Origin: an uncultured Actinomycetes bacterium
Lineage (GTDB): Bacteria > Actinomycetota > Thermoleophilia > RBG-16-64-13
Direction: 5' to 3'
Length of the DNA: 64,000 bases
Assembly: GCA_963706025.1 (NCBI GenBank)
Contig: CAVPLM010000008.1
Coordinates: 96,001-160,000 of the forward strand
Shown: one piece after another, positions 1-64,000 of the stretch
Layout of the letters: every line of letters begins with the position of its first letter
Position numbering within the stretch: the stretch's first letter is position 1
Translations under genes and position numbers: made by a program
Notes under the pieces: generated by a model
The model's input: the letters and a program-made list of their open reading frames with translations, nothing else
Databases searched by the model: none
Told to the model about the DNA's origin: nothing

Positions 1-37
1 CGGCTCCAAAGCAAGGCTGCTAACTGGGCTCACCAAG

Positions 38-781
38 CTACAGCCTGATGTTTACTTTGCGGATGCGCTCGCCGAAAAGCCTCATCCCGCCTCCTTCGCT
101 TACCACCTGAAGGATCCCGGGTCCATCGGTCACCGTGATGCCGGAAAGCAAGGTGACTCCGAGGGGTGCGAAGACTGCCGGTACCAGGGGCGTGGAGGCA
201 CCGACCAGGGCAATCTCGCGACATCCGGCCGCCGCCTCCAGCAGAGGGTCAAGATCACCCAGGATGAGCGCGGTCGAAGTGATGATGGCCACCTCGCAGC
301 GGGGCAGCTCCGCAAGAGCCTCCGCCGCTGGGAGCACCCGCTCCGAGCGAGCGGCATTGCGCTCGAAGATGACCAGTTCGCGGACGCGCTTCTCTAGTGG
401 GGCCACCAAGGGGCCAAAATACCCCACCATGCCCACCCGGTCCAGGAAGCCGACTGAGATGACGTGGAGGACGTCCCCCTCATGCTGGCCGGCGCTGCGC
501 CGGTTGGCGAGAGCATTGGCGACGGCCAGCCCCACACTGCACTCTAACGCCTCATCTGATCCCAGATACCCAAGGATCTCGGTGGTTGTTCTACCGACGG
601 GGAACCGCCCGCCCGTGAAGACCGAGGAGTCCGCGGCCGCCTTCTCGCGGAACGTGTAGGCCACACCCACGTTCCCATCCTCCAGCATGGCCGCTGTGTA
701 GCCGGGGCCGATGCGCACATCGGCGACCCGCTGTTCAGTGGCGGTCGAAACCAGGTAGTTGCGCAACTCCTCAGCGATCAT
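38..781 (-). CDS. DUF364 family (putative heavy-metal chelation, Rossmann-like) protein
   Basis: SVGLAVANAL, VGMVGYFGPLV, IITSTALI, LVGASTPL and SEGGG motifs; ATG at 781 preceded by GGAGG. Confidence 0.85.
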   Translation of the reverse strand: MIAEELRNYLVSTATEQRVADVRIGPGYTAAMLEDGNVGVAYTFREKAAADSSVFTGGRFPVGRTTTEILGYLGSDEALECSVGLAVANALANRRSAGQHEGDVLHVISVGFLDRVGMVGYFGPLVAPLEKRVRELVIFERNAARSERVLPAAEALAELPRCEVAIITSTALILGDLDPLLEAAAGCREIALVGASTPLVPAVFAPLGVTLLSGITVTDGPGILQVVSEGGGMRLFGERIRKVNIRL

Positions 782-966
782 GGGCCCTCCATCATTACTC
801 GCCTGAGCTAACTGCAAGAAGCATTTAGATAATACTACCACCTGCAGTAAGACAACCTTGCGTACGGGGCCATTGCTCCCCTTCTCTTCGCGACAAGCCG
901 GTGGTGAGGCGAGGACAGGACTGGCGGCGCTTGAGTTGGCGCCAAGTAAATAGCTTGCCGCGGCGC

Positions 967-1015
967 TTGACAGCATGGGCCGCTAATGGTTACATATAGA
1001 TGTAGTTAACATCTA
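967..1015 (+). promoter_or_regulatory. Candidate promoter/operator of the ORP operon
   Basis: TTGACA at 967-972, AT-rich tract, inverted repeat TAGATGT-N5-ACATCTA at 997-1015; -10 box not clean. Confidence 0.45.
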
Positions 1016-1030
1016 GATGCAGAGAGTGCC

Positions 1031-1642
1031 ATGATGTACGTTGATGACAACCTGTGTACCGGCTGCAGCCTTTGCGTGGACGTCTGCGTTCAGGGGGCCA
1101 TATCTCTCCAGAAAACCAAGGCATCGATCGATGAGGCTCTTTGTACCTCGTGTAGCCGATGTGTGGATGTATGTCTCACGGGCGCCATCATCTCTGTGGA
1201 GATCGTTTCTGAGCACTCCCCTACCCCCGTCCTCGCTCCGTACGCACGGACCCAACAGGCCTGGGCGGGGGCCCCTTCTTTCTACCCGACAGGGATAGAT
1301 GCCAACACGCCGCCCCCCGCGTCTGCCGTACCGCAGCCCGCGCCTACATCCAAGCTGGAAGTCGTCGAGAGACTGCTCTCCGGGTTTCTGAGCGTGGCCG
1401 CCTTCGTCCTTGAGCGCAGGCAAGGCCGGTCGGCCCGGCCGACTTCGCTCAAGGCCCTCGTCAGAGGCGGCACCCCGGCCACAGGCGCCGGGAGCACCAA
1501 CTGTTCCGGCCCCCGGCAGGTTCGCGGGGGCCGACGACAGGGCCTGGGCGCCGGCCAAGGCCCGAGAGATGGACGCGGCCCGGGGGCCGGTCGAGGTCGC
1601 AACGATCGATGCCAGGCCAACAGACGAAACCGTTCGACCTAA
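1031..1642 (+). CDS. 2x[4Fe-4S] ferredoxin-domain protein with Gly/Arg-rich tail
   Basis: CTGCSLCVDVC and CTSCSRCVDVC motifs; low-complexity G/R C-terminus. Confidence 0.8.
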   Translation: MMYVDDNLCTGCSLCVDVCVQGAISLQKTKASIDEALCTSCSRCVDVCLTGAIISVEIVSEHSPTPVLAPYARTQQAWAGAPSFYPTGIDANTPPPASAVPQPAPTSKLEVVERLLSGFLSVAAFVLERRQGRSARPTSLKALVRGGTPATGAGSTNCSGPRQVRGGRRQGLGAGQGPRDGRGPGAGRGRNDRCQANRRNRST

Positions 1643-1658
1643 CGGAGAGGAACACCAT

Positions 1659-2018
1659 ATGAAACTTGCGATCACCGCCGCGGGGCCAGATCTGTCTAGT
1701 CCGATCGATCAGCGCTTCGGCAGAGCCCGGTATCTGCTCATCGTAGACACCCCGGAGCGTACGGTGCAGGCCATCGACAATCTTGCCGGCATGAACGCGG
1801 CCCAGGGCGCGGGCATCCAGGCGGCGCAGAGCGTCATCGACAACCAGGCCACCGTGCTCATCACCGGGCACTGTGGGCCGAAGGCCTTTCGAGCCCTGGA
1901 GGCCGGAGGCATCCACGTGTATCTCGCGCCCCGGGGAACGGTCGATGAGGCGATCGGCAAGTTCCAAACGGGTGAGCTTTCGCTGGCCCCCACCGCAGAC
2001 GTAGACGGCCATTGGTAG
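1659..2018 (+). CDS. NifB/NifX family (Orange protein-like) cluster-binding protein
   Basis: MKLAIT..DQRFGRA, QGAGIQAAQ, GHCGPKAF, C-terminal ADVDGHW; RBS GGAGAGG. Confidence 0.9.
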   Translation: MKLAITAAGPDLSSPIDQRFGRARYLLIVDTPERTVQAIDNLAGMNAAQGAGIQAAQSVIDNQATVLITGHCGPKAFRALEAGGIHVYLAPRGTVDEAIGKFQTGELSLAPTADVDGHW

Positions 2019-2065
2019 ATCGATCAAGCATCAGCATCGTCATGCGCAAATGAAGGAGGTAAGAA

Positions 2066-2440
2066 ATGCCTAGAGGAGATGAAACGGGACCATTTGGTGA
2101 AGGTCCGATGACGGGAAGAGCCGCCGGATACTGTGCCGGATATGCAGTCCCGGGCTTCACAGGCGGCCGAGTCTTTGGTCGCGGCGGTCCTGGCCCCGGC
2201 CTGGGCTACGGGCGCGGAGGCGGCCGTGGGGCTGGAGGCGGCCGTGGGGCTGGTGGCGGCTTCGGCTATCGTAACCGCTACTACGCGACCGGCATCCCGT
2301 TCAACGCCTACGCGGCTCCCGGTCCAGGTCCCGTTCTCGACCGTGACGAGGAGATGGCTCTGCTCAAGAGCGAATCTCAGCGGTTGAAATCGGTGCTGGA
2401 GACCATCGAGCAGCGCTTGGCCCAGCTCGAGACCGAGTGA
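2066..2440 (+). CDS. DUF5320 family protein
   Basis: MPRGDETGP.GEGPMTGRAAGYC, GRG-rich middle, coiled-coil end. Confidence 0.9.
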   Translation: MPRGDETGPFGEGPMTGRAAGYCAGYAVPGFTGGRVFGRGGPGPGLGYGRGGGRGAGGGRGAGGGFGYRNRYYATGIPFNAYAAPGPGPVLDRDEEMALLKSESQRLKSVLETIEQRLAQLETE

Positions 2441-3357
2441 AGATCGTTATTGCCAGCGGCAAAGGCGGCACCGGCAAGACCACTCTCGCAGTCAACCTGG
2501 CCGTGGCGCTTGCCGGTGAGGGATCCGTTGGGCTCCTCGACTGTGACGTCGAGGAGCCCAACTGCCACCTCTATCTGAAGCCCCTATTCGACGTTACGGA
2601 ATCGGTGGGGACCCGCGTACCGGCGGTGGACGGGGAGGCCTGTACCGGGTGTGGCCTGTGCGCCCGGGCGTGTGAGTTCCATGCTTTGCTGGCGCTACCA
2701 GGAGTGCCTCTACTCCTCCCCGAGCTGTGCCACGCCTGCGGGGTCTGCTCCTACGTATGCCCGGAGGAGGCGATCTCCGAGACCTACCGGGAGATCGGGC
2801 TGATCGGCGCGGGAGAGGTGAGCGGCCTCTATCTCCGCTGGGGACGCCTGCACATCGGCGAGGCCCGGTCTACCCCCATCATCCGGGCGGTCAAGGATCT
2901 TGTCATGGCCCCCTATCTCGATACGGTCATCATCGATGCTCCTCCGGGGGTCGCCTGTCCCGTGGTCGAGACTCTGAGGGACGCCGACTTCGCCGTGCTG
3001 GTCACGGAGCCCACCCCCTTCGGGCTCCACGATCTCAAGTTGGCCGTACAGACGGCCCGGGAGATGAGCATCCCCTGCGGCGTCGTCGTCAACCGAGCCG
3101 GGATCGGTGACAACCGGGTCAACGATTTCTGCACCAGCGAAGGCGTGCCTATCCTTCTTGAGATCCCCGCCGACAGACATATCGCCGAGGCCTGCTCCCG
3201 GGGAGAGGTGTTCGCCGCCACCGACGCTGCCTTTGCCTCCGAGCTACGCACCTTTGCCGCCGACCTGCAGGCCCGAATCGGGAACCTGCGAGCAGAGGGT
3301 GCCGATGTCTCCGTCTCCGCAACAAAGTCCCCCGCCGAGAAGGTGGCGTCGTCGTGA
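2437..3357 (+). CDS. MinD-like P-loop ATPase with inserted 4Fe-4S ferredoxin
   Basis: SGKGGTGKT, DCDVEEPN, two ferredoxin Cys motifs, DAPPG, VTEPTPFGLHDL. Confidence 0.9.
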   Translation: MKIVIASGKGGTGKTTLAVNLAVALAGEGSVGLLDCDVEEPNCHLYLKPLFDVTESVGTRVPAVDGEACTGCGLCARACEFHALLALPGVPLLLPELCHACGVCSYVCPEEAISETYREIGLIGAGEVSGLYLRWGRLHIGEARSTPIIRAVKDLVMAPYLDTVIIDAPPGVACPVVETLRDADFAVLVTEPTPFGLHDLKLAVQTAREMSIPCGVVVNRAGIGDNRVNDFCTSEGVPILLEIPADRHIAEACSRGEVFAATDAAFASELRTFAADLQARIGNLRAEGADVSVSATKSPAEKVASS

Positions 3358-4277
3358 CCTCCTTCGACTCGACACAGGGGCCAAAGCAGTTGGTGGTCCT
3401 GAGCGGAAAAGGGGGCACCGGCAAGACCAGTCTGGTCGCGGCTCTGGCCACCTTCGTCCCCGACAAGGTCCTCGCCGACTGCGATGTCGACGCCGCCGAC
3501 CTGCATCTGGTGCTGGATCCTAAGCGCAAGCACAGGGAGCCCTTCGTCTCCGGCAAAGAGGCCCGCATCGCGCCGGAGCGCTGCAGCGCGTGCGGCCTGT
3601 GCATGGAGCACTGCCGATTTGACGCCGTCCACATGGCCCGATACAACGGCGGTCGGTCGGTCTATGCGGTCGATCATCTCGCTTGCGAGGGATGCGGGCT
3701 CTGCGCCCGGGTCTGCACGTCCGGGGCGGTGGATATGTTGGACGCCGAGCGCGGGGAATGGTTCGTCTCGGATACGCGCCACGGTCCCCTGGTGCATGCT
3801 CGACTCAACATCGGAGGGGAGAACTCGGGTAAGCTCGTCACCGTCGTCAGGAACCAGGCTCTGGCACTGGCTCAGGAGACGGGCGCCGGCCTAGTCCTCG
3901 TCGACGGTCCCCCGGGCATCGGTTGCCCTGTCATCGCCTCCGTCACGGGGGCGGACCTGGTACTGGCCGTGACCGAACCGACCGTCTCGGGGGCCCACGA
4001 CCTGGAACGGGCAGCCGACCTGGTGCGGGGTTTCGGCCTGCCCCTGGCGGTATGCATCAACAAGAGCGACCTCAACCCGGACATGGCCGAACGCATCAGT
4101 GACCTCTGCGCCGCCCGTGGATTCCCCGTGGTGGGTGAGCTGGACTACGATATCGCCGTGGTGCGGGCGCAGGTGGAGGGGAAGAGCATCGTGGAATACG
4201 GCCCCAGCGTGGTCGCCGATCAGATACGAAAGATGTGGGGAGTCCTGGAAAGCATGTTGAAGAAAGCGGAGGCATAG
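3354..4277 (+). CDS. MinD-like P-loop ATPase with inserted 4Fe-4S ferredoxin (paralog 2)
   Basis: SGKGGTGKT, DCDVDAADL, ferredoxin motifs, ENSGKLV, DGPPGIGCP. Confidence 0.9.
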   Translation: MTSFDSTQGPKQLVVLSGKGGTGKTSLVAALATFVPDKVLADCDVDAADLHLVLDPKRKHREPFVSGKEARIAPERCSACGLCMEHCRFDAVHMARYNGGRSVYAVDHLACEGCGLCARVCTSGAVDMLDAERGEWFVSDTRHGPLVHARLNIGGENSGKLVTVVRNQALALAQETGAGLVLVDGPPGIGCPVIASVTGADLVLAVTEPTVSGAHDLERAADLVRGFGLPLAVCINKSDLNPDMAERISDLCAARGFPVVGELDYDIAVVRAQVEGKSIVEYGPSVVADQIRKMWGVLESMLKKAEA

Positions 4278-4279
4278 AG

Positions 4280-5521
4280 ATGGATTGCACGCAGCCGGGC
4301 AACGACCGCGCGCTGGCGGTCAACGAGAGAATGGCTCACGTCAAGCACAAGATCATCGTCCTGTCCGGCAAAGGCGGGGTGGGCAAGAGCACGGTCGCGG
4401 TCAGTCTCGCCACTTCTCTCGCGCTCGAAGGCAAGCGTGTAGGGCTTCTGGACGTGGATCTGCACGGACCGACCGTCCCCCAGCTCATGGGTTTGAATGG
4501 TCACTCGGTGGTCACCGAGGGACAGGTCCTCGTCCCCGTCGAGGTGGGCGAGAGTCTCAAAGTCATGTCGATCGGCTTCTTGCTGGGCGAGCAGGACGGA
4601 GCCGTCGTGTGGCGCGGCCCCATGAAGGCGATCGCCATCGAGCAGTTCCTGGGAGAGGTCGAATGGGGTGAGCTCGACTATCTGATCATCGACTCGCCAC
4701 CGGGTACGGGTGACGAGCCGCTGGCGGTCTGCCAGGCCATCGGCAAGATGGACGGAGCCATCATCGTGACCACTCCACAGGAGACCGCGCTCAGCAACGT
4801 GCGCCGTTCGATCAAGTTCTGCGCGCTGCTCGACCTGAAGGTCCTGGGGGTCATCGAGAACATGGCCGGCTTCGTCTGTCCGCATTGCGGGGAGGTCACC
4901 AACGTCTTCAGCAAGGGCGGCGGAGCCACGATGGCGGCCAAGGCCGGCGTCCCTCTGCTGGCCACGGTACCTCTCGATCCCACTATCGTCGAGGCGGGCG
5001 ACGCCGGCCGGTCCTTTGTCTATCACTACTCGAAGAGCCCTGCCGCCCAGGAGTTCGCCAAGGCCGTGGGCCCCATACTTGCCCTTGACGAGGACACATC
5101 TGTTGAGGCCACGCCGGCGGGAAGCCGCGGCCCAGAGGCTGACCGCGTTGATGCGGTCCCGGTCGCAGAGGTCGACTCCGTTCTCCGTTTCGCCGTTCCC
5201 ACCAGTGACGGACTCCTCTGTCCCCACTTCGGCCACTGCCAGGAATTCACCCTCATCGACGTCGATGCGCCGTCGAAAAAGGTGCTCGGCCTGACCAGGG
5301 TCCCCGCTCCCGAGCACGAACCCGGGCTGCTTCCCGCCTGGCTGGCCGACAAAGGAGCCGGCTTCATCATCGCCGGAGGGATGGGTTCGCGGGCCCAGCA
5401 GTTGTTCGCCGAGCAGGGGGTGACCGTCGTCACCGGTGCGCCCATGGCCGAGCCGGAGACCATCGTCCAGCAGTTTTTGGACGGCGCTCTGGTGATCGGG
5501 GATAACGTGTGCGATCACTGA
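4280..5521 (+). CDS. Mrp/NBP35 (ApbC) Fe-S carrier ATPase fused to C-terminal NifB/NifX domain (MrpORP-like)
   Basis: GKGGVGKS, DSPPGTGD, ENMAGFVCPHC; C-terminal HFGHC..HEPG..GGMG..NVCDH. Confidence 0.92.
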   Translation: MDCTQPGNDRALAVNERMAHVKHKIIVLSGKGGVGKSTVAVSLATSLALEGKRVGLLDVDLHGPTVPQLMGLNGHSVVTEGQVLVPVEVGESLKVMSIGFLLGEQDGAVVWRGPMKAIAIEQFLGEVEWGELDYLIIDSPPGTGDEPLAVCQAIGKMDGAIIVTTPQETALSNVRRSIKFCALLDLKVLGVIENMAGFVCPHCGEVTNVFSKGGGATMAAKAGVPLLATVPLDPTIVEAGDAGRSFVYHYSKSPAAQEFAKAVGPILALDEDTSVEATPAGSRGPEADRVDAVPVAEVDSVLRFAVPTSDGLLCPHFGHCQEFTLIDVDAPSKKVLGLTRVPAPEHEPGLLPAWLADKGAGFIIAGGMGSRAQQLFAEQGVTVVTGAPMAEPETIVQQFLDGALVIGDNVCDH

Positions 5522-5539
5522 TCGGGGACGGAGCGAGCC

Positions 5540-5971
5540 GTGGATGGAGAAGAGCCCGGACGCGCAAGGTTATACCTGGATCCCGTCCTCGAGCACTTCT
5601 TGCGTCCCCGTAACGTGGGTGAGATCGCCGATGCCGATGGCGTAGGAGTCGTGGGTGATCCCGAGTGCGGTGACTACTTCAAGGTCTGGATCCGGGTGGA
5701 GGGCGATGTGCTTGCCGAGGTCAAATACAAGGTCTTGGGCTGCCCCGCGGCCATAGCCACCTGCAGTATGATGAGTGAGTTGGCCACGGGAAGGAGCGTC
5801 GATGAGGCTTATGAGCTGGACGACCTTGATATCATGCATGCTCTGGGAGGGCTGCCAGAGTCCAAGCAACACTGCTCCAACCACGCGGCGTCAGCCTTGC
5901 ATGAGGCTATCGATGACTTCGTATTCCGGAAACCAGCAAGACAACGGGCGGTGACCGAGGATGGGCCCTGA
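5540..5971 (+). CDS. IscU/NifU-like Fe-S scaffold
   Basis: HFLRPRNVG, ECGD, GCPAAIA, KQHCS. Confidence 0.9.
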   Translation: MDGEEPGRARLYLDPVLEHFLRPRNVGEIADADGVGVVGDPECGDYFKVWIRVEGDVLAEVKYKVLGCPAAIATCSMMSELATGRSVDEAYELDDLDIMHALGGLPESKQHCSNHAASALHEAIDDFVFRKPARQRAVTEDGP

Positions 5972-6467
5972 TCAAGGCGGGACTCGAGGCCGAGGCAGGC
6001 GAGGAGCGGGACCAGGCTCCTGCGGCGGACCGGGCGGCGGACCGGGCGGCGGACCGGGCGGTGGCCCAGGCGGTGGCCCAGGCGGCGGCCGCTATCGGAG
6101 ATCGGTGCTCGAAGTGGCGATACTTTCCTCGCTCGCCCAGTCCACTGCCCACGGATACAACCTGGTGGATCAGATCGAGGCTCTCACTGGGGACTTGATC
6201 TGCATCGACCCGGGAAGTATGTATCGTCTCCTACGCGCCATGGAGGAAGAGGGGCTGCTCAGTTCGTCGTGGCAGACGCCTGAAGCGGGCCCCAGCCGAC
6301 GAGTCTACGCAATCACCGAACGAGGCATCGAGGCACTAGAGCTCGTAGCGAGGTCCCTTTCGCAGAGAGCGGCTTCCATGCAGCAACTCGCTGATCATGC
6401 TGCTCAGGCTGTTGCCAGGTTCCGCGCTGCCGGTCTAGTCGCAGATGCGGGTACTCCGCAGCGGTAG
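5961..6467 (+). CDS. PadR family transcriptional regulator with Gly-rich N-terminus
   Basis: HGYNL, PGSMYRLLRAMEEEGLL, GPSRRVYAITERG. Confidence 0.88.
   Translation: MGPDQGGTRGRGRRGAGPGSCGGPGGGPGGGPGGGPGGGPGGGRYRRSVLEVAILSSLAQSTAHGYNLVDQIEALTGDLICIDPGSMYRLLRAMEEEGLLSSSWQTPEAGPSRRVYAITERGIEALELVARSLSQRAASMQQLADHAAQAVARFRAAGLVADAGTPQR
6024..6089 (+). repeat. 12-bp in-frame tandem repeat (GGPG) x5 in PadR
   Basis: ggcggaccgggc x3 then ggtggcccaggc x2. Confidence 0.9.
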
Positions 6468-6537
6468 AGCAGGACTCCTCCGTCCGGCACGAGCGTCAGC
6501 GAGCCGGCCGACGCCGAACGCCGGCTCCTCGCACCCG

Positions 6538-6690
6538 CTGGGGATCTTTCTCCCTTTTCTTCGCCTCGGGTTAACCGCTTTTGGTGGCCCGGCCGTGATC
6601 GCCTACATCAAGAATCTGGCCGTCCAGAAGCAGCACTGGCTGAGCGGCGGTTCGTTCAGCGACGGCGTGGCCCTGTGCCAGACCATTCCC
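6538..6690 (+). pseudogene. Chromate transporter (ChrA) N-terminal remnant
   Basis: FLRLGLTAFGGP..HWLS..FSDGVALCQTIP, then similarity is lost. Confidence 0.75.
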
Positions 6691-6853
6691 AGAGCCCAGG
6701 TATCTCGCCACGAATCGGCCCCTGGGTGTTCCAAGGTATATGGTGAGGCTACCAGATCCTCAGGGCACGCCTCGGCGCTGCCGATACCGGCTATGAGTTG
6801 CACGGTGGTTCCGTCCAGCCCATGATTCTGCAGCAGCACGTTATGGGGTACCG

Positions 6854-7744
6854 ATGAAAAGCCACTGCGCGGGAACCACACGCCGAAAGAGCATTGCTCG
6901 AGCATCGCTCTCTGGAGTAGCGGTGCTCATGACGATAGCGCTCACTTCCGCCCTCACCTCGGGATGCGGGGAGAGCGCTTCACCACCGCGGAGCCTCTCC
7001 GCGGCTCCCATGCGGTCCGTCGCGACCACGTCCGTCGCGACGACGTCCGTCGCTCAAACGGGGGGCTCATTCTCCCTACATGAGAGGGTCATGACTGAAC
7101 AAGGCCGTGGGACAGGCGCCGCAGCCGCAGACCGCCTGACGACGACCACTTCGGCAGGCCCGCCTCAGTCCACCACGACCACGTCCAGCGTTCTCTCGGC
7201 CGAACCGGACCCTACCACCACAGTCATCCTCAGCGGGGGGCAGACACCGCTTGAAGGGGTATGGGGCGGGACAGCGGAGCGGCTGGCCTCGTTCCTTGCC
7301 GGGGCATGTCCTTCGCCTCGCTTCACGGTCCCCGCTTCGGTTCTGGCCGAATACTACGTACGCTACGGTGCGGAAGCGGGACTGCGCGCCGATCTGCTCT
7401 GGGCGCAGATGATCAAAGAGACCGGCTATGGCATGTACGGGGGAGATGTGGTGCCGGAGCAGAACAACTACGCGGGCATCGGAGCCACCGGTGGTCACGA
7501 ACCAGGCGCGTCGTTCCCGACGGCCGAGGCAGGGGTCATGGCCCACGTGGCCCACATGGTGGCCTATGTCTACACCTCGAGCCCGGCGTCGTGGGCCGAT
7601 GCGACCACCGATCCGCGGTTCGACTTCGTCAACCCTCGCGGCGCGGCGTCCGTCCTTGCCGACCTCAACGGACGCTGGGCCGTTCCCGGTACCACGTACG
7701 GCGAGAGCATCGAGGCGATCGCCCGGGCTATCAATGCGTATTAA
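6854..7744 (+). CDS. Secreted/lipoprotein glucosaminidase-domain cell-wall hydrolase
   Basis: Hydrophobic signal ending TSGC, Thr-rich linker, AQMIKETG..QNNYAGIGATG..LNGRWA. Confidence 0.8.
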   Translation: MKSHCAGTTRRKSIARASLSGVAVLMTIALTSALTSGCGESASPPRSLSAAPMRSVATTSVATTSVAQTGGSFSLHERVMTEQGRGTGAAAADRLTTTTSAGPPQSTTTTSSVLSAEPDPTTTVILSGGQTPLEGVWGGTAERLASFLAGACPSPRFTVPASVLAEYYVRYGAEAGLRADLLWAQMIKETGYGMYGGDVVPEQNNYAGIGATGGHEPGASFPTAEAGVMAHVAHMVAYVYTSSPASWADATTDPRFDFVNPRGAASVLADLNGRWAVPGTTYGESIEAIARAINAY

Positions 7745-7863
7745 GGGCTCGTTTCAGAATGACGCTTTGCCGACAGGGTGCGATCGGCGCGAGTGAGGCA
7801 AGGACGATGGATCGCTCCGCCCAGCGCGGATAGGCGGCCAAGACTTCATTCCGAAACGAGTCC
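7745..7863. mobile_element. MITE-like element, 119 bp
   Basis: Imperfect 18-bp terminal inverted repeats GGGCTCGTTTCAGAATGA (7745-7762) / TCATTCCGAAACGAGTCC (7846-7863), flanked by TAA on both sides. Confidence 0.7.
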
Positions 7864-7980
7864 TAAGACCGCTGGGGCCTGTCAGTGCGGACCCTGATGG
7901 CAGAAGAACCGCGTGGTTTCCGAGTGGTGTCAGCGTAAACGGGAGTCAACACCGGAGTCACGCCTCGGACGCCGATTGAA

Positions 7981-8169
7981 CTATCCGCGGTGTGGCACTT
8001 TCCGTGTCGGCGGCGTCGTGCAAGTGTCCCCAGTCGGACTCGCCGGCTGCCTCTCAAGGTCCGTGAACGCACGGGTGAGCCGCGGGGCTTCAAAGGCCCT
8101 GTTTCGCCCGCCAGCAGTCACCTGACGGAGCACTCCGGCTTCCTCCAGTCGAGCAGTCACCTCATTCAC
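7981..8169 (-). pseudogene. C-terminal remnant of a Fic-family protein
   Basis: RLEEAGVLRQVTAGGRNRAFEA..LERQPASP resembles the wHTH tail of actinobacterial Fic proteins. Confidence 0.55.
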
Positions 8170-8221
8170 CGCTTGCCAACTCCGGAATCATTAGGGACTG
8201 GACTTCAGGCGAAACGCGTGG

Positions 8222-8389
8222 GAGGGCTCGATCGTAGAGAAACGACTCAAGAAGCTTAAAGGGGTCGCGAGTCTCACTCTCAGCATGGTGACGAATCGTC
8301 TGAGCGTCGTCTACGATCCCGAGGTGGTATCCGTTGAGGACATCGAGAAAGAAGTGACCAAGGCGGGGGCGAAGACGGTGCGCACCTGA
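8222..8389 (+). pseudogene. 5'-truncated heavy-metal-associated (HMA/CopZ-like) domain
   Basis: Manual translation EGSIVEKRLKKLKGVASLTLSMVTNRLSVVYDPEVVSVEDIEKEVTKAG; no start codon or Cys motif. Confidence 0.65.
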
Positions 8390-8432
8390 TCGGGCTCGGC
8401 TTGGAGAACCCTGGTGAAGGCTTAACGAGCTG

Positions 8433-8822
8433 ATGAACGAACAACCGGTGAAATCGACCATGCGTGTGACGAAGGCTCTGGCCGATCCTCAGCGTGTCCG
8501 AATCTTGCTGCTTCTACGCCGCGGTGAGCTGTGCGTATGCCAGATCGTCGAGGTACTCGAACTCGCTCCTTCCACCATCTCCAAGCACCTCTCTCTTCTG
8601 GCCGCTGCCGCCCTCGTTGAGGTGCACAAGCAGGGACGCTGGGCGTACTACCGACTGCCCGACGGGGACGCCGGCCAATTTCTCAGTCCACTGCTTGAGT
8701 GGTTGACACTAGCTCTGCGGGGCGACGAGACGATCGAGCAAGACGCACGCACCTTGGATGAGGTCCTGGCCCTCTATCCTGAAGAGGTTGCGCGTAATCA
8801 GAGGGCGCGTGCCCATGAGTGA
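8433..8822 (+). CDS. arsR: ArsR/SmtB family repressor
   Basis: KALADPQRVRIL..ELCVCQI..STISKHL..GRWAYY. Confidence 0.9.
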   Translation: MNEQPVKSTMRVTKALADPQRVRILLLLRRGELCVCQIVEVLELAPSTISKHLSLLAAAALVEVHKQGRWAYYRLPDGDAGQFLSPLLEWLTLALRGDETIEQDARTLDEVLALYPEEVARNQRARAHE

Positions 8823-8935
8823 AGCTCAGGCGGAGTCTCTCTCTTCGACCAACTGCGCGATGGTCGTTCCCTGGAACAACTCTTCGAGTAGATCGGTTGC
8901 TTTCATCCAGAAGGGGCGGACACCCGGGGTAAGAC

Positions 8936-9991
8936 CTAGACAGGGACCTCCAACTCCCACAGCAACTTCGCAAGAGCATCCGTCAGATCACTTGGCAACG
9001 GGCTGCACTGCACTAAGGCTCGCGCCGTATCGAGCGTCTTGCCACACATGGATTCGGTCAGCGCCTGCAGGTCGATCTGACGGGGCAGCAAGAAGTCGCC
9101 TTGCACGTCCACCCTTCGCAGAATGGGCCCGTCCAGGTCGACGACGAGGGTCAGCACTCCACTGGGGGTCTTGGTGGAGAGGACCGACGTGTACGCCAGC
9201 CGGGGGTGGAACGTCCATTCCGGGCGTGCATACTTCACCTTGTACAATTCACCCGTGCGAGCGCGTTCCTCTCTCAAGAGTTCTCCCGGAACCAGCCTGA
9301 TCTCAAGCCGATCCGCGAGGTGCCTCGTGAGTTTCTCCATCACCTCATGCACTTGGATCAACCGGTCGGCCGCCTCGCTCAGCGTGATGACCCGATCTCG
9401 AACAGTGTCGATCCCCTTGTCGGCGAACTTCAGCCGCGACGGCCGGAGCGCTTTCTCCATCACTGCGCAATCTGTGGAAACGAGGAAGGTGCCGCTGTGC
9501 ACGAAGGCCTTGCCCCACTCCACCTGCGCGGAACCGTAGACCTTGCGTCCGCCAACAGTGCAGTCGTTCGTCGGTGAATGGGCCGCCTCCACGCCATATT
9601 CCGCGCACGTATCGACCACGGCGCGTGCGACTATCGGGTAGAGTTCGGCTGCTTCAGCTATTCCCATTCGGTCGAACAACTCCTTATGCCGGAAGAAAAG
9701 CGAGAAGCAGAAGCTCCCCTCATCCTGGTATACGGCACCTCCGGGGTTGTGGCGCCGCACGACGGGTATGCTCTTGCTCCGGCAATACTCCAGATCCACG
9801 TCTTCCTCCGGCACCTGATAGACGCCGATCCAGACTGAAGGCACTACTTGGCGTAGGCGAAGAGTGTCGGGACTGGTCCCTTCATCGACGCCACGCAGCA
9901 GGGCCTCCTCCACGGCAAAATGCCGGAAGGGGCCCTTGATGCCGTCGAACAGTAGCCGGAATGGAGGCCTAGTTGGTGTGGAAGTAGACAC
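8936..9991 (-). CDS. lplA: Lipoate-protein ligase (catalytic plus C-terminal accessory domain)
   Basis: VVRRHNPGGAVYQD, ND..RKVYGSAQ, HSGT; C-terminal QGDFL domain. Confidence 0.88.
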   Translation of the reverse strand: MSTSTPTRPPFRLLFDGIKGPFRHFAVEEALLRGVDEGTSPDTLRLRQVVPSVWIGVYQVPEEDVDLEYCRSKSIPVVRRHNPGGAVYQDEGSFCFSLFFRHKELFDRMGIAEAAELYPIVARAVVDTCAEYGVEAAHSPTNDCTVGGRKVYGSAQVEWGKAFVHSGTFLVSTDCAVMEKALRPSRLKFADKGIDTVRDRVITLSEAADRLIQVHEVMEKLTRHLADRLEIRLVPGELLREERARTGELYKVKYARPEWTFHPRLAYTSVLSTKTPSGVLTLVVDLDGPILRRVDVQGDFLLPRQIDLQALTESMCGKTLDTARALVQCSPLPSDLTDALAKLLWELEVPV

Positions 9992-10691
9992 AGCGTTCCC
10001 TCTTACATTCCTCGGTCACTTGGGAGAACGCGCAGTGGATCACGTCCGAAACGACAAATGCGACCCCTAGTTCGCTGCTCATGAATCCCGCGGCAGCCTG
10101 AAGCGTGGCGTACACGCTCTGTTTGCAGCAACGTGGACCACCGAGTTGGGCTGCGTCCATCAACGCGCGGGCAGTCCCTCGCAGGGCCAGTGACCGCTCC
10201 CGGTCCGAACGGAACGTGGCCCCGGTCAGAAGAGAGACCGCACAGCCCAGGCCGGCACAGGCTCCGCAGTCACCCCTTGTGCCGCATACGCCTACCGGTA
10301 TATCTCCCATCCGACGGAGGGCAGCCCGGATTGCACCTTTTCGCACCGAGCAACCTTGATTCCGTAGCGCCGCCAGAATCGTAGGCGCCACCAGCAGATG
10401 ATGCTCGGGACCATGTTGATTGAACACAGGGTGCTTCATGATGAGGTCGACGATCTCGAGCGGGTCCGGGTTCGTGGTTGCCACGCACAGGCGCTCGATG
10501 ATTTCCTCGGAGGATGCCGTCCTGCAGCTCTCGCAGACATAATGGCCCTGGGGGCAGAGCCATTCACACCTCTCCTCGGCCCCGCAATATGAACAGGTCT
10601 GCAGTCGCGATTTCTCCAGCAGCTCAACGCCGCAAAGGGGACAATAGAACGCTACCGGGACCTGCCACTCCCCTCCAGGAATAGTCTCCAC
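9969..10691 (-). CDS. DUF5714-like Cys-rich protein with N-terminal Zn-finger motifs
   Basis: CPLCG, CSYCG, CPQGHYVCESC, HGPEHH, CGTRGDCGAC, GGPRCCKQ. Confidence 0.8.
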   Translation of the reverse strand: METIPGGEWQVPVAFYCPLCGVELLEKSRLQTCSYCGAEERCEWLCPQGHYVCESCRTASSEEIIERLCVATTNPDPLEIVDLIMKHPVFNQHGPEHHLLVAPTILAALRNQGCSVRKGAIRAALRRMGDIPVGVCGTRGDCGACAGLGCAVSLLTGATFRSDRERSLALRGTARALMDAAQLGGPRCCKQSVYATLQAAAGFMSSELGVAFVVSDVIHCAFSQVTEECKRERCVYFHTN

Positions 10692-10692
10692 C

Positions 10693-11028
10693 CTACTCCT
10701 GCCAACCTTCCGGTCCCTTTGCCAACTCCTCGCGTATCCTGGCATCGACCTTCCGAGACTCCGGCACCACCTGTTTAGTGACCAAGCGTCCATTGATATA
10801 GACGGCCGGAACCCGACAATACTTCCTCTGGGCCCGATAGGACACGGTCGTCGTCACAGGCGGTGTTTGTCCCCACACATAGACGTCCAACCGCACGAGG
10901 TCGGGAAAGCGACGCGTCATCTCCTCCATCACCGCCACGGTGGCCCGACACTTCTGCGTGGGCGGGCCGGCGATGACCACTTCCAGTCGCAGACGCTTTT
11001 GTGGCCTATTCTTATTCACAGCAGTCAC
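10693..11028 (-). CDS. Thioredoxin-fold protein (TxxC)
   Basis: LEVVIAGPPTQKC..VPAVYING..VP. Confidence 0.7.
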   Translation of the reverse strand: MTAVNKNRPQKRLRLEVVIAGPPTQKCRATVAVMEEMTRRFPDLVRLDVYVWGQTPPVTTTVSYRAQRKYCRVPAVYINGRLVTKQVVPESRKVDARIREELAKGPEGWQE

Positions 11029-11130
11029 TTGTCAGTTCTCCTGGAGCTGGGCCGTTATTCACGGTGGTCGGCTTGTCCGCCCTGTGACCACGTGCGGAGG
11101 AACATCACGGGTCGGGGTTGGATCTTGACG

Positions 11131-12560
11131 CTAGGGGCACCGTATCACCCCGTGGCTCCACAAACATGCTCCGCAGCGCGGGAAGGTGTCGTCCTCGCAG
11201 TCCTCCTCGTTGCCGTCAGACATGCTGCAGCCTCCGCAGGCGACGCAAGGGCGAAGTCGAAGTCCTGGACCCTCTTGCGAAAGGCGACATAATCGGGATC
11301 AGACCAGATATCCGTGAGACTCCGCTCGTTTAAGTGGCCGATCGCGTAGCGGTCGACGCGGCGTATTCGACGAAATAGCAGCTCCTCATGCGTGTGCACC
11401 AACGCCTGACAGGGACTGACGTTGCCCTCCCAAGAGACCGATGTGCTTCCCGCCTCGATGAAAGGGCAGCGCCTGGTGATCCCGCCCACATCTGTTCCAA
11501 GAAGCGTCGCTTCATGTCGGCCGTGAATCACCACCCAGAGAGGTCTCCGCGTGGTCTCAGTCACGTCCATGGGCGGCAGTCTTAATGCGTCGGGCCACGG
11601 GGTCGGTAGCGGCGCTATTCCGAGGGAGTCCTCGTAGAGGATCTCGGAGAGCAGCTCTCGGGTGTAAGGGATGACGTTGCTGATATTGAATCGGCTGGCT
11701 CCGACTAGTCGTCCGATCCAAAGGAGGAAGGGGAGATCGGTGATGTTTCGCTTCATGGCCACGAAGGCGATGCCGATCTCGGGGGCCGGACGGGAGCCTC
11801 TAGTATCTTGGAGATGTGTAGACGAGGTGGTGAAGACCGTGGAGCTGTCGTCCTTCAAATCCCGTACGAGGTCCAAGAGGTAGCGTTCCATGGATACGTA
11901 TTGGTCAACGAGCCCTCGGACCAGTCCCCAGCCCGGAAGTTCGTGCGGTTCGGGAAGGCTGGAGCAGTCACACAACCGGCGGCGGACTTCTCTGAACCCC
12001 CGCAAGTTCTCCAGCACCTGGGGGAGCAAGGCGCCCAGGCGCACATCGCTGTAGCTCTCAGGACGGATGCCGTCCAGCGATACCCAGAGAGTATCGAGAC
12101 CGGCCTCAATCAGGGAGCGGGAGGTCTCTTCGCTTAGGAGGCAGCCGTTGGTTATGAGTTCGACTTTGGGGGAGCCCAGATCCTTCACCCGAGCCACCAT
12201 CTCCAGGATCCCGGGATGGGCCAGGGGCTCGCCGAACCCGCCGAAAAACACAGCTGGCAAACGATCGAAGGCCGCAAGTCCTTCAAGCAGGCGAGTGAAG
12301 GTCTCCTCGCTCATGTCGCCCAAAGGTTCTGCCCAGGCATTTCGGATGCAGGTGCGGCAGGTGAGGTTACAGCGGCTGGTGGGCTCCACATACACTTTGG
12401 CCAGCTGCTCTACCGGGCGGCGGAGACGGGCGCTGTTGGGCTCCTCATCCAGGGTGACCGAAATTCCCGGACGTAGGCCCAGGCGGTTTGCCACTTCAGG
12501 GGGAAGCACCAACCGACCATCGGTATCGACGGTAGCTATGAGGTGGTCAAGAAGGTTCAA
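11131..12560 (-). CDS. AbrB-like N-terminus + radical SAM + SPASM protein (tungsten-oxidoreductase maturase-like); frameshift near 11250
   Basis: CNLTCRTC, GGFGEPL, ITNG, CPFI..VSPC; restoring one C gives APCVACGGC..DC..CGACLWSHGVIRCP* ending at 11131. Confidence 0.85.
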
Positions 12561-12578
12561 GACAGGCCGCCGCTGCCA

Positions 12579-12977
12579 TCAAGTGGGAACACACGAGCCT
12601 CCCGCGGCACACGTCTTCACTGCGAGCCAGTGCTGGAGCCGCTCATCAAGGGCGGATAGAACCTGCGGATCCAAGGCCTCTCTAGCACTCGCCAGAATGG
12701 CACGTAGCGGAGGTTCAAGATCATCGGCCAACCGGTAGTAGATCCACACGGCTTCCCGACGATCGTCAACCAGTCGCGAGTTCAAGAGGTAGTGCAGGTG
12801 GCGCGAGGCCTTTGACTGGGTGATATCAAGCGCATGCTCAAAGTCACAGACGCACAACTCCGCATGCTCAGCGAGCAGGACCACCATCTGTATGCGGGTT
12901 TCATCGGACAGGGCCTTGAGCTTCCCTGCCAGTTGACGCGCATCCGAGGAAGGGTGTGTCATCGAATCCTCACACAC
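12579..12977 (-). CDS. arsR: ArsR/SmtB family repressor
   Basis: KALSDETR..ELCVCD..QSKASRHL; extra C-terminal Cys pair CAAGGSC. Confidence 0.9.
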   Translation of the reverse strand: MCEDSMTHPSSDARQLAGKLKALSDETRIQMVVLLAEHAELCVCDFEHALDITQSKASRHLHYLLNSRLVDDRREAVWIYYRLADDLEPPLRAILASAREALDPQVLSALDERLQHWLAVKTCAAGGSCVPT

Positions 12978-12998
12978 TTCGACTCAATTTGCGCTACC

Positions 12999-13013
12999 AT
13001 TATAACCGTTCAA
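12999..13013 (-). promoter_or_regulatory. -10 promoter element of arsR (TTGAACGGTTATAAT)
   Basis: Perfect TATAAT; near-identical motif upstream of the third arsR at 18676-18690. Confidence 0.55.
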
Positions 13014-13075
13014 GCGTGTGTACGCGAGGACGGCATGATCAGTAACTCCAGTCGCGGCGAAACGCGTGGGAGGCT

Positions 13076-14434
13076 ATGAAGCGTCTTTCTTTTCTTGACA
13101 GGTTCTTGACCCTGTGGATCTTCCTGGCCATGGCCATCGGCGTGGTGGCCGGCTACCTCTGGCCCCAGATCGGCAAGGCCATCGAGAGCGCGTCTATCGG
13201 CACCACCTCGATCCCCATCGCCATCGGTCTTATCGTCATGATGTACCCGCCGCTCGCGAAGGTCCACTACGAGGAATTGGGAGACGTCTTCCGCAATACG
13301 AAGATCCTGGGGCTTTCGCTGGTGCAGAACTGGATCATCGGTCCCATCCTCATGTTCTTCCTGGCCATTTTGCTCTTGTCCGACAAGCCGGGACTCATGC
13401 AAGGCGTGATCATGATCGGACTGGCCCGCTGCATCGCCATGGTCATCGTCTGGAACGAGCTGGCCAAGGGGGATAGCGAGTACGCTGCCGGACTGGTGGC
13501 CTTCAACTCGGTGTTCCAGGTGCTGTTCTACTCGGTCTACGCCTACGTGTTCCTCACCGTTCTGCCCGGCTGGTTCGGGTTGGAAGGGACGGAGGTGGAC
13601 GTGAGCATGGCCGAGATCGCGAAGAGCGTGGGTATCTACCTGGGCATCCCGTTTGTCGCCGGTATCCTCACCCGGTTCACTCTGCTGCGCTTCAAGAGCA
13701 AAGAGTGGTACGACCACGAGTTCATCCCCCGCATCAGCCCCATCACCCTGATCGCCCTACTGTTCACCATCCTGGTGATGTTCTCGCTCAAGGGCGAGAT
13801 CATCGTGCAACTGCCGCTGGACGTCGTGCGTGTGGCCATTCCTCTCTTGATCTACTTCGTGGTCATGTTCTTTGTCAGCTTCTACATGGGCAAGAGGGTG
13901 GGCGCCGACTATCGCAAGAGCACCACTCTTGCCTTCACGGCCGCCTCCAACAACTTCGAGTTGGCCATCGCAGTTGCCATATCCGTATTCGGACTGGCTT
14001 CGGCCCAAGCCTTCGCGGCCGTCATCGGTCCCTTGGTGGAGGTGCCGGTCATGATCGGCCTCGTCAACGTGGCCTTCTGGTTGCAGCGACGATATTGGCC
14101 GGCCAGGGAAACGGACACGGCGCCTGCGGTGGTGGGCGCGGAAGGGCAGGATCTTGGCTGTCCGACCGATGATCGGCCGTACAATCCAAGACACATACCA
14201 AGACGGGAGATGAATGATGTCACAAGGCAAGGACCAAGAGACGGTCCACGAAGCCGTGCGCGACCGGTACGCGGAGATCGCGAGAACAGGCTCATCGTGC
14301 TGCGGCGGTTCGCCCTGCTGCGGTCCAGCGCCGGCGGACGAAGAGGGCGACGAACTGTATCTCGCCCGCAAGGTAGGTCACACCGAGTCGCTCAAGCTTG
14401 GCTACACCGAGGAGGAACTGGCGGCGGCACCTGA
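13076..14434 (+). CDS. acr3: ACR3 family arsenite efflux transporter (true end probably near 14170-14210)
   Basis: [48 protein letters not shown]; the ORF tail overlaps arsM by about 220 nt. Confidence 0.95.
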
Positions 14435-15050
14435 GGGAGCCAACCTGGGCCTGGGCTGCGGCAATCCGCAGGCCATTGCGGACTTGAAGCCGGGAGAAGT
14501 GGTGGTGGATCTGGGTGCCGGTGCAGGTTTCGACTGCTTCCTCGCCGCCCGGGCGGTCGGCTCGGATGGTCTCGTGATCGGTGTGGACATGACCCCAGAG
14601 ATGGTAGGCACGGCCCGTGAGATCGCGAGGAGCTCCGGATACGAGAACGTCGACTTCCGTCTGGGCGAGATCGAGCATCTGCCGGTACCCGACGAGACGG
14701 CAGACGTGGTCATCTCCAACTGTGTGATCAACCTATCTCCGAACAAGCCGGCGGTCTATGAGGAAGCCTTCCGGGTGCTCAGGCCGGGGGGACGTCTGGC
14801 AGTGAGCGATGTTGTGGCCACGGCTGAGCTACCGCAGGAATGGCGGGACGACATGCGCCTGCTTTCGGCCTGCATCTCGGGAGCCGCCACCACGAGGGAG
14901 GTTGAAGAGATGCTTCGGGCGGCGGGTTTCGTGGACATCGCCATCCGTCCCAAAGAGCAAAGCCGGGAGTTCATCCAAGAATGGGAACCAGGGAGAAACC
15001 TCGAGGACTACGTCCTCTCTGCCAACATCTGCGCGACGAAACCCCAATAA
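14214..15050 (+). CDS. arsM: Arsenite S-adenosylmethionine methyltransferase
   Basis: [32 protein letters not shown]; N-terminal CC..CC. Confidence 0.95.
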
Positions 15051-15088
15051 CGACCTGACGCGACAACGGAGAGGAGACGTGAGAGGGG

Positions 15089-15823
15089 ATGAGGCGAACG
15101 ATCGAGACTCTGGCGCTCTTCTCTGACGTGCACGGGAACCGCCTCGCCCTCGAGGCAGTCCTCGACGACCTGCGGGCCCGAGAGATCACCAGGATCTGCT
15201 GCCTGGGTGATCTGGTCGGATACGGCCCCGATCCCAACGGGGTGATCGACCTGATTCGTAGCCAGGGCATCGACAGCATCCTCGGAAACTACGACGAAGG
15301 GGTCGCCTGGGAGACGGGCGATTGCGGCTGCTTCTATGCGGATGCGGAGGCCAAGCGCATCGGCGAGGCGTCTTATGCCTTCACCGTCGCCACGGTGACG
15401 GCCGAGAGGAAGGCCTATCTGCGCACCCTGCCGCGGGAGCTGCACGTGGACCTCGCCGGCAAGAAGGTCCACTTGGTGCATGGCAGTCCCCGGCGCATCA
15501 ACGAATACCTCTCCCGTGACCGCGACGAACGGACCTACCGGCGACTGGCGGAAGCCGAATCGGATGACGTCCTCGCCTTCGGACACACCCACGACCCCTG
15601 GTTCCGCCGGTACGGAAAGACGTTGTTCGTCAACGTGGGTTCGGCCGGGCGACCCAAAGACGGGGACCCTCGAGCCGCCTATGTCCTCTTAAGGTCGTCC
15701 ACCGAAGTACCGGTGGACGTAGAGATCGTCCGGGTCGCGTACGATGTAGAGGCTGCGGCCGACGCAGTCCTTGCCGCCGGTCTGCCGGCCACGCTCGCCG
15801 AAATGTTGCGGCGCGGAAACTGA
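15089..15823 (+). CDS. Metallophosphoesterase (YfcE-like), ars-operon associated
   Basis: SDVHGN, LGDLVG, GNYD, DCGC, HGSP, GHTH, NVGSAG. Confidence 0.9.
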   Translation: MRRTIETLALFSDVHGNRLALEAVLDDLRAREITRICCLGDLVGYGPDPNGVIDLIRSQGIDSILGNYDEGVAWETGDCGCFYADAEAKRIGEASYAFTVATVTAERKAYLRTLPRELHVDLAGKKVHLVHGSPRRINEYLSRDRDERTYRRLAEAESDDVLAFGHTHDPWFRRYGKTLFVNVGSAGRPKDGDPRAAYVLLRSSTEVPVDVEIVRVAYDVEAAADAVLAAGLPATLAEMLRRGN

Positions 15824-15948
15824 GCAAGGAGACACTCTCAATGGACCCACGCGCAGCCCACGCCACCAGCATCTGGAGATCGACATCCACCGGTCGGGGC
15901 GCGGATGGTCGTGATAGTCGTCGCACTTATTGTGGAGGTTGAGGACTG

Positions 15949-16374
15949 ATGGCCGAGACAGCGGAAGAACTGGAAACCACCGAGAGCAAGCAGCAACGAC
16001 CCGGCCTGATCATGTGCGTCTGCACCGGCAAGTGCCCGGGATTCGAGAAGATGGACATCTGGGACTTCATAAATCGAGTGCGGATCGAATTGCCGGTCGA
16101 ATTCGGGATGATCCATCCGCAACTCTGCGAGGAAGACGGGGACCGTTTCTTGGCCGACTTTCTCCAGGCCAAGCGGCCGTTGGTCATTGCTGCCTGTGCC
16201 CCCAACATGCAGTACAAGATGTTCCGGGACGCCTTCGCCGCCGAGGGCATGGACGTGAAGAAGGATATGGTGCCTCTCGACATCCGCGACATGACCACCG
16301 ACGAGGCGGTTGAGAAGGTGGCGGCAGCGCTGCGCGACATGGGCATCGACGAGGACGGTGGCGAGGATGGCTGA
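15949..16374 (+). CDS. Stand-alone HdrA N-terminal-like Fe-S domain protein
   Basis: MCVC, HPQLC, VIAACAP..MFR..DIR parallel the HdrA N-terminal CHC / C / VVAACSP..FR..NIR pattern. Confidence 0.7.
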   Translation: MAETAEELETTESKQQRPGLIMCVCTGKCPGFEKMDIWDFINRVRIELPVEFGMIHPQLCEEDGDRFLADFLQAKRPLVIAACAPNMQYKMFRDAFAAEGMDVKKDMVPLDIRDMTTDEAVEKVAAALRDMGIDEDGGEDG

Positions 16375-16675
16375 GACCACTTTCATGGGAGTGCCGCGCA
16401 GCAAGATCCCGTGGGCTCCCACCATCGACTACGACAAGTGCGACTTCTGCATGGAGTGTGACGAGTTCTGCCCGCACCGGGTCTTCGAGCGGCGAGAAGG
16501 CGACGTCAAGCTCGTGGTAGCCAATCCCGACAACTGCGTGGTGTTCTGCCGGGCCTGTGCCAAGACCTGCGGCCCCGACGCGCTCTCGTTCCCCGACAAG
16601 CCGGAGACCGTGGCCCTCATCAAGAAGCTGCATGCGGCGGAAGGCGAGTCGCGCACCGAGGAGGGCGGGGCATGA
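16367..16675 (+). CDS. 4Fe-4S ferredoxin
   Basis: IPWAPTID..CDFCMECDEFCP..NCVVFCRACAKTC. Confidence 0.88.
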   Translation: MAETTFMGVPRSKIPWAPTIDYDKCDFCMECDEFCPHRVFERREGDVKLVVANPDNCVVFCRACAKTCGPDALSFPDKPETVALIKKLHAAEGESRTEEGGA

Positions 16676-17532
16676 GCTACGCAGTCCTTGCCTGCACGGG
16701 TCTCGACAAGGCCGAGGGTTCGGTGACCCGCGAAGTGGCCATCCGCCTGGCCCAGGAGACTGGAGCCGAGATCGTCTGCCCGGTCGTGCTCAACCGCACC
16801 CCTGCCCGATACAAGAAGACACTGGCCGAGAACCGGCTAATCGTCGTCGACGGGTGCGCCACGCAGTGTGCGAGTAAGCTCGCCGCGGCCAAAGGAACGA
16901 AACCGGCCCAGAAGGTGATCGTTTCCGATGTGGTCAAGAAATCAGGTGGCGCCCTTGAACCTGACCTCCGCCTCGGCTCCGATGCTCTCGAGCTTGCCCG
17001 GAAGATCGTCGACGACATCAAGGCAGCTGAGACTGCCGAATCCAAAGAGACGCGGGCAGCCAAGGAAGCACCGGCGGAGGCGGAGTTTGAAAGCCCATCG
17101 GATTTCACGGTAGTCGTCTACGACAAGTACGAGTTCCGCGTCCCCTTGACCGGATTCTTCTTCAACGCTAACGACGTCTGGGCGCAGGTGGCCGGAAGCA
17201 GGGCCCGAGTGGGCATCTCCGACTACATGCAGCAGCGGCTCACGGATATCACCTACGTGGACCCGCCCGACGTCGGCACGACCATCGAGCAATTCGACGA
17301 GGTGGGCACTGTCGAGTCGACCAAGGCTACCTTCGAGGTAGTCTCCCCTGTGAGCGGCACGGTCGTGAAGATCAACGAGGCGGTGACAGACGTGCCCGAG
17401 TCGATCAACGAAGATCCGTACGGCAGCTGGATCGTCGAACTGGAACTGACCTCTTGGGAGGAAGACCAGGCGTTACTGGTCGATGGACCGGCGTACGCCG
17501 CCGACGTGGAGCGCAAGGCCGCCGAAGACTAA
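16672..17532 (+). CDS. DGC putative Zn-binding domain fused to GcvH-like lipoyl-carrier domain
   Basis: N-term ACTG..VCP..DGCATQC; C-term RVGISDY..DITYV..GTVESTKAT..SPVSG..INEDPYG.W with the lipoyl Lys intact. Confidence 0.88.
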   Translation: MSYAVLACTGLDKAEGSVTREVAIRLAQETGAEIVCPVVLNRTPARYKKTLAENRLIVVDGCATQCASKLAAAKGTKPAQKVIVSDVVKKSGGALEPDLRLGSDALELARKIVDDIKAAETAESKETRAAKEAPAEAEFESPSDFTVVVYDKYEFRVPLTGFFFNANDVWAQVAGSRARVGISDYMQQRLTDITYVDPPDVGTTIEQFDEVGTVESTKATFEVVSPVSGTVVKINEAVTDVPESINEDPYGSWIVELELTSWEEDQALLVDGPAYAADVERKAAED

Positions 17533-17547
17533 AGAGCGAGAGGACTC

Positions 17548-17967
17548 ATGGAAAACGACTGCGACAAGGTGCTGGTCATCCCCTGTAGCGGCATCGGCAA
17601 AGTCCACGGGCTCATCAGCCGGGAGTCCGCCTACCTGGTCACCGATGAGCTGGCGCCGGGAGAGACCGACGTGGTCTGCTTGGCGCTTCTAGTGAAAGAA
17701 GATGAAGAGACCCGGGCCGAAGTGCAGGCGCACCCCTGCATCACCATCGATGGCTGCGGCAAGGCCTGTGCTCAGAAGAACGTGGAGATCGCCGGAGCAA
17801 AGGTGGCTGAAGCCTTTCAGGTGGCCAGATTCCTGAGCAGCCACCGGGGAGCCCAGCCGGGCAGCGGGTCGGAGCTGACCGAAGAGGGCTGGGCCATCAG
17901 CCGGGAGATCGCTGAAGCCGTGGCCGCAGAGGCCGCTCGCCTCCGCGCAGGTGAGGAGGTGGCCTGA
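17548..17967 (+). CDS. DGC domain putative Zn-binding protein
   Basis: PCSG..VCL..IDGCGKAC. Confidence 0.88.
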   Translation: MENDCDKVLVIPCSGIGKVHGLISRESAYLVTDELAPGETDVVCLALLVKEDEETRAEVQAHPCITIDGCGKACAQKNVEIAGAKVAEAFQVARFLSSHRGAQPGSGSELTEEGWAISREIAEAVAAEAARLRAGEEVA

Positions 17968-18659
17968 TGTCCGCCGAAATGAACAAGGCCACCAAGGTGG
18001 GGATCATCTCCTGCAGTGGCGAGGAGATCCCCGAAGGCACCATCTCGCGCAGTGCCGTCCGCCGGGTGCTCGAGTCCCTGCGTCCTCACGATGCTGTCAC
18101 TCTCTGCTTGCCGCTGTTCTTGGCCGGTAACGAAGGCGAGCGCAACTTCGCTCGGACCCACCCCACGATCACTATCGATGGGTGCGACAAGCAGTGCGCG
18201 CGGTGGGGCACTGAGAAACACGGCGGGCCCGTTGCGCGTGCGTTGGTGGTCTCGGAAATCTTGGGCACTGAGGCAGCAGGCTGTTCACGCTCCTTGCGCG
18301 GGCGTGGGCAGGCCGACGAGACGGCCGTTGCTGCTGTGGCCGACCGGATAGCGGCCGAGGTCGACGCGCTCATGAGCGAAGGCGTGAAACCGCAAATGGC
18401 AGAGGACCCAGAGGCGGACGTATGCGCCTGCATGAAGCCTGCGCCGACGGGATCCGTCTGCGTGCGCGGAAAGCAGGTGGAGATAAACGCTTTGCCCATG
18501 GTCTTCGCCAAGTTGGCTTCCGATGGGATGCGGGCAGAGGACTCGAACGCTTCGGCTCTTCTCGAGACGGTGAAGATGTTCCACTACATCGCTCCTGAAG
18601 AGGAGTCGGACTACCGGGATGCCCTCCTCGCGGCGTACCGAGCCTTCGTTGGAGGTTGA
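17967..18659 (+). CDS. DGC domain protein with extra C-terminal domain
   Basis: SCSG..LCL..IDGCDKQC, then CACMK and an approximately 80-aa helical domain. Confidence 0.85.
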   Translation: MSAEMNKATKVGIISCSGEEIPEGTISRSAVRRVLESLRPHDAVTLCLPLFLAGNEGERNFARTHPTITIDGCDKQCARWGTEKHGGPVARALVVSEILGTEAAGCSRSLRGRGQADETAVAAVADRIAAEVDALMSEGVKPQMAEDPEADVCACMKPAPTGSVCVRGKQVEINALPMVFAKLASDGMRAEDSNASALLETVKMFHYIAPEEESDYRDALLAAYRAFVGG

Positions 18660-18675
18660 TCCAGCAAACAACCGT

Positions 18676-18690
18676 TTGTACAGTTATAAT
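18676..18690 (+). promoter_or_regulatory. -10 promoter element of third arsR (TTGTACAGTTATAAT)
   Basis: TATAAT at 18685-18690; motif shared with 12999-13013. Confidence 0.55.
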
Positions 18691-18722
18691 TCGCCGAGTC
18701 GAGAGTTCGGGAGCTACGGAAT

Positions 18723-19097
18723 ATGGATACCCTGAGCGACACGTTCAAGGCGTTGTCCGACGAAACGCGCGTACAGATCATGACGCTTCTCTTGGAGCAT
18801 GACGAGCTATGTGTGTGCGACTTCGTCGGTGCGCTGGGCCAGACACAGTCGAAAGTGTCACGTCATCTCCGCTATCTCTACCACGCCGGGCTGGTGCGGG
18901 ACCGCCGAGAAGGGCTCTGGATGCACTACCGCGTCTCCCCCGATCTCAGGCCGGAGCAGGCGACCATCTTGGCTGCGCTTTCCGAGGCGGTCGGTGAAGA
19001 GCGAAAGAAGGAACTGCGTCAAGCGCTGGAACGGTGGTTCGCGCAGAAGGCATCGACTGGTGAGGCGGGAGGGCAAGAAGCGGCGTCCTGCTGTTAG
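18723..19097 (+). CDS. arsR: ArsR/SmtB family repressor with C-terminal CC
   Basis: FKALSDETR..ELCVCD..QSKVSRHL; ends ASCC. Confidence 0.92.
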   Translation: MDTLSDTFKALSDETRVQIMTLLLEHDELCVCDFVGALGQTQSKVSRHLRYLYHAGLVRDRREGLWMHYRVSPDLRPEQATILAALSEAVGEERKKELRQALERWFAQKASTGEAGGQEAASCC

Positions 19098-19132
19098 CGG
19101 GCCGCAATGCTGGACATGGAAGGTGGAGGGTC

Positions 19133-19390
19133 TTGATCGAGGTCAAGGTTTTCGGTAGCGAGCCGCCCTGCGTGAAGTGCAAGCAGGCGGAAGGGGAAGC
19201 CAGGAAGGCGGCGGAGAAGTTCCCTGGCCAGGTAACGGTGGCGAAGCATTCGGCCCTTTCCCCGGAAGGGCTGGGACTGGGGCTCATGATGACGCCCGCG
19301 GTGGTTGTCAACGGCAAAGTGATCTCCCAGGGCCGCGTCCCGCAAGAGAGCGAACTCGAACGTATCTTTCGATCAGAACTAGGAGGGTGA
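19133..19390 (+). CDS. Small thioredoxin-like redox protein (CVKC)
   Basis: VKVFG..PPCVKC..MTPAVVVNGK..GRVP. Confidence 0.85.
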   Translation: MIEVKVFGSEPPCVKCKQAEGEARKAAEKFPGQVTVAKHSALSPEGLGLGLMMTPAVVVNGKVISQGRVPQESELERIFRSELGG

Positions 19391-19391
19391 C

Positions 19392-19667
19392 GTGCCTGTG
19401 CTTATGGAAGTGTTCAGCGGAGATCCGCCCTGCCCCGGCTGCGTCGCCATCCTGGCGATGGGAGACCGGTACGCCCAGAAGTACCCGGCGGAGGAGCTGA
19501 CGGTCAAGAAGTACGTCGGTCGGGAGGCGCTCGAGAAGTACGAGGAATACAACCTCTCCTGCGTGCCGGCGGCCGTCATCAACGGCGTTATCAAGATAGA
19601 AGGAACGGCTCCAGATGAAGGCACAATGAACAACGCGCTCCGGGAGGGCGGGCTATGGATCCGATAA
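19392..19667 (+). CDS. Small thioredoxin-like protein (CPGC)
   Basis: EVFSGDPPCPGC..VPAAVING. Confidence 0.82.
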   Translation: MPVLMEVFSGDPPCPGCVAILAMGDRYAQKYPAEELTVKKYVGREALEKYEEYNLSCVPAAVINGVIKIEGTAPDEGTMNNALREGGLWIR

Positions 19668-19918
19668 AGGTGGAGGTCTTTCTTTCGGTGCCTGCTTGCT
19701 CCGGCGGCGTTGCGGTCCGGCGGTTGATCGATGATGTCGCCGCGGAGTACGGCGACCAGATGGATGTCGTCTATCACCAGGGCCGCGACGAGCGCTACGA
19801 GGAGCTGAAGCTGTCTTCCGCCCCGGCGATCATCGTCGGTGATCTGGTGCGTTTCATCGGATTATGCCCCACCAAGGAAGGCTTGATCGGTGCGCTGAGA
19901 GAAGCCGGGCTGGAGTAG
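19655..19918 (+). CDS. Small thioredoxin-fold protein (single active-site Cys, CSGG)
   Basis: VEVFLSVPACSGG..APAIIVG..GLCP. Confidence 0.75.
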   Translation: MDPIKVEVFLSVPACSGGVAVRRLIDDVAAEYGDQMDVVYHQGRDERYEELKLSSAPAIIVGDLVRFIGLCPTKEGLIGALREAGLE

Positions 19919-20053
19919 TAGGTGGACGCCTAAGCGTCCTGCTGGCGGCCACAACGGGAGATCGGCTCGGGCAACTCGCGAAGTATCCGTGGAACCGCGA
20001 GCCGCCCGCGCGCGTTCAGCGCACCGCCTGCAAGGCCCCGCTAGAACACGCAC

Positions 20054-20290
20054 TCATGACTCTTTCCAAACGACTTCCACGCCCTCTGAATCCCCAACAG
20101 CTTGTTCGAGAATACGTATGAGTCCAGAACTAGCGCCGCGCTGCTCAAGAGTCTCTATGGTCATCGGAGTGATGTAGTAATCCGTGTCTTGCTCGTCTTC
20201 CTCCTCGAGCTGATCGATCAGCAGCTGCAGATCAGCCTCGTCGATCGTTCCGAGGAACGCACCGTCATCCTTCAACGATAAGGTAATCAT
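20054..20290 (-). CDS. Small acidic conserved hypothetical protein
   Basis: LGTIDEADLQLLIDQLEEE..DTDYYI; protein-like composition. Confidence 0.7.
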   Translation of the reverse strand: MITLSLKDDGAFLGTIDEADLQLLIDQLEEEDEQDTDYYITPMTIETLEQRGASSGLIRILEQAVGDSEGVEVVWKES

Positions 20291-20538
20291 CAGGCGATCC
20301 TTCCATTCATGTGTTCGAGCACCCACTGTGCGATCTGTCTACCTCGATGAAGACGGTCACCCCAGTCTCGATAGCGCTGGTCGCGGTCTTCGTCGCCGAT
20401 CTTCCGCCTACCTCGCCGTTACCAGACCAGGCCGGACAATCGAGGGGATTATCCCAGGAGTTGGCCATAGGCGTGTTCGGCCCTCGTCTTGGGTAGAACG
20501 AAGTCATAATCAGAACAGCCGCCCTGGAGGGAGCACGA

Positions 20539-21183
20539 GTGATCATGACTACCCCAATCGACTCAGTCACCGCGATCCACAACGCCTTCCGACGCGACAT
20601 GGCAGACATCGACACAGCCGCGCTGGACACGGCGCGCGGCAGACCGGGGCTCGAAGCCACGATTGACCGCTTCCGCTTCTTCAACGAAGTGCTGGTGTGG
20701 CATGCCCACGGTGAAGAACTGGCTATCTTCCCTGCGTTGGAGGTTGTCGCTCCGTCCGTGGCCGAGGCGTACCTGAGAGACCATCGCGGTCTAGACGCCG
20801 CGTTCGACGCTCTGAACGACGCGGTCTCTGCCCGTGACCCGCTGGAGACAGCACGAGCCACAGCTGCCTTCAAGTTCCATCTAGACATTCACCTGGCCAA
20901 AGAAGATGCGCACGTCTACCGTCTCATAAGGGAACGCGTTTCCCTACCTGATCAGGGCAAGGCAGTCGGGGTCATGGCCAGCACAGTCCCCCAGGAGCGC
21001 TTCCCAGAGGTGGTCGCCTGGCTATTCCCTTTGATCGGCCACGACGACCGCGCGAACATGACCCGGGTATGGCAAATGCTCATGCCTCCGGAGACCTTTG
21101 CGGGAGTCAAGAAACTGGTGCAGAAGGCGGTCGGCGACGACTGGGCAGAGCTGACTCAGCGCATCCCTGAACTATCGCTTTGA
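20539..21183 (+). CDS. Hemerythrin/HHE domain protein
   Basis: HNAFRRD, HAHGEE..IFP, DH, HLAKED. Confidence 0.85.
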   Translation: MIMTTPIDSVTAIHNAFRRDMADIDTAALDTARGRPGLEATIDRFRFFNEVLVWHAHGEELAIFPALEVVAPSVAEAYLRDHRGLDAAFDALNDAVSARDPLETARATAAFKFHLDIHLAKEDAHVYRLIRERVSLPDQGKAVGVMASTVPQERFPEVVAWLFPLIGHDDRANMTRVWQMLMPPETFAGVKKLVQKAVGDDWAELTQRIPELSL

Positions 21184-21186
21184 GAA

Positions 21187-21207
21187 ACCGGGGGGTTCGA
21201 ATCCCCC
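21187..21207 (+). other. tRNA T-arm remnant (att-like)
   Basis: ACCGGGGGGTTCGAATCCCCC with no upstream cloverleaf; near-identical to 34379-34398. Confidence 0.55.
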
Positions 21208-21378
21208 GTCGAAACCGCGCTTTGGCGTCTTCGGTGCTGGACATATGATGAGCACATCCGGTTCATGAGTTGCAGTTGACGCTCGCAGTAGCGAGGCAGA
21301 CTGGGGAGACATCCTTGCAGCAACTGGACACAAAGTGCAGGAGGGAATGGACGTCGATCGCGTGGAAGCCGGGGCCGC

Positions 21379-23114
21379 CTAACGCCACATGGCGTTCCAC
21401 AAGATCTGAGCTACCTCCCCCCTAGTGGCCGTCGCCCATGCGTTCCAGCCCGTGCCGAACCCGGCAAGCCCGTCCGTCAGGTCGTTGTACTCGGCCTTTC
21501 TCATGGCCTCGGCGTGTTCGCCCGACAACCCACCGATGCTCGAACTGAAGCCGGCAGGGACCGCATCCAAGGAGCCTGGAGCCAGGCTGTCAAGTGCCCG
21601 AACAACCATCAAGAATGACGCCTATCCGGTAGATGCCGTCGTAGGGCTTGAACTTACCTTGTTGTCGCCTTTGATGATGCCGGCTGCGGAGGCGGCGGCA
21701 ACGAAGTCGTGAGGATAGATGTCATTCGCTACGTCAGTCCCCAGATCGGGAAAGGGTGCCGCGGAATCGAGCCAGGAGTCTTCGCTTACCTTGATGTCCA
21801 TGGCTCCACAGACCATCTTGGCGAACTGCATGCGCTTCACTACCTCAAGCGGGGCAAACACCCAGACGCCGGCTTGTTGGCGCCCGCTTACGATCCCCGC
21901 CTGGCTCATGCCGAGGATGGCGGCCTTGTATGGGCTGGAGGAGATATCGGCAAAAGCACCCACCGCTTGGACCTGGCCAAGACCGGACTGGGTGCAGCTC
22001 ACCTTCTGCCCGGGGCTCAACGTCACCTTACCTCCAGCATTTGCAGTGACCTCTACCTGCCCAGAGAAGAGAGCGATCTCGTCCTTGACGCCCGGGGCCA
22101 CGATCACCTGGAATTCGGTGCCCATCACCCCGGCGACCGACGTGGGAGTGACGACCTCGAATCGCGTCCCTTGCTTCTTCAGGTTGAGCCACACCTCGCC
22201 CTGCTGGAGCTGAAGGCCACCCGACAGCAACCTCACGATGCAGTCCCGGCCTTCATGCACGAAGAACGAGCCGTCCGGGAACACGATCTTGGTCCGAGTG
22301 CCGGCGAACGTTCTCGACCGAGATCATGTCGTCCACCGTTACCGCCTCGCCTGATGCGGCCTCAGTCCACGTGGTGCCTCCATCGTGCGAGACCCTTATC
22401 TTGCCCGGTGCCTCTGAACCCTCCAAGCACCGTGCCATGCTCGGGCACGATCCCGGTCAACGTGAACGTGACATGGCGCGCGTCTGAGCCCCAGCTCGGG
22501 CTGGCCTCTTGCCATCCGCCGCCCGGCGCCGGGGTGTAGTGAGTCACCGTCCAGGAGCCCTTGAAAAAGAGGCTAGCCGTCTTCGCATCCGCGCCCAAGG
22601 CCGCCTCTACCGTCCCGTTGTACGCGCCCACCTGGCGCTCGGTGCCAAACCAGGCTGAGTTGTAGACGATGTCGTATTCGTAGTAGTAGGTACCCTGGAG
22701 AAGACCCGTCGCGTCTTCGAAGGTCCCCGTCAGGGATAGCGCTGCGGTACCCGTGAGCGGCTTGCCACCATAGGTGAGCGAGATGGGCAGATTTGTCAGA
22801 CCGTTGGCCTCACCTGACTGGACCACTATCGATGTTGCCTTGAACAGCTCCTTCAGCGCCATGCCGCCCGGCGTGGTGTCGTCGTATGACTGAACCCCGT
22901 TGGTTAGCGTGAAGGCGGCCTGGCCGGTTGCGGCCGTAGCCAGCGAGGGCTCCCCGAAAAGGATGCCGACGCCCATGAGAGCCACTGCCACCGCGACCAA
23001 CAACGTGATCCTAGCGGCAGCGAGGCAAACCACGCCCGTGGATCGAAGACCGCGGGTTGTCTCGTCTCGCTCGCCCTCCACCGCCTGCCCGTTTGATCGA
23101 GCATGCGTCGTCAT
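21379..23114 (-). CDS. Secreted FecR-domain + SLH-module protein, broken by at least 3 frameshifts
   Basis: Signal/TM in the 22362-23249 ORF; QGEVW..VVTPTSVAGVMGTEF (FecR); SLH module KRMQFAKM..YPHDFV..ATRGEVAQILWN spread over consecutive frames. Confidence 0.75.
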
Positions 23115-23470
23115 CCCTGCCTCCTCTCGCCGGACACTCCCGCCGTTCATTCTAGCGGCCCTTGGCGAGCATGGCCAGGGTGGGGCACGTCTCCTTGGCC
23201 GCCGAGCTTCTGGGCCTCGGCCTGAGCGCGCCGGGAATCCCGTAGGCAAACAGAGTAGAGACCAGTATCAACGCATCGGCTCCGGCCGGGTCTCGCAGCG
23301 TCTCCAATGGATGGCTTCCCTTCACCACGGCCGTGACAGAAATCGTCTTCTTGGCGTATTCGGCGTCGGGCAGCCGACTCTCGCGGCCGGTGTTAGTATG
23401 GACTTCGTCTCGGAGGACGGAACGGGGTCTCTTCACTCCCGTGCCTGCGTGAGCGAGGAGGTGCGCGTCC

Positions 23471-24457
23471 ATGAAAGCCTTAGTACTTGCGCCCTTTCAT
23501 GCCGACGCCCTTGCGCAACTCGCCTGTGACGGCGAGGTGGTCTACGAGCCATGGCTGGAGACCGGGCAGATCGCCGACCCGGTCGAGTTGGGAGTGCGCC
23601 TCGAGGAGGGCGGGTTCGACGTGCTCATCATCGAGGCCGACTTCGTCTTCGAGGAGACCTTCGCTGCCGCCCCCGGCCTACGCTTCGTGGGCGCCTGTCG
23701 GGGCGACATCGGCGAGCACGTCGACTTGGACGCCGCCTTGGCCCGGGGCCTGACCGTCGTCAATACACCGGGCCGCAACGCTGTCGCTGTGGCCGAACTC
23801 ACGATCGGGCTGATGTTGGGACTGGCCCGCCGCATTGCCGCGGCGCATGCCATGATCCGCGGCGGGCAGTGGGCGAGCGCGGTGGACAATCTGACGGCCT
23901 GGCAGGGGATCGAGCTTTCGGGCAAGACCGCGGGCTTGATCGGGTACGGTAGGGTCGGCCGTGAGGTGGCGCGGCGGCTGGCGGCCTTCGAGATGGAAGT
24001 GATCGCCTACGATCCGATCGCCTCACAGGCCGGGGATGGGACAAAGGGCGGAGCGTGCGCCTCGCTGGTGGGGCTGGAGGAGTTGCTGTCCCGGTCGGAT
24101 TTCGTCTCGATCCATGCCGCCGTAAACGCGGAGTCGCGTGGGCTGCTCGGAGCGCTCGAGTTGTCCTGGATGAAGCCGTCCGCCTATCTGATCAACACTG
24201 CGCGAGCGGCGATCGTGGACGAGGGCGCGTTGCTGGACGCGTTGCGCGCGGGCCGGATAGCGGGCGCCGGGCTGGACGTGTACCGGGTCGAGCCCCTGCC
24301 GCCTGATTCCCCGTGGTTGGCGCTCGACAACGTCCTGCTCACGCCGCATCTGGGCGGCGCCACCGGCGACGTGGTGCGTCGCCATTCGGAGATGATCTTG
24401 AGCGATCTACGGCGCTGGCGGCAGGGGCAGCGACCCGTCCATCTCGTGACGGGCTGA
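23471..24457 (+). CDS. D-isomer-specific 2-hydroxyacid dehydrogenase (SerA-like)
   Basis: NTPGRNA.AVAE, GYGRVG, INTAR, GLDV..EP, TPHLGG. Confidence 0.9.
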   Translation: MKALVLAPFHADALAQLACDGEVVYEPWLETGQIADPVELGVRLEEGGFDVLIIEADFVFEETFAAAPGLRFVGACRGDIGEHVDLDAALARGLTVVNTPGRNAVAVAELTIGLMLGLARRIAAAHAMIRGGQWASAVDNLTAWQGIELSGKTAGLIGYGRVGREVARRLAAFEMEVIAYDPIASQAGDGTKGGACASLVGLEELLSRSDFVSIHAAVNAESRGLLGALELSWMKPSAYLINTARAAIVDEGALLDALRAGRIAGAGLDVYRVEPLPPDSPWLALDNVLLTPHLGGATGDVVRRHSEMILSDLRRWRQGQRPVHLVTG

Positions 24458-24491
24458 GCGGGACACGGAAAGGTAGGCCGGCAGAGGGCGC

Positions 24492-26084
24492 ATGGGAACG
24501 AGCGAGCCCGCTTTTCTGGCCCTTGACGGTGGAACGAGCGCCGGCCGGGCCGCGCTGTTCGACGTTAGCGGCCGTCTGCTCGCAGAGGCCGTTCGCCTCT
24601 GGAGCTACGAGACGCCGGACGACGCTGCGCCCTGGGGTCGCGAATTCGCTCCGGATCGTTTCTGGGCGGAGCTGTGCGACGCCGGCCGCGCCGTCTGCAA
24701 CGCCGAACAAGCGGGTGGGCCTTACCGGGTGGTCGCGATCGCGGCGACCGCGCAGCGCCAGGCGACCGTACTGCTCGACGCCTCGGGACATGAGCTCTAC
24801 GCGGGACCCAACATCGACCTGCGCGGCGCCTTCGAGGGGTTGCGCCTGCTGAACGAACGTGGTCCTCGCATACACGCCATCACCGGGCACCTCCCCCCGC
24901 TGATGTTCGCGGCGGCGCGGTGGCTCTGGTTCTGCAATCGCCGCCCCGAGGTGTGCGCCCAGGCGGCGCATCTCCTGATGATGCCGGACTGGTTGACCTG
25001 GCGGCTCTGCGGAGAAATGGCTACCGAACCGAGCAGCGCGGCCGAGTCCGGCCTGTTCGACGTCGTCCGGCGCGCATGGTCCGAGGAACAGGCCGAGGAT
25101 GCGGGGATCCCGCTGAGCATCTTGCCGCCCGTCCGCTCGGCAGGGGAGGTCGCCGGCCGGCTCCTGCCCGCCGCTGCCGAAGCACTCGGCCTGGCGCAGG
25201 GAACCCCGGTCGTCATCGGTGGCAGCGATACGGGGTGCGGCATGCTGGCGATGGACGCGATCCGTCCCGGCCAGGCCGGTCTGGTGGCCGGCTGGAGCGC
25301 GCCGACGCAACTCGTGACCGAGCGGCCTGTCTTCGATCCATCTTGCTCCCTGTGGACGAGTTGCAGCGCGGCGGGGGCACCCTGGGTGCTGGAGGGTAAT
25401 TCGGGGCCGGCGGGCTCCGCGCACCGGTGGGCGCGCGAACTGCTCTTGCCGGGCGCCGCCTACGAGGACTTCGACAGCCTGGCGAAGCAGGCCTCGCCGG
25501 GCTCGAGTGCCACACTCGCCCTTCTTGGGCCGCGCGTCGCCGACTACGCCGACCCGCAGCTCCTGTGGGGCGGCTTCCTCTTCCCCCAAGCCAACGACAT
25601 GCTGACCTGCGGCCGCGCGGAGTTCGCCCGTGCCGTCCTGGAGAACATCGCCTTCGCCGTCAAGGCGAACCTCCTTCGCGTCCAGTGCTGCGCGGCAGGC
25701 GCGGGGCAGGCGTCCCCAGGCGTGGAGCAAGCGCCCCCGGGCGCGGGGCAAGCGCCCCCACGCGCGGCGCAGGCGCCCCCAGGCGCTTTGAGGCTCGGCG
25801 GCGGACTGGCGGCCAGCGCCATGTTCAGCCAGATCCTGGCGGACGTCCTCGGAATGCCGGTCGAAGTGGCAGCGGTTTCGCCCGTCAGCGCGCAGGGGGC
25901 AGCCGTCTGCGCTGCCGCCGGCGCGGGTTTCTATGCTGATATCCTGGAGGCCGCCAATTGCATGCGGCAGGCGGGTGTAGAAAGGCTCCCCAGGCCGGCG
26001 GCACAGGCGGAGTATCTCGACGCCTACGAGCGCTGGGTCCAGACATACGAAGCGCTCCGGCAGCTCAGTCAGGCGCTGGGATAG
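24492..26084 (+). CDS. FGGY family carbohydrate kinase (LsrK/xylulokinase-like)
   Basis: LALDGGT, GGSD, RAVLENIAF, GGG..QILADVLG. Confidence 0.88.
   Translation: MGTSEPAFLALDGGTSAGRAALFDVSGRLLAEAVRLWSYETPDDAAPWGREFAPDRFWAELCDAGRAVCNAEQAGGPYRVVAIAATAQRQATVLLDASGHELYAGPNIDLRGAFEGLRLLNERGPRIHAITGHLPPLMFAAARWLWFCNRRPEVCAQAAHLLMMPDWLTWRLCGEMATEPSSAAESGLFDVVRRAWSEEQAEDAGIPLSILPPVRSAGEVAGRLLPAAAEALGLAQGTPVVIGGSDTGCGMLAMDAIRPGQAGLVAGWSAPTQLVTERPVFDPSCSLWTSCSAAGAPWVLEGNSGPAGSAHRWARELLLPGAAYEDFDSLAKQASPGSSATLALLGPRVADYADPQLLWGGFLFPQANDMLTCGRAEFARAVLENIAFAVKANLLRVQCCAAGAGQASPGVEQAPPGAGQAPPRAAQAPPGALRLGGGLAASAMFSQILADVLGMPVEVAAVSPVSAQGAAVCAAAGAGFYADILEAANCMRQAGVERLPRPAAQAEYLDAYERWVQTYEALRQLSQALG
25698..25786 (+). 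repeat. 21-bp in-frame tandem repeat x4 (GAGQAPP-like) inside the kinase
   Basis: ggcgcggggcaggcgtcccca / ggcgtggagcaagcgcccccg / ggcgcggggcaagcgccccca / cgcgcggcgcaggcgccccca. Confidence 0.9.
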
Positions 26085-26105
26085 AAGAGTAGCGAAGGGG
26101 GTGAG

Positions 26106-26750
26106 ATGGAATACGAGATCATACGGACCGAGGTACTAGGAACTGCCCAGGCGCTGGTCGGCCAAGGCCTCACGATAGGCGACAGCGGCAACGTGAGCGC
26201 GCGGGTACCGGACGAGAACCGTTTGCTGCTGGCGATCACTCCGCATGGTCGCTACTACGATCTCCTGACGCCGGAGGACGTCGTCGTGGTCGATGAGGAG
26301 GGCGAGCCGGTCGCCGGCGAGGACATCCCCTCGGCCGAGCTGCTGCTGCACGCCGAGGTCTACCGTGTCCGGCCCGATGTGAACGCCGTGATCCACGCAC
26401 ATCCACCATTGGCCAGCGCGGCCGCCGTCGTCGGCAGACCGATCCCACCGATCCTGGAGGACCAGATGATCTTCCTCGGTGGACAGATCGAGGTCGCCCG
26501 GCACGCCATGACGGGCAGCGAGGACCTGGTCGGCGCCGCCGTGGCAGCGCTGGGAGATCGCAACGCCTGCCTGCTGGCCAACCACGGCGCCTTGAGCGTC
26601 GGGCGCGACCCAAGAGCCGCCCTGTGCGCGTGCCAGTACCTCGAGAAGCTCTGTCAGGCCTTCCTCTTTGCGACCTGGTGCGGTGCGGTGAACGTCCTCT
26701 CGCCGGAGGTCGTTGCTGCCGAGACAGCTTTCTTCCGGATGCGACGCTAG
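26106..26750 (+). CDS. Class II aldolase/adducin family (FucA-like)
   Basis: SGNVS, ITP, PSAE..LH, HAH, LANHG. Confidence 0.9.
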   Translation: MEYEIIRTEVLGTAQALVGQGLTIGDSGNVSARVPDENRLLLAITPHGRYYDLLTPEDVVVVDEEGEPVAGEDIPSAELLLHAEVYRVRPDVNAVIHAHPPLASAAAVVGRPIPPILEDQMIFLGGQIEVARHAMTGSEDLVGAAVAALGDRNACLLANHGALSVGRDPRAALCACQYLEKLCQAFLFATWCGAVNVLSPEVVAAETAFFRMRR

Positions 26751-26766
26751 CCCCTGGAGGTGCTTC

Positions 26767-27138
26767 ATGGTCACGGTCCCCGCCTTTCTTCTCAAACGGC
26801 TGTACGTCAAGGGCAGCCTCAAGCCTACCCCGGACGGCTTCGAGTTCCGGGTGGAGAACAAGCTCGGGTCGGGCTACGCGACCGAGATGCTGCCGGTCAC
26901 ACTGGACGGACAGCCCTTCCCGCTCGAGCAGAGCTACTTCCGCCCCGACGGTGAGGACGAAGTCCGCTTCAGCGAGGTCGGCTCGGACAAGCCCTTCACG
27001 CTGGAGGTAGGCAAGGGCCTGGCGATAGGCGTCCACGGGACGCCGCCGCCGATCGCCGGACCGCACAAGGTCGGATTGGGCTTCGTCGTCCAGGGCATCT
27101 CCGCACTCAGCTTCGAGGTCTCCGAAGTCGTCCAATAG
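26767..27138 (+). CDS. Conserved hypothetical beta-rich protein
   Basis: VPAFLLKRLYVKGSLK..GFEF; RBS GGAGG; operonic. Confidence 0.7.
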   Translation: MVTVPAFLLKRLYVKGSLKPTPDGFEFRVENKLGSGYATEMLPVTLDGQPFPLEQSYFRPDGEDEVRFSEVGSDKPFTLEVGKGLAIGVHGTPPPIAGPHKVGLGFVVQGISALSFEVSEVVQ

Positions 27139-27327
27139 CGGCCGCCGCCGACGCGGTCGCCGCGATGCGCGCACGCCGGCCGGGCAGGGAGACAAGGCGG
27201 GCTTCATCGATCCGGCCGGCGCCCGCGTGGGGCAACCGCATCGCGGTCCACGCTTGCGCGCAGTACAATAAGGGTGCGGCTGCTGGAGAGGGCGTTTCGC
27301 CAGAGCGCGAAGCAGGGGGAGGTCCAC

Positions 27328-29157
27328 ATGGAGAGCCTCATCGGGCGCACGCTCGGAAAGTATGAGCTCACCGCCATGATCGGTGGCGGTGGGATGGCCA
27401 CGGTCTATAAGGCCCGTCACCCCGGCCTCAACCAGCAGGTCGCCGTCAAGATCCTTCACCCGTTCCTTTCCACCGACCCTTCCTTCATCGACCGCTTCCG
27501 GCGTGAGGCCCACGCGGTCGCCGCCCTGCGCCACCCCAACATCGTGCGGGTGCTGGACTTTGACCACGAGGAGCACATGTACTACATGGTGATGGAGTAC
27601 ATCGGTGGCCCCACGCTGTCCACCGTGCTCTCGGGACGAAAGACCTCCGGAGGATTATCGCTCCCGGAGATCGGCCGGATCTTCACGCCGCTCTGCAGCG
27701 CCATCGATTACGCGGCCAGCCGGGGCATGGTACACCGGGATATCAAGCCTGCGAACATCATCATGTCTGAGGATGGAGAGCCGATCCTCACCGACTACGG
27801 TATCGCGAAGATGATCGGCTCGACCTCCATCACCTCGCCGGGGACGGTGGTCGGTTCGGCGCACTACATGTCCCCCGAGCAGGCACAGGGCCAGGACTGT
27901 GATGTCCGGTCCGACCTCTACTCGCTCGGCATCGTGCTTTTCGAATGCCTCTCGGGAGCCGTACCTTTCGACGGCGACACGACCGTGACGGTGTTGATCA
28001 AGCACATCTCCGCGCCCATCCCGTCGATCCGCGCCCTACGCCCGAACCTCCCGCCTGCGGTCGAGCCGATGCTCACCCGAGCGCTCGCCAAACAGCCGCG
28101 GGAGCGCTACGAGATGGGGATCAGTTTCGCCGAGGAACTCGCGACCGCCCTCACTCCGACCAAGTCCACCCTTCCGGTCACGGAGGTGGTGGCGCCGGCC
28201 GCGATCCTCGCGGAGACGGTATTGTCGGAGGCACCCCCAGCGCCGACCGCCTCCCTCACAGCGGAGACACCTCCACCGCTGGAGACGCCTCCACCGTCCG
28301 ACGCGGCACTTGCATCCGCGGCAGCACTTGCGTCCGCGGCGGCAGTTGCGTCCGCGGCGACAGTTGCGTCCGCGGCACCTGCAGCTGCAGCGACAGTCCC
28401 GTTGGAGACGATCCCTGTATCGGAGACGCCACCGCCGCCCCCGACGCCTGTGTCCACGCCGCTGGCCACCCCGGAGCCTCCGGTCACGCCTCTCGCCCCG
28501 ACGCCGGATTCCACCTCCGTCGAGCAGCCCGTGGTCGGAGCGACTCGGATCGAGACCCTGCCTGTGGTCGAGTCTGTCGCGGTCCCGGCGATGACGCAAT
28601 GGGAGGCGCCCCCGGCTCCTCCGCCTCCGCCGGTGTCGACGCCGGCCGGGTCGACCACGTCTTTCGAGGGAGAGGCTCCGGTCGGTAAGTACGATCTCCA
28701 GGCACCGCCTACCGCGGCCGTGTCGGACTCCGCGGCACCGAGCGCCGGCGGCAAACGCGGAGGAGTTGCGCCTCGCCGCGGCAACCGCAAGAGAGTGATC
28801 GTGGTGGCCGTCTTGGCGGTCGTCCTGGTGGCAGCCATCGGGGCAGGGGCAACCTTCGCGCTACAGGGCGGGGGCACCGAATCGACAACTACGACCTTAG
28901 CCACTACCACCAGCACGACGTCCCTGTCGACGACGACCTCCGCCCCCACCACTTCAACAACCGTGATGTCGACGACGACCGCGAAGCCGATCACCACCGT
29001 CAGGGCAACAACGACGACCACGGCCAAACCGACAACCACGACCGCGAAGGCAACGACGACCACGAAGAAAGTGACAACGACTACCAGGAGGCCGACGACG
29101 ACCCAGAGGCCGACGACGACCACGACCGCCGGCCCGCCACCTACGATCGGGCCGTAG
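27328..29157 (+). CDS. Membrane Ser/Thr protein kinase (PknB-like) with Pro/Thr linker, TM helix and Thr-rich tail
   Basis: GGMATVY, VAVK, RFRREA, HRDIKPAN, DYG, YMSPEQ; TM near 28795-28865. Confidence 0.93.
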   Translation: MESLIGRTLGKYELTAMIGGGGMATVYKARHPGLNQQVAVKILHPFLSTDPSFIDRFRREAHAVAALRHPNIVRVLDFDHEEHMYYMVMEYIGGPTLSTVLSGRKTSGGLSLPEIGRIFTPLCSAIDYAASRGMVHRDIKPANIIMSEDGEPILTDYGIAKMIGSTSITSPGTVVGSAHYMSPEQAQGQDCDVRSDLYSLGIVLFECLSGAVPFDGDTTVTVLIKHISAPIPSIRALRPNLPPAVEPMLTRALAKQPRERYEMGISFAEELATALTPTKSTLPVTEVVAPAAILAETVLSEAPPAPTASLTAETPPPLETPPPSDAALASAAALASAAAVASAATVASAAPAAAATVPLETIPVSETPPPPPTPVSTPLATPEPPVTPLAPTPDSTSVEQPVVGATRIETLPVVESVAVPAMTQWEAPPAPPPPPVSTPAGSTTSFEGEAPVGKYDLQAPPTAAVSDSAAPSAGGKRGGVAPRRGNRKRVIVVAVLAVVLVAAIGAGATFALQGGGTESTTTTLATTTSTTSLSTTTSAPTTSTTVMSTTTAKPITTVRATTTTTAKPTTTTAKATTTTKKVTTTTRRPTTTQRPTTTTTAGPPPTIGP

Positions 29158-29187
29158 TCTGCCGGCCCGCCACCTACGATGGGGCCG
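29128..29187 (+). repeat. 27-bp direct duplication of the kinase 3' end
   Basis: gccggcccgccacctacgat(c/g)gggccg at 29128-29154 and 29161-29187. Confidence 0.85.
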
Positions 29188-29333
29188 GGGCAAAGCGTCA
29201 TGTTTCTTTCGCCGGGTGGCTCAGTAGGATTGCGCATCTGGCCGTTGGGGCGGCCGGCCCTTGACACGTCCGTTCGGGTCGTTCAGTCTAGGGACAGAGT
29301 GCAGACCGGGCACTGTGGAGAAGTGGAGATACG

Positions 29334-30572
29334 ATGAGGCGTACGTCACGATTGTTCGTCGTCGGGTCACCGTTGTTCTTCCTCGGGGTTATTGGCCTGA
29401 TCGCAGTCCTGCTCTGCCCCGGTGTTGCCCTCGGTATCTCGGATTTCTCGGATGTCAAGCCCGGCGACGACTATTCGGAGGCCATCGCCGACCTCTCCAG
29501 CCTGGGAATCATCAATGGCTTTCCTGACGGCACTTTCCGGCCCAAGGCGCTGGTAACTCGGCAACAGTTCGCCAAGATGATCGTGCTCGCCCTGGGTCTG
29601 CAGGTGACCGAGAACGACATCTGCCCCTTCTCTGACGTCCAACGCAGCGGTGCGAACGACCTCTACCCCGACAACTTCGTGGCAGTGTGCGCCGCGTACG
29701 AGATCACCAGAGGAAAGACCGCCAATACCTTTGACCCCTACAGCAACATCAGCCGGGCTCAGGTCATGAGCATGGTTGTGCGCTCAGCGCCTATCGTCCG
29801 CATCACGCTCGACCCACCCACCGGCGCGTACTACGACGACCCCAAGCGCGTGATGCGGAACTTCGATGATCCCACACACGGCCTGAACGCCCATATTGCG
29901 GAAGTGAACTCACTCCTGTGGGGCGTCCGGCCGGACAGTGTCGGCGTGTGGGACCCATGGAAGAACGCCACCCGAGGTGAGGTGGCTCAGATCCTGTGGC
30001 GGCTCCGGCAGAAGATCCCCACCTCGAACCTCCTCGCGTACGACGACTTCTCGGACCCGGACAGCGGCTGGGCCGTCGGCGACTTCCCCAATTATCGGGT
30101 GGGCTACGACCCGGGTGAGTACTATTGGATGGGAATCACCACCAATTATTGGACTTCCGCGTCGTGGTGGGGTGAAGAATTCGAGGACGTATACTGCGAT
30201 GCCTGGGCCTGGCCGATGTGGGTCTCGGGGGACTGGTACTACGGCCTTGTCTTCCGACTACAGGACATGGATAACCGGTATGAGTTACGCGTGATGGGCA
30301 ACGACACCGCGCAACTCTGGAGGCGAGTCAACGGTCGATGGACAGAGATGTCACCGCCCGTCGATCTGCCGCGGTCTGTCAATACTTGGCGCCACCTGGA
30401 AGTCACTATGATGGGCGACTCGTTCGGGGCATGGGTGGACGGCGTCGAAGTCGGTGAGTTCACCGATGGTACGTTCGCGACCGGCAAGGTGGGATTCCAA
30501 GTCGCCACGGGCCAGTCGGATGAATTCGCCGTCTACTTCGACGACTTCTCGGTCTGGCAGATCGTCTACTAG
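29334..30572 (+). CDS. Secreted SLH-module protein with C-terminal concanavalin/beta-sandwich-like domain
   Basis: Signal peptide; FSDV..GIINGFPDGTFRP..TRQQFAKM..ATRGEVAQ; DDFSD..YGLVFR..GKVGF..FDDF. Confidence 0.88.
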   Translation: MRRTSRLFVVGSPLFFLGVIGLIAVLLCPGVALGISDFSDVKPGDDYSEAIADLSSLGIINGFPDGTFRPKALVTRQQFAKMIVLALGLQVTENDICPFSDVQRSGANDLYPDNFVAVCAAYEITRGKTANTFDPYSNISRAQVMSMVVRSAPIVRITLDPPTGAYYDDPKRVMRNFDDPTHGLNAHIAEVNSLLWGVRPDSVGVWDPWKNATRGEVAQILWRLRQKIPTSNLLAYDDFSDPDSGWAVGDFPNYRVGYDPGEYYWMGITTNYWTSASWWGEEFEDVYCDAWAWPMWVSGDWYYGLVFRLQDMDNRYELRVMGNDTAQLWRRVNGRWTEMSPPVDLPRSVNTWRHLEVTMMGDSFGAWVDGVEVGEFTDGTFATGKVGFQVATGQSDEFAVYFDDFSVWQIVY

Positions 30573-30639
30573 CGATCACCGGTAGTCCGCGCCGAGGCTT
30601 GCGCGTCGCTCGTTTGCTTCACTGCATCGGCGGCAGGGC

Positions 30640-30794
30640 TCTTCCTGCTTGCCGTTCCCGCTTTGGCTTTCACCGATGTCCCTGCCGATAGCCAATACGG
30701 GCCGGCTATCGAGGACCTTGAGGCCCGCGACATCGTGCAAGCGCCGGCGAGTCCGGTCGATGGCCTGATCACTGTTGATGAGATGCTCACCTGA
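30640..30794 (+). pseudogene. Remnant of another SLH gene (signal end plus first SLH helix)
   Basis: LFLLAVPALAFTDVPADSQYGPAIEDLEARDIV, no start codon, early stop. Confidence 0.6.
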
Positions 30795-30843
30795 GTGCAC
30801 GGCCCGCAAGCATCCGGCCACTCCAGCCGCTTTTCAGGCGCGT

Positions 30844-31935
30844 TCAATCTCCATCGTGAATGTTGAGAACACCATCTCGAATGACGGTCCGCCTCGTTCC
30901 ATCTGGGAAGATGAAGTCCAGCCGCCTGCAGACAATGGGATTCCCCTTGGCATACACGATGTCCTGGTGGAGCGCCCTGTTCGGCGCGGAGAAGTCTTTC
31001 GGGCCCACCGTCCCCCCTATGTGATCGCTCCGCCCGTATGCCCAGTGGAACCCTGCTTTCTCGTCTTCCAGCACATTTCCAGTGACGACGGCCCTGTCGT
31101 TGCAGCCGATCGCCACCTCGGCAATATTGCGCAAGGCTTTCTCGTCACCGAACTTCTGCCGCTTTTCGGCCGCCATCGGGGCGTCGCCGCGAACGTCCAT
31201 GATCTGATTGCGCTGCACCACGAAGACGGCGATCTCGCCGCCGTAACTCACAGGGATCTCGCCCGTTGTTCCGCTGTCAGGCCTCTCGTTGGGAACCACG
31301 CATACCTCGCCGGAGGGGAGATTCCTGAAGCGGAAGGCACCCGGATCTGCACTCGGGTGCAAGCGACCGTCGTCCTGGATGGCGGGCTTATGGTCGGATA
31401 TGTCGAAATGGCAGGCGTGCCCTGTGGAGAACGTCACTTCGATGCCGTCGGACTGGTCGAAGAGCGGTGCCAGCTGAGCACAGGACTCGGCGATCCTGCT
31501 GTAGTCGGCGGACAACCCCGTCTCCTGCATCGCTTTGGTGACCCCCGGCAGGCTCGCCACGCGCAGCTTTTGGTATTTCTTGGTGAAAACAATGAGCGGT
31601 GCCGAGGCCGAGAACTGGGGCATCGAAATAATGATGGTGGAGTCCCCGGCGACGTCTTCGAGGCGAACACCGTGTCCTTGGCGCAGGCCATACTCCGGCA
31701 ACTCGCCGTTATGCATACCGGTGGCCTCATACATGACAACGGGGTCGAGTGAGAAACCGTACTTCCTAGAGAACTGTGCGATCTCCTGGTGCCAGTCCTG
31801 CGCCATCTGACGTCGGTCCCGCCATTCCTGGGTGTCCTGAACCTCACCGTGGGGCAGGTCGTACATGATTGTCACAACGTCGCCCGTTTGGGGACCGAAG
31901 ACGTCTACGAACAGTCTTTCGAGTGAGAAGGACAT
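30844..31935 (-). CDS. Aminopeptidase T / M29-like metallopeptidase homolog
   Basis: ASLPG, NLPSGEV, NIAEVAIG.N..G..LEDEK..H. Confidence 0.75.
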   Translation of the reverse strand: MSFSLERLFVDVFGPQTGDVVTIMYDLPHGEVQDTQEWRDRRQMAQDWHQEIAQFSRKYGFSLDPVVMYEATGMHNGELPEYGLRQGHGVRLEDVAGDSTIIISMPQFSASAPLIVFTKKYQKLRVASLPGVTKAMQETGLSADYSRIAESCAQLAPLFDQSDGIEVTFSTGHACHFDISDHKPAIQDDGRLHPSADPGAFRFRNLPSGEVCVVPNERPDSGTTGEIPVSYGGEIAVFVVQRNQIMDVRGDAPMAAEKRQKFGDEKALRNIAEVAIGCNDRAVVTGNVLEDEKAGFHWAYGRSDHIGGTVGPKDFSAPNRALHQDIVYAKGNPIVCRRLDFIFPDGTRRTVIRDGVLNIHDGD

Positions 31936-31941
31936 GAAAGT

Positions 31942-32265
31942 CTAGGCGACCGGATACCAGATGCTGGCCGAGAACGAAGTCGGCTCCACCAGCTGATGAA
32001 ATCCCTTCCCGATCCTCTTCATGCCTTCGTCGGCGAAGATCTCGTCGGATACGCGTTCCATCTCCGCCAAGCTCTCGTACTCCCACATCTCGATGTACAT
32101 GTCCGAGACGCTGCCGTACTCTTGCTTCAGCAGCTTCCACGATTTGAGGTCTTTGAACAATGCCGGGTTCTGGTCCTTGAAATCAAGAAACTCCTGAAGC
32201 GCTGGATCGAAGTCCTGCAGCTTCTCCGCTCTCACGACGTATGTCTCGACGACGAACACGCTCAC
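31942..32265 (-). CDS. NIPSNAP/dimeric alpha-beta barrel-like protein
   Basis: FVVETYVV..YIEMWEYESLAE; RBS GGAGG before GTG. Confidence 0.65.
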   Translation of the reverse strand: MSVFVVETYVVRAEKLQDFDPALQEFLDFKDQNPALFKDLKSWKLLKQEYGSVSDMYIEMWEYESLAEMERVSDEIFADEGMKRIGKGFHQLVEPTSFSASIWYPVA

Positions 32266-32675
32266 CTCGGTGCCTCCTCTCGCACGCATATCACCAGACC
32301 GAGCTCGGGCTCGCCGAGCTCTCGTAGAATCTCGGCGTACATGCATCGCGTGTAGTGGTAGCCGATCTCGTTCCGCTCGTCGGTGACGCGCTGCCAGCGA
32401 TGCGACCCTGCGGCCGCCGCGTCTGCTATTGCGCAGAACTCGCGCAGATCCGCCTCAGGCTCCCCCAACTCCATCCGGGGTTCGAACTCCTGCTCCTTAG
32501 CCAGGTCGCGGATCACCTCGCGCGCCTCAGGCCCGAAGCGCCCTTCCATGGCGTGCAGGACCTCAACGGCGAGATCCAGCGAGACCATCATCTTGCGCCT
32601 TAGCAGATCAAGAAGGGCTCTTTCGTTCTCCGGACTGATGGGCTCAGGAAGGATGCCGTTCAGGCTACCATCCAT
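32262..32675 (-). pseudogene. Truncated L-2-amino-thiazoline-4-carboxylate hydrolase-like protein
   Basis: TRCMYAE..LGEPELG.VIC; expected C-terminal half absent. Confidence 0.6.
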
Positions 32676-32927
32676 GTCGCCTCCCCAGCGCTGGTCGTTT
32701 GGTGCGCCTAAAGATGAGCATACAATCCGTAGGTGTGGACCGAGAAGCTGCCGCGACAGCAAGCCCGGGGCCCTGCATCGTTGTAGCGGTGTGGCTGCGC
32801 GCCAGGTCACTGGTCCTACCTGAAGAGGAGGCGTTCGAGATTTGCGCCCGAAACTAGAAGAGAAGCAGTTGCTGTGCGGGATAGAGTGAGAAGGCTTTGA
32901 CGCTGTGCGAAACATCACCCGCCCGAC

Positions 32928-33806
32928 ATGAGCCGTAAGAGCGTTCGTCGTCGACAGCGCCTTCTTGCTGTCGCGGTTCTTCTGGCCGTTGTTCTGGTAG
33001 TCGTGATGGTCGGGTTGGCTGCCTCATCCGCAGAAGTGGACACAACAGCGACATCGGTCGCCGCCACCGTCAGCACTCAGCGATCGATCTCCCAAGAAGA
33101 CCTGCCGGCTGGCCCACTTCCGGCGGAGGCCATCAAGGTCCACGTGCCCATTCTGATGTACCACTACGTAGACGACACTCCCCCACCGGCGGGCCCTTAC
33201 GCAGACGCGCTGACCACGCGGACCAAGGACTTCAGGGCGCAGATGCAATACCTCGTGGATAACGGTCATCACACCGTCAGCCTCGCCGATGTCTACTTGA
33301 CCATGGCCGGACAGGTCGAACTGCCGGCCAAGCCCATCGTGCTGACCTTCGATGATGGAGGTATCGACAACTACGAGGTGGCCTTCCCTCTACTCAAGGA
33401 GTACGGATTGACGGGTACCTTCTTCGTCATAACCGGGAGTGTGGGCAAAGAGGGCCAGATGAGCTGGGAGCAGCTCCAGGAGATGGCCGTCCAGGGAATG
33501 TCGATCCAGTCGCATACAGTCTCCCACCCCGATCTCAGGGCGGTGTCCGCGTCGAAGCTTGAATCGGAACTGGTCGACTCACGCCAGGCCATCGCGGAGG
33601 CGATCGGTGAACCGAGCTTCGTTCTCTGCTACCCGGCGGGCACCTACGACAGCAGAGTCATCGAGGCGACACGAGCCGCAGGCTACGTGATGGCGGTGGC
33701 AACCGACAAGGGCCGGGAGGGAGATCCAGCGGCGGTCTACGAAATGAAGCGCCGAAGGATACAGGCTTTCCTGCCACTCGCCACTTTTGCGAAGCTTGCT
33801 CAGTGA
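32928..33806 (+). CDS. Polysaccharide deacetylase (NodB) with N-terminal anchor
   Basis: PILMYH, LTFDDG, SHTVSH, YPAG. Confidence 0.92.
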   Translation: MSRKSVRRRQRLLAVAVLLAVVLVVVMVGLAASSAEVDTTATSVAATVSTQRSISQEDLPAGPLPAEAIKVHVPILMYHYVDDTPPPAGPYADALTTRTKDFRAQMQYLVDNGHHTVSLADVYLTMAGQVELPAKPIVLTFDDGGIDNYEVAFPLLKEYGLTGTFFVITGSVGKEGQMSWEQLQEMAVQGMSIQSHTVSHPDLRAVSASKLESELVDSRQAIAEAIGEPSFVLCYPAGTYDSRVIEATRAAGYVMAVATDKGREGDPAAVYEMKRRRIQAFLPLATFAKLAQ

Positions 33807-33974
33807 GGTTGAAGCACGAGCACGACGGCGGGGTCAACTTTCATCACCGTCCCCCCAGGCACGGGCGCGACCGCCCCACCACCTTTCGGCGGGACCACTT
33901 CCCCGGAGACAACCGTATTCACCGGCACGACGGAGCCTGGAAGCCAGACCCGAGCGCTCACGTTTCTCGGACCT

Positions 33975-34337
33975 GTGAGCCAGGGCACTTGGCGGGCCTT
34001 GCGCGAGATCGTCGTGAGCGCCCAAGACGACGGGCAGAGGGTGCTCGACGACGTGGCTGCACTCGCCGCGGGACCCCCGGTCGATGCCGGCACGGCCGAA
34101 CTGGATTCGGTGAGCGGTACCGGGGTCACCGCGGGAGCGAGTACCAGCCAGCCTATCGGCGTCGCCGTCGGTGATGACGGGAACCAGGTCATGGTATTCG
34201 CCTACACCGTGACGGGCGAGCCGGACGCGACCACCATGGTGGGGTTCGAGAGGCGGACAAACCTCGTAGAGTTGGTCGAGGGGCCTCTGCCAATCTCGAA
34301 TTCCACTGGCAACATGACCACCATACCCTCGCCGTGA
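33975..34337 (+). CDS. Hypothetical protein, possibly a 3' fragment
   Basis: Protein-like ORF with coding-type codon bias; no motif recognised. Confidence 0.4.
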   Translation: MSQGTWRALREIVVSAQDDGQRVLDDVAALAAGPPVDAGTAELDSVSGTGVTAGASTSQPIGVAVGDDGNQVMVFAYTVTGEPDATTMVGFERRTNLVELVEGPLPISNSTGNMTTIPSP

Positions 34338-34370
34338 ATGGAACGACTGACTCAATGGCCTCGTGCCCCG

Positions 34371-34407
34371 CAGACGGTACCGGGGGTTCGAATCCCCCCT
34401 CTGCACC
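34371..34407 (+). other. tRNA(Ser-like) 3' remnant / candidate attachment site
   Basis: CAGACGGTACCGGGGGTTCGAATCCCCCCTCTGCACC: end of variable arm, T-arm and degenerate acceptor; no D or anticodon arm. Confidence 0.6.
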
Positions 34408-34660
34408 TTTTCCAGGCAATTCTCACAGTGAAGCCCGGTAGCCGAGATGGGACTTTCGTGTCTCTGGAGACCCCTTGGTGACATACTGTGACGAACTCGG
34501 CACCAGCGGGCGTCACCAGCGGGCGAGCGTAGACGGACGGGACGGACCGAATGAACAACCGGGGACCTTGACTCGGTTAGGGGGTTGTGAGAAAAAGAGG
34601 CCTCGATTCCGGTAGGGACCGAGAGTGAGGAGCAGCGATGACCGGTGCAGCAGGGGCGAC

Positions 34661-36521
34661 ATGCCGGACCCGAACGTGAACCAGGACCAAGCGGCGCGCC
34701 AGGACCAGCCGACGCAGGAGCGCCAGGACTTCCTCCGGGAGATGGTCCAGCAGGACCTGGCCGCGGGCCGCATCAGCGGCGTGGTGACGCGTTTCCCGCC
34801 GGAGCCCAACGGCTACCTCCACATCGGCCACGCCAAGTCCATCTGCCTGAACTTCGGCATCGCCCGCCAGTTCGGCGGGCAGTGCAACCTGCGCATGGAC
34901 GACACGAATCCGGCCAAGGAGGACGTCGAGTACGTCGACTCCATCACGGCGGACGTGAAGTGGCTCATCGCCGGTTGGGCGGACCACTGTCTGGGCCTGA
35001 AGCCGGTCGGCCGGCTGGCGGAGAAGCGCGACGTGGGAGGCCGCGAGGACTACTACCTTGCCCCGGTCATGCCGGCGGCAAGAGCCGCGCGGCGGAAGGC
35101 GCTGGAGCCGTTCTACGCCTCCGACTATTTCGAGCCGCTCTACGAGTACGCGCTCGAGCTGGTCCGCAGGGGCAAGGCCTACGTCTGCGACCACACGCCC
35201 GAGGAGGTGGACGCGATGCGCGGCGCGCCCGACCGGCCGGCGCAGGAGAGCGCCTACCGGGACCGCCCGGTGGCGGAGAACCTCGACCTGTTCCAGCGGA
35301 TGCGCGCCGGCGAGTTCCCGGACGGCGCCCGCACGCTGCGTGCGAAGATCGACCTGCGCGCGCCCAACGTCTGGCTGCGCGACCCGGTGCTCTACCGCAT
35401 CCGCCACGCCTCGCACCATCACACGGGCGACCAGTGGTGCATCTACCCGATGTACGACTTCGCGCACGGCCTGAGCGACTACATCGAAGGCATCACCCAC
35501 AGCATCTGCACGCTCGAGTTCGAGGTGCACCGGCCGCTGTACGAATGGATCCTCGAGGCCCTCGAGTTGCCCCGGTCGCACCCGCGCCAGCGCGAGTTCG
35601 CGCGCCTCAACGTGACCTACACGGTGATGAGCAAGCGCAAGCTGCTCAGGCTCGTGCAGGAGGGGCAGGTCCGGGGCTGGGACGACCCGCGCATGCCGAC
35701 CATCTCAGGTATGCGGCGACGCGGCTACCCGGCCGAGGCGATCCGCGCGTTCTGTGAGCGCATCGGCGTCGCGAAGCGCGAGAACATGGTCGAGTTGGGG
35801 CTGCTGGAGCACTTCGTGCGCGAGGACCTCAACCGCCGGGCCCCGCGCGCCATGGCGGTACTGCGACCGCTCCGGGTCGTGATCGAGAACTACCCCGAGG
35901 GGCAGGTCGAGGAGATGGAGGCGGTCAACAACCCCGAGGACGCCGCGATGGGCACCCGCCGGGTGCCATTCTCCCGGGTCATCTACATCGAGCAGGACGA
36001 CTTTCGCGAGGTGCCGCCGCCGAAGTACCACCGCCTGAGCCCGGGAGTGGAGGTGCGGCTGCGCTACGCGTACCTGATCACCTGCACCGGCGTGGTCCGG
36101 GACCCGCAGAGCGGCGAGGTCGTCGAGGTGCGGGCCCGCTACGACCCCGCCACGCGCGGCGGCAGCGCGCCCGACGGGCGCAAGGTCAAGGCCACCATCC
36201 ACTGGGTGTCGGCGGCGCATGCCCTCGACGCCGAGGTGCGGCTCTACGAGACGCTCTTCGCGGTGGAGAACCCGGAGGATGTGCCCGAGGGCCAGGACTT
36301 CACCCAGACGCTCAACCCGAGTTCGCTGGAGATCCTGCAGGGCTCCAAGCTCGAGCCGTCGCTGGCCGGCGGCGGCCCCGGGATCGCGCTTCCAGTTCGA
36401 ACGGCTGGGCTATTTCTGCGCCGATCCGGAGGACTCCCGCCCCGGTGTCCCCGTCTTCAACCGCACCGTCACCATGAAGGACGCCTGGGCCAGGATCGAG
36501 AGGAAGCAGGGCCAAGGCTAG
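34661..36521 (+). CDS. glnS: Glutaminyl-tRNA synthetase (frameshift near 36370)
   Basis: [28 protein letters not shown]; [15 protein letters not shown] in the shifted frame ending at 36521. Confidence 0.95.
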
Positions 36522-36607
36522 GCTGCATCCCGGCCGCGATGGTAAACTTCCTCGCGCTTCGTCTGGGGCGGGGCCTTGGGTTACATTCCCTGCCGCATCG
36601 AATCGAT

Positions 36608-36681
36608 TGCCCGGTGGTGTAACGGCAGCACGACTGGCTCTGGACCAGTTAGCCGAGGTTCGAATCCTCGCCGGGCAGCCA
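36608..36681 (+). tRNA. tRNA-Gln (anticodon CTG)
   Basis: Acceptor TGCCCGG/CCGGGCA, anticodon stem ACTGG/CCAGT with loop CTCTGGA, GGTTCGAATCC, encoded CCA. Confidence 0.97.
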
Positions 36682-36837
36682 TCTTCGCCGCGAGTGCCGC
36701 GAGTGCCGCGTTCAGATTCATCGTTCGCCGAGAAACCTACGCTATTTGGATGGGGTCAGGTTTCGACCCGGCAAATCTGGCCCACTACTCAACCGGCGGC
36801 GACACTTGAGGAGGCCGCCGGTGTCGTTTGAACGCAG

Positions 36838-36875
36838 TGGTGGTGTCTAACCCTTGTTCGGGTTAGACACCACCA
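36838..36875. repeat. Perfect 16-bp hairpin
   Basis: TGGTGGTGTCTAACCC-ttgttc-GGGTTAGACACCACCA. Confidence 0.85.
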
Positions 36876-37091
36876 GACAGGTTGGGGGGTCACAGCTCAA
36901 GGAGGGGGGTTGAGCAATGTGGTGTGACTCCACAACCAATATGCTTGCACCATCAACCTGAATCGCTCCTGAACGCCTGGGTCAAAGCCGGCGTCCCGCC
37001 CAAGCCACAACTCGTTCAGGTACAGATAAGCCGGACCGTGCGACAATGTGGGTGTCCAAGCTTTTGCAGTACTAACGAGGAGAGTATTCGG

Positions 37092-37373
37092 ATGCCTGGT
37101 TGGTTAGGCCCCTGGGAGATCCTTATCGTTGTCGTCATCATCTTGCTGATCTTCGGAGGCAAGTTGATCCCGCGTATCGGCTCTTCATTTGGTCGTTCGT
37201 TAGTGGGGCTCAAGAAAGGGCTCAAGGAAGGCGAAGAGGAGTTCAAGTCGGCGGTCAAGGAAGACGTGAAGGTCGACACCAAGACCGATGACGGCTCTGC
37301 TGGGACTGCACCGCAAGTGAAGAACAGCGCCGATGAGACCGCGACTGAGGCCGAGAAGACCGAGCAGGGCTGA
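37092..37373 (+). CDS. tatA: Twin-arginine translocase TatA/E subunit
   Basis: GPWEILIVVVIILLIFGGK.IP.IG..FG. Confidence 0.92.
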   Translation: MPGWLGPWEILIVVVIILLIFGGKLIPRIGSSFGRSLVGLKKGLKEGEEEFKSAVKEDVKVDTKTDDGSAGTAPQVKNSADETATEAEKTEQG

Positions 37374-37531
37374 CGGCTCAGGGATCCCAGACGCTTCATC
37401 TCTCGGCGCGGACGGGGCAGGGCCTTCGACTCGTCCAGCCGGCCATTGTCCCTGCGCTTCCTCCTCCGTATAGTGGACGGCAAGACTCGACTGCATTGCG
37501 GCGGCCACGCCGCTCGACGCTGGGGGGCGAC

Positions 37532-39235
37532 ATGATCCTCGACGCACACGACCGAGTTGCCGAGTACACCGCGGCGGGCATCTGGGGCGACAAGACGCTG
37601 ATGGACCTGGTGATCGAAACCGCGGCGCTGACACCGGACGCCGAGGCGCTGGTCGACCCGCCCAACCGCGCCGACCTCATGCCCGGCGAGCCGCGACGGC
37701 TCACCTATCGCGAGCTCGTGGCGCAGGTGGACGATCTCGCCGCGGCGCTTCTCGGCGCCGGCCTGCGCAAGGACGACGTACTCATGGTGCAACTGCCGAA
37801 CACCGTCGAGATCGTCGAGGTGCTGCTGGCCTGTGCCCGTCTAGGCGTGATCTGCAGCCCCGTGCCCGTGCAGTTCCGCACCCACGAGCTGCGCTACGTG
37901 ATGCCGCTGCTCGAGCCCAAGGCCTTCATCACCTGCGTCGAGTTCGAGGGCCACGCCCATCTCAACATGGTGCGCGGCCTGCAGCCCGAGTTCCCCAGCC
38001 TCACCACCATCATCGCCACCGGGGGCGACGTGCCTGCCGGGGTCGTCGCGCTCGATGCGCTGCTCCTCGAGCCGCAGGACACCGCCGCCCTCCGCGCCGA
38101 GCTCGAGCTCCATCCGGTGGACGCCAACGACATCTTCACGGTCTGTTGGACCTCCGGCACCGAGGCGGACCCGAAGGGCGTCCCCCGCAGCCACAATCAC
38201 TGGATGGCGCCGGCCTGGGCTCCCGTCGACGGGGCCCGGCTCCCGCGCGGGTGCACCGTCCTCTGCCCCTTCCCGATGGTCAACCTGTCGGGCATCGGAG
38301 CGATGATGACCGTGTGGATCCTCACCGGCGGCAAGATGGCCCTGCATCATCCCTTCAGCCTCCCTGTGTACCTGCAGCAGATCGCCGTGGAGAAAGCCCA
38401 GTTCCCCGTGGCTCCGCCCGTCCTCTTGACGCTGCTCCTGCGCAACGAGGAACTGCTCGCCAAGGCCGACCTCTCCTCGGTGATCTGCATCGGCTCCGGT
38501 TCGGCGCCTCTTTCTCCGGCGATGGTCGCCGGGTGGCAGGAGCGCGGCATCGTGGTGATGAACTTCTACGCCGCCAACGAGGGCCAGGTACTGGCGAGCG
38601 GCATCGACGACTGCCCCGACCCCGAGGACCGGGCGCGCTTCTTCCCCCGGTTCGGCGCCGAGGGCTTCGCCTTCACCAACCGCTGCACGCGCGGTATGCA
38701 GAGCCGATTGGTCGACCCGGTGACGGGAGAGGTCATTGAGGAGCCCGGCCTACTCGGCGAGCTCCGCGTCAAAGGCCCGACTATGTTCCCCGGCTATTGG
38801 CGGCGGCCCGACCTGACGGCGAAGGCCTTCGACGACGAGGGCTACTTCCGCACCGGCGACCTCTTCGAGGTCGGCATGGCCGGGGGCGAGCCGTCCCGCT
38901 ATCGCTTCGTCGGACGGCTCAAAGACCTCATCGTGCGCGGCGGGTTCAAGATCGCCCCCGAGGAGGTCGAGAACCTGCTCGCGGGGATGCCTGCGATCCA
39001 AGAAGCGGCGGTGGTCGGACTGCCGAACCCACGGACCGGGGACGAGGACGTCTGCGTGGTCGTGGTCCCCAAGGCGGAGCACACCGTGACGTTGGCGGAC
39101 ATCAAGGCGTTTCTGAAGGACAAGGACGTCGCAGCGTACAAGGTCCCGCGCAAGCTCGTGGTATTCGATTCTCTGCCGCGCAACGCCCTCGGGAAGGTGA
39201 TCAAGCGCGAGATCAGGGAGAGGGTCGGGGCCTAG
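37532..39235 (+). CDS. Class I adenylate-forming acyl-CoA ligase
   Basis: WTSGTEADPKG, FRTGD, GRLKDLI.RGG, LPRNALGK. Confidence 0.9.
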   Translation: MILDAHDRVAEYTAAGIWGDKTLMDLVIETAALTPDAEALVDPPNRADLMPGEPRRLTYRELVAQVDDLAAALLGAGLRKDDVLMVQLPNTVEIVEVLLACARLGVICSPVPVQFRTHELRYVMPLLEPKAFITCVEFEGHAHLNMVRGLQPEFPSLTTIIATGGDVPAGVVALDALLLEPQDTAALRAELELHPVDANDIFTVCWTSGTEADPKGVPRSHNHWMAPAWAPVDGARLPRGCTVLCPFPMVNLSGIGAMMTVWILTGGKMALHHPFSLPVYLQQIAVEKAQFPVAPPVLLTLLLRNEELLAKADLSSVICIGSGSAPLSPAMVAGWQERGIVVMNFYAANEGQVLASGIDDCPDPEDRARFFPRFGAEGFAFTNRCTRGMQSRLVDPVTGEVIEEPGLLGELRVKGPTMFPGYWRRPDLTAKAFDDEGYFRTGDLFEVGMAGGEPSRYRFVGRLKDLIVRGGFKIAPEEVENLLAGMPAIQEAAVVGLPNPRTGDEDVCVVVVPKAEHTVTLADIKAFLKDKDVAAYKVPRKLVVFDSLPRNALGKVIKREIRERVGA

Positions 39236-39273
39236 GCTCGCACAGGCCGCCCGGGCAGCGCGCGGGGCCCGGG

Positions 39274-40521
39274 TCACTCCTCGTAGCGCCGGAATACGAG
39301 GGAGACGTCGTGACCGCCGAACCCGAACGAGTTCGACATCGCCGTGCGTACCGGCACGGTCCGCGCCGTATTGGGCACATAGTCGAGGTCGCAGGCCGGG
39401 TCCGGGTCGGTGAGGTTGATGGTGGGCGGTATCGCGCCCTCGGTGATCGCGCGCACGCAGAACAGCGCTTCGATGGCGCCGGCGGCGCCCAGCAGGTGCC
39501 CGGTCATCGACTTCGTCGACGAGACGGGCACCTGAGCCGCCCGCGGGCCGAAGGCGACCTTCAGGGCGCGCGTCTCGCTGATGTCGCCGGCCGGCGTGGA
39601 GGTCCCGTGGGCGTTCACGTAATCGACCTCGTCCGGAGACATACCCGCCTCCCTCAGCGCGGCGGCCATGGCCCGCGCCTGGGATTCGCCCGTCTCGTCG
39701 GGCAACGCCATGTGGAAGGCCTCCGAGCTCATCCCGTAGCCCACGATCTCCGCGTGGATCCGCGCCCCGCGGGCGCGGGCGTGTTCGAGCTCCTCGAGCA
39801 CGAGGATGCCCGCGCCCTCACCGATGACGAACCCGTCGCGGCCGGCGTCGAAGGGGCGGGATGCCTCCTGCGGTGCCTCGTTGCGCGTGCTCAGGGCCCG
39901 CATCACGTCGAAGGCACCCACGCCGATCTCGTTGATGCCCGCGTCGGTGCCCCCGGCGAGCATCGCCACGGCGGCGCCGCGGCGGACGATCTCGAACGCG
40001 TCGCCGATCGCGTTGGCGCCGGCGGAACACGCGGTGCAGACGGCGCTCAGCGGACCCTTGAGCCCGAGCTCCAGCGAGACCTGCGCCGCGGCCATGTTGG
40101 GGAGCATCATCACCGCAAAGAACGGGCTCAGGCGCTTCGGTCCCTCGGTGAGCAGCACCCGCGACTGCTGCTCGAACGTGCCCAGCCCGCCGACGCCGCT
40201 GGCCACGACGGCCCCGATGAGCTCCGGCTCCGCCGCCACGGCCAGCCCCGCGTCCTGCACCGCCTGGCGGGCCGATGCTACCGCGTACTGTGAGTAAGGG
40301 TCCATGCGCCGCGCGGCGCGCTTCTCCATGAAGTCCTCGGGGTCGAAGCCCCGCACCTCACCGGCGATGCGCGAGGTCAGACGTGAGGCGTCGAACTTGG
40401 TGATGGCACCGATGCCGCTCTCCCCGGCGAGCAGCCGGCTCCAGACCGTCTGGCCGTCGTTGCCCAGGGGGCAGATGATGCCCGATCCGGTGATGACCAC
40501 TCGACGTGGCCCGTCATTCAT
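39274..40521 (-). CDS. fabF: Beta-ketoacyl-ACP synthase II
   Basis: RRVVITG, TACSAG, NAHGTST, KSMTGHLLGAAG, SNSFGFGGH. Confidence 0.95.
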   Translation of the reverse strand: MNDGPRRVVITGSGIICPLGNDGQTVWSRLLAGESGIGAITKFDASRLTSRIAGEVRGFDPEDFMEKRAARRMDPYSQYAVASARQAVQDAGLAVAAEPELIGAVVASGVGGLGTFEQQSRVLLTEGPKRLSPFFAVMMLPNMAAAQVSLELGLKGPLSAVCTACSAGANAIGDAFEIVRRGAAVAMLAGGTDAGINEIGVGAFDVMRALSTRNEAPQEASRPFDAGRDGFVIGEGAGILVLEELEHARARGARIHAEIVGYGMSSEAFHMALPDETGESQARAMAAALREAGMSPDEVDYVNAHGTSTPAGDISETRALKVAFGPRAAQVPVSSTKSMTGHLLGAAGAIEALFCVRAITEGAIPPTINLTDPDPACDLDYVPNTARTVPVRTAMSNSFGFGGHDVSLVFRRYEE

Positions 40522-40837
40522 GCCCGGTCTCCTTCGCAGGGCTGAGGGCGTGCACTCCCGCCTGGGGCACGCCCTCGCGCGTCGGTCGCCAGTAGATAGT
40601 GTGACACATCCCACTGGCGCCCGCCGTCGCATGCGAACGTCCCGGCGCAGGCCAGCAGGAAGAGCCGCCAGTCGACCTGCGGTTCGCTTGCGAAGCAAGA
40701 AGGAAAAGGTGCATGATACGAGTGGAGCTGTGCCAGAGACCAGTTCGACTCGGCCGCTCTGTCATTTCTGAGACGCGAAAACGGGTCTTGCTGACCCGTT
40801 TGTCCCATCCCTACGCCGGGCCACGTGGAGGCCGACT

Positions 40838-41804
40838 GTGAAAGTGACGTGGTACCTGCTTGACTCCGGCAGATTCATTGAGGGTTCAGCCCCCGCCGGA
40901 TGGCAAGCGGCGAGCCTAGACCCGACGAGCGAGATCTGGCTCGATATTGAGAACCCCGAACCAGAGCAGCTCCGCACACTCGCTAGCGCCTCTTGCGCTT
41001 CATCCCCTTGCGCTCGCGCGCTGTCTGATCCCCAAGAACATACCGGGGGTGCTGTCTTTCGAGTCGGCGGTCCTGCTGGAGTTCCCGGCGGTGCTCGCAG
41101 CTGAAGCCAACGACCCCGCATACCTGACGCTGGTTCTGCGGGCCGGTGTGCTGCTGACCCTTCGCTCAGCCCCGATGCCGGCTCTCGATGATCTCGTTCA
41201 GGAACTTATGGGGGACAAAGCAGCGGCCAGCGAGGACCTTGCTCAGCTCATGTATCTCATCCTCGATCACCTGGCCGATCTGAGCGTAAGAGCTGAGATC
41301 GACGTCCGCGATCAAGTGCTGCGCACTGCTCGGACTCTCACTGAGGATCCAGCCAGAGTCGACGCGGCGGAGCTGACGAGGCTGAGGTGGCAAGTGGACA
41401 GGCTGGCTTCTCTCATCGAGAACCAGCTCTATAGCGTCGTCGGACTCAAGGCCTCGGACAACCCGGCTCTGAAGCAGCCTCATCGCGACGCATATCTGCA
41501 GGACCTCGTGTCGGAGCTGGAGCTCGCGCAGAGGGGGACCTATCGCCTTGACAGTCGGGTCAATGATCTCTACAGCTACTACCAGATGACCCAGAGCGAC
41601 CAGGTGGACAGGCGCTTGCGCATCCTGACCATCGTGTCGGTGATCGCTCTGCCGCTAGGCCTGATCGCCGGACTGCTGGGAATGAACGTAGGCGGTCTCC
41701 CGGCCACCGAGACCCCGTGGGGATTCGGTATCGTGATGGTGCTCATGGTGGGCATAGCCTTGACCGAGCTGCTCTACTTCAAGCGTAGGGGCTGGTTTCG
41801 CTGA
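40838..41804 (+). CDS. corA: CorA family divalent cation transporter (frameshift near 40980)
   Basis: WLDIENP in the upstream frame; LTIVS..GMNV.GLP and two C-terminal TM helices. Confidence 0.85.
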
Positions 41805-41978
41805 GTCGCTCATGATCGTGGTTCCGGACTAGAGGGTGAGGGAGGGACCGCAACGCCCCCGGTGATCGTCACCAGCGGGGTTTGGACCCCGGGGATTACA
41901 GGTACACCGATAGAGACTCTGGGCAACAGGCGCAGAGACCGGGGTCACGCAACGCGATCCTCTTTAGGGGGTTCGATC

Positions 41979-42209
41979 ATGGGCATTCTGGCGTGGATCG
42001 TGTTCGGTGGCCTGGCCGGCTTGGTGGCCGGATTCCTCACCGGCGGCGGTGGAGGCATCATCTACAACATCATCGTAGGCATCGTGGGCGCCCTGCTGGG
42101 TGGGTTCATCATGAACGCGTTCGGAAGCACAGGCGTCACCGGATGGAACTGGCGAAGTTTCGGGGTGGCCGTCCTCGGGGCGGTAGTGCTGCTGACATAC
42201 TGGGACTGA
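41979..42209 (+). CDS. GlsB/YeaQ/YmgE (transglycosylase-associated) membrane stress protein; 3' end probably frameshifted
   Basis: MGILAWIVFGGLAG..NIIVGIVGALLGG..VAVLGAVVLL. Confidence 0.88.
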   Translation: MGILAWIVFGGLAGLVAGFLTGGGGGIIYNIIVGIVGALLGGFIMNAFGSTGVTGWNWRSFGVAVLGAVVLLTYWD

Positions 42210-42271
42210 TCGCGGGCGAACGCGGCCCGCGGGCGGGGCCGCTAAGCTCAGGTTCCCGCCGAAAGGAGAGC

Positions 42272-42388
42272 ATGATGCCAAGAGTCAGAGGGAAGCGCAG
42301 TCCAAGATGGCCGTGGCTGGTCCTCACTGTCATCATCATCGCCGTTGTCGTGTTCGTCGTGTTGTGGGCGACGGGCATCATCTACTAG
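42272..42388 (+). CDS. Small single-TM protein (38 aa)
   Basis: RBS AAAGGAG; MMPRVRGKRSPRWPWLVLTVIIIAVVVFVVLWATGIIY; paralog at 45518-45628. Confidence 0.7.
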   Translation: MMPRVRGKRSPRWPWLVLTVIIIAVVVFVVLWATGIIY

Positions 42389-42401
42389 GGAGGTAGCTAC
42401 C

Positions 42402-42909
42402 ATGCGCAAGGGCAAAGACGCCGGCGGCCTGCTGGTGATCACCAGAGACAGTGGCGAAGAAGGTGGGAAAAGTCGAGGACCTGATTCTCGACCGTCAAGG
42501 CAGCCGGATCCTCGGGATCTTGGTGGACGAGGCCGGATGGTTCAAGGAAGCCACGGTCGTGCCCTGGCCCTCGTTTCGGGTTATCGGTCTGGACGCCGTC
42601 ATCATCGACGAGGAGGCGAGCGTCAAGAAAGCCTCAGAGGTCCCGGAGATGAGCGAGGTCCTTGAGGGTGGCAATGTGCTCGTCGGAGCCCGGGTAGCGA
42701 CCACCGATGGACGGGAGCTGGGCAAGATCGAGGATTTCTACTTCGATCCCGAGACCGGCATCGTGAAGGGCTTTGAACTCTCCGGAGGCAAGGGGCGGTC
42801 GTTCCTTCCCACCCCGGCCAGCTTTCAGGCCGGCAAGGACGTGGCCTTAGTCGATCCATCCGCCGTGGAGACCATCACCGATCTGAAGGAGGCTCTGCGG
42901 GACGCCTGA
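42402..42909 (+). CDS. Double PRC-barrel protein (frameshift near 42458)
   Basis: G.LVITRDSG..VGKVEDL..IGLDAVI..TTDGRELGKIEDFYFD. Confidence 0.85.
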
Positions 42910-43116
42910 CAGAAGCCCGAGCAAAGCCCGTCGTCTAGGCCGGAACGGACCTGCTGCCAGACGGCGTGGCCGGGCTGTCACTCGGTGCGAACACGCGGCC
43001 CAGAGAACCGGGTGTTCGCCGACCTACACGTCGTCGTGGCTCCGGACACCTCGATCGAGCGCGCCACGAGATGCCCACGCCATGGATTGAATTCGAGGAG
43101 CGCCGAAGCGTCTCGG

Positions 43117-44250
43117 TCAGGTCCTTGGTGTCGGGCCTCCGCTCTTATCTCTCTTGAACCACCACCGTGCCCGTCTCCTCGTTCGCGCAGGATCGTCGCC
43201 GGATCGCAGCAGCAGGGCGAGCGGCTCGGTCTCGGGCGAGGCTTCGAGGAATATGGTCCTGACCATCATGGTCATGGGTATGGAAAGAAGCGCTCCGATC
43301 GGTCCCAGCACGAAACCCCAGATGAGCACGGACAGGAACGATACCGCCGCGGGCAGGTCCATGCCCGACTTGAGGAATCTGGGCTTGAAGACATTGTCGG
43401 ACACGAAGTTGATCACTATGTATCCCACCAGCACTCCGATGACCATGCCCCAGCTTCTTTGGAGAATGGCCAGGGTCAAGGGAGGCACCAGAGCGATGAG
43501 AAACCCCACGTTCGGGATGTAGCTCATGATGAAGGAGAGAAAGGCCCAGGTAAACGGGTAGGGCACGCCGAGGGCCCAGAGCAGAGCGAAGTTAAGGATG
43601 GCCACCACCACGGCGAGGACGGTGGTGATCCACAGATAGCTGCGGGTTTCGCCGGTCCACTGCAGCCATCTCCGGAGGGCCGGGCGATCCTCTCCCAAGG
43701 CTTCATAGAACCGCCTACGAAAGCCCGATACTTCCACGAGCAGGTAGGCCACGATGAAGATTATGAGGCTCACGCTCTTGAGAGCGCCGTAGAGCGCAGA
43801 AAGAGCGGATGATGCCCAACCGACCACGTTCTCCGGTTTCAAGATCTGCTCTTCGATCACCCCCGATATGTCGAATCCCCAGCCGGCAAGAGTGTCCACA
43901 AAGTCCTGCTCCAAGGCCGTCAACTGGTCCTGGAGTTGAGGCAGAAGATCCCTCGTCTGGAAGATCATGAACGACATGAGGAAGAGCAAGGCGAGGATCA
44001 CGATCACGATGACGAGAAGGGAGACGATGTACGCGAGCACGGATGGCACACGTCTCTTGGTCAGGATTCCCACAAGGGGACTGGCCCCGATGACCACCAC
44101 GAGGCCCAGGAGGATCGGCGCAGCCACGCTGCGAGTGGCTCGGATACCCAGAGCGAGCCCCACCAAGACCGCCAGCATGAGGACTGTCCGCGCCACCGAC
44201 GGCCATGCGTTTGTATGAAGTGGCTCCTTGGGCTCCAAAGTCACCACCAA
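43117..44250 (-). CDS. AI-2E family transporter (start uncertain)
   Basis: Multiple TM helices, YIPNVG, DN.FKPR, WGFVLGP.GALLSIP. Confidence 0.9.
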   Translation of the reverse strand: MVVTLEPKEPLHTNAWPSVARTVLMLAVLVGLALGIRATRSVAAPILLGLVVVIGASPLVGILTKRRVPSVLAYIVSLLVIVIVILALLFLMSFMIFQTRDLLPQLQDQLTALEQDFVDTLAGWGFDISGVIEEQILKPENVVGWASSALSALYGALKSVSLIIFIVAYLLVEVSGFRRRFYEALGEDRPALRRWLQWTGETRSYLWITTVLAVVVAILNFALLWALGVPYPFTWAFLSFIMSYIPNVGFLIALVPPLTLAILQRSWGMVIGVLVGYIVINFVSDNVFKPRFLKSGMDLPAAVSFLSVLIWGFVLGPIGALLSIPMTMMVRTIFLEASPETEPLALLLRSGDDPARTRRRARWWFKRDKSGGPTPRT

Positions 44251-44473
44251 CGGGGGTCGACGCTGCTCCTCGTCGTGACATACCCCATTTGCCGACCATG
44301 TAGTCGGCGGCGACTTGGTGCTGGTAGAAGCCGTCGCCGCGGTTTGCCTGTCGGCGACGACGCTCCGAACCTTCCCTTCATCGACCACCAAACACACAGA
44401 ATACCCTTAGTGTAGGCATTCGCGGTCCGCCGTGGAATAGCATGGGAGTTCACGCCACTGGGGGAGGGAAGGA

Positions 44474-44962
44474 ATGGAAGACCATAACGTGAGCAGGCGG
44501 CTCCAAAACCTGGAGGCAGAGGTAAGCGAGCTTCTTCTCCACCGCACAGCAGCAGACGTCAACGCCATCCACGACGAGAGGCTCACCCCGGGTGATCGCA
44601 TGGCCGACTCTCTGGCCGACGCCGTGGGCAGCTGGCGTTTCATCGTCTCGTTTCTGATCTTCATCTTCCTCTGGATGGCTCTGAACGTGGTGGCCGCCAT
44701 CCATCACTGGGATCCCTACCCGTTCATCCTTCTCAACCTGGTGCTTTCGTGCGTTGCCGCCCTACAGGCGCCGGTGATCATGATGAGTCAGAACCGCTTG
44801 GAGACCCGGGACCGACTGCGGGCGGAGAACGACTACGAGGTGAACGTGAAGGCGGAGCTCCTGCTGGAGCACCTCACCGAGGAGATCGAGGGCCTGAAGC
44901 GAGGCCTTGTCTCGCTGGGAGCGCGCACTGAGCCGGACGAGGGCACTTCCCAACAGCCCTGA
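44474..44962 (+). CDS. DUF1003 family membrane protein
   Basis: GSWRF, DPYPFILLNLVLS..AALQAPVIMMSQNR, DYEVN.KAE. Confidence 0.93.
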   Translation: MEDHNVSRRLQNLEAEVSELLLHRTAADVNAIHDERLTPGDRMADSLADAVGSWRFIVSFLIFIFLWMALNVVAAIHHWDPYPFILLNLVLSCVAALQAPVIMMSQNRLETRDRLRAENDYEVNVKAELLLEHLTEEIEGLKRGLVSLGARTEPDEGTSQQP

Positions 44963-44973
44963 CCCGCCTAAGC

Positions 44974-45497
44974 TCACCAGCTCTGTTTGAGTGCCTCTTC
45001 CAAGTCCTGCAAGGTGTCGGCCGCCTCGGGCGACACGAAGGCCACGTCCTTGCCCGCCTCGAAACTGGTGGGCGTAGGTAGGAAGGAGCGGGACGTCGTT
45101 TCCGCCCGGTGCCGCCGGAAAGCTCATAACCCAAGATCCTTCCGCTCTTCTCGTCGAAGTAGAAGGCCTCGAACTTGCCCAGATCCTGCCCGTCGGTGGT
45201 GCGTACGCGGACTCCGGCGAGCACGTTGCCGCGATCGAACACGTCTTTCATCTCCGGGACCTCTGAAGCCTTCACTACGCTGGTCTTGGAATCGATGACG
45301 AGGGTGTCCTCGCCTACGCTAAGCACTGCCGGCCAGCGTACGACGTGGGCGCCGCTGAACCAGCCTTTCTCGTCGACCAGTACTCCCAAGACTCGGCTGC
45401 CCGTTTGGTCGACGACCAGGTCCTCGACTCTCCCTACCTGCTCCCCCGCGTCGCGGGTTATCAGCAGTCGATGGATGAGTTCGCTTGCCTTCAACAT
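44974..45497 (-). CDS. Double PRC-barrel protein, paralog 2 (frameshift near 45095)
   Basis: LITRDAGEQVGRVEDL..KASEVPEM..TTDGQDLGK; RSFLPTP..DLEEALKQSW in the shifted frame. Confidence 0.85.
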
Positions 45498-45517
45498 GCT
45501 AATCGTGCCTCCCGCGA

Positions 45518-45628
45518 CTAGAGTATGCCTTCCAGGAAGAGGACCACTACCACCACGATCACCACCACGACCAGCGCCGCCAGCGCCCACCACAGCGCGT
45601 TCCCCCGGCGGTTACCCATCCTCGGCAT
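45518..45628 (-). CDS. Small single-TM protein (36 aa), paralog of 42272-42388
   Basis: Manual translation MPRMGNRRGNALWWALAALVVVVIVVVVVLFLEGIL; same position before a PRC gene. Confidence 0.7.
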   Translation of the reverse strand: MPRMGNRRGNALWWALAALVVVVIVVVVVLFLEGIL

Positions 45629-45680
45629 GCCTGTCTCACCTTCCCTTCGTGCTCTCGGCCGTGTTCCCGTCTAGCTCGCT

Positions 45681-45824
45681 CTAGCGGCGGCGGAACAGCG
45701 AGACGACGAGAGAGATCAACCACACGATGAACAGCGCCAGTGCCACCCAGAACAGGGCCTTGACGACGAAGCCCAAGCCGAAGACGACGAGCACGATGAT
45801 GATGAACAGGATGAGCCAGAGCAT
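45681..45824 (-). CDS. Small hydrophobic membrane protein (47 aa)
   Basis: MLWLILFIIIVLVVFGLGFVVKALFWVALALF..RRR; RBS GAGGGG. Confidence 0.75.
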   Translation of the reverse strand: MLWLILFIIIVLVVFGLGFVVKALFWVALALFIVWLISLVVSLFRRR

Positions 45825-46104
45825 GTTGTCTCCCCTCTTCGTTCTGTGAAGCCCATCGCAGTATGACCGCGGCGGTCTTTTCGCCAGGTGCCTGGCTATT
45901 TGTATCCCCCGGCCGCGCCCACTCGAAACTCTCGGCCCTCTGGCTTCCACGCTTCCCTGAACCCCGGCTTCTTCTGTCCTCTTGCGATATCCCTCCGATT
46001 GAGAGTAGCCACGCGCTTCGTGCTGGAATCGCCGCAGAAAGGGGTGATGCCATCGTGGATGTGGTCGCCTGAGCCGCCCACACGCGCACAAGGATTCGAT
46101 GCGC

Positions 46105-46899
46105 TTATGGCAGATATGTGCGGCCGTAAAATCCGATCTGCTCTTCCTTAGAGAAAACGACGCCGGGCCGGTCGAAATACGAAAAGACGGCGATGATTCG
46201 TGCGCGGGCCCCGCGCACCGTGCCGACCATGTGCGCTGTGTTCTTGCCCCGGAACACGTTGAGGGTTCCGGCTTTCAGTCTCAACGTCCTAACGTCGGGG
46301 TCGTCGCCGGCGAGCAGTCTGGCGACGCCATCATAATTCGGATCATCATCGGTCCGGAGGTCGGTCCGGTAGACGAAGTCACCACCCTCTTCCGGCGCCT
46401 GCAGCAGCAGGGTAGTCGTAAACTCGCTCCGGTCGAAATGCCAGCCCAGAGCCTCGCCATCGCGATAGGCCATGACGTTCACCCGCGCCAGATCATCGCG
46501 CATAGGATAGAGGGATTCCTTCTGCATCGTGGTTGCAAGGAAGGTGATGAAGGGGGGCCACTCGTAGATCCACAAGGGCACGGACTGAATGATCTGGTCG
46601 GCGCAGATCGTGTGGTTGATGGTTTCGGCGGTCTTGAGCGCGGGATGATCCGCGGGCAGGCCCGGGATGTCCTTCGCGAAATAGATGTTGTGACGGCGCC
46701 GCTGGGCGAATGAGAGCGAATCCAGTACGGGGCCGACTTCGGTGAGGGCCTGATCCAGAGCCTCCGGCCTCACAAAGTCCTCAAGGTTGTACATGCCGTC
46801 GCGGGCAAGATCGGCCTGGCAGCGGGCCACCAGAACGTCCCAAGCGGCGCTACCCGGCTTGTCGAGCGGATAGCGGTCAAGATCAAGAGTGTTGCGCAT
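46105..46899 (-). CDS. 2OG-Fe(II) oxygenase, BesD/ArpA-like fold
   Basis: LGWHFD..FTTTLLLQ.P..GG.F..FRG..AH.V..R. Confidence 0.8.
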   Translation of the reverse strand: MRNTLDLDRYPLDKPGSAAWDVLVARCQADLARDGMYNLEDFVRPEALDQALTEVGPVLDSLSFAQRRRHNIYFAKDIPGLPADHPALKTAETINHTICADQIIQSVPLWIYEWPPFITFLATTMQKESLYPMRDDLARVNVMAYRDGEALGWHFDRSEFTTTLLLQAPEEGGDFVYRTDLRTDDDPNYDGVARLLAGDDPDVRTLRLKAGTLNVFRGKNTAHMVGTVRGARARIIAVFSYFDRPGVVFSKEEQIGFYGRTYLP

Positions 46900-47080
46900 A
46901 TTGTGCTCCCCTCAGGTACGGCGCCGCCTCCTTCTCATATTTGGAGAAGAATGTACCCGCGGAACGAACGCCGGTAACTTGCGATAGCTGGTCGTGGACA
47001 CGGGGTGCGAAGTACCCTGTATACTCCGCGGTCCCCACCGGCGCCGCCGGCCACCGACAGAAAGGTCCCCAACCGCGAAC

Positions 47081-48922
47081 ATGTCGCTTTCGGCTGCACA
47101 CATACGAAACGTGGCGATAATCGCCCATATCGACCACGGCAAGACGACGCTGATCGACTCGATCTTCCGGGCCGCTCACGTCTTCCGCGAGAACGCGCGT
47201 GTGGAGGAGCGGGTGATGGACTCGCACGATCTCGAGCGCGAGCGCGGGATCACGATCCGGTCCAAGCACTGTACGGTGGATTGGAAGGGGTACCGCATCA
47301 ATCTGGTCGATACCCCGGGCCACGCCGATTTTTCCGGTGAGGTGGAGCGCGTGCTGTCCATGGTCGACTCGGTGCTCCTTCTGGTCGACGCCAACGAGGG
47401 CCCGATGCCGCAGACCCGCTACGTGCTCAGCCGTTCGCTGCGCCTCGGTTACCGCCCCATCGTCATCGTGAACAAGGTGGACCGCCCGCACGCCGATCCC
47501 CAGCGGGCCCTCGAGGAGACGTTCGACCTATTCCTCGAACTGGGCGCCACTGACGAGCAGGCCGACTTCCCCGTGCTCTATGGCTCCGGGCTCGACGGCT
47601 GGCTGGTCAAAGATCTCGATAGCGCCCGCAGGGAGGGCATGGACGATCTCTTCGAGACCGTCATAGAGAGCGTCCCCGCGCCCCACGTCGACAGGAGCAA
47701 ACCCTTCCGCATGCAGGTATCGACGCTGGCCTGGAGCGACTATCTCGGGCGTATCGGCTGTGGTCGCGCGCTCTCGGGCACCCACCGGCTCGGGGACGAG
47801 ATCGTGGTGACGAGCCCGTCGCTGGACACCGTCGTGACTCGCAGTTCGCACCTTTTCGCCACCCGGGGCCTGGAGCGCGCGGAGGTGGACGAGATCGGCG
47901 CCGGCGACATCGTCTGGATCGCGGGACCGGAAGAACTGCACATCGGCGACACCATCAGCTCTCCGGAGTTTGTCGATCCGGCACTGCCGCCGCTCGAGAT
48001 CGAGGAGCCGACGGTATCTATGTTCTTCCTCATCAATACCGGTCCGTTCGCCGGGGAGGAAGGCAAGGCGGTGACACTGCGCCAGATCAAGGACCGCCTG
48101 GAGCGCGAGGCCAGAGTGAATGTCGCGCTTCGCGTGGAAGATCTGGGCCGGTCCGACGGGGTGAAGGTGTCGGGACGGGGAGAACTCCACCTGGCCATCC
48201 TCATCGAGGAGATACGGCGGGAGGGCATCGAACTGTGCGTTTCGAAGCCCGAGGTCATCACGCGCCGGAACGCGGACGGCGACCTTCTCGAGCCCTACGA
48301 AGACCTCGTGGTCGAGGTGCCCGAGGAGTTCCAGGGTGTCGTCATCGAGAACCTTGCCCGGCGCAAGGGCGAGCTGATAGGGATGCATGCGGGAGACACA
48401 GGCGTCGTCCGGCTCGATTTCACCATCCCCACCCGCGGCCTGATCGGCTACCGCACCGAGTTCCTGACCGAGACGAGGGGGAATGGCGTGATGAGCTCGC
48501 AGGTCAGCGGCTATCGGCCATGGGCGGGAGAGGTGATGGCGCGCGACCGCGGCTCGCTCATCAGCATCGAGACAGGCCTCGCGACCGGCTACCAGCTGGA
48601 GAGCCTGCAGGCCCGCGGCACGCTCTTCATCTCGCCCGGCGATCGCGTCTACAAAGGCATGATCGTGGGCGAGCACTCACGGCCGGAGGATCTGGTCTGC
48701 AACCCGACCAAGACCAAAAAGCTGGGCAACTACCGCTCCGAGACCAAGGACATCGACGTGGGCCTGAAGGTCCCCCGCAAACCGAACCTCGATCAGGCCC
48801 TCGAGTGGATAGCCGCTGACGAGCTCGTAGAGGCCACTCCCAGCTCGGTTCGTCTCCGCAAGGCCATTCTGGACGCGGAACAGCGCAAGCGCGAGGATCG
48901 CCGAACGGCAGACGACCGATGA
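47081..48922 (+). CDS. typA: Translational GTPase TypA/BipA
   Basis: [44 protein letters not shown]. Confidence 0.96.
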
Positions 48923-49079
48923 GGAGCTGGGGGCATGCCGGCAGGCGGGGACGATCCCCGAACGATGGATGAGATGATGCCACCCGGCGCCTGTGAAGGC
49001 GCCGGGCGTCGGACGTAAGTCGCGGCGACGATCGGCCGGGAGTCGCCCCCCAGACGGTCGCTCAGGTGGGCCCGGACTC

Positions 49080-50705
49080 CTACTGGGCGGCGTCCTTCGT
49101 CATGCTGAAGGTAACCGTGATCGGACTCTTGCGGTCCGCGGCCCTCAGGTAGGCGTGATCGACCCAGCCGTGGGCGAAATCGGAGTTCGGCCAGATCGTG
49201 AGCAACTGCTTCGACGGGACCTGATGAATCCACGCGTCGAGCATCATGGTGCTTGAGAGCGTCATCCCGGTGGGCAGCCCGGATGCCGTATCCAGGTTGT
49301 ACTCGCCGTTGGCCAGGATCGTCGTGCCCACGCTGAGGTCCAGAATCCACGGTTCGTTTCCCGTCGGCACATCGTGACCGAGCAGAGGCAGAAACGGCTT
49401 CATGTCAAAGCGCAGCGGGATGTCGATGTTGGTGACCGCCAAGTCGAAGCCAAGATCCGCGACTCCAGAAGCAAACGACAGGTAGTCGCCCTGGGTCTCC
49501 ACGTCCATGATCTTCTTGCCCAGGCTTGTGTAGGTCTTCTGGATGTCCAGGTGGTCGCCGGGCTTCGCCAGCTGCCCCGAATAGGGCAGCATCAGCGCCG
49601 AGGTGAACGGGGTGAGGAAGGTGGCCAACCCTGCCACCATCGTCTGGTCTAGAACCTGCTCAGGCTTGTCCTTGATCGCGTAGGAGATGCCGAGCACCGT
49701 GCCCTGGTCGTCCAGACGGAGAAGCAGGTATGCGGGTAGGATCTCAGCCATGGTGTCCTGGGCGTCTTCCGTGTCTTCAGGCAGAGTGAGCTCGTCGATG
49801 GTCAGCTTTATTGTCACCTGTCCGCTGCCCACTGCCAGGGTCTGTACGCTCACGTGGCCCGTGATGGTGCTGGCGGGAAGGATCTTATCCCAGACCCCAT
49901 CGTCCTCATGCTCCGCAGACCAGATGATCGGCGTGTTGATCGTGAACGTGAACCCCACGGGGCCGGCCGTCTTCAGATCGGCGAACATGGGCAGGGCCGG
50001 GTCCGCCAGACTGAGCAGATTCCAGAGCAGCTGGGCGCATTCCCCGCGGCTGGCCGCAGCGCCGAAGTTGAGCCCAGGGCCCACCCCCTGCAACCCGGCA
50101 AGGAGTCCCGCCGAGGCGGCCTTCCGGGCGTTGGCGAAGTGCTCCTCAGTCCCGAACTGCCCGACGGTGAAGCCTGGGTCGAATCCAGCCGGCGCATCGG
50201 GAAGATCAGCCGACCGGGCCACCATGGTGATGAGCTGCTGCCGGGTGATGTTGGCGTAGGGAGCAAACGTCGATGGGGTCGTCCCGACCGTTATGCCCTC
50301 GGCGGCGCACACTGCCACGTACTTGGCCGGGTAGAGCGGATCGTTGGGGTTTGGTGTGGCGTCCACGTCGGTGAAGAGGCAAGTCGCAGTGGCCGGGACC
50401 TCATAGCCCAGAGTCAGCACGATCATCTTCGCGAACTGCTGCCGTATAACAGGGTCATTCGGCTTGAAGACGTCACCCGGGAAACCATTGATAATGTGGC
50501 GAGCGGCCAGCTCGTCGATGGCCGTTGCATACGGGCTACCTACGGTGTCGGTGAATGCCAGCGCCAGACCCGATCCGGCAAGGACCAAGATGATCGCTGC
50601 CCCGAGGGTCGCAGCTAAAAGGAACGGCTTTCGACGCAACCGCTCTCGCCCCCTGCTGCTTCGGGACTCCCGAGTCACGTTTGGACAAGTGTCATGCCTA
50701 CCCAC
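49080..50705 (-). CDS. Secreted SLH-module protein with unknown C-terminal beta domain
   Basis: Signal ending ALA, FTD..IINGF..RQQFAKMIV..ASRGECAQLLWN. Confidence 0.85.
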   Translation of the reverse strand: MGRHDTCPNVTRESRSSRGRERLRRKPFLLAATLGAAIILVLAGSGLALAFTDTVGSPYATAIDELAARHIINGFPGDVFKPNDPVIRQQFAKMIVLTLGYEVPATATCLFTDVDATPNPNDPLYPAKYVAVCAAEGITVGTTPSTFAPYANITRQQLITMVARSADLPDAPAGFDPGFTVGQFGTEEHFANARKAASAGLLAGLQGVGPGLNFGAAASRGECAQLLWNLLSLADPALPMFADLKTAGPVGFTFTINTPIIWSAEHEDDGVWDKILPASTITGHVSVQTLAVGSGQVTIKLTIDELTLPEDTEDAQDTMAEILPAYLLLRLDDQGTVLGISYAIKDKPEQVLDQTMVAGLATFLTPFTSALMLPYSGQLAKPGDHLDIQKTYTSLGKKIMDVETQGDYLSFASGVADLGFDLAVTNIDIPLRFDMKPFLPLLGHDVPTGNEPWILDLSVGTTILANGEYNLDTASGLPTGMTLSSTMMLDAWIHQVPSKQLLTIWPNSDFAHGWVDHAYLRAADRKSPITVTFSMTKDAAQ

Positions 50706-50942
50706 TGTTCCTCCTCCCCGATACCACCGGACTCCTCAATACTCCGCCCGGCCGGGAAGTCCGTCAAGCCCCTTGCACCCCGGTTTGGCGTCCCGATGCG
50801 CGACTGCCGTGCCGGCGTCGCCCCCAGGCTCGCCAGGCGCTTGCACCAATTAGCCGCAAACCATAAACCCACGATGCCGCAAGCGCAGCAAGACGTGCTC
50901 GGTCATCCAGCACATCGAACCGTGGCCAAGTATAGTTTGGAC

Positions 50943-51404
50943 ATGACCACGATCTTCATCGACGCCGATGCCTGTCCTGTCACGCGCGACGCCATAGCAG
51001 TGGCCCGGTCGCGCTCGCTGCCGGTCGTCCTGGTCGCCAACCAGTCGCAGAACCTCTCCCACTTTGCGGGACGAACCGGGGTGGAGATCCTACAGGTGGG
51101 ATCGGGACGAGACTCCGCCGACTTCGCCATGGTGCCGCGGCTGAGTCCAGGGGACATCGTGGTGACGGGCGACATCGGGCTTGCAGCGATGGCCCTGGGC
51201 CGAGGATGCCGGGCCTTGAGCCCACGAGGTCGCCAATACCTGCCAACCACAATCGATGCCGAATTGGCCGTCCGTCATGCCGAGCAGCGACATCGACGCG
51301 CCGGGGGACGCACGACAGGACCTGCCCCGTTCCTGGACGAAGATCGGCAACGATTCCGAGAGTCGCTGGCGCGCCTCTTGACGGAGGATTCCCGCGCCGA
51401 CTGA
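50943..51404 (+). CDS. YaiI/YqxD (DUF188) family protein
   Basis: IFIDADACPV, DSADF, DIVVT.D.GLA, SPRG. Confidence 0.93.
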   Translation: MTTIFIDADACPVTRDAIAVARSRSLPVVLVANQSQNLSHFAGRTGVEILQVGSGRDSADFAMVPRLSPGDIVVTGDIGLAAMALGRGCRALSPRGRQYLPTTIDAELAVRHAEQRHRRAGGRTTGPAPFLDEDRQRFRESLARLLTEDSRAD

Positions 51405-51448
51405 TCCTCGCAGACTCCATCAGCGTTGACCGGGTTCGAGCCCCCCTC

Positions 51449-52104
51449 CCCGTTTCACTCGAGCTTCTCCAGCAGGTTCCACAGCATCTGGGCCACCTCA
51501 CCCCGGGTGGCATACCCGCCGGTGAGCCAGCCGGCCAGGGTGCCGGCCGGGCCCTGGATGCCGGCCAGGAGACCATTGAACTCGGCCCGCCTGATGTTGG
51601 CTCCGTGCGTGGGGTCTCCGTAGGAGAGTGCTCCCGTCCAGGCGAGGCCGGGAGTGGCCAGGGTGCCCGGCGCTAAGCGGTCGGCCGCTCGCACCACCAT
51701 GCTGATCACCTGAGCCCGGGTGATGTAGGCGTAGGGATCGAAGGTGGTCGGTGTCTTACCCAGGGTGATCTGGTTACGGGCGCAGACGGCCACGTATTCG
51801 TGGGGATAGAGACTGCTCGGGTCGTCTGCCCCCAGATCGGTGAAGGGAGCGGCCGGGTCGGGGAAGTCGGCTTCGACCGGCGTAAGCCCCAGCGTGCCCA
51901 CGATCATCTTGGCGAACTGCTGGCGCTTGACCAGGTCGTCGGGGCCGAAGGTGGTGGGGTCGTACCCGGACACGATCCCCCGGGCGGCCAGCCCTTCCAC
52001 CGCTTCCCGGTAGGGATGCCCGGCGGGAACGTCGGTGAAGGTGGGAGGTTCTTCGTCTTCCACCCAGAGGGCCCAGGCGATCTCGTTGTCGGAGCCATCG
52101 TTGA
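51449..52104. repeat. 656-bp direct repeat copy 1 (SLH cassette)
   Basis: Matches 53410-54065 at offset 1961; three mismatches seen by eye. Confidence 0.95.
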
Positions 52105-53377
52105 TCATCAGCGTGAACAGGTCTCCACACGCGGATGATATCTGGCTGTGGCCGAACGTGAGCATGGACGTGGTGCCCAACTTGATGTTCTGAACCAGCA
52201 CGTGGGGCTGGAGTGGAGTCGTGGAGAGGTCGACGACCTTCACATCCCACAATCGGTTGTCGGAGCCCCCGCCGTGACTACCAGATCGATATACCAGGTA
52301 GAACACCCGGTCGCCCTCCACGGCAACGACCTGCTCGGTTTTCGTGTCGTTCGTAAGCCGCGTCTTCTGTAGCGTGTTGAGATCAAAGGCGTACAGATCG
52401 TTCCCGTCCTCGGCTTCGCTACCCCTGGGCTCGGTCCAGGCGGCGTGGTCGTCGCCCAGAACATGGTCGAAATTGGAACAAGGCAATACTTGGAGGGTCA
52501 GCCCATCGGCGAGGCGGTAGAGGCACACCTGGAACGAGGAGACGAGGTCCTTGTAGAGGACCCAGTCCCCGCTGATCTGCGGATAGACACCCGTGTGAGC
52601 GTCGGTGGTCTGAGTGACGATCGTCGTCTTGCTGCCGGTGGCCAGGCTGTAGATCGACACCATCCGGTCCAAGTCCCTGCCGCTCTCGATCAGCACGCGG
52701 CCGTGGCTTACTCCAGCCACGCCGTCGCCCCAAGAGTTGTCGGTGACCTGGATCCACTCGTCGGCGGCGATGTTGTAGGCTCTGACCTCGCCGTCGCCAT
52801 CATTGACCGATTGGATCACGTGTCCACTCGCAACGGTCACGCTGGTTATGCCCGGGGCGAAGACGACAGGCACGAAGGGCCGCGTCACGCCGGTCGAGAT
52901 CGTGTGTAATTGCCAGTAATTCTGGAAGAGGTCTGCTGACGATCCCCACTTCTGGGAGTAGATCGTCACGTAGTCGCCATCGATGCTGAGCAAGGGCCTC
53001 TGACCCGACACGTGGGGGATCGTAGCGATCGTCTTCGTCGCACCCGTGGAGATCTGCCGCAGCCTGATGTTCCAGTTGGCTCCGGCGTCCTGGGCCCAGA
53101 CGAGATGGGTGGAACTGAGCCGGGGTCCGTAATCGTCGACGCTGTTGTTCGTCAGAACCCCCGTGGTCCAGTGGCCGGCGGCTTGAGCGTTCTGCGGCGG
53201 GAGGGCCGCCAGCGCCGCCAGAGCCAGGACCACGACCACCGCGACCAGAGCGGCGAGGCGCAGAACAGAAGGGACCGAACCGGCCTTGGACCTCACCTCT
53301 TCACCCCCCGAACTCAGGCCGAGGCGGACGGTACGTGATCGCGCGTCCGGGATTCGACCGGTAGCACCGTTGTCCAC
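51455..53377 (-). CDS. Secreted beta-propeller + C-terminal SLH-module protein A
   Basis: Signal ending AQA, TolB-like blades (LTNNSVDD, ISGDWV, RLTND), SLH module. Confidence 0.88.
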   Translation of the reverse strand: MDNGATGRIPDARSRTVRLGLSSGGEEVRSKAGSVPSVLRLAALVAVVVVLALAALAALPPQNAQAAGHWTTGVLTNNSVDDYGPRLSSTHLVWAQDAGANWNIRLRQISTGATKTIATIPHVSGQRPLLSIDGDYVTIYSQKWGSSADLFQNYWQLHTISTGVTRPFVPVVFAPGITSVTVASGHVIQSVNDGDGEVRAYNIAADEWIQVTDNSWGDGVAGVSHGRVLIESGRDLDRMVSIYSLATGSKTTIVTQTTDAHTGVYPQISGDWVLYKDLVSSFQVCLYRLADGLTLQVLPCSNFDHVLGDDHAAWTEPRGSEAEDGNDLYAFDLNTLQKTRLTNDTKTEQVVAVEGDRVFYLVYRSGSHGGGSDNRLWDVKVVDLSTTPLQPHVLVQNIKLGTTSMLTFGHSQISSACGDLFTLMINDGSDNEIAWALWVEDEEPPTFTDVPAGHPYREAVEGLAARGIVSGYDPTTFGPDDLVKRQQFAKMIVGTLGLTPVEADFPDPAAPFTDLGADDPSSLYPHEYVAVCARNQITLGKTPTTFDPYAYITRAQVISMVVRAADRLAPGTLATPGLAWTGALSYGDPTHGANIRRAEFNGLLAGIQGPAGTLAGWLTGGYATRGEVAQMLWNLLEKLE

Positions 53378-53409
53378 ATCTTAGGAGCGACTGGAGGAAT
53401 GCGCAATCT

Positions 53410-54065
53410 CCCGTTTCACTCGAGTTTCTCCAGCAGGTTCCACAGCATCTGGGCCACCTCACCCCGGGTGGCATACCCGCCGGTGAGCCAGCCGGCCAGG
53501 GTGCCGGCCGGGCCCTGGATGCCGGCCAGGAGACCATTGAACTCGGCCCGCCTGATGTTGGCTCCGTGCGTGGGGTCTCCGTAGGAGAGTGCTCCCGTCC
53601 AGGCGAGGCCCGGAGTGGCCAGGGTGCCCGGCGCTAAGCGGTCGGCCGCTCGCACCACCATGCTGATCACCTGAGCCCGGGTGATGTAGGCGTAGGGATC
53701 GAAGGTGGTCGGTGTCTTACCCAGGGTGATCTGGTTACGGGCGCAGACGGCCACGTATTCGTGGGGATAGAGACTGCTCGGGTCGTCTGCCCCCAGATCG
53801 GTGAAGGGAGCGGCCGGGTCGGGGAAGTCGGCTTCGACCGGCGTAAGCCCCAGCGTGCCCACGATCATCTTGGCGAACTGCTGGCGCTTGACCAGGTCGT
53901 CGGGGCCGAAGGTGGTGGGGTCGTACCCGGACACGATCCCCCGGGCGGCCAGCCCTTCCACCGCTTCCCGGTAGGGATGCCCGGCGGGAACGTCGGTGAA
54001 GGTGGGAGGTTCTTCCTCTTCCACCCAGAGGGCCCAGGCGATCTCGTTGTCGGAGCCATCGTTGA
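53410..54065. repeat. 656-bp direct repeat copy 2 (SLH cassette)
   Basis: Matches 51449-52104. Confidence 0.95.
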
Positions 54066-55248
54066 GCGAGGCGGCGATGAGATCTCCGGACATGGAGACG
54101 TTGCTTCCCCATCCAACTGCAGGAGGAGTGACTCGCTGGGCCAGCCGGTAGGGCTGCACAGGTGTCGCATCAAGGTCAACGACCATTAGATCGTACAGGC
54201 TGGCCTCGTCGACTGCCTTCACATAGACCACTCGGCCGCCCTCCGCGGTAAGGAGGAATTCGCGCGCATTGTCGGAAGTCAGCCGCGTCTTCTCCAGTGT
54301 ACGCAGATCAAGCGTGTAGAGGTCCACTCGATCGCTCAGGTCGCGCTCGGTCCAAAACGCGTAGTCGTCGGTCAAGATCCACCCCCGCGACGGAGAACCA
54401 TCCGTTTGAACGGTGAGGCCGTCGGCGAGCCGTTGCAGACAGATCTTATTCGACGTCAGGTTGGTGTAGCCGACCCAGTCCTTGCTGATCCGAGGAGTCA
54501 TGCCAAGGGAGTAGATGGAGGCGTCCCTTCTGGTGAAGATCGTCTTCAGGACCCCTGTGCTCAGGTCGCGGAACATGACACTCCGCTCGAAGGTGTGTGG
54601 GTGTCCCTCGACAAGGCTGGACGTCTCCCACACGATACGTCCGCGATCGATGCGGGGTTCGAAGTCAGTGACGTCATCATTCGTGACTTTGGTCCAGCCA
54701 TGGCTCGCGATGTTGTAGGCGACGATGTCGGGGTCGCCGTCATCGAACCTCAAGATCACGTAGGTGCCGTCGTTACCGTCGACGGAAGCGATCGTGACGT
54801 CAGTGGCGTCAGCTATCGTCAAGCTCTCGGTCGAGAGCTGGTAGAGATACCAACGATCGTGTCCGTGGCTGAATACCGCCAGGTAGTCGCCCCCGATGCA
54901 CAGGTCCGGGGCAAAGTCCGGGATGCCCACAGGCACGCTGACGATGGTCGTGGTAGTCCCCGTGGACAGCTCGCGTAGCCTGATGTTCCAACCGGAGCCG
55001 CCTCTCTGCGCCCAGACGAGGTGGGTGGAACTGAGCCGGGGATTCACATCGTCGACGCTGTTGTTGGTGAGCGCGCCCCCGGTCCAGTGGCCGGCGGCCT
55101 GGGCGTCCCCCGGGAGAGCCAGCAACACCCCGACTAGCAGGACCGCGAGTGCCAGGACCGAACCCGCCACGCGCGTCCAAAAAGGGATCGAACCGGCCTT
55201 GTGCTTCACGTCTTCATTCCCTGACTCATGCCGAGACAAACGGTACAT
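53416..55248 (-). CDS. Secreted beta-propeller + C-terminal SLH-module protein B
   Basis: Paralog of 51455-53377 with divergent propeller and near-identical C-terminus. Confidence 0.88.
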   Translation of the reverse strand: MYRLSRHESGNEDVKHKAGSIPFWTRVAGSVLALAVLLVGVLLALPGDAQAAGHWTGGALTNNSVDDVNPRLSSTHLVWAQRGGSGWNIRLRELSTGTTTTIVSVPVGIPDFAPDLCIGGDYLAVFSHGHDRWYLYQLSTESLTIADATDVTIASVDGNDGTYVILRFDDGDPDIVAYNIASHGWTKVTNDDVTDFEPRIDRGRIVWETSSLVEGHPHTFERSVMFRDLSTGVLKTIFTRRDASIYSLGMTPRISKDWVGYTNLTSNKICLQRLADGLTVQTDGSPSRGWILTDDYAFWTERDLSDRVDLYTLDLRTLEKTRLTSDNAREFLLTAEGGRVVYVKAVDEASLYDLMVVDLDATPVQPYRLAQRVTPPAVGWGSNVSMSGDLIAASLNDGSDNEIAWALWVEEEEPPTFTDVPAGHPYREAVEGLAARGIVSGYDPTTFGPDDLVKRQQFAKMIVGTLGLTPVEADFPDPAAPFTDLGADDPSSLYPHEYVAVCARNQITLGKTPTTFDPYAYITRAQVISMVVRAADRLAPGTLATPGLAWTGALSYGDPTHGANIRRAEFNGLLAGIQGPAGTLAGWLTGGYATRGEVAQMLWNLLEKLE

Positions 55249-55630
55249 GATCCCGTGTACGAGAATCGGTCGGCAACACCCTCACTGTAGCACTTGATGT
55301 ACCGCCATGGACCAAATAGCCGCCTAATTGGCCGTCTTGTGAGCAGCGGAGCCCTCGGGAATACGTGGTGGACACTGGGACGGCGGCCTCCTGAACCTCA
55401 TGTCGAGTGTTCGAGCCACTCCGGGGGCATTCGAGGTTCTCCCTGTTCAAGCCGCGTTGCTGCTACCACCGCCGGTGCCTACATCGGGGCCGAAACCGCC
55501 CGGTTGCCCCTGCCCCTACCGTCATGTGACCCTTACGTGACATGTTCACCTTCGACAAGAGAAGCACCCGCAGCTATTATTGCTGTATCCATCTGTGTAT
55601 GGCCGGGACGGAGAGAGGAGGGTCGTACGG

Positions 55631-57472
55631 GTGGAGAACGAAGAGGTAGTCTCTGGCTCGCTGGATGAGGGATTCGAGGCACTGCAGCAGCTCGTGGAAG
55701 CCCTCAAGGGGCGGGCGGAGACAGGCGTCCGCAAACCCCCCCTCGCCGAGTTGCTCGGGGATGTGTCTGCGGCACTCGCCGGTCTCCGCGCCAAAGCGCA
55801 AGGGGTCTGCCGGGAAAACGAAGAGCTCGCGTCGATCACGGCAGAGACCGAGAGGGAGCTACGGCGGGCCGAGGTGACCGAGCGACTCAGCAGCGAACGC
55901 TACCGGCAGATCGTCGAGCTTGCGAGCGAGGGCATCTGGATCATCGACGCCGATGACAAGACTTCCTTCGTCAACCAGCGCATGGCCGACATGCTCGGGT
56001 ACAGCGCGGAGGAGATGCTCGGCGAGCCGCTCTTCGTCTTCATGGATGAGGAGTGGCGCAAGGCTGCAGAGCGGAACGTGGATCGCCGTCGGCAGGGCAT
56101 CGGCGAGCAACATGACTTCCAATTCCGGCGTAAAGATGGCCGGCCGCTTGTAGCCGCCCTCTCCACGACGGCTATCGTGGATGAGCAGGGCCGATACCAG
56201 GGTGCTCTGGCTTTGGTCACCGACGTTACCGACCGGCGGCAGCTTGAGGCCGAGCGCGGCGAAGCGCTGCGGCTGAGCGAGGCACTCAGCGGGATGAATC
56301 TTACCCTGGGCACGATCCACCACCCCGATCAACTCATGAACCGAGTTATCACGGAGGCTGCCCAAGCGCTGGGGGCCGAATCGGCCCTTGTCAACCTCCG
56401 TCAGGACGGGCACTGGGTGGTGGCTTACACCCACGGGTACCCCGAGGAGCTCCTGGGACAGACGTTCCAGGACGACGAGTTCACGCTCAGCTCCCAGGTG
56501 ATGAGGCAGGGGTCTCCCATCGGCGTACCCGACGCCCTTGCCGACGACCGCTGCAATCGTGACGTAGTGTGCCGGTTAGGTATGCGGTCATTACTGGCAG
56601 CTCCGCTCTCCTCGCATGGCCGCCCGGTCGGCACCTTCGTGTTCGGCTTCCAGTCGCGACCCGTAGCTACGATCGAGACCCAGGTCGGCTTCGCTGCCCG
56701 CCTGGCTGCTTCGGTGTCCTTGGCCCTTGAGAACGCCCAGGCGTTCGAGCACCAGCGGATCATTGCCCAGAGCCTCCAGGAGGCGCTGCTGACCGTACCC
56801 CCGAGGCTACCCGGCGTGAAGTTCGGTCACGCTCATCGCTCGGCCACCATCGGCGCCGACGTGGGCGGGGACTTCTATGACCTCTTCCCCATGGATCGGG
56901 GGCACGTAGGTCTTCTCATCGGCGATGTCGCGGGCCGAGGTATCGGGGCGGCAGCATTGGCCAGCTTGGCCAAGAACGCCATGAAATCCTTCGCCTACGA
57001 GCATGGGGCTCCGGCAGCGGTCATGGCAAGGACCAACGAGGTCCTTTGGAGGCAGTCCAATGGGGCAAGTTTCATAACCGCCTTCTTTGGCAGACTGGAC
57101 CTCGCCACCGGTAGGCTTCGGTACGCCCGCGCCGGGCACCCGCCTCCCGTCATCCGGAAGAAGACCGGAAAGACTCTCTTTCTTGAGTCAGGATCCCCCG
57201 TTCTTGCAGCGTGGAACAAATCAGCCTATACAGAGGCCCAGGTCTCGCTCAAGAGCGGCGACCTCCTGTTTCTCTACACCGATGGAGCGACCGAGGCTCG
57301 TCGCGGTCCGGATTTCTTCGGGGAAGAAAGACTCGTCGATGTTCTCAGGAAGGTGGTGTCTCAACCAGTCGATCAAGTGCCCGCCGAAGTACTCAGGCAC
57401 GTCGTCGAGTTTGCAGGCGGAGCCTTGCCGGACGACCTCGCTCTTCTCGCGCTCAGCCTCGAAGGAAGCTGA
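55631..57472 (+). CDS. PAS-GAF-SpoIIE (RsbU-like) PP2C phosphatase
   Basis: EGIW..FVNQRMADMLGYS (PAS), GAF, VGGDFYD, IGDV.G, AGHP, YTDG.TE, DD. Confidence 0.92.
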   Translation: MENEEVVSGSLDEGFEALQQLVEALKGRAETGVRKPPLAELLGDVSAALAGLRAKAQGVCRENEELASITAETERELRRAEVTERLSSERYRQIVELASEGIWIIDADDKTSFVNQRMADMLGYSAEEMLGEPLFVFMDEEWRKAAERNVDRRRQGIGEQHDFQFRRKDGRPLVAALSTTAIVDEQGRYQGALALVTDVTDRRQLEAERGEALRLSEALSGMNLTLGTIHHPDQLMNRVITEAAQALGAESALVNLRQDGHWVVAYTHGYPEELLGQTFQDDEFTLSSQVMRQGSPIGVPDALADDRCNRDVVCRLGMRSLLAAPLSSHGRPVGTFVFGFQSRPVATIETQVGFAARLAASVSLALENAQAFEHQRIIAQSLQEALLTVPPRLPGVKFGHAHRSATIGADVGGDFYDLFPMDRGHVGLLIGDVAGRGIGAAALASLAKNAMKSFAYEHGAPAAVMARTNEVLWRQSNGASFITAFFGRLDLATGRLRYARAGHPPPVIRKKTGKTLFLESGSPVLAAWNKSAYTEAQVSLKSGDLLFLYTDGATEARRGPDFFGEERLVDVLRKVVSQPVDQVPAEVLRHVVEFAGGALPDDLALLALSLEGS

Positions 57473-57991
57473 ACGAAGCCGGCGGGGAGGACTCTCGCTC
57501 AGACCTCGCTTCAGCAGAGCAGCGTGACGTCTGCTCTGAGGGCCTCCGATAGCGACTCGAGGTGTATACTGAAGCGCAGCAGAGACGTTCTCTGCTCTCA
57601 GAAGGGCCAGAATGGGCACCGCACCCGTGAATTGTGCGCAGCAAGCGCAAACCCACTGTTGCCTTCCCGTCTTTTCCTCCTCCGCCAATCTCAACGGGCG
57701 CGTCGTCGCTGACCGGGCTCTCCGTCGCTCAGGGACCCACGCGCAACCCGAATCTACGACAGTTGACGAGCGAGAGGACACTACGGGGCCATGAGGATCG
57801 AAGTACAAGAGGCGCAGACATCGACGTCCGAGCGGCCGCTGTGGGTGTGGCGCGTCTGGCTCAACGGCCGCCTAAGCCAGGGATTCAGCCCGAGCGAAAA
57901 GGACGCAAAGCACCAGGCGGCTCTCGCGCAGCATCCCGTTCACGGCCGCTGACGCCAGCGCCAGGCATCCTGGGCGCGTCCGCCGGATCGG

Positions 57992-58375
57992 CTACGGCAG
58001 GAGCACCTCCGCCTCGATCTCCAGAAGCCACTCCGGCAGCACGAGCCTCGAGATCTGGAGAGTAGTGCTGGGCACAGGGCTGGTGAAGTGCGCCTTCCGA
58101 AAGGCGGCGATCGTCGAGTAGTGGGCATCGATGTCGGTAGAGTAGACGTGCAGTTTCACAATATCGTCGAATCCGGCCCCGATCGATTCCAGAGCTCTCC
58201 TCAAGTTTTCGAAGACCTGGCGAGTCTGGGCTTCGATATCTCCCTCTCCGACAGTGTTCCCGTTCTCATCCACCGAGACCTGACCGGCGATCCATGCTTG
58301 TTTGCCGGATTTCAGCACCTGAGCATACCGAGGCCGGGGGTCCCAGAGCCCCTCCGGCTGAATCAACTCGCGCAC
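57992..58375 (-). CDS. RidA/YjgF family protein
   Basis: YAQ..IAGQV..QTRQVFENL..P.ST..L..PEWLLEIEA. Confidence 0.92.
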   Translation of the reverse strand: MRELIQPEGLWDPRPRYAQVLKSGKQAWIAGQVSVDENGNTVGEGDIEAQTRQVFENLRRALESIGAGFDDIVKLHVYSTDIDAHYSTIAAFRKAHFTSPVPSTTLQISRLVLPEWLLEIEAEVLLP

Positions 58376-58569
58376 CCACCTCTCCCTTCGAGCTCGTTGG
58401 CAGGACCTTGCGTTTGCGGGAAGCCGTGCCTTCCCTTTCCACTCTAGCGCATACCCGGTTTCGCCATTCCCGCTGTGATATCGTCCGGGATGCCATCCCA
58501 GGCCTCATCGACGCCCCGTGAGCGTGGCAGTGCGGCGGCAAGCCAACGTGTCAAAGCGGAGAAGATTGC

Positions 58570-59730
58570 ATGAATCTCTACGAGTTCGAGGGAAAAGCTC
58601 TTCTGAGGCGGGCAGGCGTGGCCACCCCACGAGGAATCTTCGCCGGCGATCCTGACGAAGCGCGGGCCGCTGGGCACACCATCGGGTATCCCTGCGTGGT
58701 GAAGAGTCAGGTCCTGATCGGGGGACGGGGAAAGGCCGGCGGGATCGCGGTGGTGGAGACCGCCGGGCAGCTCGAGACGGAGGCCGCCCGCATCCGAGCA
58801 CTCGCCATCCGGGGCGAGTCCCCGGTCGGTCTTCTGGTGGAGGAGCGGGTACCGCCGGGTCGGGAGATGTACGTCTCGGTGGTTTTCGATATGTCGGCCG
58901 GCTCGCCCGTGCTCCTCTTCTCCCCGTTTGGAGGGATGGACGTGGAGGCCAACAGTGAGCAGCTCCTACGCATGCCGGTGGCAGTCGACCAACTCGCAAA
59001 GGTGACGCCCGAGTGGGTCACAGCCCGTCTGGAGGCTCGACTCGCGGTTGAATACGCCGGCCGGCTGGGCAAACCCCTGCTGGCCGAGATCGGCGCACTT
59101 CTCGCGAACCTGCTCAAGACCGCCCTTGAGAACGACCTGGAGCTTATCGAGATCAACCCGTTGATAGCCACCGCCGGGGGGCTCGTTGCAGCCGACGCCA
59201 AGGTGACCATCGACGACGATGCCCTGTTCCGGCAGCAGGATCTGGTCTTGGTCGAACGTCCCCCTCTGGGTGAATTGGAAGCCCGAGCCAAGGCGGCCTC
59301 ACTGAACTTCGTGGACTTGGACGGGGAGATATGCCTGATGGCCAATGGAGCAGGCCTGAACATGTCTCTGCTCGATGCGGTCGGTCGACTCGGGTCCAGT
59401 CCTGCCAACTTCCTCGATACGGGGGGCGGAGCCAGCACGGAGAAGGCATACCAAGGGATGCGCATCCTCCAGGACCGAGGCCTGCGTGATCCCAAGGTCC
59501 GCGCCCATCTGCTGATGCTGAGTCTCGCGATCACCCGGGCCCGGGAGGCGGCTCGTGGCATCATACGAGCCGTGCAGGAGATCCCTGACGATCCGGTAGG
59601 CACGATCGCAGTGGTCCACGGCACCGGGGCCGAAGAGGGCGCCCGCCTGCTGGAAGAAGCGGGCATACGGGTGGCTCCCGACATCAAGACCGCGGTCGAG
59701 TTGGCCGTAGCTTCGCAGAGGAGGCGGTGA
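58570..59730 (+). CDS. sucC: Succinyl-CoA synthetase beta-like (ATP-grasp), divergent
   Basis: MNLYEFEGK, GGRGKAGG, EINPL, DAK, NGAGL, ANFLD; NIFGGI motif absent. Confidence 0.8.
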   Translation: MNLYEFEGKALLRRAGVATPRGIFAGDPDEARAAGHTIGYPCVVKSQVLIGGRGKAGGIAVVETAGQLETEAARIRALAIRGESPVGLLVEERVPPGREMYVSVVFDMSAGSPVLLFSPFGGMDVEANSEQLLRMPVAVDQLAKVTPEWVTARLEARLAVEYAGRLGKPLLAEIGALLANLLKTALENDLELIEINPLIATAGGLVAADAKVTIDDDALFRQQDLVLVERPPLGELEARAKAASLNFVDLDGEICLMANGAGLNMSLLDAVGRLGSSPANFLDTGGGASTEKAYQGMRILQDRGLRDPKVRAHLLMLSLAITRAREAARGIIRAVQEIPDDPVGTIAVVHGTGAEEGARLLEEAGIRVAPDIKTAVELAVASQRRR

Positions 59731-59733
59731 GCC

Positions 59734-60642
59734 ATGGGTTTCTTGTGTGACCACACCACCCGCGTGCTCGTCCAAGGGATCACCGGCAACTTCGGGAGGA
59801 CGCAGACACGCCTCATGCTGGATTACGGCACGCAGATCGTTGCAGGTGTGACCCCCGGCAAAGCCGGCGAGACGGCCGAGGGCGTGCCCGTCTTCGACAC
59901 TGTGGCCGATGCGATAGCCGGAGCCGGTCCCATCGATGCCGGCGTCGTCTACGTTCCGGCCCGCTTTGCTAGGTCGGCGATAGAGGAGGCGGTGGAAGCG
60001 GGCATTCCGCTGGTCGCGGTGATCACAGAAGGCGTGCCGCTCTACGACGAGATGTACGCGTGTGATCTTGCCCGGAAGCGAGACGTGTGGCTCATCGGTC
60101 CCAACTGTCCCGGCATCTTGGTCCCGGGCGAGACCAGCCTGGGCATGATCCCTCCCAGCTCGACCTCGGTTGGCAACATCGCGGTGATCAGCCGGAGTGG
60201 GACCCTCACCTTTGAGATCACCAAAGTCTTGTCCGATGCCGGACTCGGCCAGTCGGTGTGCGTCGGCATCGGTGGCGACCGGGTCATCGGCCGTGATTTC
60301 GCCGACTACCTGCGCCTGGCGGAGCGAGACGAGGCCACTCGGGTGATCGTCCTCGTGGGTGAGATAGGGGGCGACGCCGAGGAGAAAGCTGCCGAGGTCA
60401 TCGCCGGCGAGATCCGGAAACCGATCGTGGGCCTACTCGTGGGTAGACATGCCCCCGTTGGCAAGCGCATGGGACATGCCGGCGCCATGATCTCCGGGGG
60501 CAAGGGCACCATCGCGAGCAAAGAGGCGGCTCTTTCCGCAGCGGGGGTCCACCTGGTCGACTATCTCTGGGAACTCCCCGACGCGATCCACGCCTTGGGG
60601 GCGATTGGGTCCACGCGCGGAAGCCCGCGAGATCTCCGGTAG
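59734..60642 (+). CDS. sucD: Succinyl-CoA synthetase alpha
   Basis: VQGITG, GPNCPG, SRSGTLT, GIGGD, GEIGG, MGHAGA. Confidence 0.93.
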   Translation: MGFLCDHTTRVLVQGITGNFGRTQTRLMLDYGTQIVAGVTPGKAGETAEGVPVFDTVADAIAGAGPIDAGVVYVPARFARSAIEEAVEAGIPLVAVITEGVPLYDEMYACDLARKRDVWLIGPNCPGILVPGETSLGMIPPSSTSVGNIAVISRSGTLTFEITKVLSDAGLGQSVCVGIGGDRVIGRDFADYLRLAERDEATRVIVLVGEIGGDAEEKAAEVIAGEIRKPIVGLLVGRHAPVGKRMGHAGAMISGGKGTIASKEAALSAAGVHLVDYLWELPDAIHALGAIGSTRGSPRDLR

Positions 60643-60660
60643 CGCCCTTGGAGCTCGTTC

Positions 60661-61986
60661 TTAAGGCTCCACCAGCTTCAGCCCCAGCCTCAGTCCCTCC
60701 ACGTTGGTGGCGGCGGCTTTCTCGTCCTGAAGACGCCGTGAGGCCTCGACGAAGGCTTCGGGCGGATAGAGATCCTCCGCACTGAGGACCGCGCCCACAC
60801 CCACGGCGGCCAAGGCCAGGTGATGCACGCTCTTGGCCGTCTCTTGGAAGGGCAGGTACGTGACCTGAGCGCGGGTGCTCACCGTGCCCAGCTTCTCTTC
60901 GACGAACAACCGGGTGGTCGGCGGGAAACCGGCCAGCTTCCTCTCCAGGTAGCTGAGGCCGTCCCGGGAGAGGATGAGGCCGATGTCCGGGACGTCGACC
61001 CCCGTGTAGAGGATGGGATCGGGGGACACTATGACCTCCGCCACCGAGTAGCCCGTCCTCACCGTCACCGGGTAGTCGTCCTTCTGGGTGGCCTGCAGCC
61101 CGCTCAGTATGGCGCCGGCGCCGAGCACGGTCGCAGCCGAGCGAATCTTGAGGCCGGCTGATCCGCAGATGAGGATCCCGCGCCGCTCCTTGAGGGAGCT
61201 CCGGACTACCGGGTCCAATCCCACCCCGGGGGCAGGCTTCGCGATCTGGGCGCCGCGGCTCTGCTCCCGGTAGGCCCAGCTGAACTCGGGCCGGCCGTCC
61301 CGGCGCACGACCCCGGGCGGCATCTCCAGCTCCTCCATCATCCGAGCCATGGTCTCCCGGTTCAGGGGATGGCGACGGGCGAAGTAGGCGACACACACAT
61401 CCCAGATATCGACCAGGGCGAAGCCCTCGGTCGCCACGGCTTCGGCCACGACCTCCGCCGCGTCGTCGGACACCACGCTGGTGCGGGCCAGGAACGAGGG
61501 GCGGGCCGGGCGAAGAGTCTCGACGATGTCCAGAGGTATCTCGACGTTCCCCCATGGTGTGGAGGAGGTGACCATGCCCACGGGCGTGGTCACCGACTGC
61601 TGCCCCCCGGTCATGCCGTAGTTGAAGTTGTTCGCGACGATGACGGTGATGCCGATATTGCGGCGGGCGGCTGCCAGCAGGTGCCCGCCGCCGATCCCCA
61701 TGCCCCCGTCGCCCATCAGCACGATGACCTTCAGGGCGGGATTGGCCAGTTTGATGCCCGAGGCGTAGGTGATGGACCGCCCGTGCAGCCCGTGAAAGGC
61801 GTTCGTCCTGAAGCTCTTGTCCACCATGCCGATGCAGCCGATGTCGGTGACCAGCACCACCTGCTCGGGGGCGTAGCCCAGGGCCTGCAAGGCTCGGTCC
61901 AGGTAGCCGGCGATCTTGCCGTGGCCGCAGCCGGGGCAGAAGGTGGTCGGCAGGGTGTCGGGGCGGAAATACCCGCTTTCCGTCAT
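60661..61986 (-). CDS. 2-oxoacid:ferredoxin oxidoreductase beta-gamma fusion
   Basis: FCPGCGHG, DIGC, HGR, GDG..NN..YGMTGGQ, followed by a gamma-type domain. Confidence 0.9.
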   Translation of the reverse strand: MTESGYFRPDTLPTTFCPGCGHGKIAGYLDRALQALGYAPEQVVLVTDIGCIGMVDKSFRTNAFHGLHGRSITYASGIKLANPALKVIVLMGDGGMGIGGGHLLAAARRNIGITVIVANNFNYGMTGGQQSVTTPVGMVTSSTPWGNVEIPLDIVETLRPARPSFLARTSVVSDDAAEVVAEAVATEGFALVDIWDVCVAYFARRHPLNRETMARMMEELEMPPGVVRRDGRPEFSWAYREQSRGAQIAKPAPGVGLDPVVRSSLKERRGILICGSAGLKIRSAATVLGAGAILSGLQATQKDDYPVTVRTGYSVAEVIVSPDPILYTGVDVPDIGLILSRDGLSYLERKLAGFPPTTRLFVEEKLGTVSTRAQVTYLPFQETAKSVHHLALAAVGVGAVLSAEDLYPPEAFVEASRRLQDEKAAATNVEGLRLGLKLVEP

Positions 61987-63116
61987 AGCAGCCCCCCTCC
62001 TTCGAGTATCTCTGCAGGGGTCACAAGATCGGTGTTCATCTTGCTTACCGGGACCACCGCCAGCGGGGCTGCCAGCTTTCGCACCTCTTCCACATATTGG
62101 CCCAGGTTCATTTCCGGGACCAGCACCCGTCCATCCGCGGAAAGCGTCCCCAGGGCCTCCTCGATGGCGTGCTCCGGGACCGGGTAGAGGGTCTTGAGGA
62201 CCAGCAGGCTCACCCGCCGCCCCGCCTTTCTGGCCAAGGCCGCCGCCTCCCGCGCGGAACGAGCGGTCACGCCGTACGCCACGATGAGGGTATCGGCGCC
62301 TTCCTGGAGATCGAACTCGTAGCGGGCGAGGGGGGGTGCATAGTCGATGATCTTCCGTTGGAGGTGCTCCATCATCTCGGCGATGATGTGCGGGTCCTTG
62401 GTCAGGAACCCGGCCTGGTCGTGCATGCTCGTGGTGTAGCGCACCACGTGCGGGCCCCCAAGCGGGCTGAAAAGAGGCACATCGGCCGGTCGCTGGAACC
62501 CATGGGGAACGAAGCTCTGGTCGTCTGGGGCGAGGGTCCGCGACACCAGCGGTGGTGCCTCGCGCCGCACTTCCTCCAGGTCGATGCGCTCCCTGAGAAG
62601 GCCGATCTCCTTCTGGGAAGCCAGTATGACCGGAGTCCTGAACCGCTCCGCAAGGTTGAAGGCTTCGATGGTGAGGACATAGCATTCCTTCACGTTCTCG
62701 GGCGACAGCACGAACAGTGGCAGCCCCCCGGACGTGCCCCAGCGGAGGAATTGGATGTCCCCGTCGGCCCCTTGGGTGGCAGACCCGGTAGCAGGACCCT
62801 GGCGCTGTACATCCACGATCACGATCGGGGTCTCACCCATGATGGCGAGCCCGATGTTCTCGGAATACAGGCTCATCCCGGGCCCCGAGGTAGCGGTCAT
62901 GACCTTGAGACCGGCCATGGCCGCCCCGATGCACATCCCGATGGAGGCAAGCTCGTCTTCGGCTTGAACGGCTACGCCGCCCACTCTGGGGAGCTCCCGG
63001 GCCAGGCCGGTGAGGATAGAGGTGGCCGGGGTGATCGGGTAGCCGGCGAAGAACCGGCAGCCCGCATCGACCGCCGCCCGAACCACCGCGTCGTTGCCTT
63101 CAAGGAACTCGATCAT
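61983..63116 (-). CDS. 2-oxoacid:ferredoxin oxidoreductase alpha subunit
   Basis: GNDA, FAGYPITP, QAEDE, ATSGPG, QR.GP.TG, EMNLGQ. Confidence 0.93.
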   Translation of the reverse strand: MIEFLEGNDAVVRAAVDAGCRFFAGYPITPATSILTGLARELPRVGGVAVQAEDELASIGMCIGAAMAGLKVMTATSGPGMSLYSENIGLAIMGETPIVIVDVQRQGPATGSATQGADGDIQFLRWGTSGGLPLFVLSPENVKECYVLTIEAFNLAERFRTPVILASQKEIGLLRERIDLEEVRREAPPLVSRTLAPDDQSFVPHGFQRPADVPLFSPLGGPHVVRYTTSMHDQAGFLTKDPHIIAEMMEHLQRKIIDYAPPLARYEFDLQEGADTLIVAYGVTARSAREAAALARKAGRRVSLLVLKTLYPVPEHAIEEALGTLSADGRVLVPEMNLGQYVEEVRKLAAPLAVVPVSKMNTDLVTPAEILEGGGLL

Positions 63117-63385
63117 ACCGCGGCTCTTGGTGTGCAACTCGTCAAGATCTCGGGGCTGCTGTCGTGAATCCCGGCCCGGTACGGATCGATCCTTCTATCC
63201 ATCCCTGTCCCTTCGATTGCATTCTGGGGGCAGGATAACAGACTCGCCCGTCTCCCCTGGTCAGCAATGCAGCCCGGGGTCACCGCGCGCAGGATTGTAC
63301 TACAGAGCCTCTGTGTCGACCGTCAGCCGCAGGCCCCGCGACCCGGGGCATCGATCCCGTCCTCAGTGCACGTGTGAGGCGACTC

Positions 63386-63712
63386 TTACCAGCGGTTGCC
63401 GCTGTTGTAGCCGCTGCTGCCGCCGCCGTAGCCACCGCCGGAGCGAGGGGCACGGGGCACCTGTTCTTTGGCCACATCGACCTTGAGGGCGCGACCGTCG
63501 AGCTGGGTGCCGTCCAGGGCGCCCTTGGCCTTCTGGGCTTCATCGGCCGAGCCCATCTCCACAAAACCGAAGCCCTTGGGGCGTCCGGAATCGCGATCGG
63601 TGATGAGATTGACCGAGGTCACCTCGCCGTGAGCTTCGAAAGCCGTCCTGATGCTGGCTTCGGAGGTCTCATAACTGAGATTGCCCACGTACAGTTTTGC
63701 TGAATTTACCAC
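63386..63712 (-). CDS. RRM-domain RNA-binding protein
   Basis: LYVGNL (RNP2), KGFGFVEM (RNP1), Gly-rich tail. Confidence 0.95.
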   Translation of the reverse strand: MVNSAKLYVGNLSYETSEASIRTAFEAHGEVTSVNLITDRDSGRPKGFGFVEMGSADEAQKAKGALDGTQLDGRALKVDVAKEQVPRAPRSGGGYGGGSSGYNSGNRW

Positions 63713-64000
63713 TACAGCCTCCATGAACGGAGTTACATTGCGACAAACGAGAGGGAAAGACTGGAGACTGGGCGAGGAGGTTCTGAAGCTCGGCGCTGCG
63801 CCTGGAGAAGATTCCTGTCGAATGCTTGACGGCAGCATAGCACAATGCCCAACGCCCGGCTGCGGAGGCGAGCGAGGGTGGCGGGCCGAGACGATCCCCT
63901 TACCCGTGCGTCTCACTGCAGAAGCACGTGCGTGATAAAGTGACTGCTCAGAAGGCATGTCATCCGTGCTTTCGCGAGCCAGCCGTCTTCTGCCACTTTC

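Follow-up and report, generated by a model that had tools for sequence, protein, structure and literature searches.

Why would an arsenic resistance locus encode a lipoyl carrier protein together with a lipoate ligase? The question is raised by a region (8433-19918) of the window, a 64,000-nucleotide stretch of a contig from an uncultured member of the Thermoleophilia (GCA_963706025.1, contig CAVPLM010000008.1), in which a first-pass annotation had recognized two divergent operons. Pfam and NCBIfam searches, together with fold and profile comparison, confirm the gene set, with all genes named in that annotation present at or near the positions given to them. The left edge of the region needs correction in that 8433 opens a third ArsR gene on the forward strand.

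This third ArsR gene (8433..8822, +; motif ELCVCQI; Pfam HTH_5 E 1.2e-15; NCBIfam NF033788 92 bits, cut-off 55) is convergent with the gene for an LplA-type lipoate-protein ligase belonging to the module B subfamily (8936..9991, −; PF21948, LplA-B_cat, E 7e-43). The ligase scores 177.7 with TIGR00545, under the cut-off of 280, and its K150 in GGRKVYGSAQ shows no variation in 17/17 aligned homologues. The neighboring gene (9969..10793, −; PF18978 E 2.9e-50) encodes a cysteine-rich DUF5714 protein with N-terminal zinc-ribbon-like CxxC pairs, matching the MbdU-like NCBIfam model at 142.9 bits (under the cut-off of 600). Homologues of this protein are ∼226 aa long with the N-terminus just ahead of the first CxxC, and judging from sequence the real start is probably later than the listed ORF start, near 10660. 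Pfam and NCBIfam searches of the next product, a monothiol thioredoxin-like protein (TrxL; 10693..11028, −) with PPTxxC replacing CxxC, gave no match; hhalign aligns it with Thioredoxin_3/ArsE-like proteins (probability 96.1%, E 3.2e-9), in agreement with its earlier label as a thioredoxin fold. The leftward set also includes a radical SAM/SPASM protein whose N-terminus resembles AbrB/MazE (11145..12560, −; Radical_SAM E 2.9e-14; SPASM E 7.5e-11; TIGR04317 230.8, under the cut-off of 380). Its Cys-rich CxxCxxC...CxxC stretch runs on in a different frame, and contigs of runs X2 and X4 have an extra G behind 11248; the 3' end of the ORF is doubtful, probably owing to a frameshift near that position. 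ArsR1 (12579..12977, −; motif ELCVCDF; HTH_5 E 2e-11; NF033788 85 bits, cut-off 55) opens the leftward operon. Gene coordinates delimit the divergent arsR1/acr3 intergenic region (12978..13075), the presumed control region, in which neither inverted repeats nor promoter matches exceeded chance. RNA-library matches to the region comprise only a few short contigs, possibly DNA carry-over.

The rightward set begins with an Acr3 arsenite efflux permease (13076..14434, +; TIGR00832 464.2, cut-off 282.8, residues 4-333) and an ArsM arsenite S-adenosylmethionine methyltransferase (14214..15050, +; NF008823 342.6, cut-off 263), the latter having an N-terminal Cys pair and additional Cys residues. The arginine-rich tail of the Acr3 ORF overlaps arsM, other runs have 1-nt deletions at 14166-14192, and the 3' end of this ORF, past about residue 345, is doubtful. 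A calcineurin-like metallophosphoesterase (MPE; 15089..15823, +; Metallophos_2 E 2.4e-26) precedes a small protein resembling the N-terminal domain of HdrA, here called HdrAN (15949..16374, +), and a 2x[4Fe-4S]-type ferredoxin (16310..16675, +; Fer4_7 and Fer4 matches). The ferredoxin has an HgcB-like match (E 1.4e-9) under the NCBIfam cut-off, and its start is likely to be later than listed, at an internal Met near 16367. Next are a DGC-GcvH fusion, the putative lipoyl carrier (16672..17532, +; GCV_H E 9.3e-30; DGC E 4.1e-19), and two further DGC-domain proteins, DGC2 (17548..17967, +; DGC E 1.4e-14) and DGC3 (17967..18659, +; DGC E 3e-16), the last with a C-terminal extension bearing a CAC motif. 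ArsR2 (18723..19097, +; motif ELCVCDF, C-terminal CC; HTH_5 E 9.7e-16; NF033788 95.4 bits) is followed by three tandem Thioredoxin_3 (ArsE/MTH895-like) proteins on the same strand, with CVKC (19133-19390; E 9.4e-15; TIGR00412 52.7, under the cut-off of 62), CPGC (19392-19667; E 5.8e-7) and a single Cys (19655-19918; E 8.1e-5), which with TrxL bring the thioredoxin-like proteins of the region to four. All three ArsR proteins of the region carry a CVC motif.

The residues expected of a lipoyl carrier are conserved. The lipoyl motif of the fusion is ESTKA, with K218 as the lipoyl lysine; K218, C8, C36, C62 and C66 are invariant in 15/15 sequences and the lysine motif E-S/T-x-K is present in 120/120 homologues. 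Invariant cysteines also mark DGC2 (C13, C70, C74) and DGC3 (C16, C47, C73, C77), and the CxC-bearing extension of DGC3 is found in 53 of the 77 loci possessing this gene. HdrAN has no family match in Pfam or NCBIfam; its AF2 model (pLDDT 90.5) identifies it by fold, the top 7 PDB matches in Foldseek all being HdrA chain A (best 7bkb_A, E 1e-5), with alignments spanning ∼100-127 columns of the 643-664-residue HdrA chains. The sequence match covers HdrA residues 3-93 and lines up C23, C25, C60 and C83 with four HdrA cysteines, consistent with the original HdrA-N label. C60 and C83 are invariant among 27 homologues and C23 is kept in at least 90%, and HdrAN is probably a [4Fe-4S] carrier.

The rest of the genome contains canonical counterparts of the carrier. 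The absence of GcvP, GcvT and oxoacid dehydrogenases from the window had been pointed out, and GcvP, GcvT and three E2 genes do sit on other contigs of the assembly, as does a canonical GcvH. The DGC-GcvH carrier is therefore an extra copy beside canonical GcvH. A second LplA/LipB-type gene is likewise found elsewhere in the genome. The reported lack of arsC and arsA also extends beyond the window: ArsC (PF01451, PF03960) was not found anywhere in the assembly, which is 92% complete, and the ArsA search returned P-loop fragments only.

We propose that the locus represents an arsenic-responsive island with an ArsR-Acr3-ArsM core and two modules. Module A would comprise the HdrAN Fe-S protein, two-cluster ferredoxin, DGC-GcvH lipoyl carrier, two more DGC proteins and ArsE-like thioredoxins, and module B the DUF5714 protein, a dedicated LplA-type ligase and monothiol TrxL, the radical SAM/SPASM enzyme being an addition at this locus. 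A scan with one genome per species recovered 80 loci encoding a DGC-GcvH relative, in six phylum-level groups spanning several bacterial phyla and one archaeon: Acidobacteriota (41), Actinomycetota (21), Chloroflexota (12; 11 Chloroflexia/Anaerolineae and one Dehalococcoidales), Armatimonadota (2), Moorella/Neomoorella (2), Lokiarchaeum (1) and one other Firmicute, whose locus is a plain GcvH match. Module A genes lie on a single strand in a fixed order. Both DGC2 and DGC3 are kept in 77/80 loci, the ferredoxin in 68/80, immediately 5' of the GcvH gene, and HdrAN in 65/80; the 11 Chloroflexia-type loci are without HdrAN and ferredoxin, indicating that ferredoxin input is not universal. ArsR2 holds the same position behind DGC3 across Actinomycetota loci, seven of which have the order ArsM-MPE-HdrAN, and an MPE homologue is present in 8/80 loci overall.

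Lipoate ligases are encoded no more than 10 kb from the cassette in 36/80 loci, including 35 of the 41 Acidobacteriota. In 31 loci a 250-residue catalytic-domain ligase (Pfam LplA-B_cat) lies on the cassette strand, at a median of 1.9 kb downstream, and in gene orders it is placed behind DGC3. Searches of the 10 kb around the cassette detected no ligase in 20/21 Actinomycetota loci, nor was one detected in the whole genomes of loci L013 and L016 (ligase alignment, E ≤ 1e-10), and three relatives have the fusion without a ligase of the window type. That subfamily belongs instead to module B, a DUF5714-LplA-TrxL triad separate from module A, for which 79 metagenome loci were available; the ligase adjoins DUF5714 in 72 of these and TrxL is present in 66. 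Neighbors of the triad include Acr3 (20), ArsC (11) and ArsM (11). Module B adjoins module A in 7 or 8 of the 79 loci, and in 6 of the 20 having 5 kb on both sides. The radical SAM gene is found in 7/80 genome loci and 9/79 metagenome loci, and the leftward operon as first drawn is not conserved. Recurrence in 80 genome and 79 metagenome loci shows that the arrangement is not due to chance. A full-text literature search found no description of a lipoyl-protein cassette of arsenic operons; this set of lipoyl carrier, ligase, Fe-S and Cys-rich genes in arsenic operons is conserved and undescribed.

The link of the cassette to arsenic genes is also conserved. ArsR is present in 62/80 loci, all with at least one CxC-motif ArsR, mostly CVC (74/77 ArsR matches have CxC). 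A structural ars gene (Acr3, ArsM, ArsC, ArsF or ArsG) lies within 10 kb in 52/80 loci and in 35 of the 52 having 9 kb on both sides; counting ArsE-like thioredoxins raises the ars-linked loci to 73/80. By gene, Acr3 occurs in 31 of the 80, ArsG in 19, ArsF in 18 and ArsC in 13, and neighbor families exceed the NCBIfam cut-offs for ArsE, ArsF and ArsG. The neighborhood search called for by the first-pass annotation is thus positive, and its concept of an orphan lipoyl carrier and ligase tied to ars genes stands. Its suggestion that the carrier regenerates ArsM does not hold as a core role, because ArsM (≥40% identity) is found in only 22/80 loci. Part of the ars association may reflect general clustering on metal islands, since the Acidobacteriota cassette also adjoins CDF, RND and chromate transporter genes.

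The carrier may relay electrons, capture arsenic, or both. As(III), which binds dihydrolipoyl-type dithiols tightly, would poison any dithiol donor, and this favors arsenic capture over relay. Pointing toward relay, OsmC or CMD (AhpD family) genes occur within 10 kb in 28/80 loci, directly behind DGC3 or its ligase in gene orders, and NCBIfam includes an ArsM/AhpD-domain fusion family. Parts of a review describe Ohr/OsmC and AhpD as acceptors of electrons from lipoylated proteins (PMC8945050). The CMD neighbors, however, have SxxC where AhpD has CxxC, and the Chloroflexia OsmC-like proteins are without the usual second Cys. As for the DGC proteins, the DGC domain is poorly modeled (pLDDT ∼40) and comparisons with HdrAN, MvhD and DsrE detected no relationship, making an electron-carrier role a guess; the four cysteines could bind Zn or As instead.

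With these alternatives in mind, we rate as an even call a lipoyl dithiol carrier that is under ArsR control, receives its lipoyl group from the dedicated ligase and is kept reduced through ferredoxin and Fe-S proteins. Such a carrier would donate to ArsE-like thioredoxins and to partners that depend on lipoyl groups, bind As(III)/MAs(III), or do both. Induction would begin when As(III), or a soft metalloid related to it, enters the cell; the CVC-site ArsR repressors would then release both divergent operons. The ligase would lipoylate K218 of the carrier, and electrons from reduced ferredoxin would reach the lipoyl disulfide by way of the HdrA-N-like cluster and the DGC proteins, which are Cys-rich and may contain Fe-S clusters, reducing this disulfide without NADH or Lpd. 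As a protein-bound dithiol, the dihydrolipoyl arm would act as reductant for ArsE-like thioredoxins; in other genomes its acceptors may be OsmC-like and AhpD-like partners, ArsC or ArsM. Given the tight binding of As(III) by dithiols, the arm probably takes up arsenicals too. The lipoyl cassette may thus represent a new means of coping with arsenic.

The open reading frames (ORFs) of the window, scanned against Pfam and NCBIfam, resolve the arsenic island into a rightward and a leftward gene string. The rightward (+) string comprises Acr3 (13076-14434; TIGR00832 score 464.2 against a cut-off of 282.8), ArsM (14214-15050; NF008823 score 342.6 against a cut-off of 263), a metallophosphoesterase (MPE, 15089-15823), a 141-residue ORF without family match (15949-16374, here called HdrAN), a 4Fe-4S ferredoxin (16310-16675), a DGC-GcvH fusion (16672-17532; PF01597, E 9.3e-30) with the sequence ESTKA around K218, two further DGC proteins (PF08859), DGC2 (17548-17967) and DGC3 (17967-18659), ArsR2 (18723-19097; motif ELCVCDF), and three Thioredoxin_3 proteins (19133-19918). 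From the ferredoxin to the last thioredoxin, neighboring genes overlap or lie no more than 63 nt apart. The leftward (-) string comprises ArsR1 (12579-12977; motif ELCVCDF), a radical SAM/SPASM protein with an AbrB/MazE-like N-terminus (11145-12560), TrxL, a small ORF without family match (10693-11028), a DUF5714 protein (9969-10793), and an LplA-type ligase (8936-9991; PF21948, E 7e-43). A third ArsR (8433-8822, +; ELCVCQI) is convergent with the ligase gene, and the CVC motif is found in all three ArsR proteins of the window. The G+C content across the island region is ∼0.60-0.64.

The limits of 8433-19918 set by the first-pass annotation are sound, as the flanking ORFs, encoding Mrp/ParA-type, PadR, and glucosaminidase proteins on the left and hemerythrin and 2-hydroxyacid dehydrogenase on the right, are unrelated to the island. 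The left flank includes a PadR regulator at 5961-6467 and, within 2437-5521, two ATPases, one of the Mrp/NBP35 ParA type and fused to a Nitro_FeMo-Co domain, the other CbiA-like and interrupted by a 4Fe-4S dicluster insert. An inverted repeat that might serve as an ArsR operator was sought in four intergenic stretches and none was found, and promoter and terminator scans of the control region gave results at chance level.

A scan of one genome per species gave 142 pattern matches, 80 of them encoding a relative of the DGC-GcvH fusion (the carrier), and all 80 loci were analyzed, with presence within 10 kb scored by tblastn using the window proteins and representatives of recurrent neighbor clusters. 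According to record titles, the loci derive from Acidobacteriota (41), Actinomycetota (21; Gaiellales, Thermoleophilia, and unclassified), Chloroflexia/Anaerolineae (11), Armatimonadota (2), Moorella/Neomoorella (2), and one each of Dehalococcoidales, Lokiarchaeum, and Acutalibacteraceae, the last with a plain GcvH only. DGC2 and DGC3 each accompany the carrier at 77 of the 80 loci, ferredoxin at 68, and HdrAN at 65; an ArsE-type thioredoxin is present at 64 and an ArsR of any kind at 62. Among the structural ars genes, Acr3 (≥50% identity) is found at 31 loci, ArsM (≥40% identity) at 22, ArsG at 19, ArsF at 18, and ArsC at 13, and OsmC or CMD genes lie within 10 kb at 28. Loci with one or more structural ars genes number 52/80, or 35/52 where 9 kb is available on both sides. 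Ars-type neighbors are absent from five loci, among them one that is 2.5 kb long, one that ends at the fusion gene, and one plain GcvH hit. Every ArsR-bearing locus (62/62) has a CxC-carrying ArsR, nearly always CVC, and the form adjoining the cassette in Actinomycetota is ELCVCDF/L, which we take to be the classical As(III)-type motif. By our own rough estimate, which is not a computed control, chance would place an ars gene within a 20-kb stretch of a 3-6 Mb genome in ∼1% of cases. The co-occurrence with ars genes in other genomes on which the first-pass annotation depended is thus borne out by the 52/80 loci with a structural ars gene and the 62/80 with a CxC-type ArsR.

The order of the genes differs between lineages. 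In Actinomycetota it is Acr3-ArsM-(MPE)-HdrAN-ferredoxin-[DGC-GcvH]-DGC-DGC-ArsR followed by three thioredoxins, and in Acidobacteriota ArsR-ArsE-like thioredoxin-HdrAN-ferredoxin-[DGC-GcvH]-DGC-DGC-LplA followed by CMD, ArsF-ArsG, ChrA, CDF, or RND genes. The Chloroflexia type, ArsR-GcvH (unfused)-DGC-DGC-OsmC-thioredoxin-(ArsC)-Acr3 and then an Fe-S protein and a radical SAM gene, is without HdrAN and ferredoxin. Moorella and Lokiarchaeum have the five-gene core with ArsR, in Moorella together with Acr3. In the 11 Chloroflexia/Anaerolineae loci (L081-L091), the Fe-S gene behind Acr3 is present in 9/11 and encodes a PF04060 “FeS” protein similar to the N-terminal part of the ACS gamma subunit; beside it most of the 11 have an Rv2578c-family radical SAM gene with an HHH domain, and in 6/11 a conserved 194-residue ORF without family lies upstream of the variant cassette. 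The cassette is patchy among relatives (3/40), a distribution we read as gene transfer, and many of its bearers are, according to record titles, soil, peat, wetland, and sediment bacteria or metagenome-assembled genomes (MAGs).

K218 is invariant in the carrier alignment. Homologs numbered 734 at E ≤ 1e-5 among 5325 candidates scored, and the 120 listed are all two-domain proteins that retain the lipoyl-lysine and DGC motifs alike. As a GcvH equivalog the carrier does not reach the cut-offs (TIGR00527, 95 vs. 115.85; NF002270, 112.5 vs. 117), and it is not associated with GcvP or GcvT, which are found with a canonical GcvH (138-residue frame) on contig C5 of the host assembly, outside the window. 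Its DGC domain and those of DGC2 and DGC3 match PF08859, a family without known function, at 69, 54.5, and 59.8 bits (cut-off 27), with four invariant cysteines in each domain. DGC3 has in addition a C-terminal extension (approximately residues 135-230 of the 17967-18659 product) with a CxC motif in 53 of the 77 loci having DGC3; the extension is missing in Moorella, Lokiarchaeum, and most Actinomycetota loci, and gave no family match and no usable ESM Atlas hit. The AF2 model of the fusion is poor in its DGC part (pLDDT ∼40), and the complex prediction for the three DGC domains scored 0.19 against a mark of 0.32. Sequence searches of solved structures with DGC2, the DGC profile, and DUF5714 returned nothing meaningful, and hhalign comparisons of DGC with HdrAN, DsrE, and MvhD of the same genome gave probabilities of 0.4, 0.1, and 1.7%, a weak test for DsrE and MvhD, whose sides were single sequences.

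HdrAN is the most conserved part of the cassette, with 74-95% identity across bacterial loci (L013-L091) versus 46-57% for the carrier in Acidobacteriota, Armatimonadota, and Moorella. Its AF2 fold has a pLDDT of 90.5, and in Foldseek HdrA chain A occupies the first seven places among the PDB matches (E 1e-5 to 2e-4), chains of MvhD ranking lower. A sequence search places C23, C25, C60, and C83 in register with four cysteines within residues 3-93 of HdrA (7bkb_A), which we take to be ligands of its [4Fe-4S] cluster; among 27 homologs C60 and C83 are invariant and C23 nearly so. Its family is small, as a search of 1.84 billion proteins retrieved 114 representatives at E ≤ 1e-3. By sequence features it falls in the ESM Atlas among clusters whose members have 125-145 residues; the best of these clusters has the automatic name “heterodisulfide reductase subunit A-like.” Sequence and model together suggest that HdrAN is a candidate Fe-S protein resembling the HdrA N-terminal or MvhD-like domain. 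An antisense ORF at 15838-16425(-) was dropped in favor of the forward frame, which has a confident HdrA-like fold and homologs in bacteria and, at 48% identity, in Lokiarchaeum. Two MvhD/FlpD-family genes elsewhere in the host (contig C3:305262-305630 and C3:444967-445296, one within a 595-residue open frame) are a hint that this genome may encode anaerobic electron transfer of the Hdr/Mvh type.

TrxL (10693-11028) is related to Thioredoxin_3 (hhalign probability 96.1%), with PPTxxC replacing CxxC. All three thioredoxins of the rightward string score below the ArsE family cut-off (TIGR00412, 62), Trx1 at 52.7 and Trx2 at 21.5; the representative of the neighbor thioredoxin cluster from a Chloroflexia locus (L091) scores 87.8.

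In the window ligase, K150 of the GRK..GSAQ motif, presumably the functional LplA/LipB lysine, is invariant in 17/17 sequences, and the protein falls under the LplA equivalog cut-off (TIGR00545, 177.7 vs. 280). Its 199 homologs at E ≤ 1e-20 among 8000 candidates scored come from many anaerobe lineages. A housekeeping role for this enzyme was rejected: no close homolog is found in 40 relatives (best 32% identity), and the genome has another LplA/LipB-type gene. A metagenome scan for relatives of the ligase gave 213 pattern matches, 83 of them encoding a relative; 80 of these were kept, amounting to 79 distinct loci. DUF5714 lies 5′ of the ligase in 72/79 and a monothiol thioredoxin-like gene is present in 66/79, and near this triad are found Acr3 (20 loci), ArsC (11), ArsM (11), and a radical SAM gene (9). 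GcvH-DGC-DGC genes lie nearby in 7 or 8 of the 79 loci, or in 6/20 of those with 5 kb on both sides, some being duplicates of one sequence; every GcvH-like gene near the triad is of the DGC-linked kind. Any lipoate ligase is found within 10 kb of the carrier at 36 of the 80 genome loci, including 35 of the 41 in Acidobacteriota, where it is a 250-residue catalytic-domain gene downstream of DGC3. Two different ligase lineages have thus been recruited beside the same carrier, which is our strongest in silico argument for its putative lipoylation. No ligase lies within 10 kb in 20/21 Actinomycetota loci, and two Actinomycetota carrier genomes have none at E ≤ 1e-10 in searches with the ligase alignment; in ligase-less Actinomycetota a housekeeping pathway would have to lipoylate the carrier.

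The host assembly spans 3.66 Mb in 30 contigs, with 92% completeness and 7.3% contamination. Besides a canonical GcvH, the genome has GcvP and GcvT, three genes for E2, and another gene of the LplA/LipB type, all on contigs other than that of the window, in agreement with the earlier observation that the window itself has no GcvP, GcvT, or oxoacid dehydrogenase, and the canonical GcvH and second LplA/LipB-type gene make the carrier and ligase of the window extras. The absence of arsC and arsA reported for the window extends to the whole assembly, in which no ArsC (PF01451, PF03960), no true ArsA, and no known arsenate reductase was seen. The genome has two acr3-arsM clusters. The second is part of another copy of the rightward operon (C13:2600-10930, locus L011), with the order Acr3-ArsM-MPE-...-HdrAN-ferredoxin-DGC-GcvH-DGC-DGC-ArsR and three thioredoxins, 60-95% identity, and several broken frames; the seven DGC matches of the genome are all in the window or in this copy. 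It has a TrxL-like gene beside Acr3, no ligase, DUF5714, or radical SAM gene, and ∼1.6 kb without annotation between MPE and HdrAN. It could be a paralog, a strain variant, or bin contamination.

Matches to GcvP and GcvT are fragmented, in two and three pieces that lie in different frames (C5:737449-738622 and C5:1049585-1050324), which suggests that indel errors are frequent in the assembly. At 11145-11300(-) a cysteine-rich CxxCxxC...CxxC stretch, interpreted here as the C-terminal cysteines of SPASM, runs on in another frame, and contigs of two DNA sequencing runs (X2 and X4) have an extra G behind 11248; the frame break in the radical SAM gene is either a 1-nt assembly indel or a strain difference. 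The Acr3 ORF extends ∼100 residues beyond the family match (14100-14434) as an arginine-rich tail overlapping the arsM start, and these last ∼100 residues are doubtful because of the tail's composition and because three runs (X1, X2, and X4) show 1-nt deletions at 14166-14192. In a sediment metatranscriptome (X20), short contigs are 97-100% identical to arsM, DGC2, DGC3, and arsR2 (window 14768-19692), and less similar contigs fall on acr3 and the second and third thioredoxin genes, which weakly hints that a close relative expresses these genes, with DNA carry-over possible.

We rank first a redox relay with probable arsenical binding, to which we give an even chance of being correct. We count in its favor that the HdrA-N-like protein and ferredoxin genes always lie 5′ of the carrier (both are absent in the Chloroflexia type), that ArsE-type thioredoxins flank the carrier, that a family of ArsM/AhpD-domain fusions exists in NCBIfam, and that the OsmC and AhpD (CMD) families, which have genes within 10 kb of the cassette in 28/80 loci, draw electrons from lipoylated proteins according to a review (PMC8945050). 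Regeneration of ArsM, offered by the first-pass annotation as a function of the lipoyl carrier, had to be abandoned as the core role, with ArsM in just 22/80 loci. In second place, and less likely than not, is the reading that the reduced lipoyl arm, perhaps with the DGC cysteines and the CxC tail of DGC3, would bind As(III)/MAs(III) as a decoy sparing lipoyl enzymes or for hand-off to Acr3/ArsM, with ferredoxin and HdrAN only keeping the arm as a dithiol. Trivalent arsenicals bind dihydrolipoyl groups tightly, and lipoyl enzymes are classical targets of trivalent arsenic. Such capture would suit a dithiol cofactor placed under an arsenite-type repressor (CVC-type ArsR control of the cassette in 62/80 loci), the four invariant cysteines in each DGC domain, the CxC of the DGC3 extension (53/77), and a host whose glycine cleavage system and three E2 enzymes would need protection; in Lokiarchaeum (L080) the cassette stands alone with ArsR and so should protect by itself. 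However, sequestration in stoichiometric amounts is expensive for the cell and requires a means of release, none being evident, Acr3 is present in only 31/80 loci, and the OsmC-like/CMD neighbors (28/80) and ArsE-like thioredoxins better suit an electron donor. Relay and capture are compatible because binding needs reduction. It is conceivable, at a level of confidence well short of an even chance, that the lipoyl arm is a protein-bound dithiol antidote, kept reduced by ferredoxin via the HdrA-N-like cluster and the DGC proteins, which takes up As(III), above all two-coordinate MAs(III), shields lipoyl enzymes, and swings the metalloid onto DGC/CxC sites for ArsM/Acr3, and that gene transfer carried it into at least six phylum-level groups. 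If true, both a lipoyl reductase that depends on ferredoxin and not on Lpd and a metalloid chaperone based on a cofactor would be firsts of their kind, and arsenic resistance would gain a new mechanism.

Cofactor supply, general stress defense, and sulfur transfer all rank below relay and capture. By analogy, the extra GcvH-type carrier and ligase might re-supply or replace arsenic-blocked lipoyl groups on E2/GcvH, which we think unlikely. This likens the cluster to the Staphylococcus aureus GcvH-L/LplA2 operon, whose products are reported to protect from oxidative stress and to control lipoyl transfer to E2 subunits (PMC12440151), and to “overproduce the target” genes such as folE, which in an ars operon is reported to give resistance via raised supply of the poisoned pathway (PMC9144182). 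The ligase triad also often occurs without the carrier module nearby (14/20 loci with 5 kb on both sides). Yet no LipL-like amidotransferase, SirTM, or macrodomain gene is found among the cluster ORFs and ten flanking ORFs, and ferredoxin, HdrAN, and three DGC domains are left unexplained. Since lipoyl groups bind As(III) reversibly, replacing them is not obviously needed. We regard as similarly improbable a general stress module, for thiols, peroxide, or soft metals, that only happens to share its location with ars genes, its ArsR-family sensors responding to other ligands such as Cd, Sb, or persulfide. The sHdr sulfur system too is under ArsR-type repressors, according to PMC12423496. OsmC and CMD neighbors suggest peroxide defense, and the Acidobacteriota neighbors include CDF (10/41 loci), RND/HlyD/OEP (13/41), and ChrA-type chromate (12/41) transporters. 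CVC sites are present in Cd/Pb sensors as well. Against this, four unrelated lineages share an operon-level order with Acr3, ArsM, ArsE, ArsF, and ArsG, Acr3 is in the same string in 11/11 Chloroflexia-type loci, and the presumed As(III)-type ELCVCDF/L motif adjoins the Actinomycetota cassettes. Least credible, and very doubtful, is an analogy in which the DGC proteins would carry persulfide to or from the lipoyl arm, making or breaking thioarsenicals. The parts parallel those of sHdr-LbpA (GcvH-like carrier, ligase, Hdr-related Fe-S protein, three paralogous cysteine proteins, ArsR-type regulator), and many loci are from soil, peat, and wetland MAGs, but hhalign shows no relation between DGC and the DsrE protein of the same genome, and Pfam scans of the cluster found no HdrB/CCG, rhodanese, or TusA domain.

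ArsD and ArsA form a metallochaperone-pump pair handing As(III) to the efflux system. The cluster shares with them the idea of a cysteine-based As(III) carrier and differs in having no sequence or family relation to them, with no true ArsA in the assembly. The sHdr-LbpA system with its sLpl(AB) ligase, as described in PMC6067878 and PMC10332631, is alike in its orphan GcvH-like carrier outside glycine cleavage, a dedicated ligase nearby, an Hdr-related Fe-S component, small cysteine proteins, and an ArsR-family regulator, and is fed by DsrE/TusA. Unlike sHdr-LbpA, the cluster has only the 141-residue HdrA-N-terminal-like protein and no full HdrA, and Pfam and NCBIfam scans found no flavin domain, HdrB/CCG, HdrC, DsrE, TusA, or LipS1/S2 in it; moreover its carrier is fused to a DGC domain and its neighbors are ars rather than sulfur-oxidation genes. 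The nearest DsrE match is ∼18 kb upstream of the window. The terms “arsen” and “DGC” are absent from the main text of PMC10332631 and of a 2026 preprint on ligase specificity.

The S. aureus GcvH-L/LplA2/SirTM/macrodomain operon, as described in PMC12440151, likewise has a second GcvH-type carrier with its own ligase for stress defense rather than metabolism. The cluster differs in having no SirTM or macrodomain in Pfam scans of itself and its flanks, in a predicted signal that is arsenic (ArsR) rather than an oxidative burst, and in the added Fe-S and DGC partners. The Lpd-SucB/DlaT-AhpD-AhpC and lipoyl-Ohr/OsmC chains, as reviewed in PMC8945050, also use a protein-bound dihydrolipoyl donor to small cysteine proteins, a putative role in our case. 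Those chains borrow E2 lipoyl domains with NADH/Lpd, whereas here a separate carrier has ferredoxin and HdrA-N-like partners and the window itself is without an OsmC or CMD gene. ArsEFG (Chen, Zhang and Rosen 2019, as cited in PMC9144182) is alike in that ArsE-family proteins flank the cassette in 64/80 loci, with ArsF in 18/80 and ArsG in 19/80; as named there it has no lipoyl carrier, DGC, or HdrA-like part, and the window is without ArsF and ArsG. The cassette fails the defining features of each close analog (HdrB/flavin, DsrE/TusA, SirTM/macrodomain, GcvH equivalog score).

In full-text literature outside subscription journals and supplementary files we found nothing on DGC, GcvH, or lipoate ligase in ars operons, nor on DUF5714; supplementary tables of lipoate-assembly surveys might list the carrier family. 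To our knowledge, supported by the same search, no arsenic defense is known that uses lipoate itself. We rate the cassette as a conserved, undescribed system whose function we only infer. Arsenic mobilization and methylation in soil and wetland habitats matter for rice and groundwater, and cultured carriers of the cassette exist in Moorella/Neomoorella. If the reading is true, an ArsR-controlled lipoyl carrier with a ligase and Fe-S partners would be a new mechanism in arsenic biology, would provide the first functional leads for DGC, DUF5714, and small HdrA-N-like proteins, and would point to ferredoxin-driven lipoyl reduction in anaerobes.
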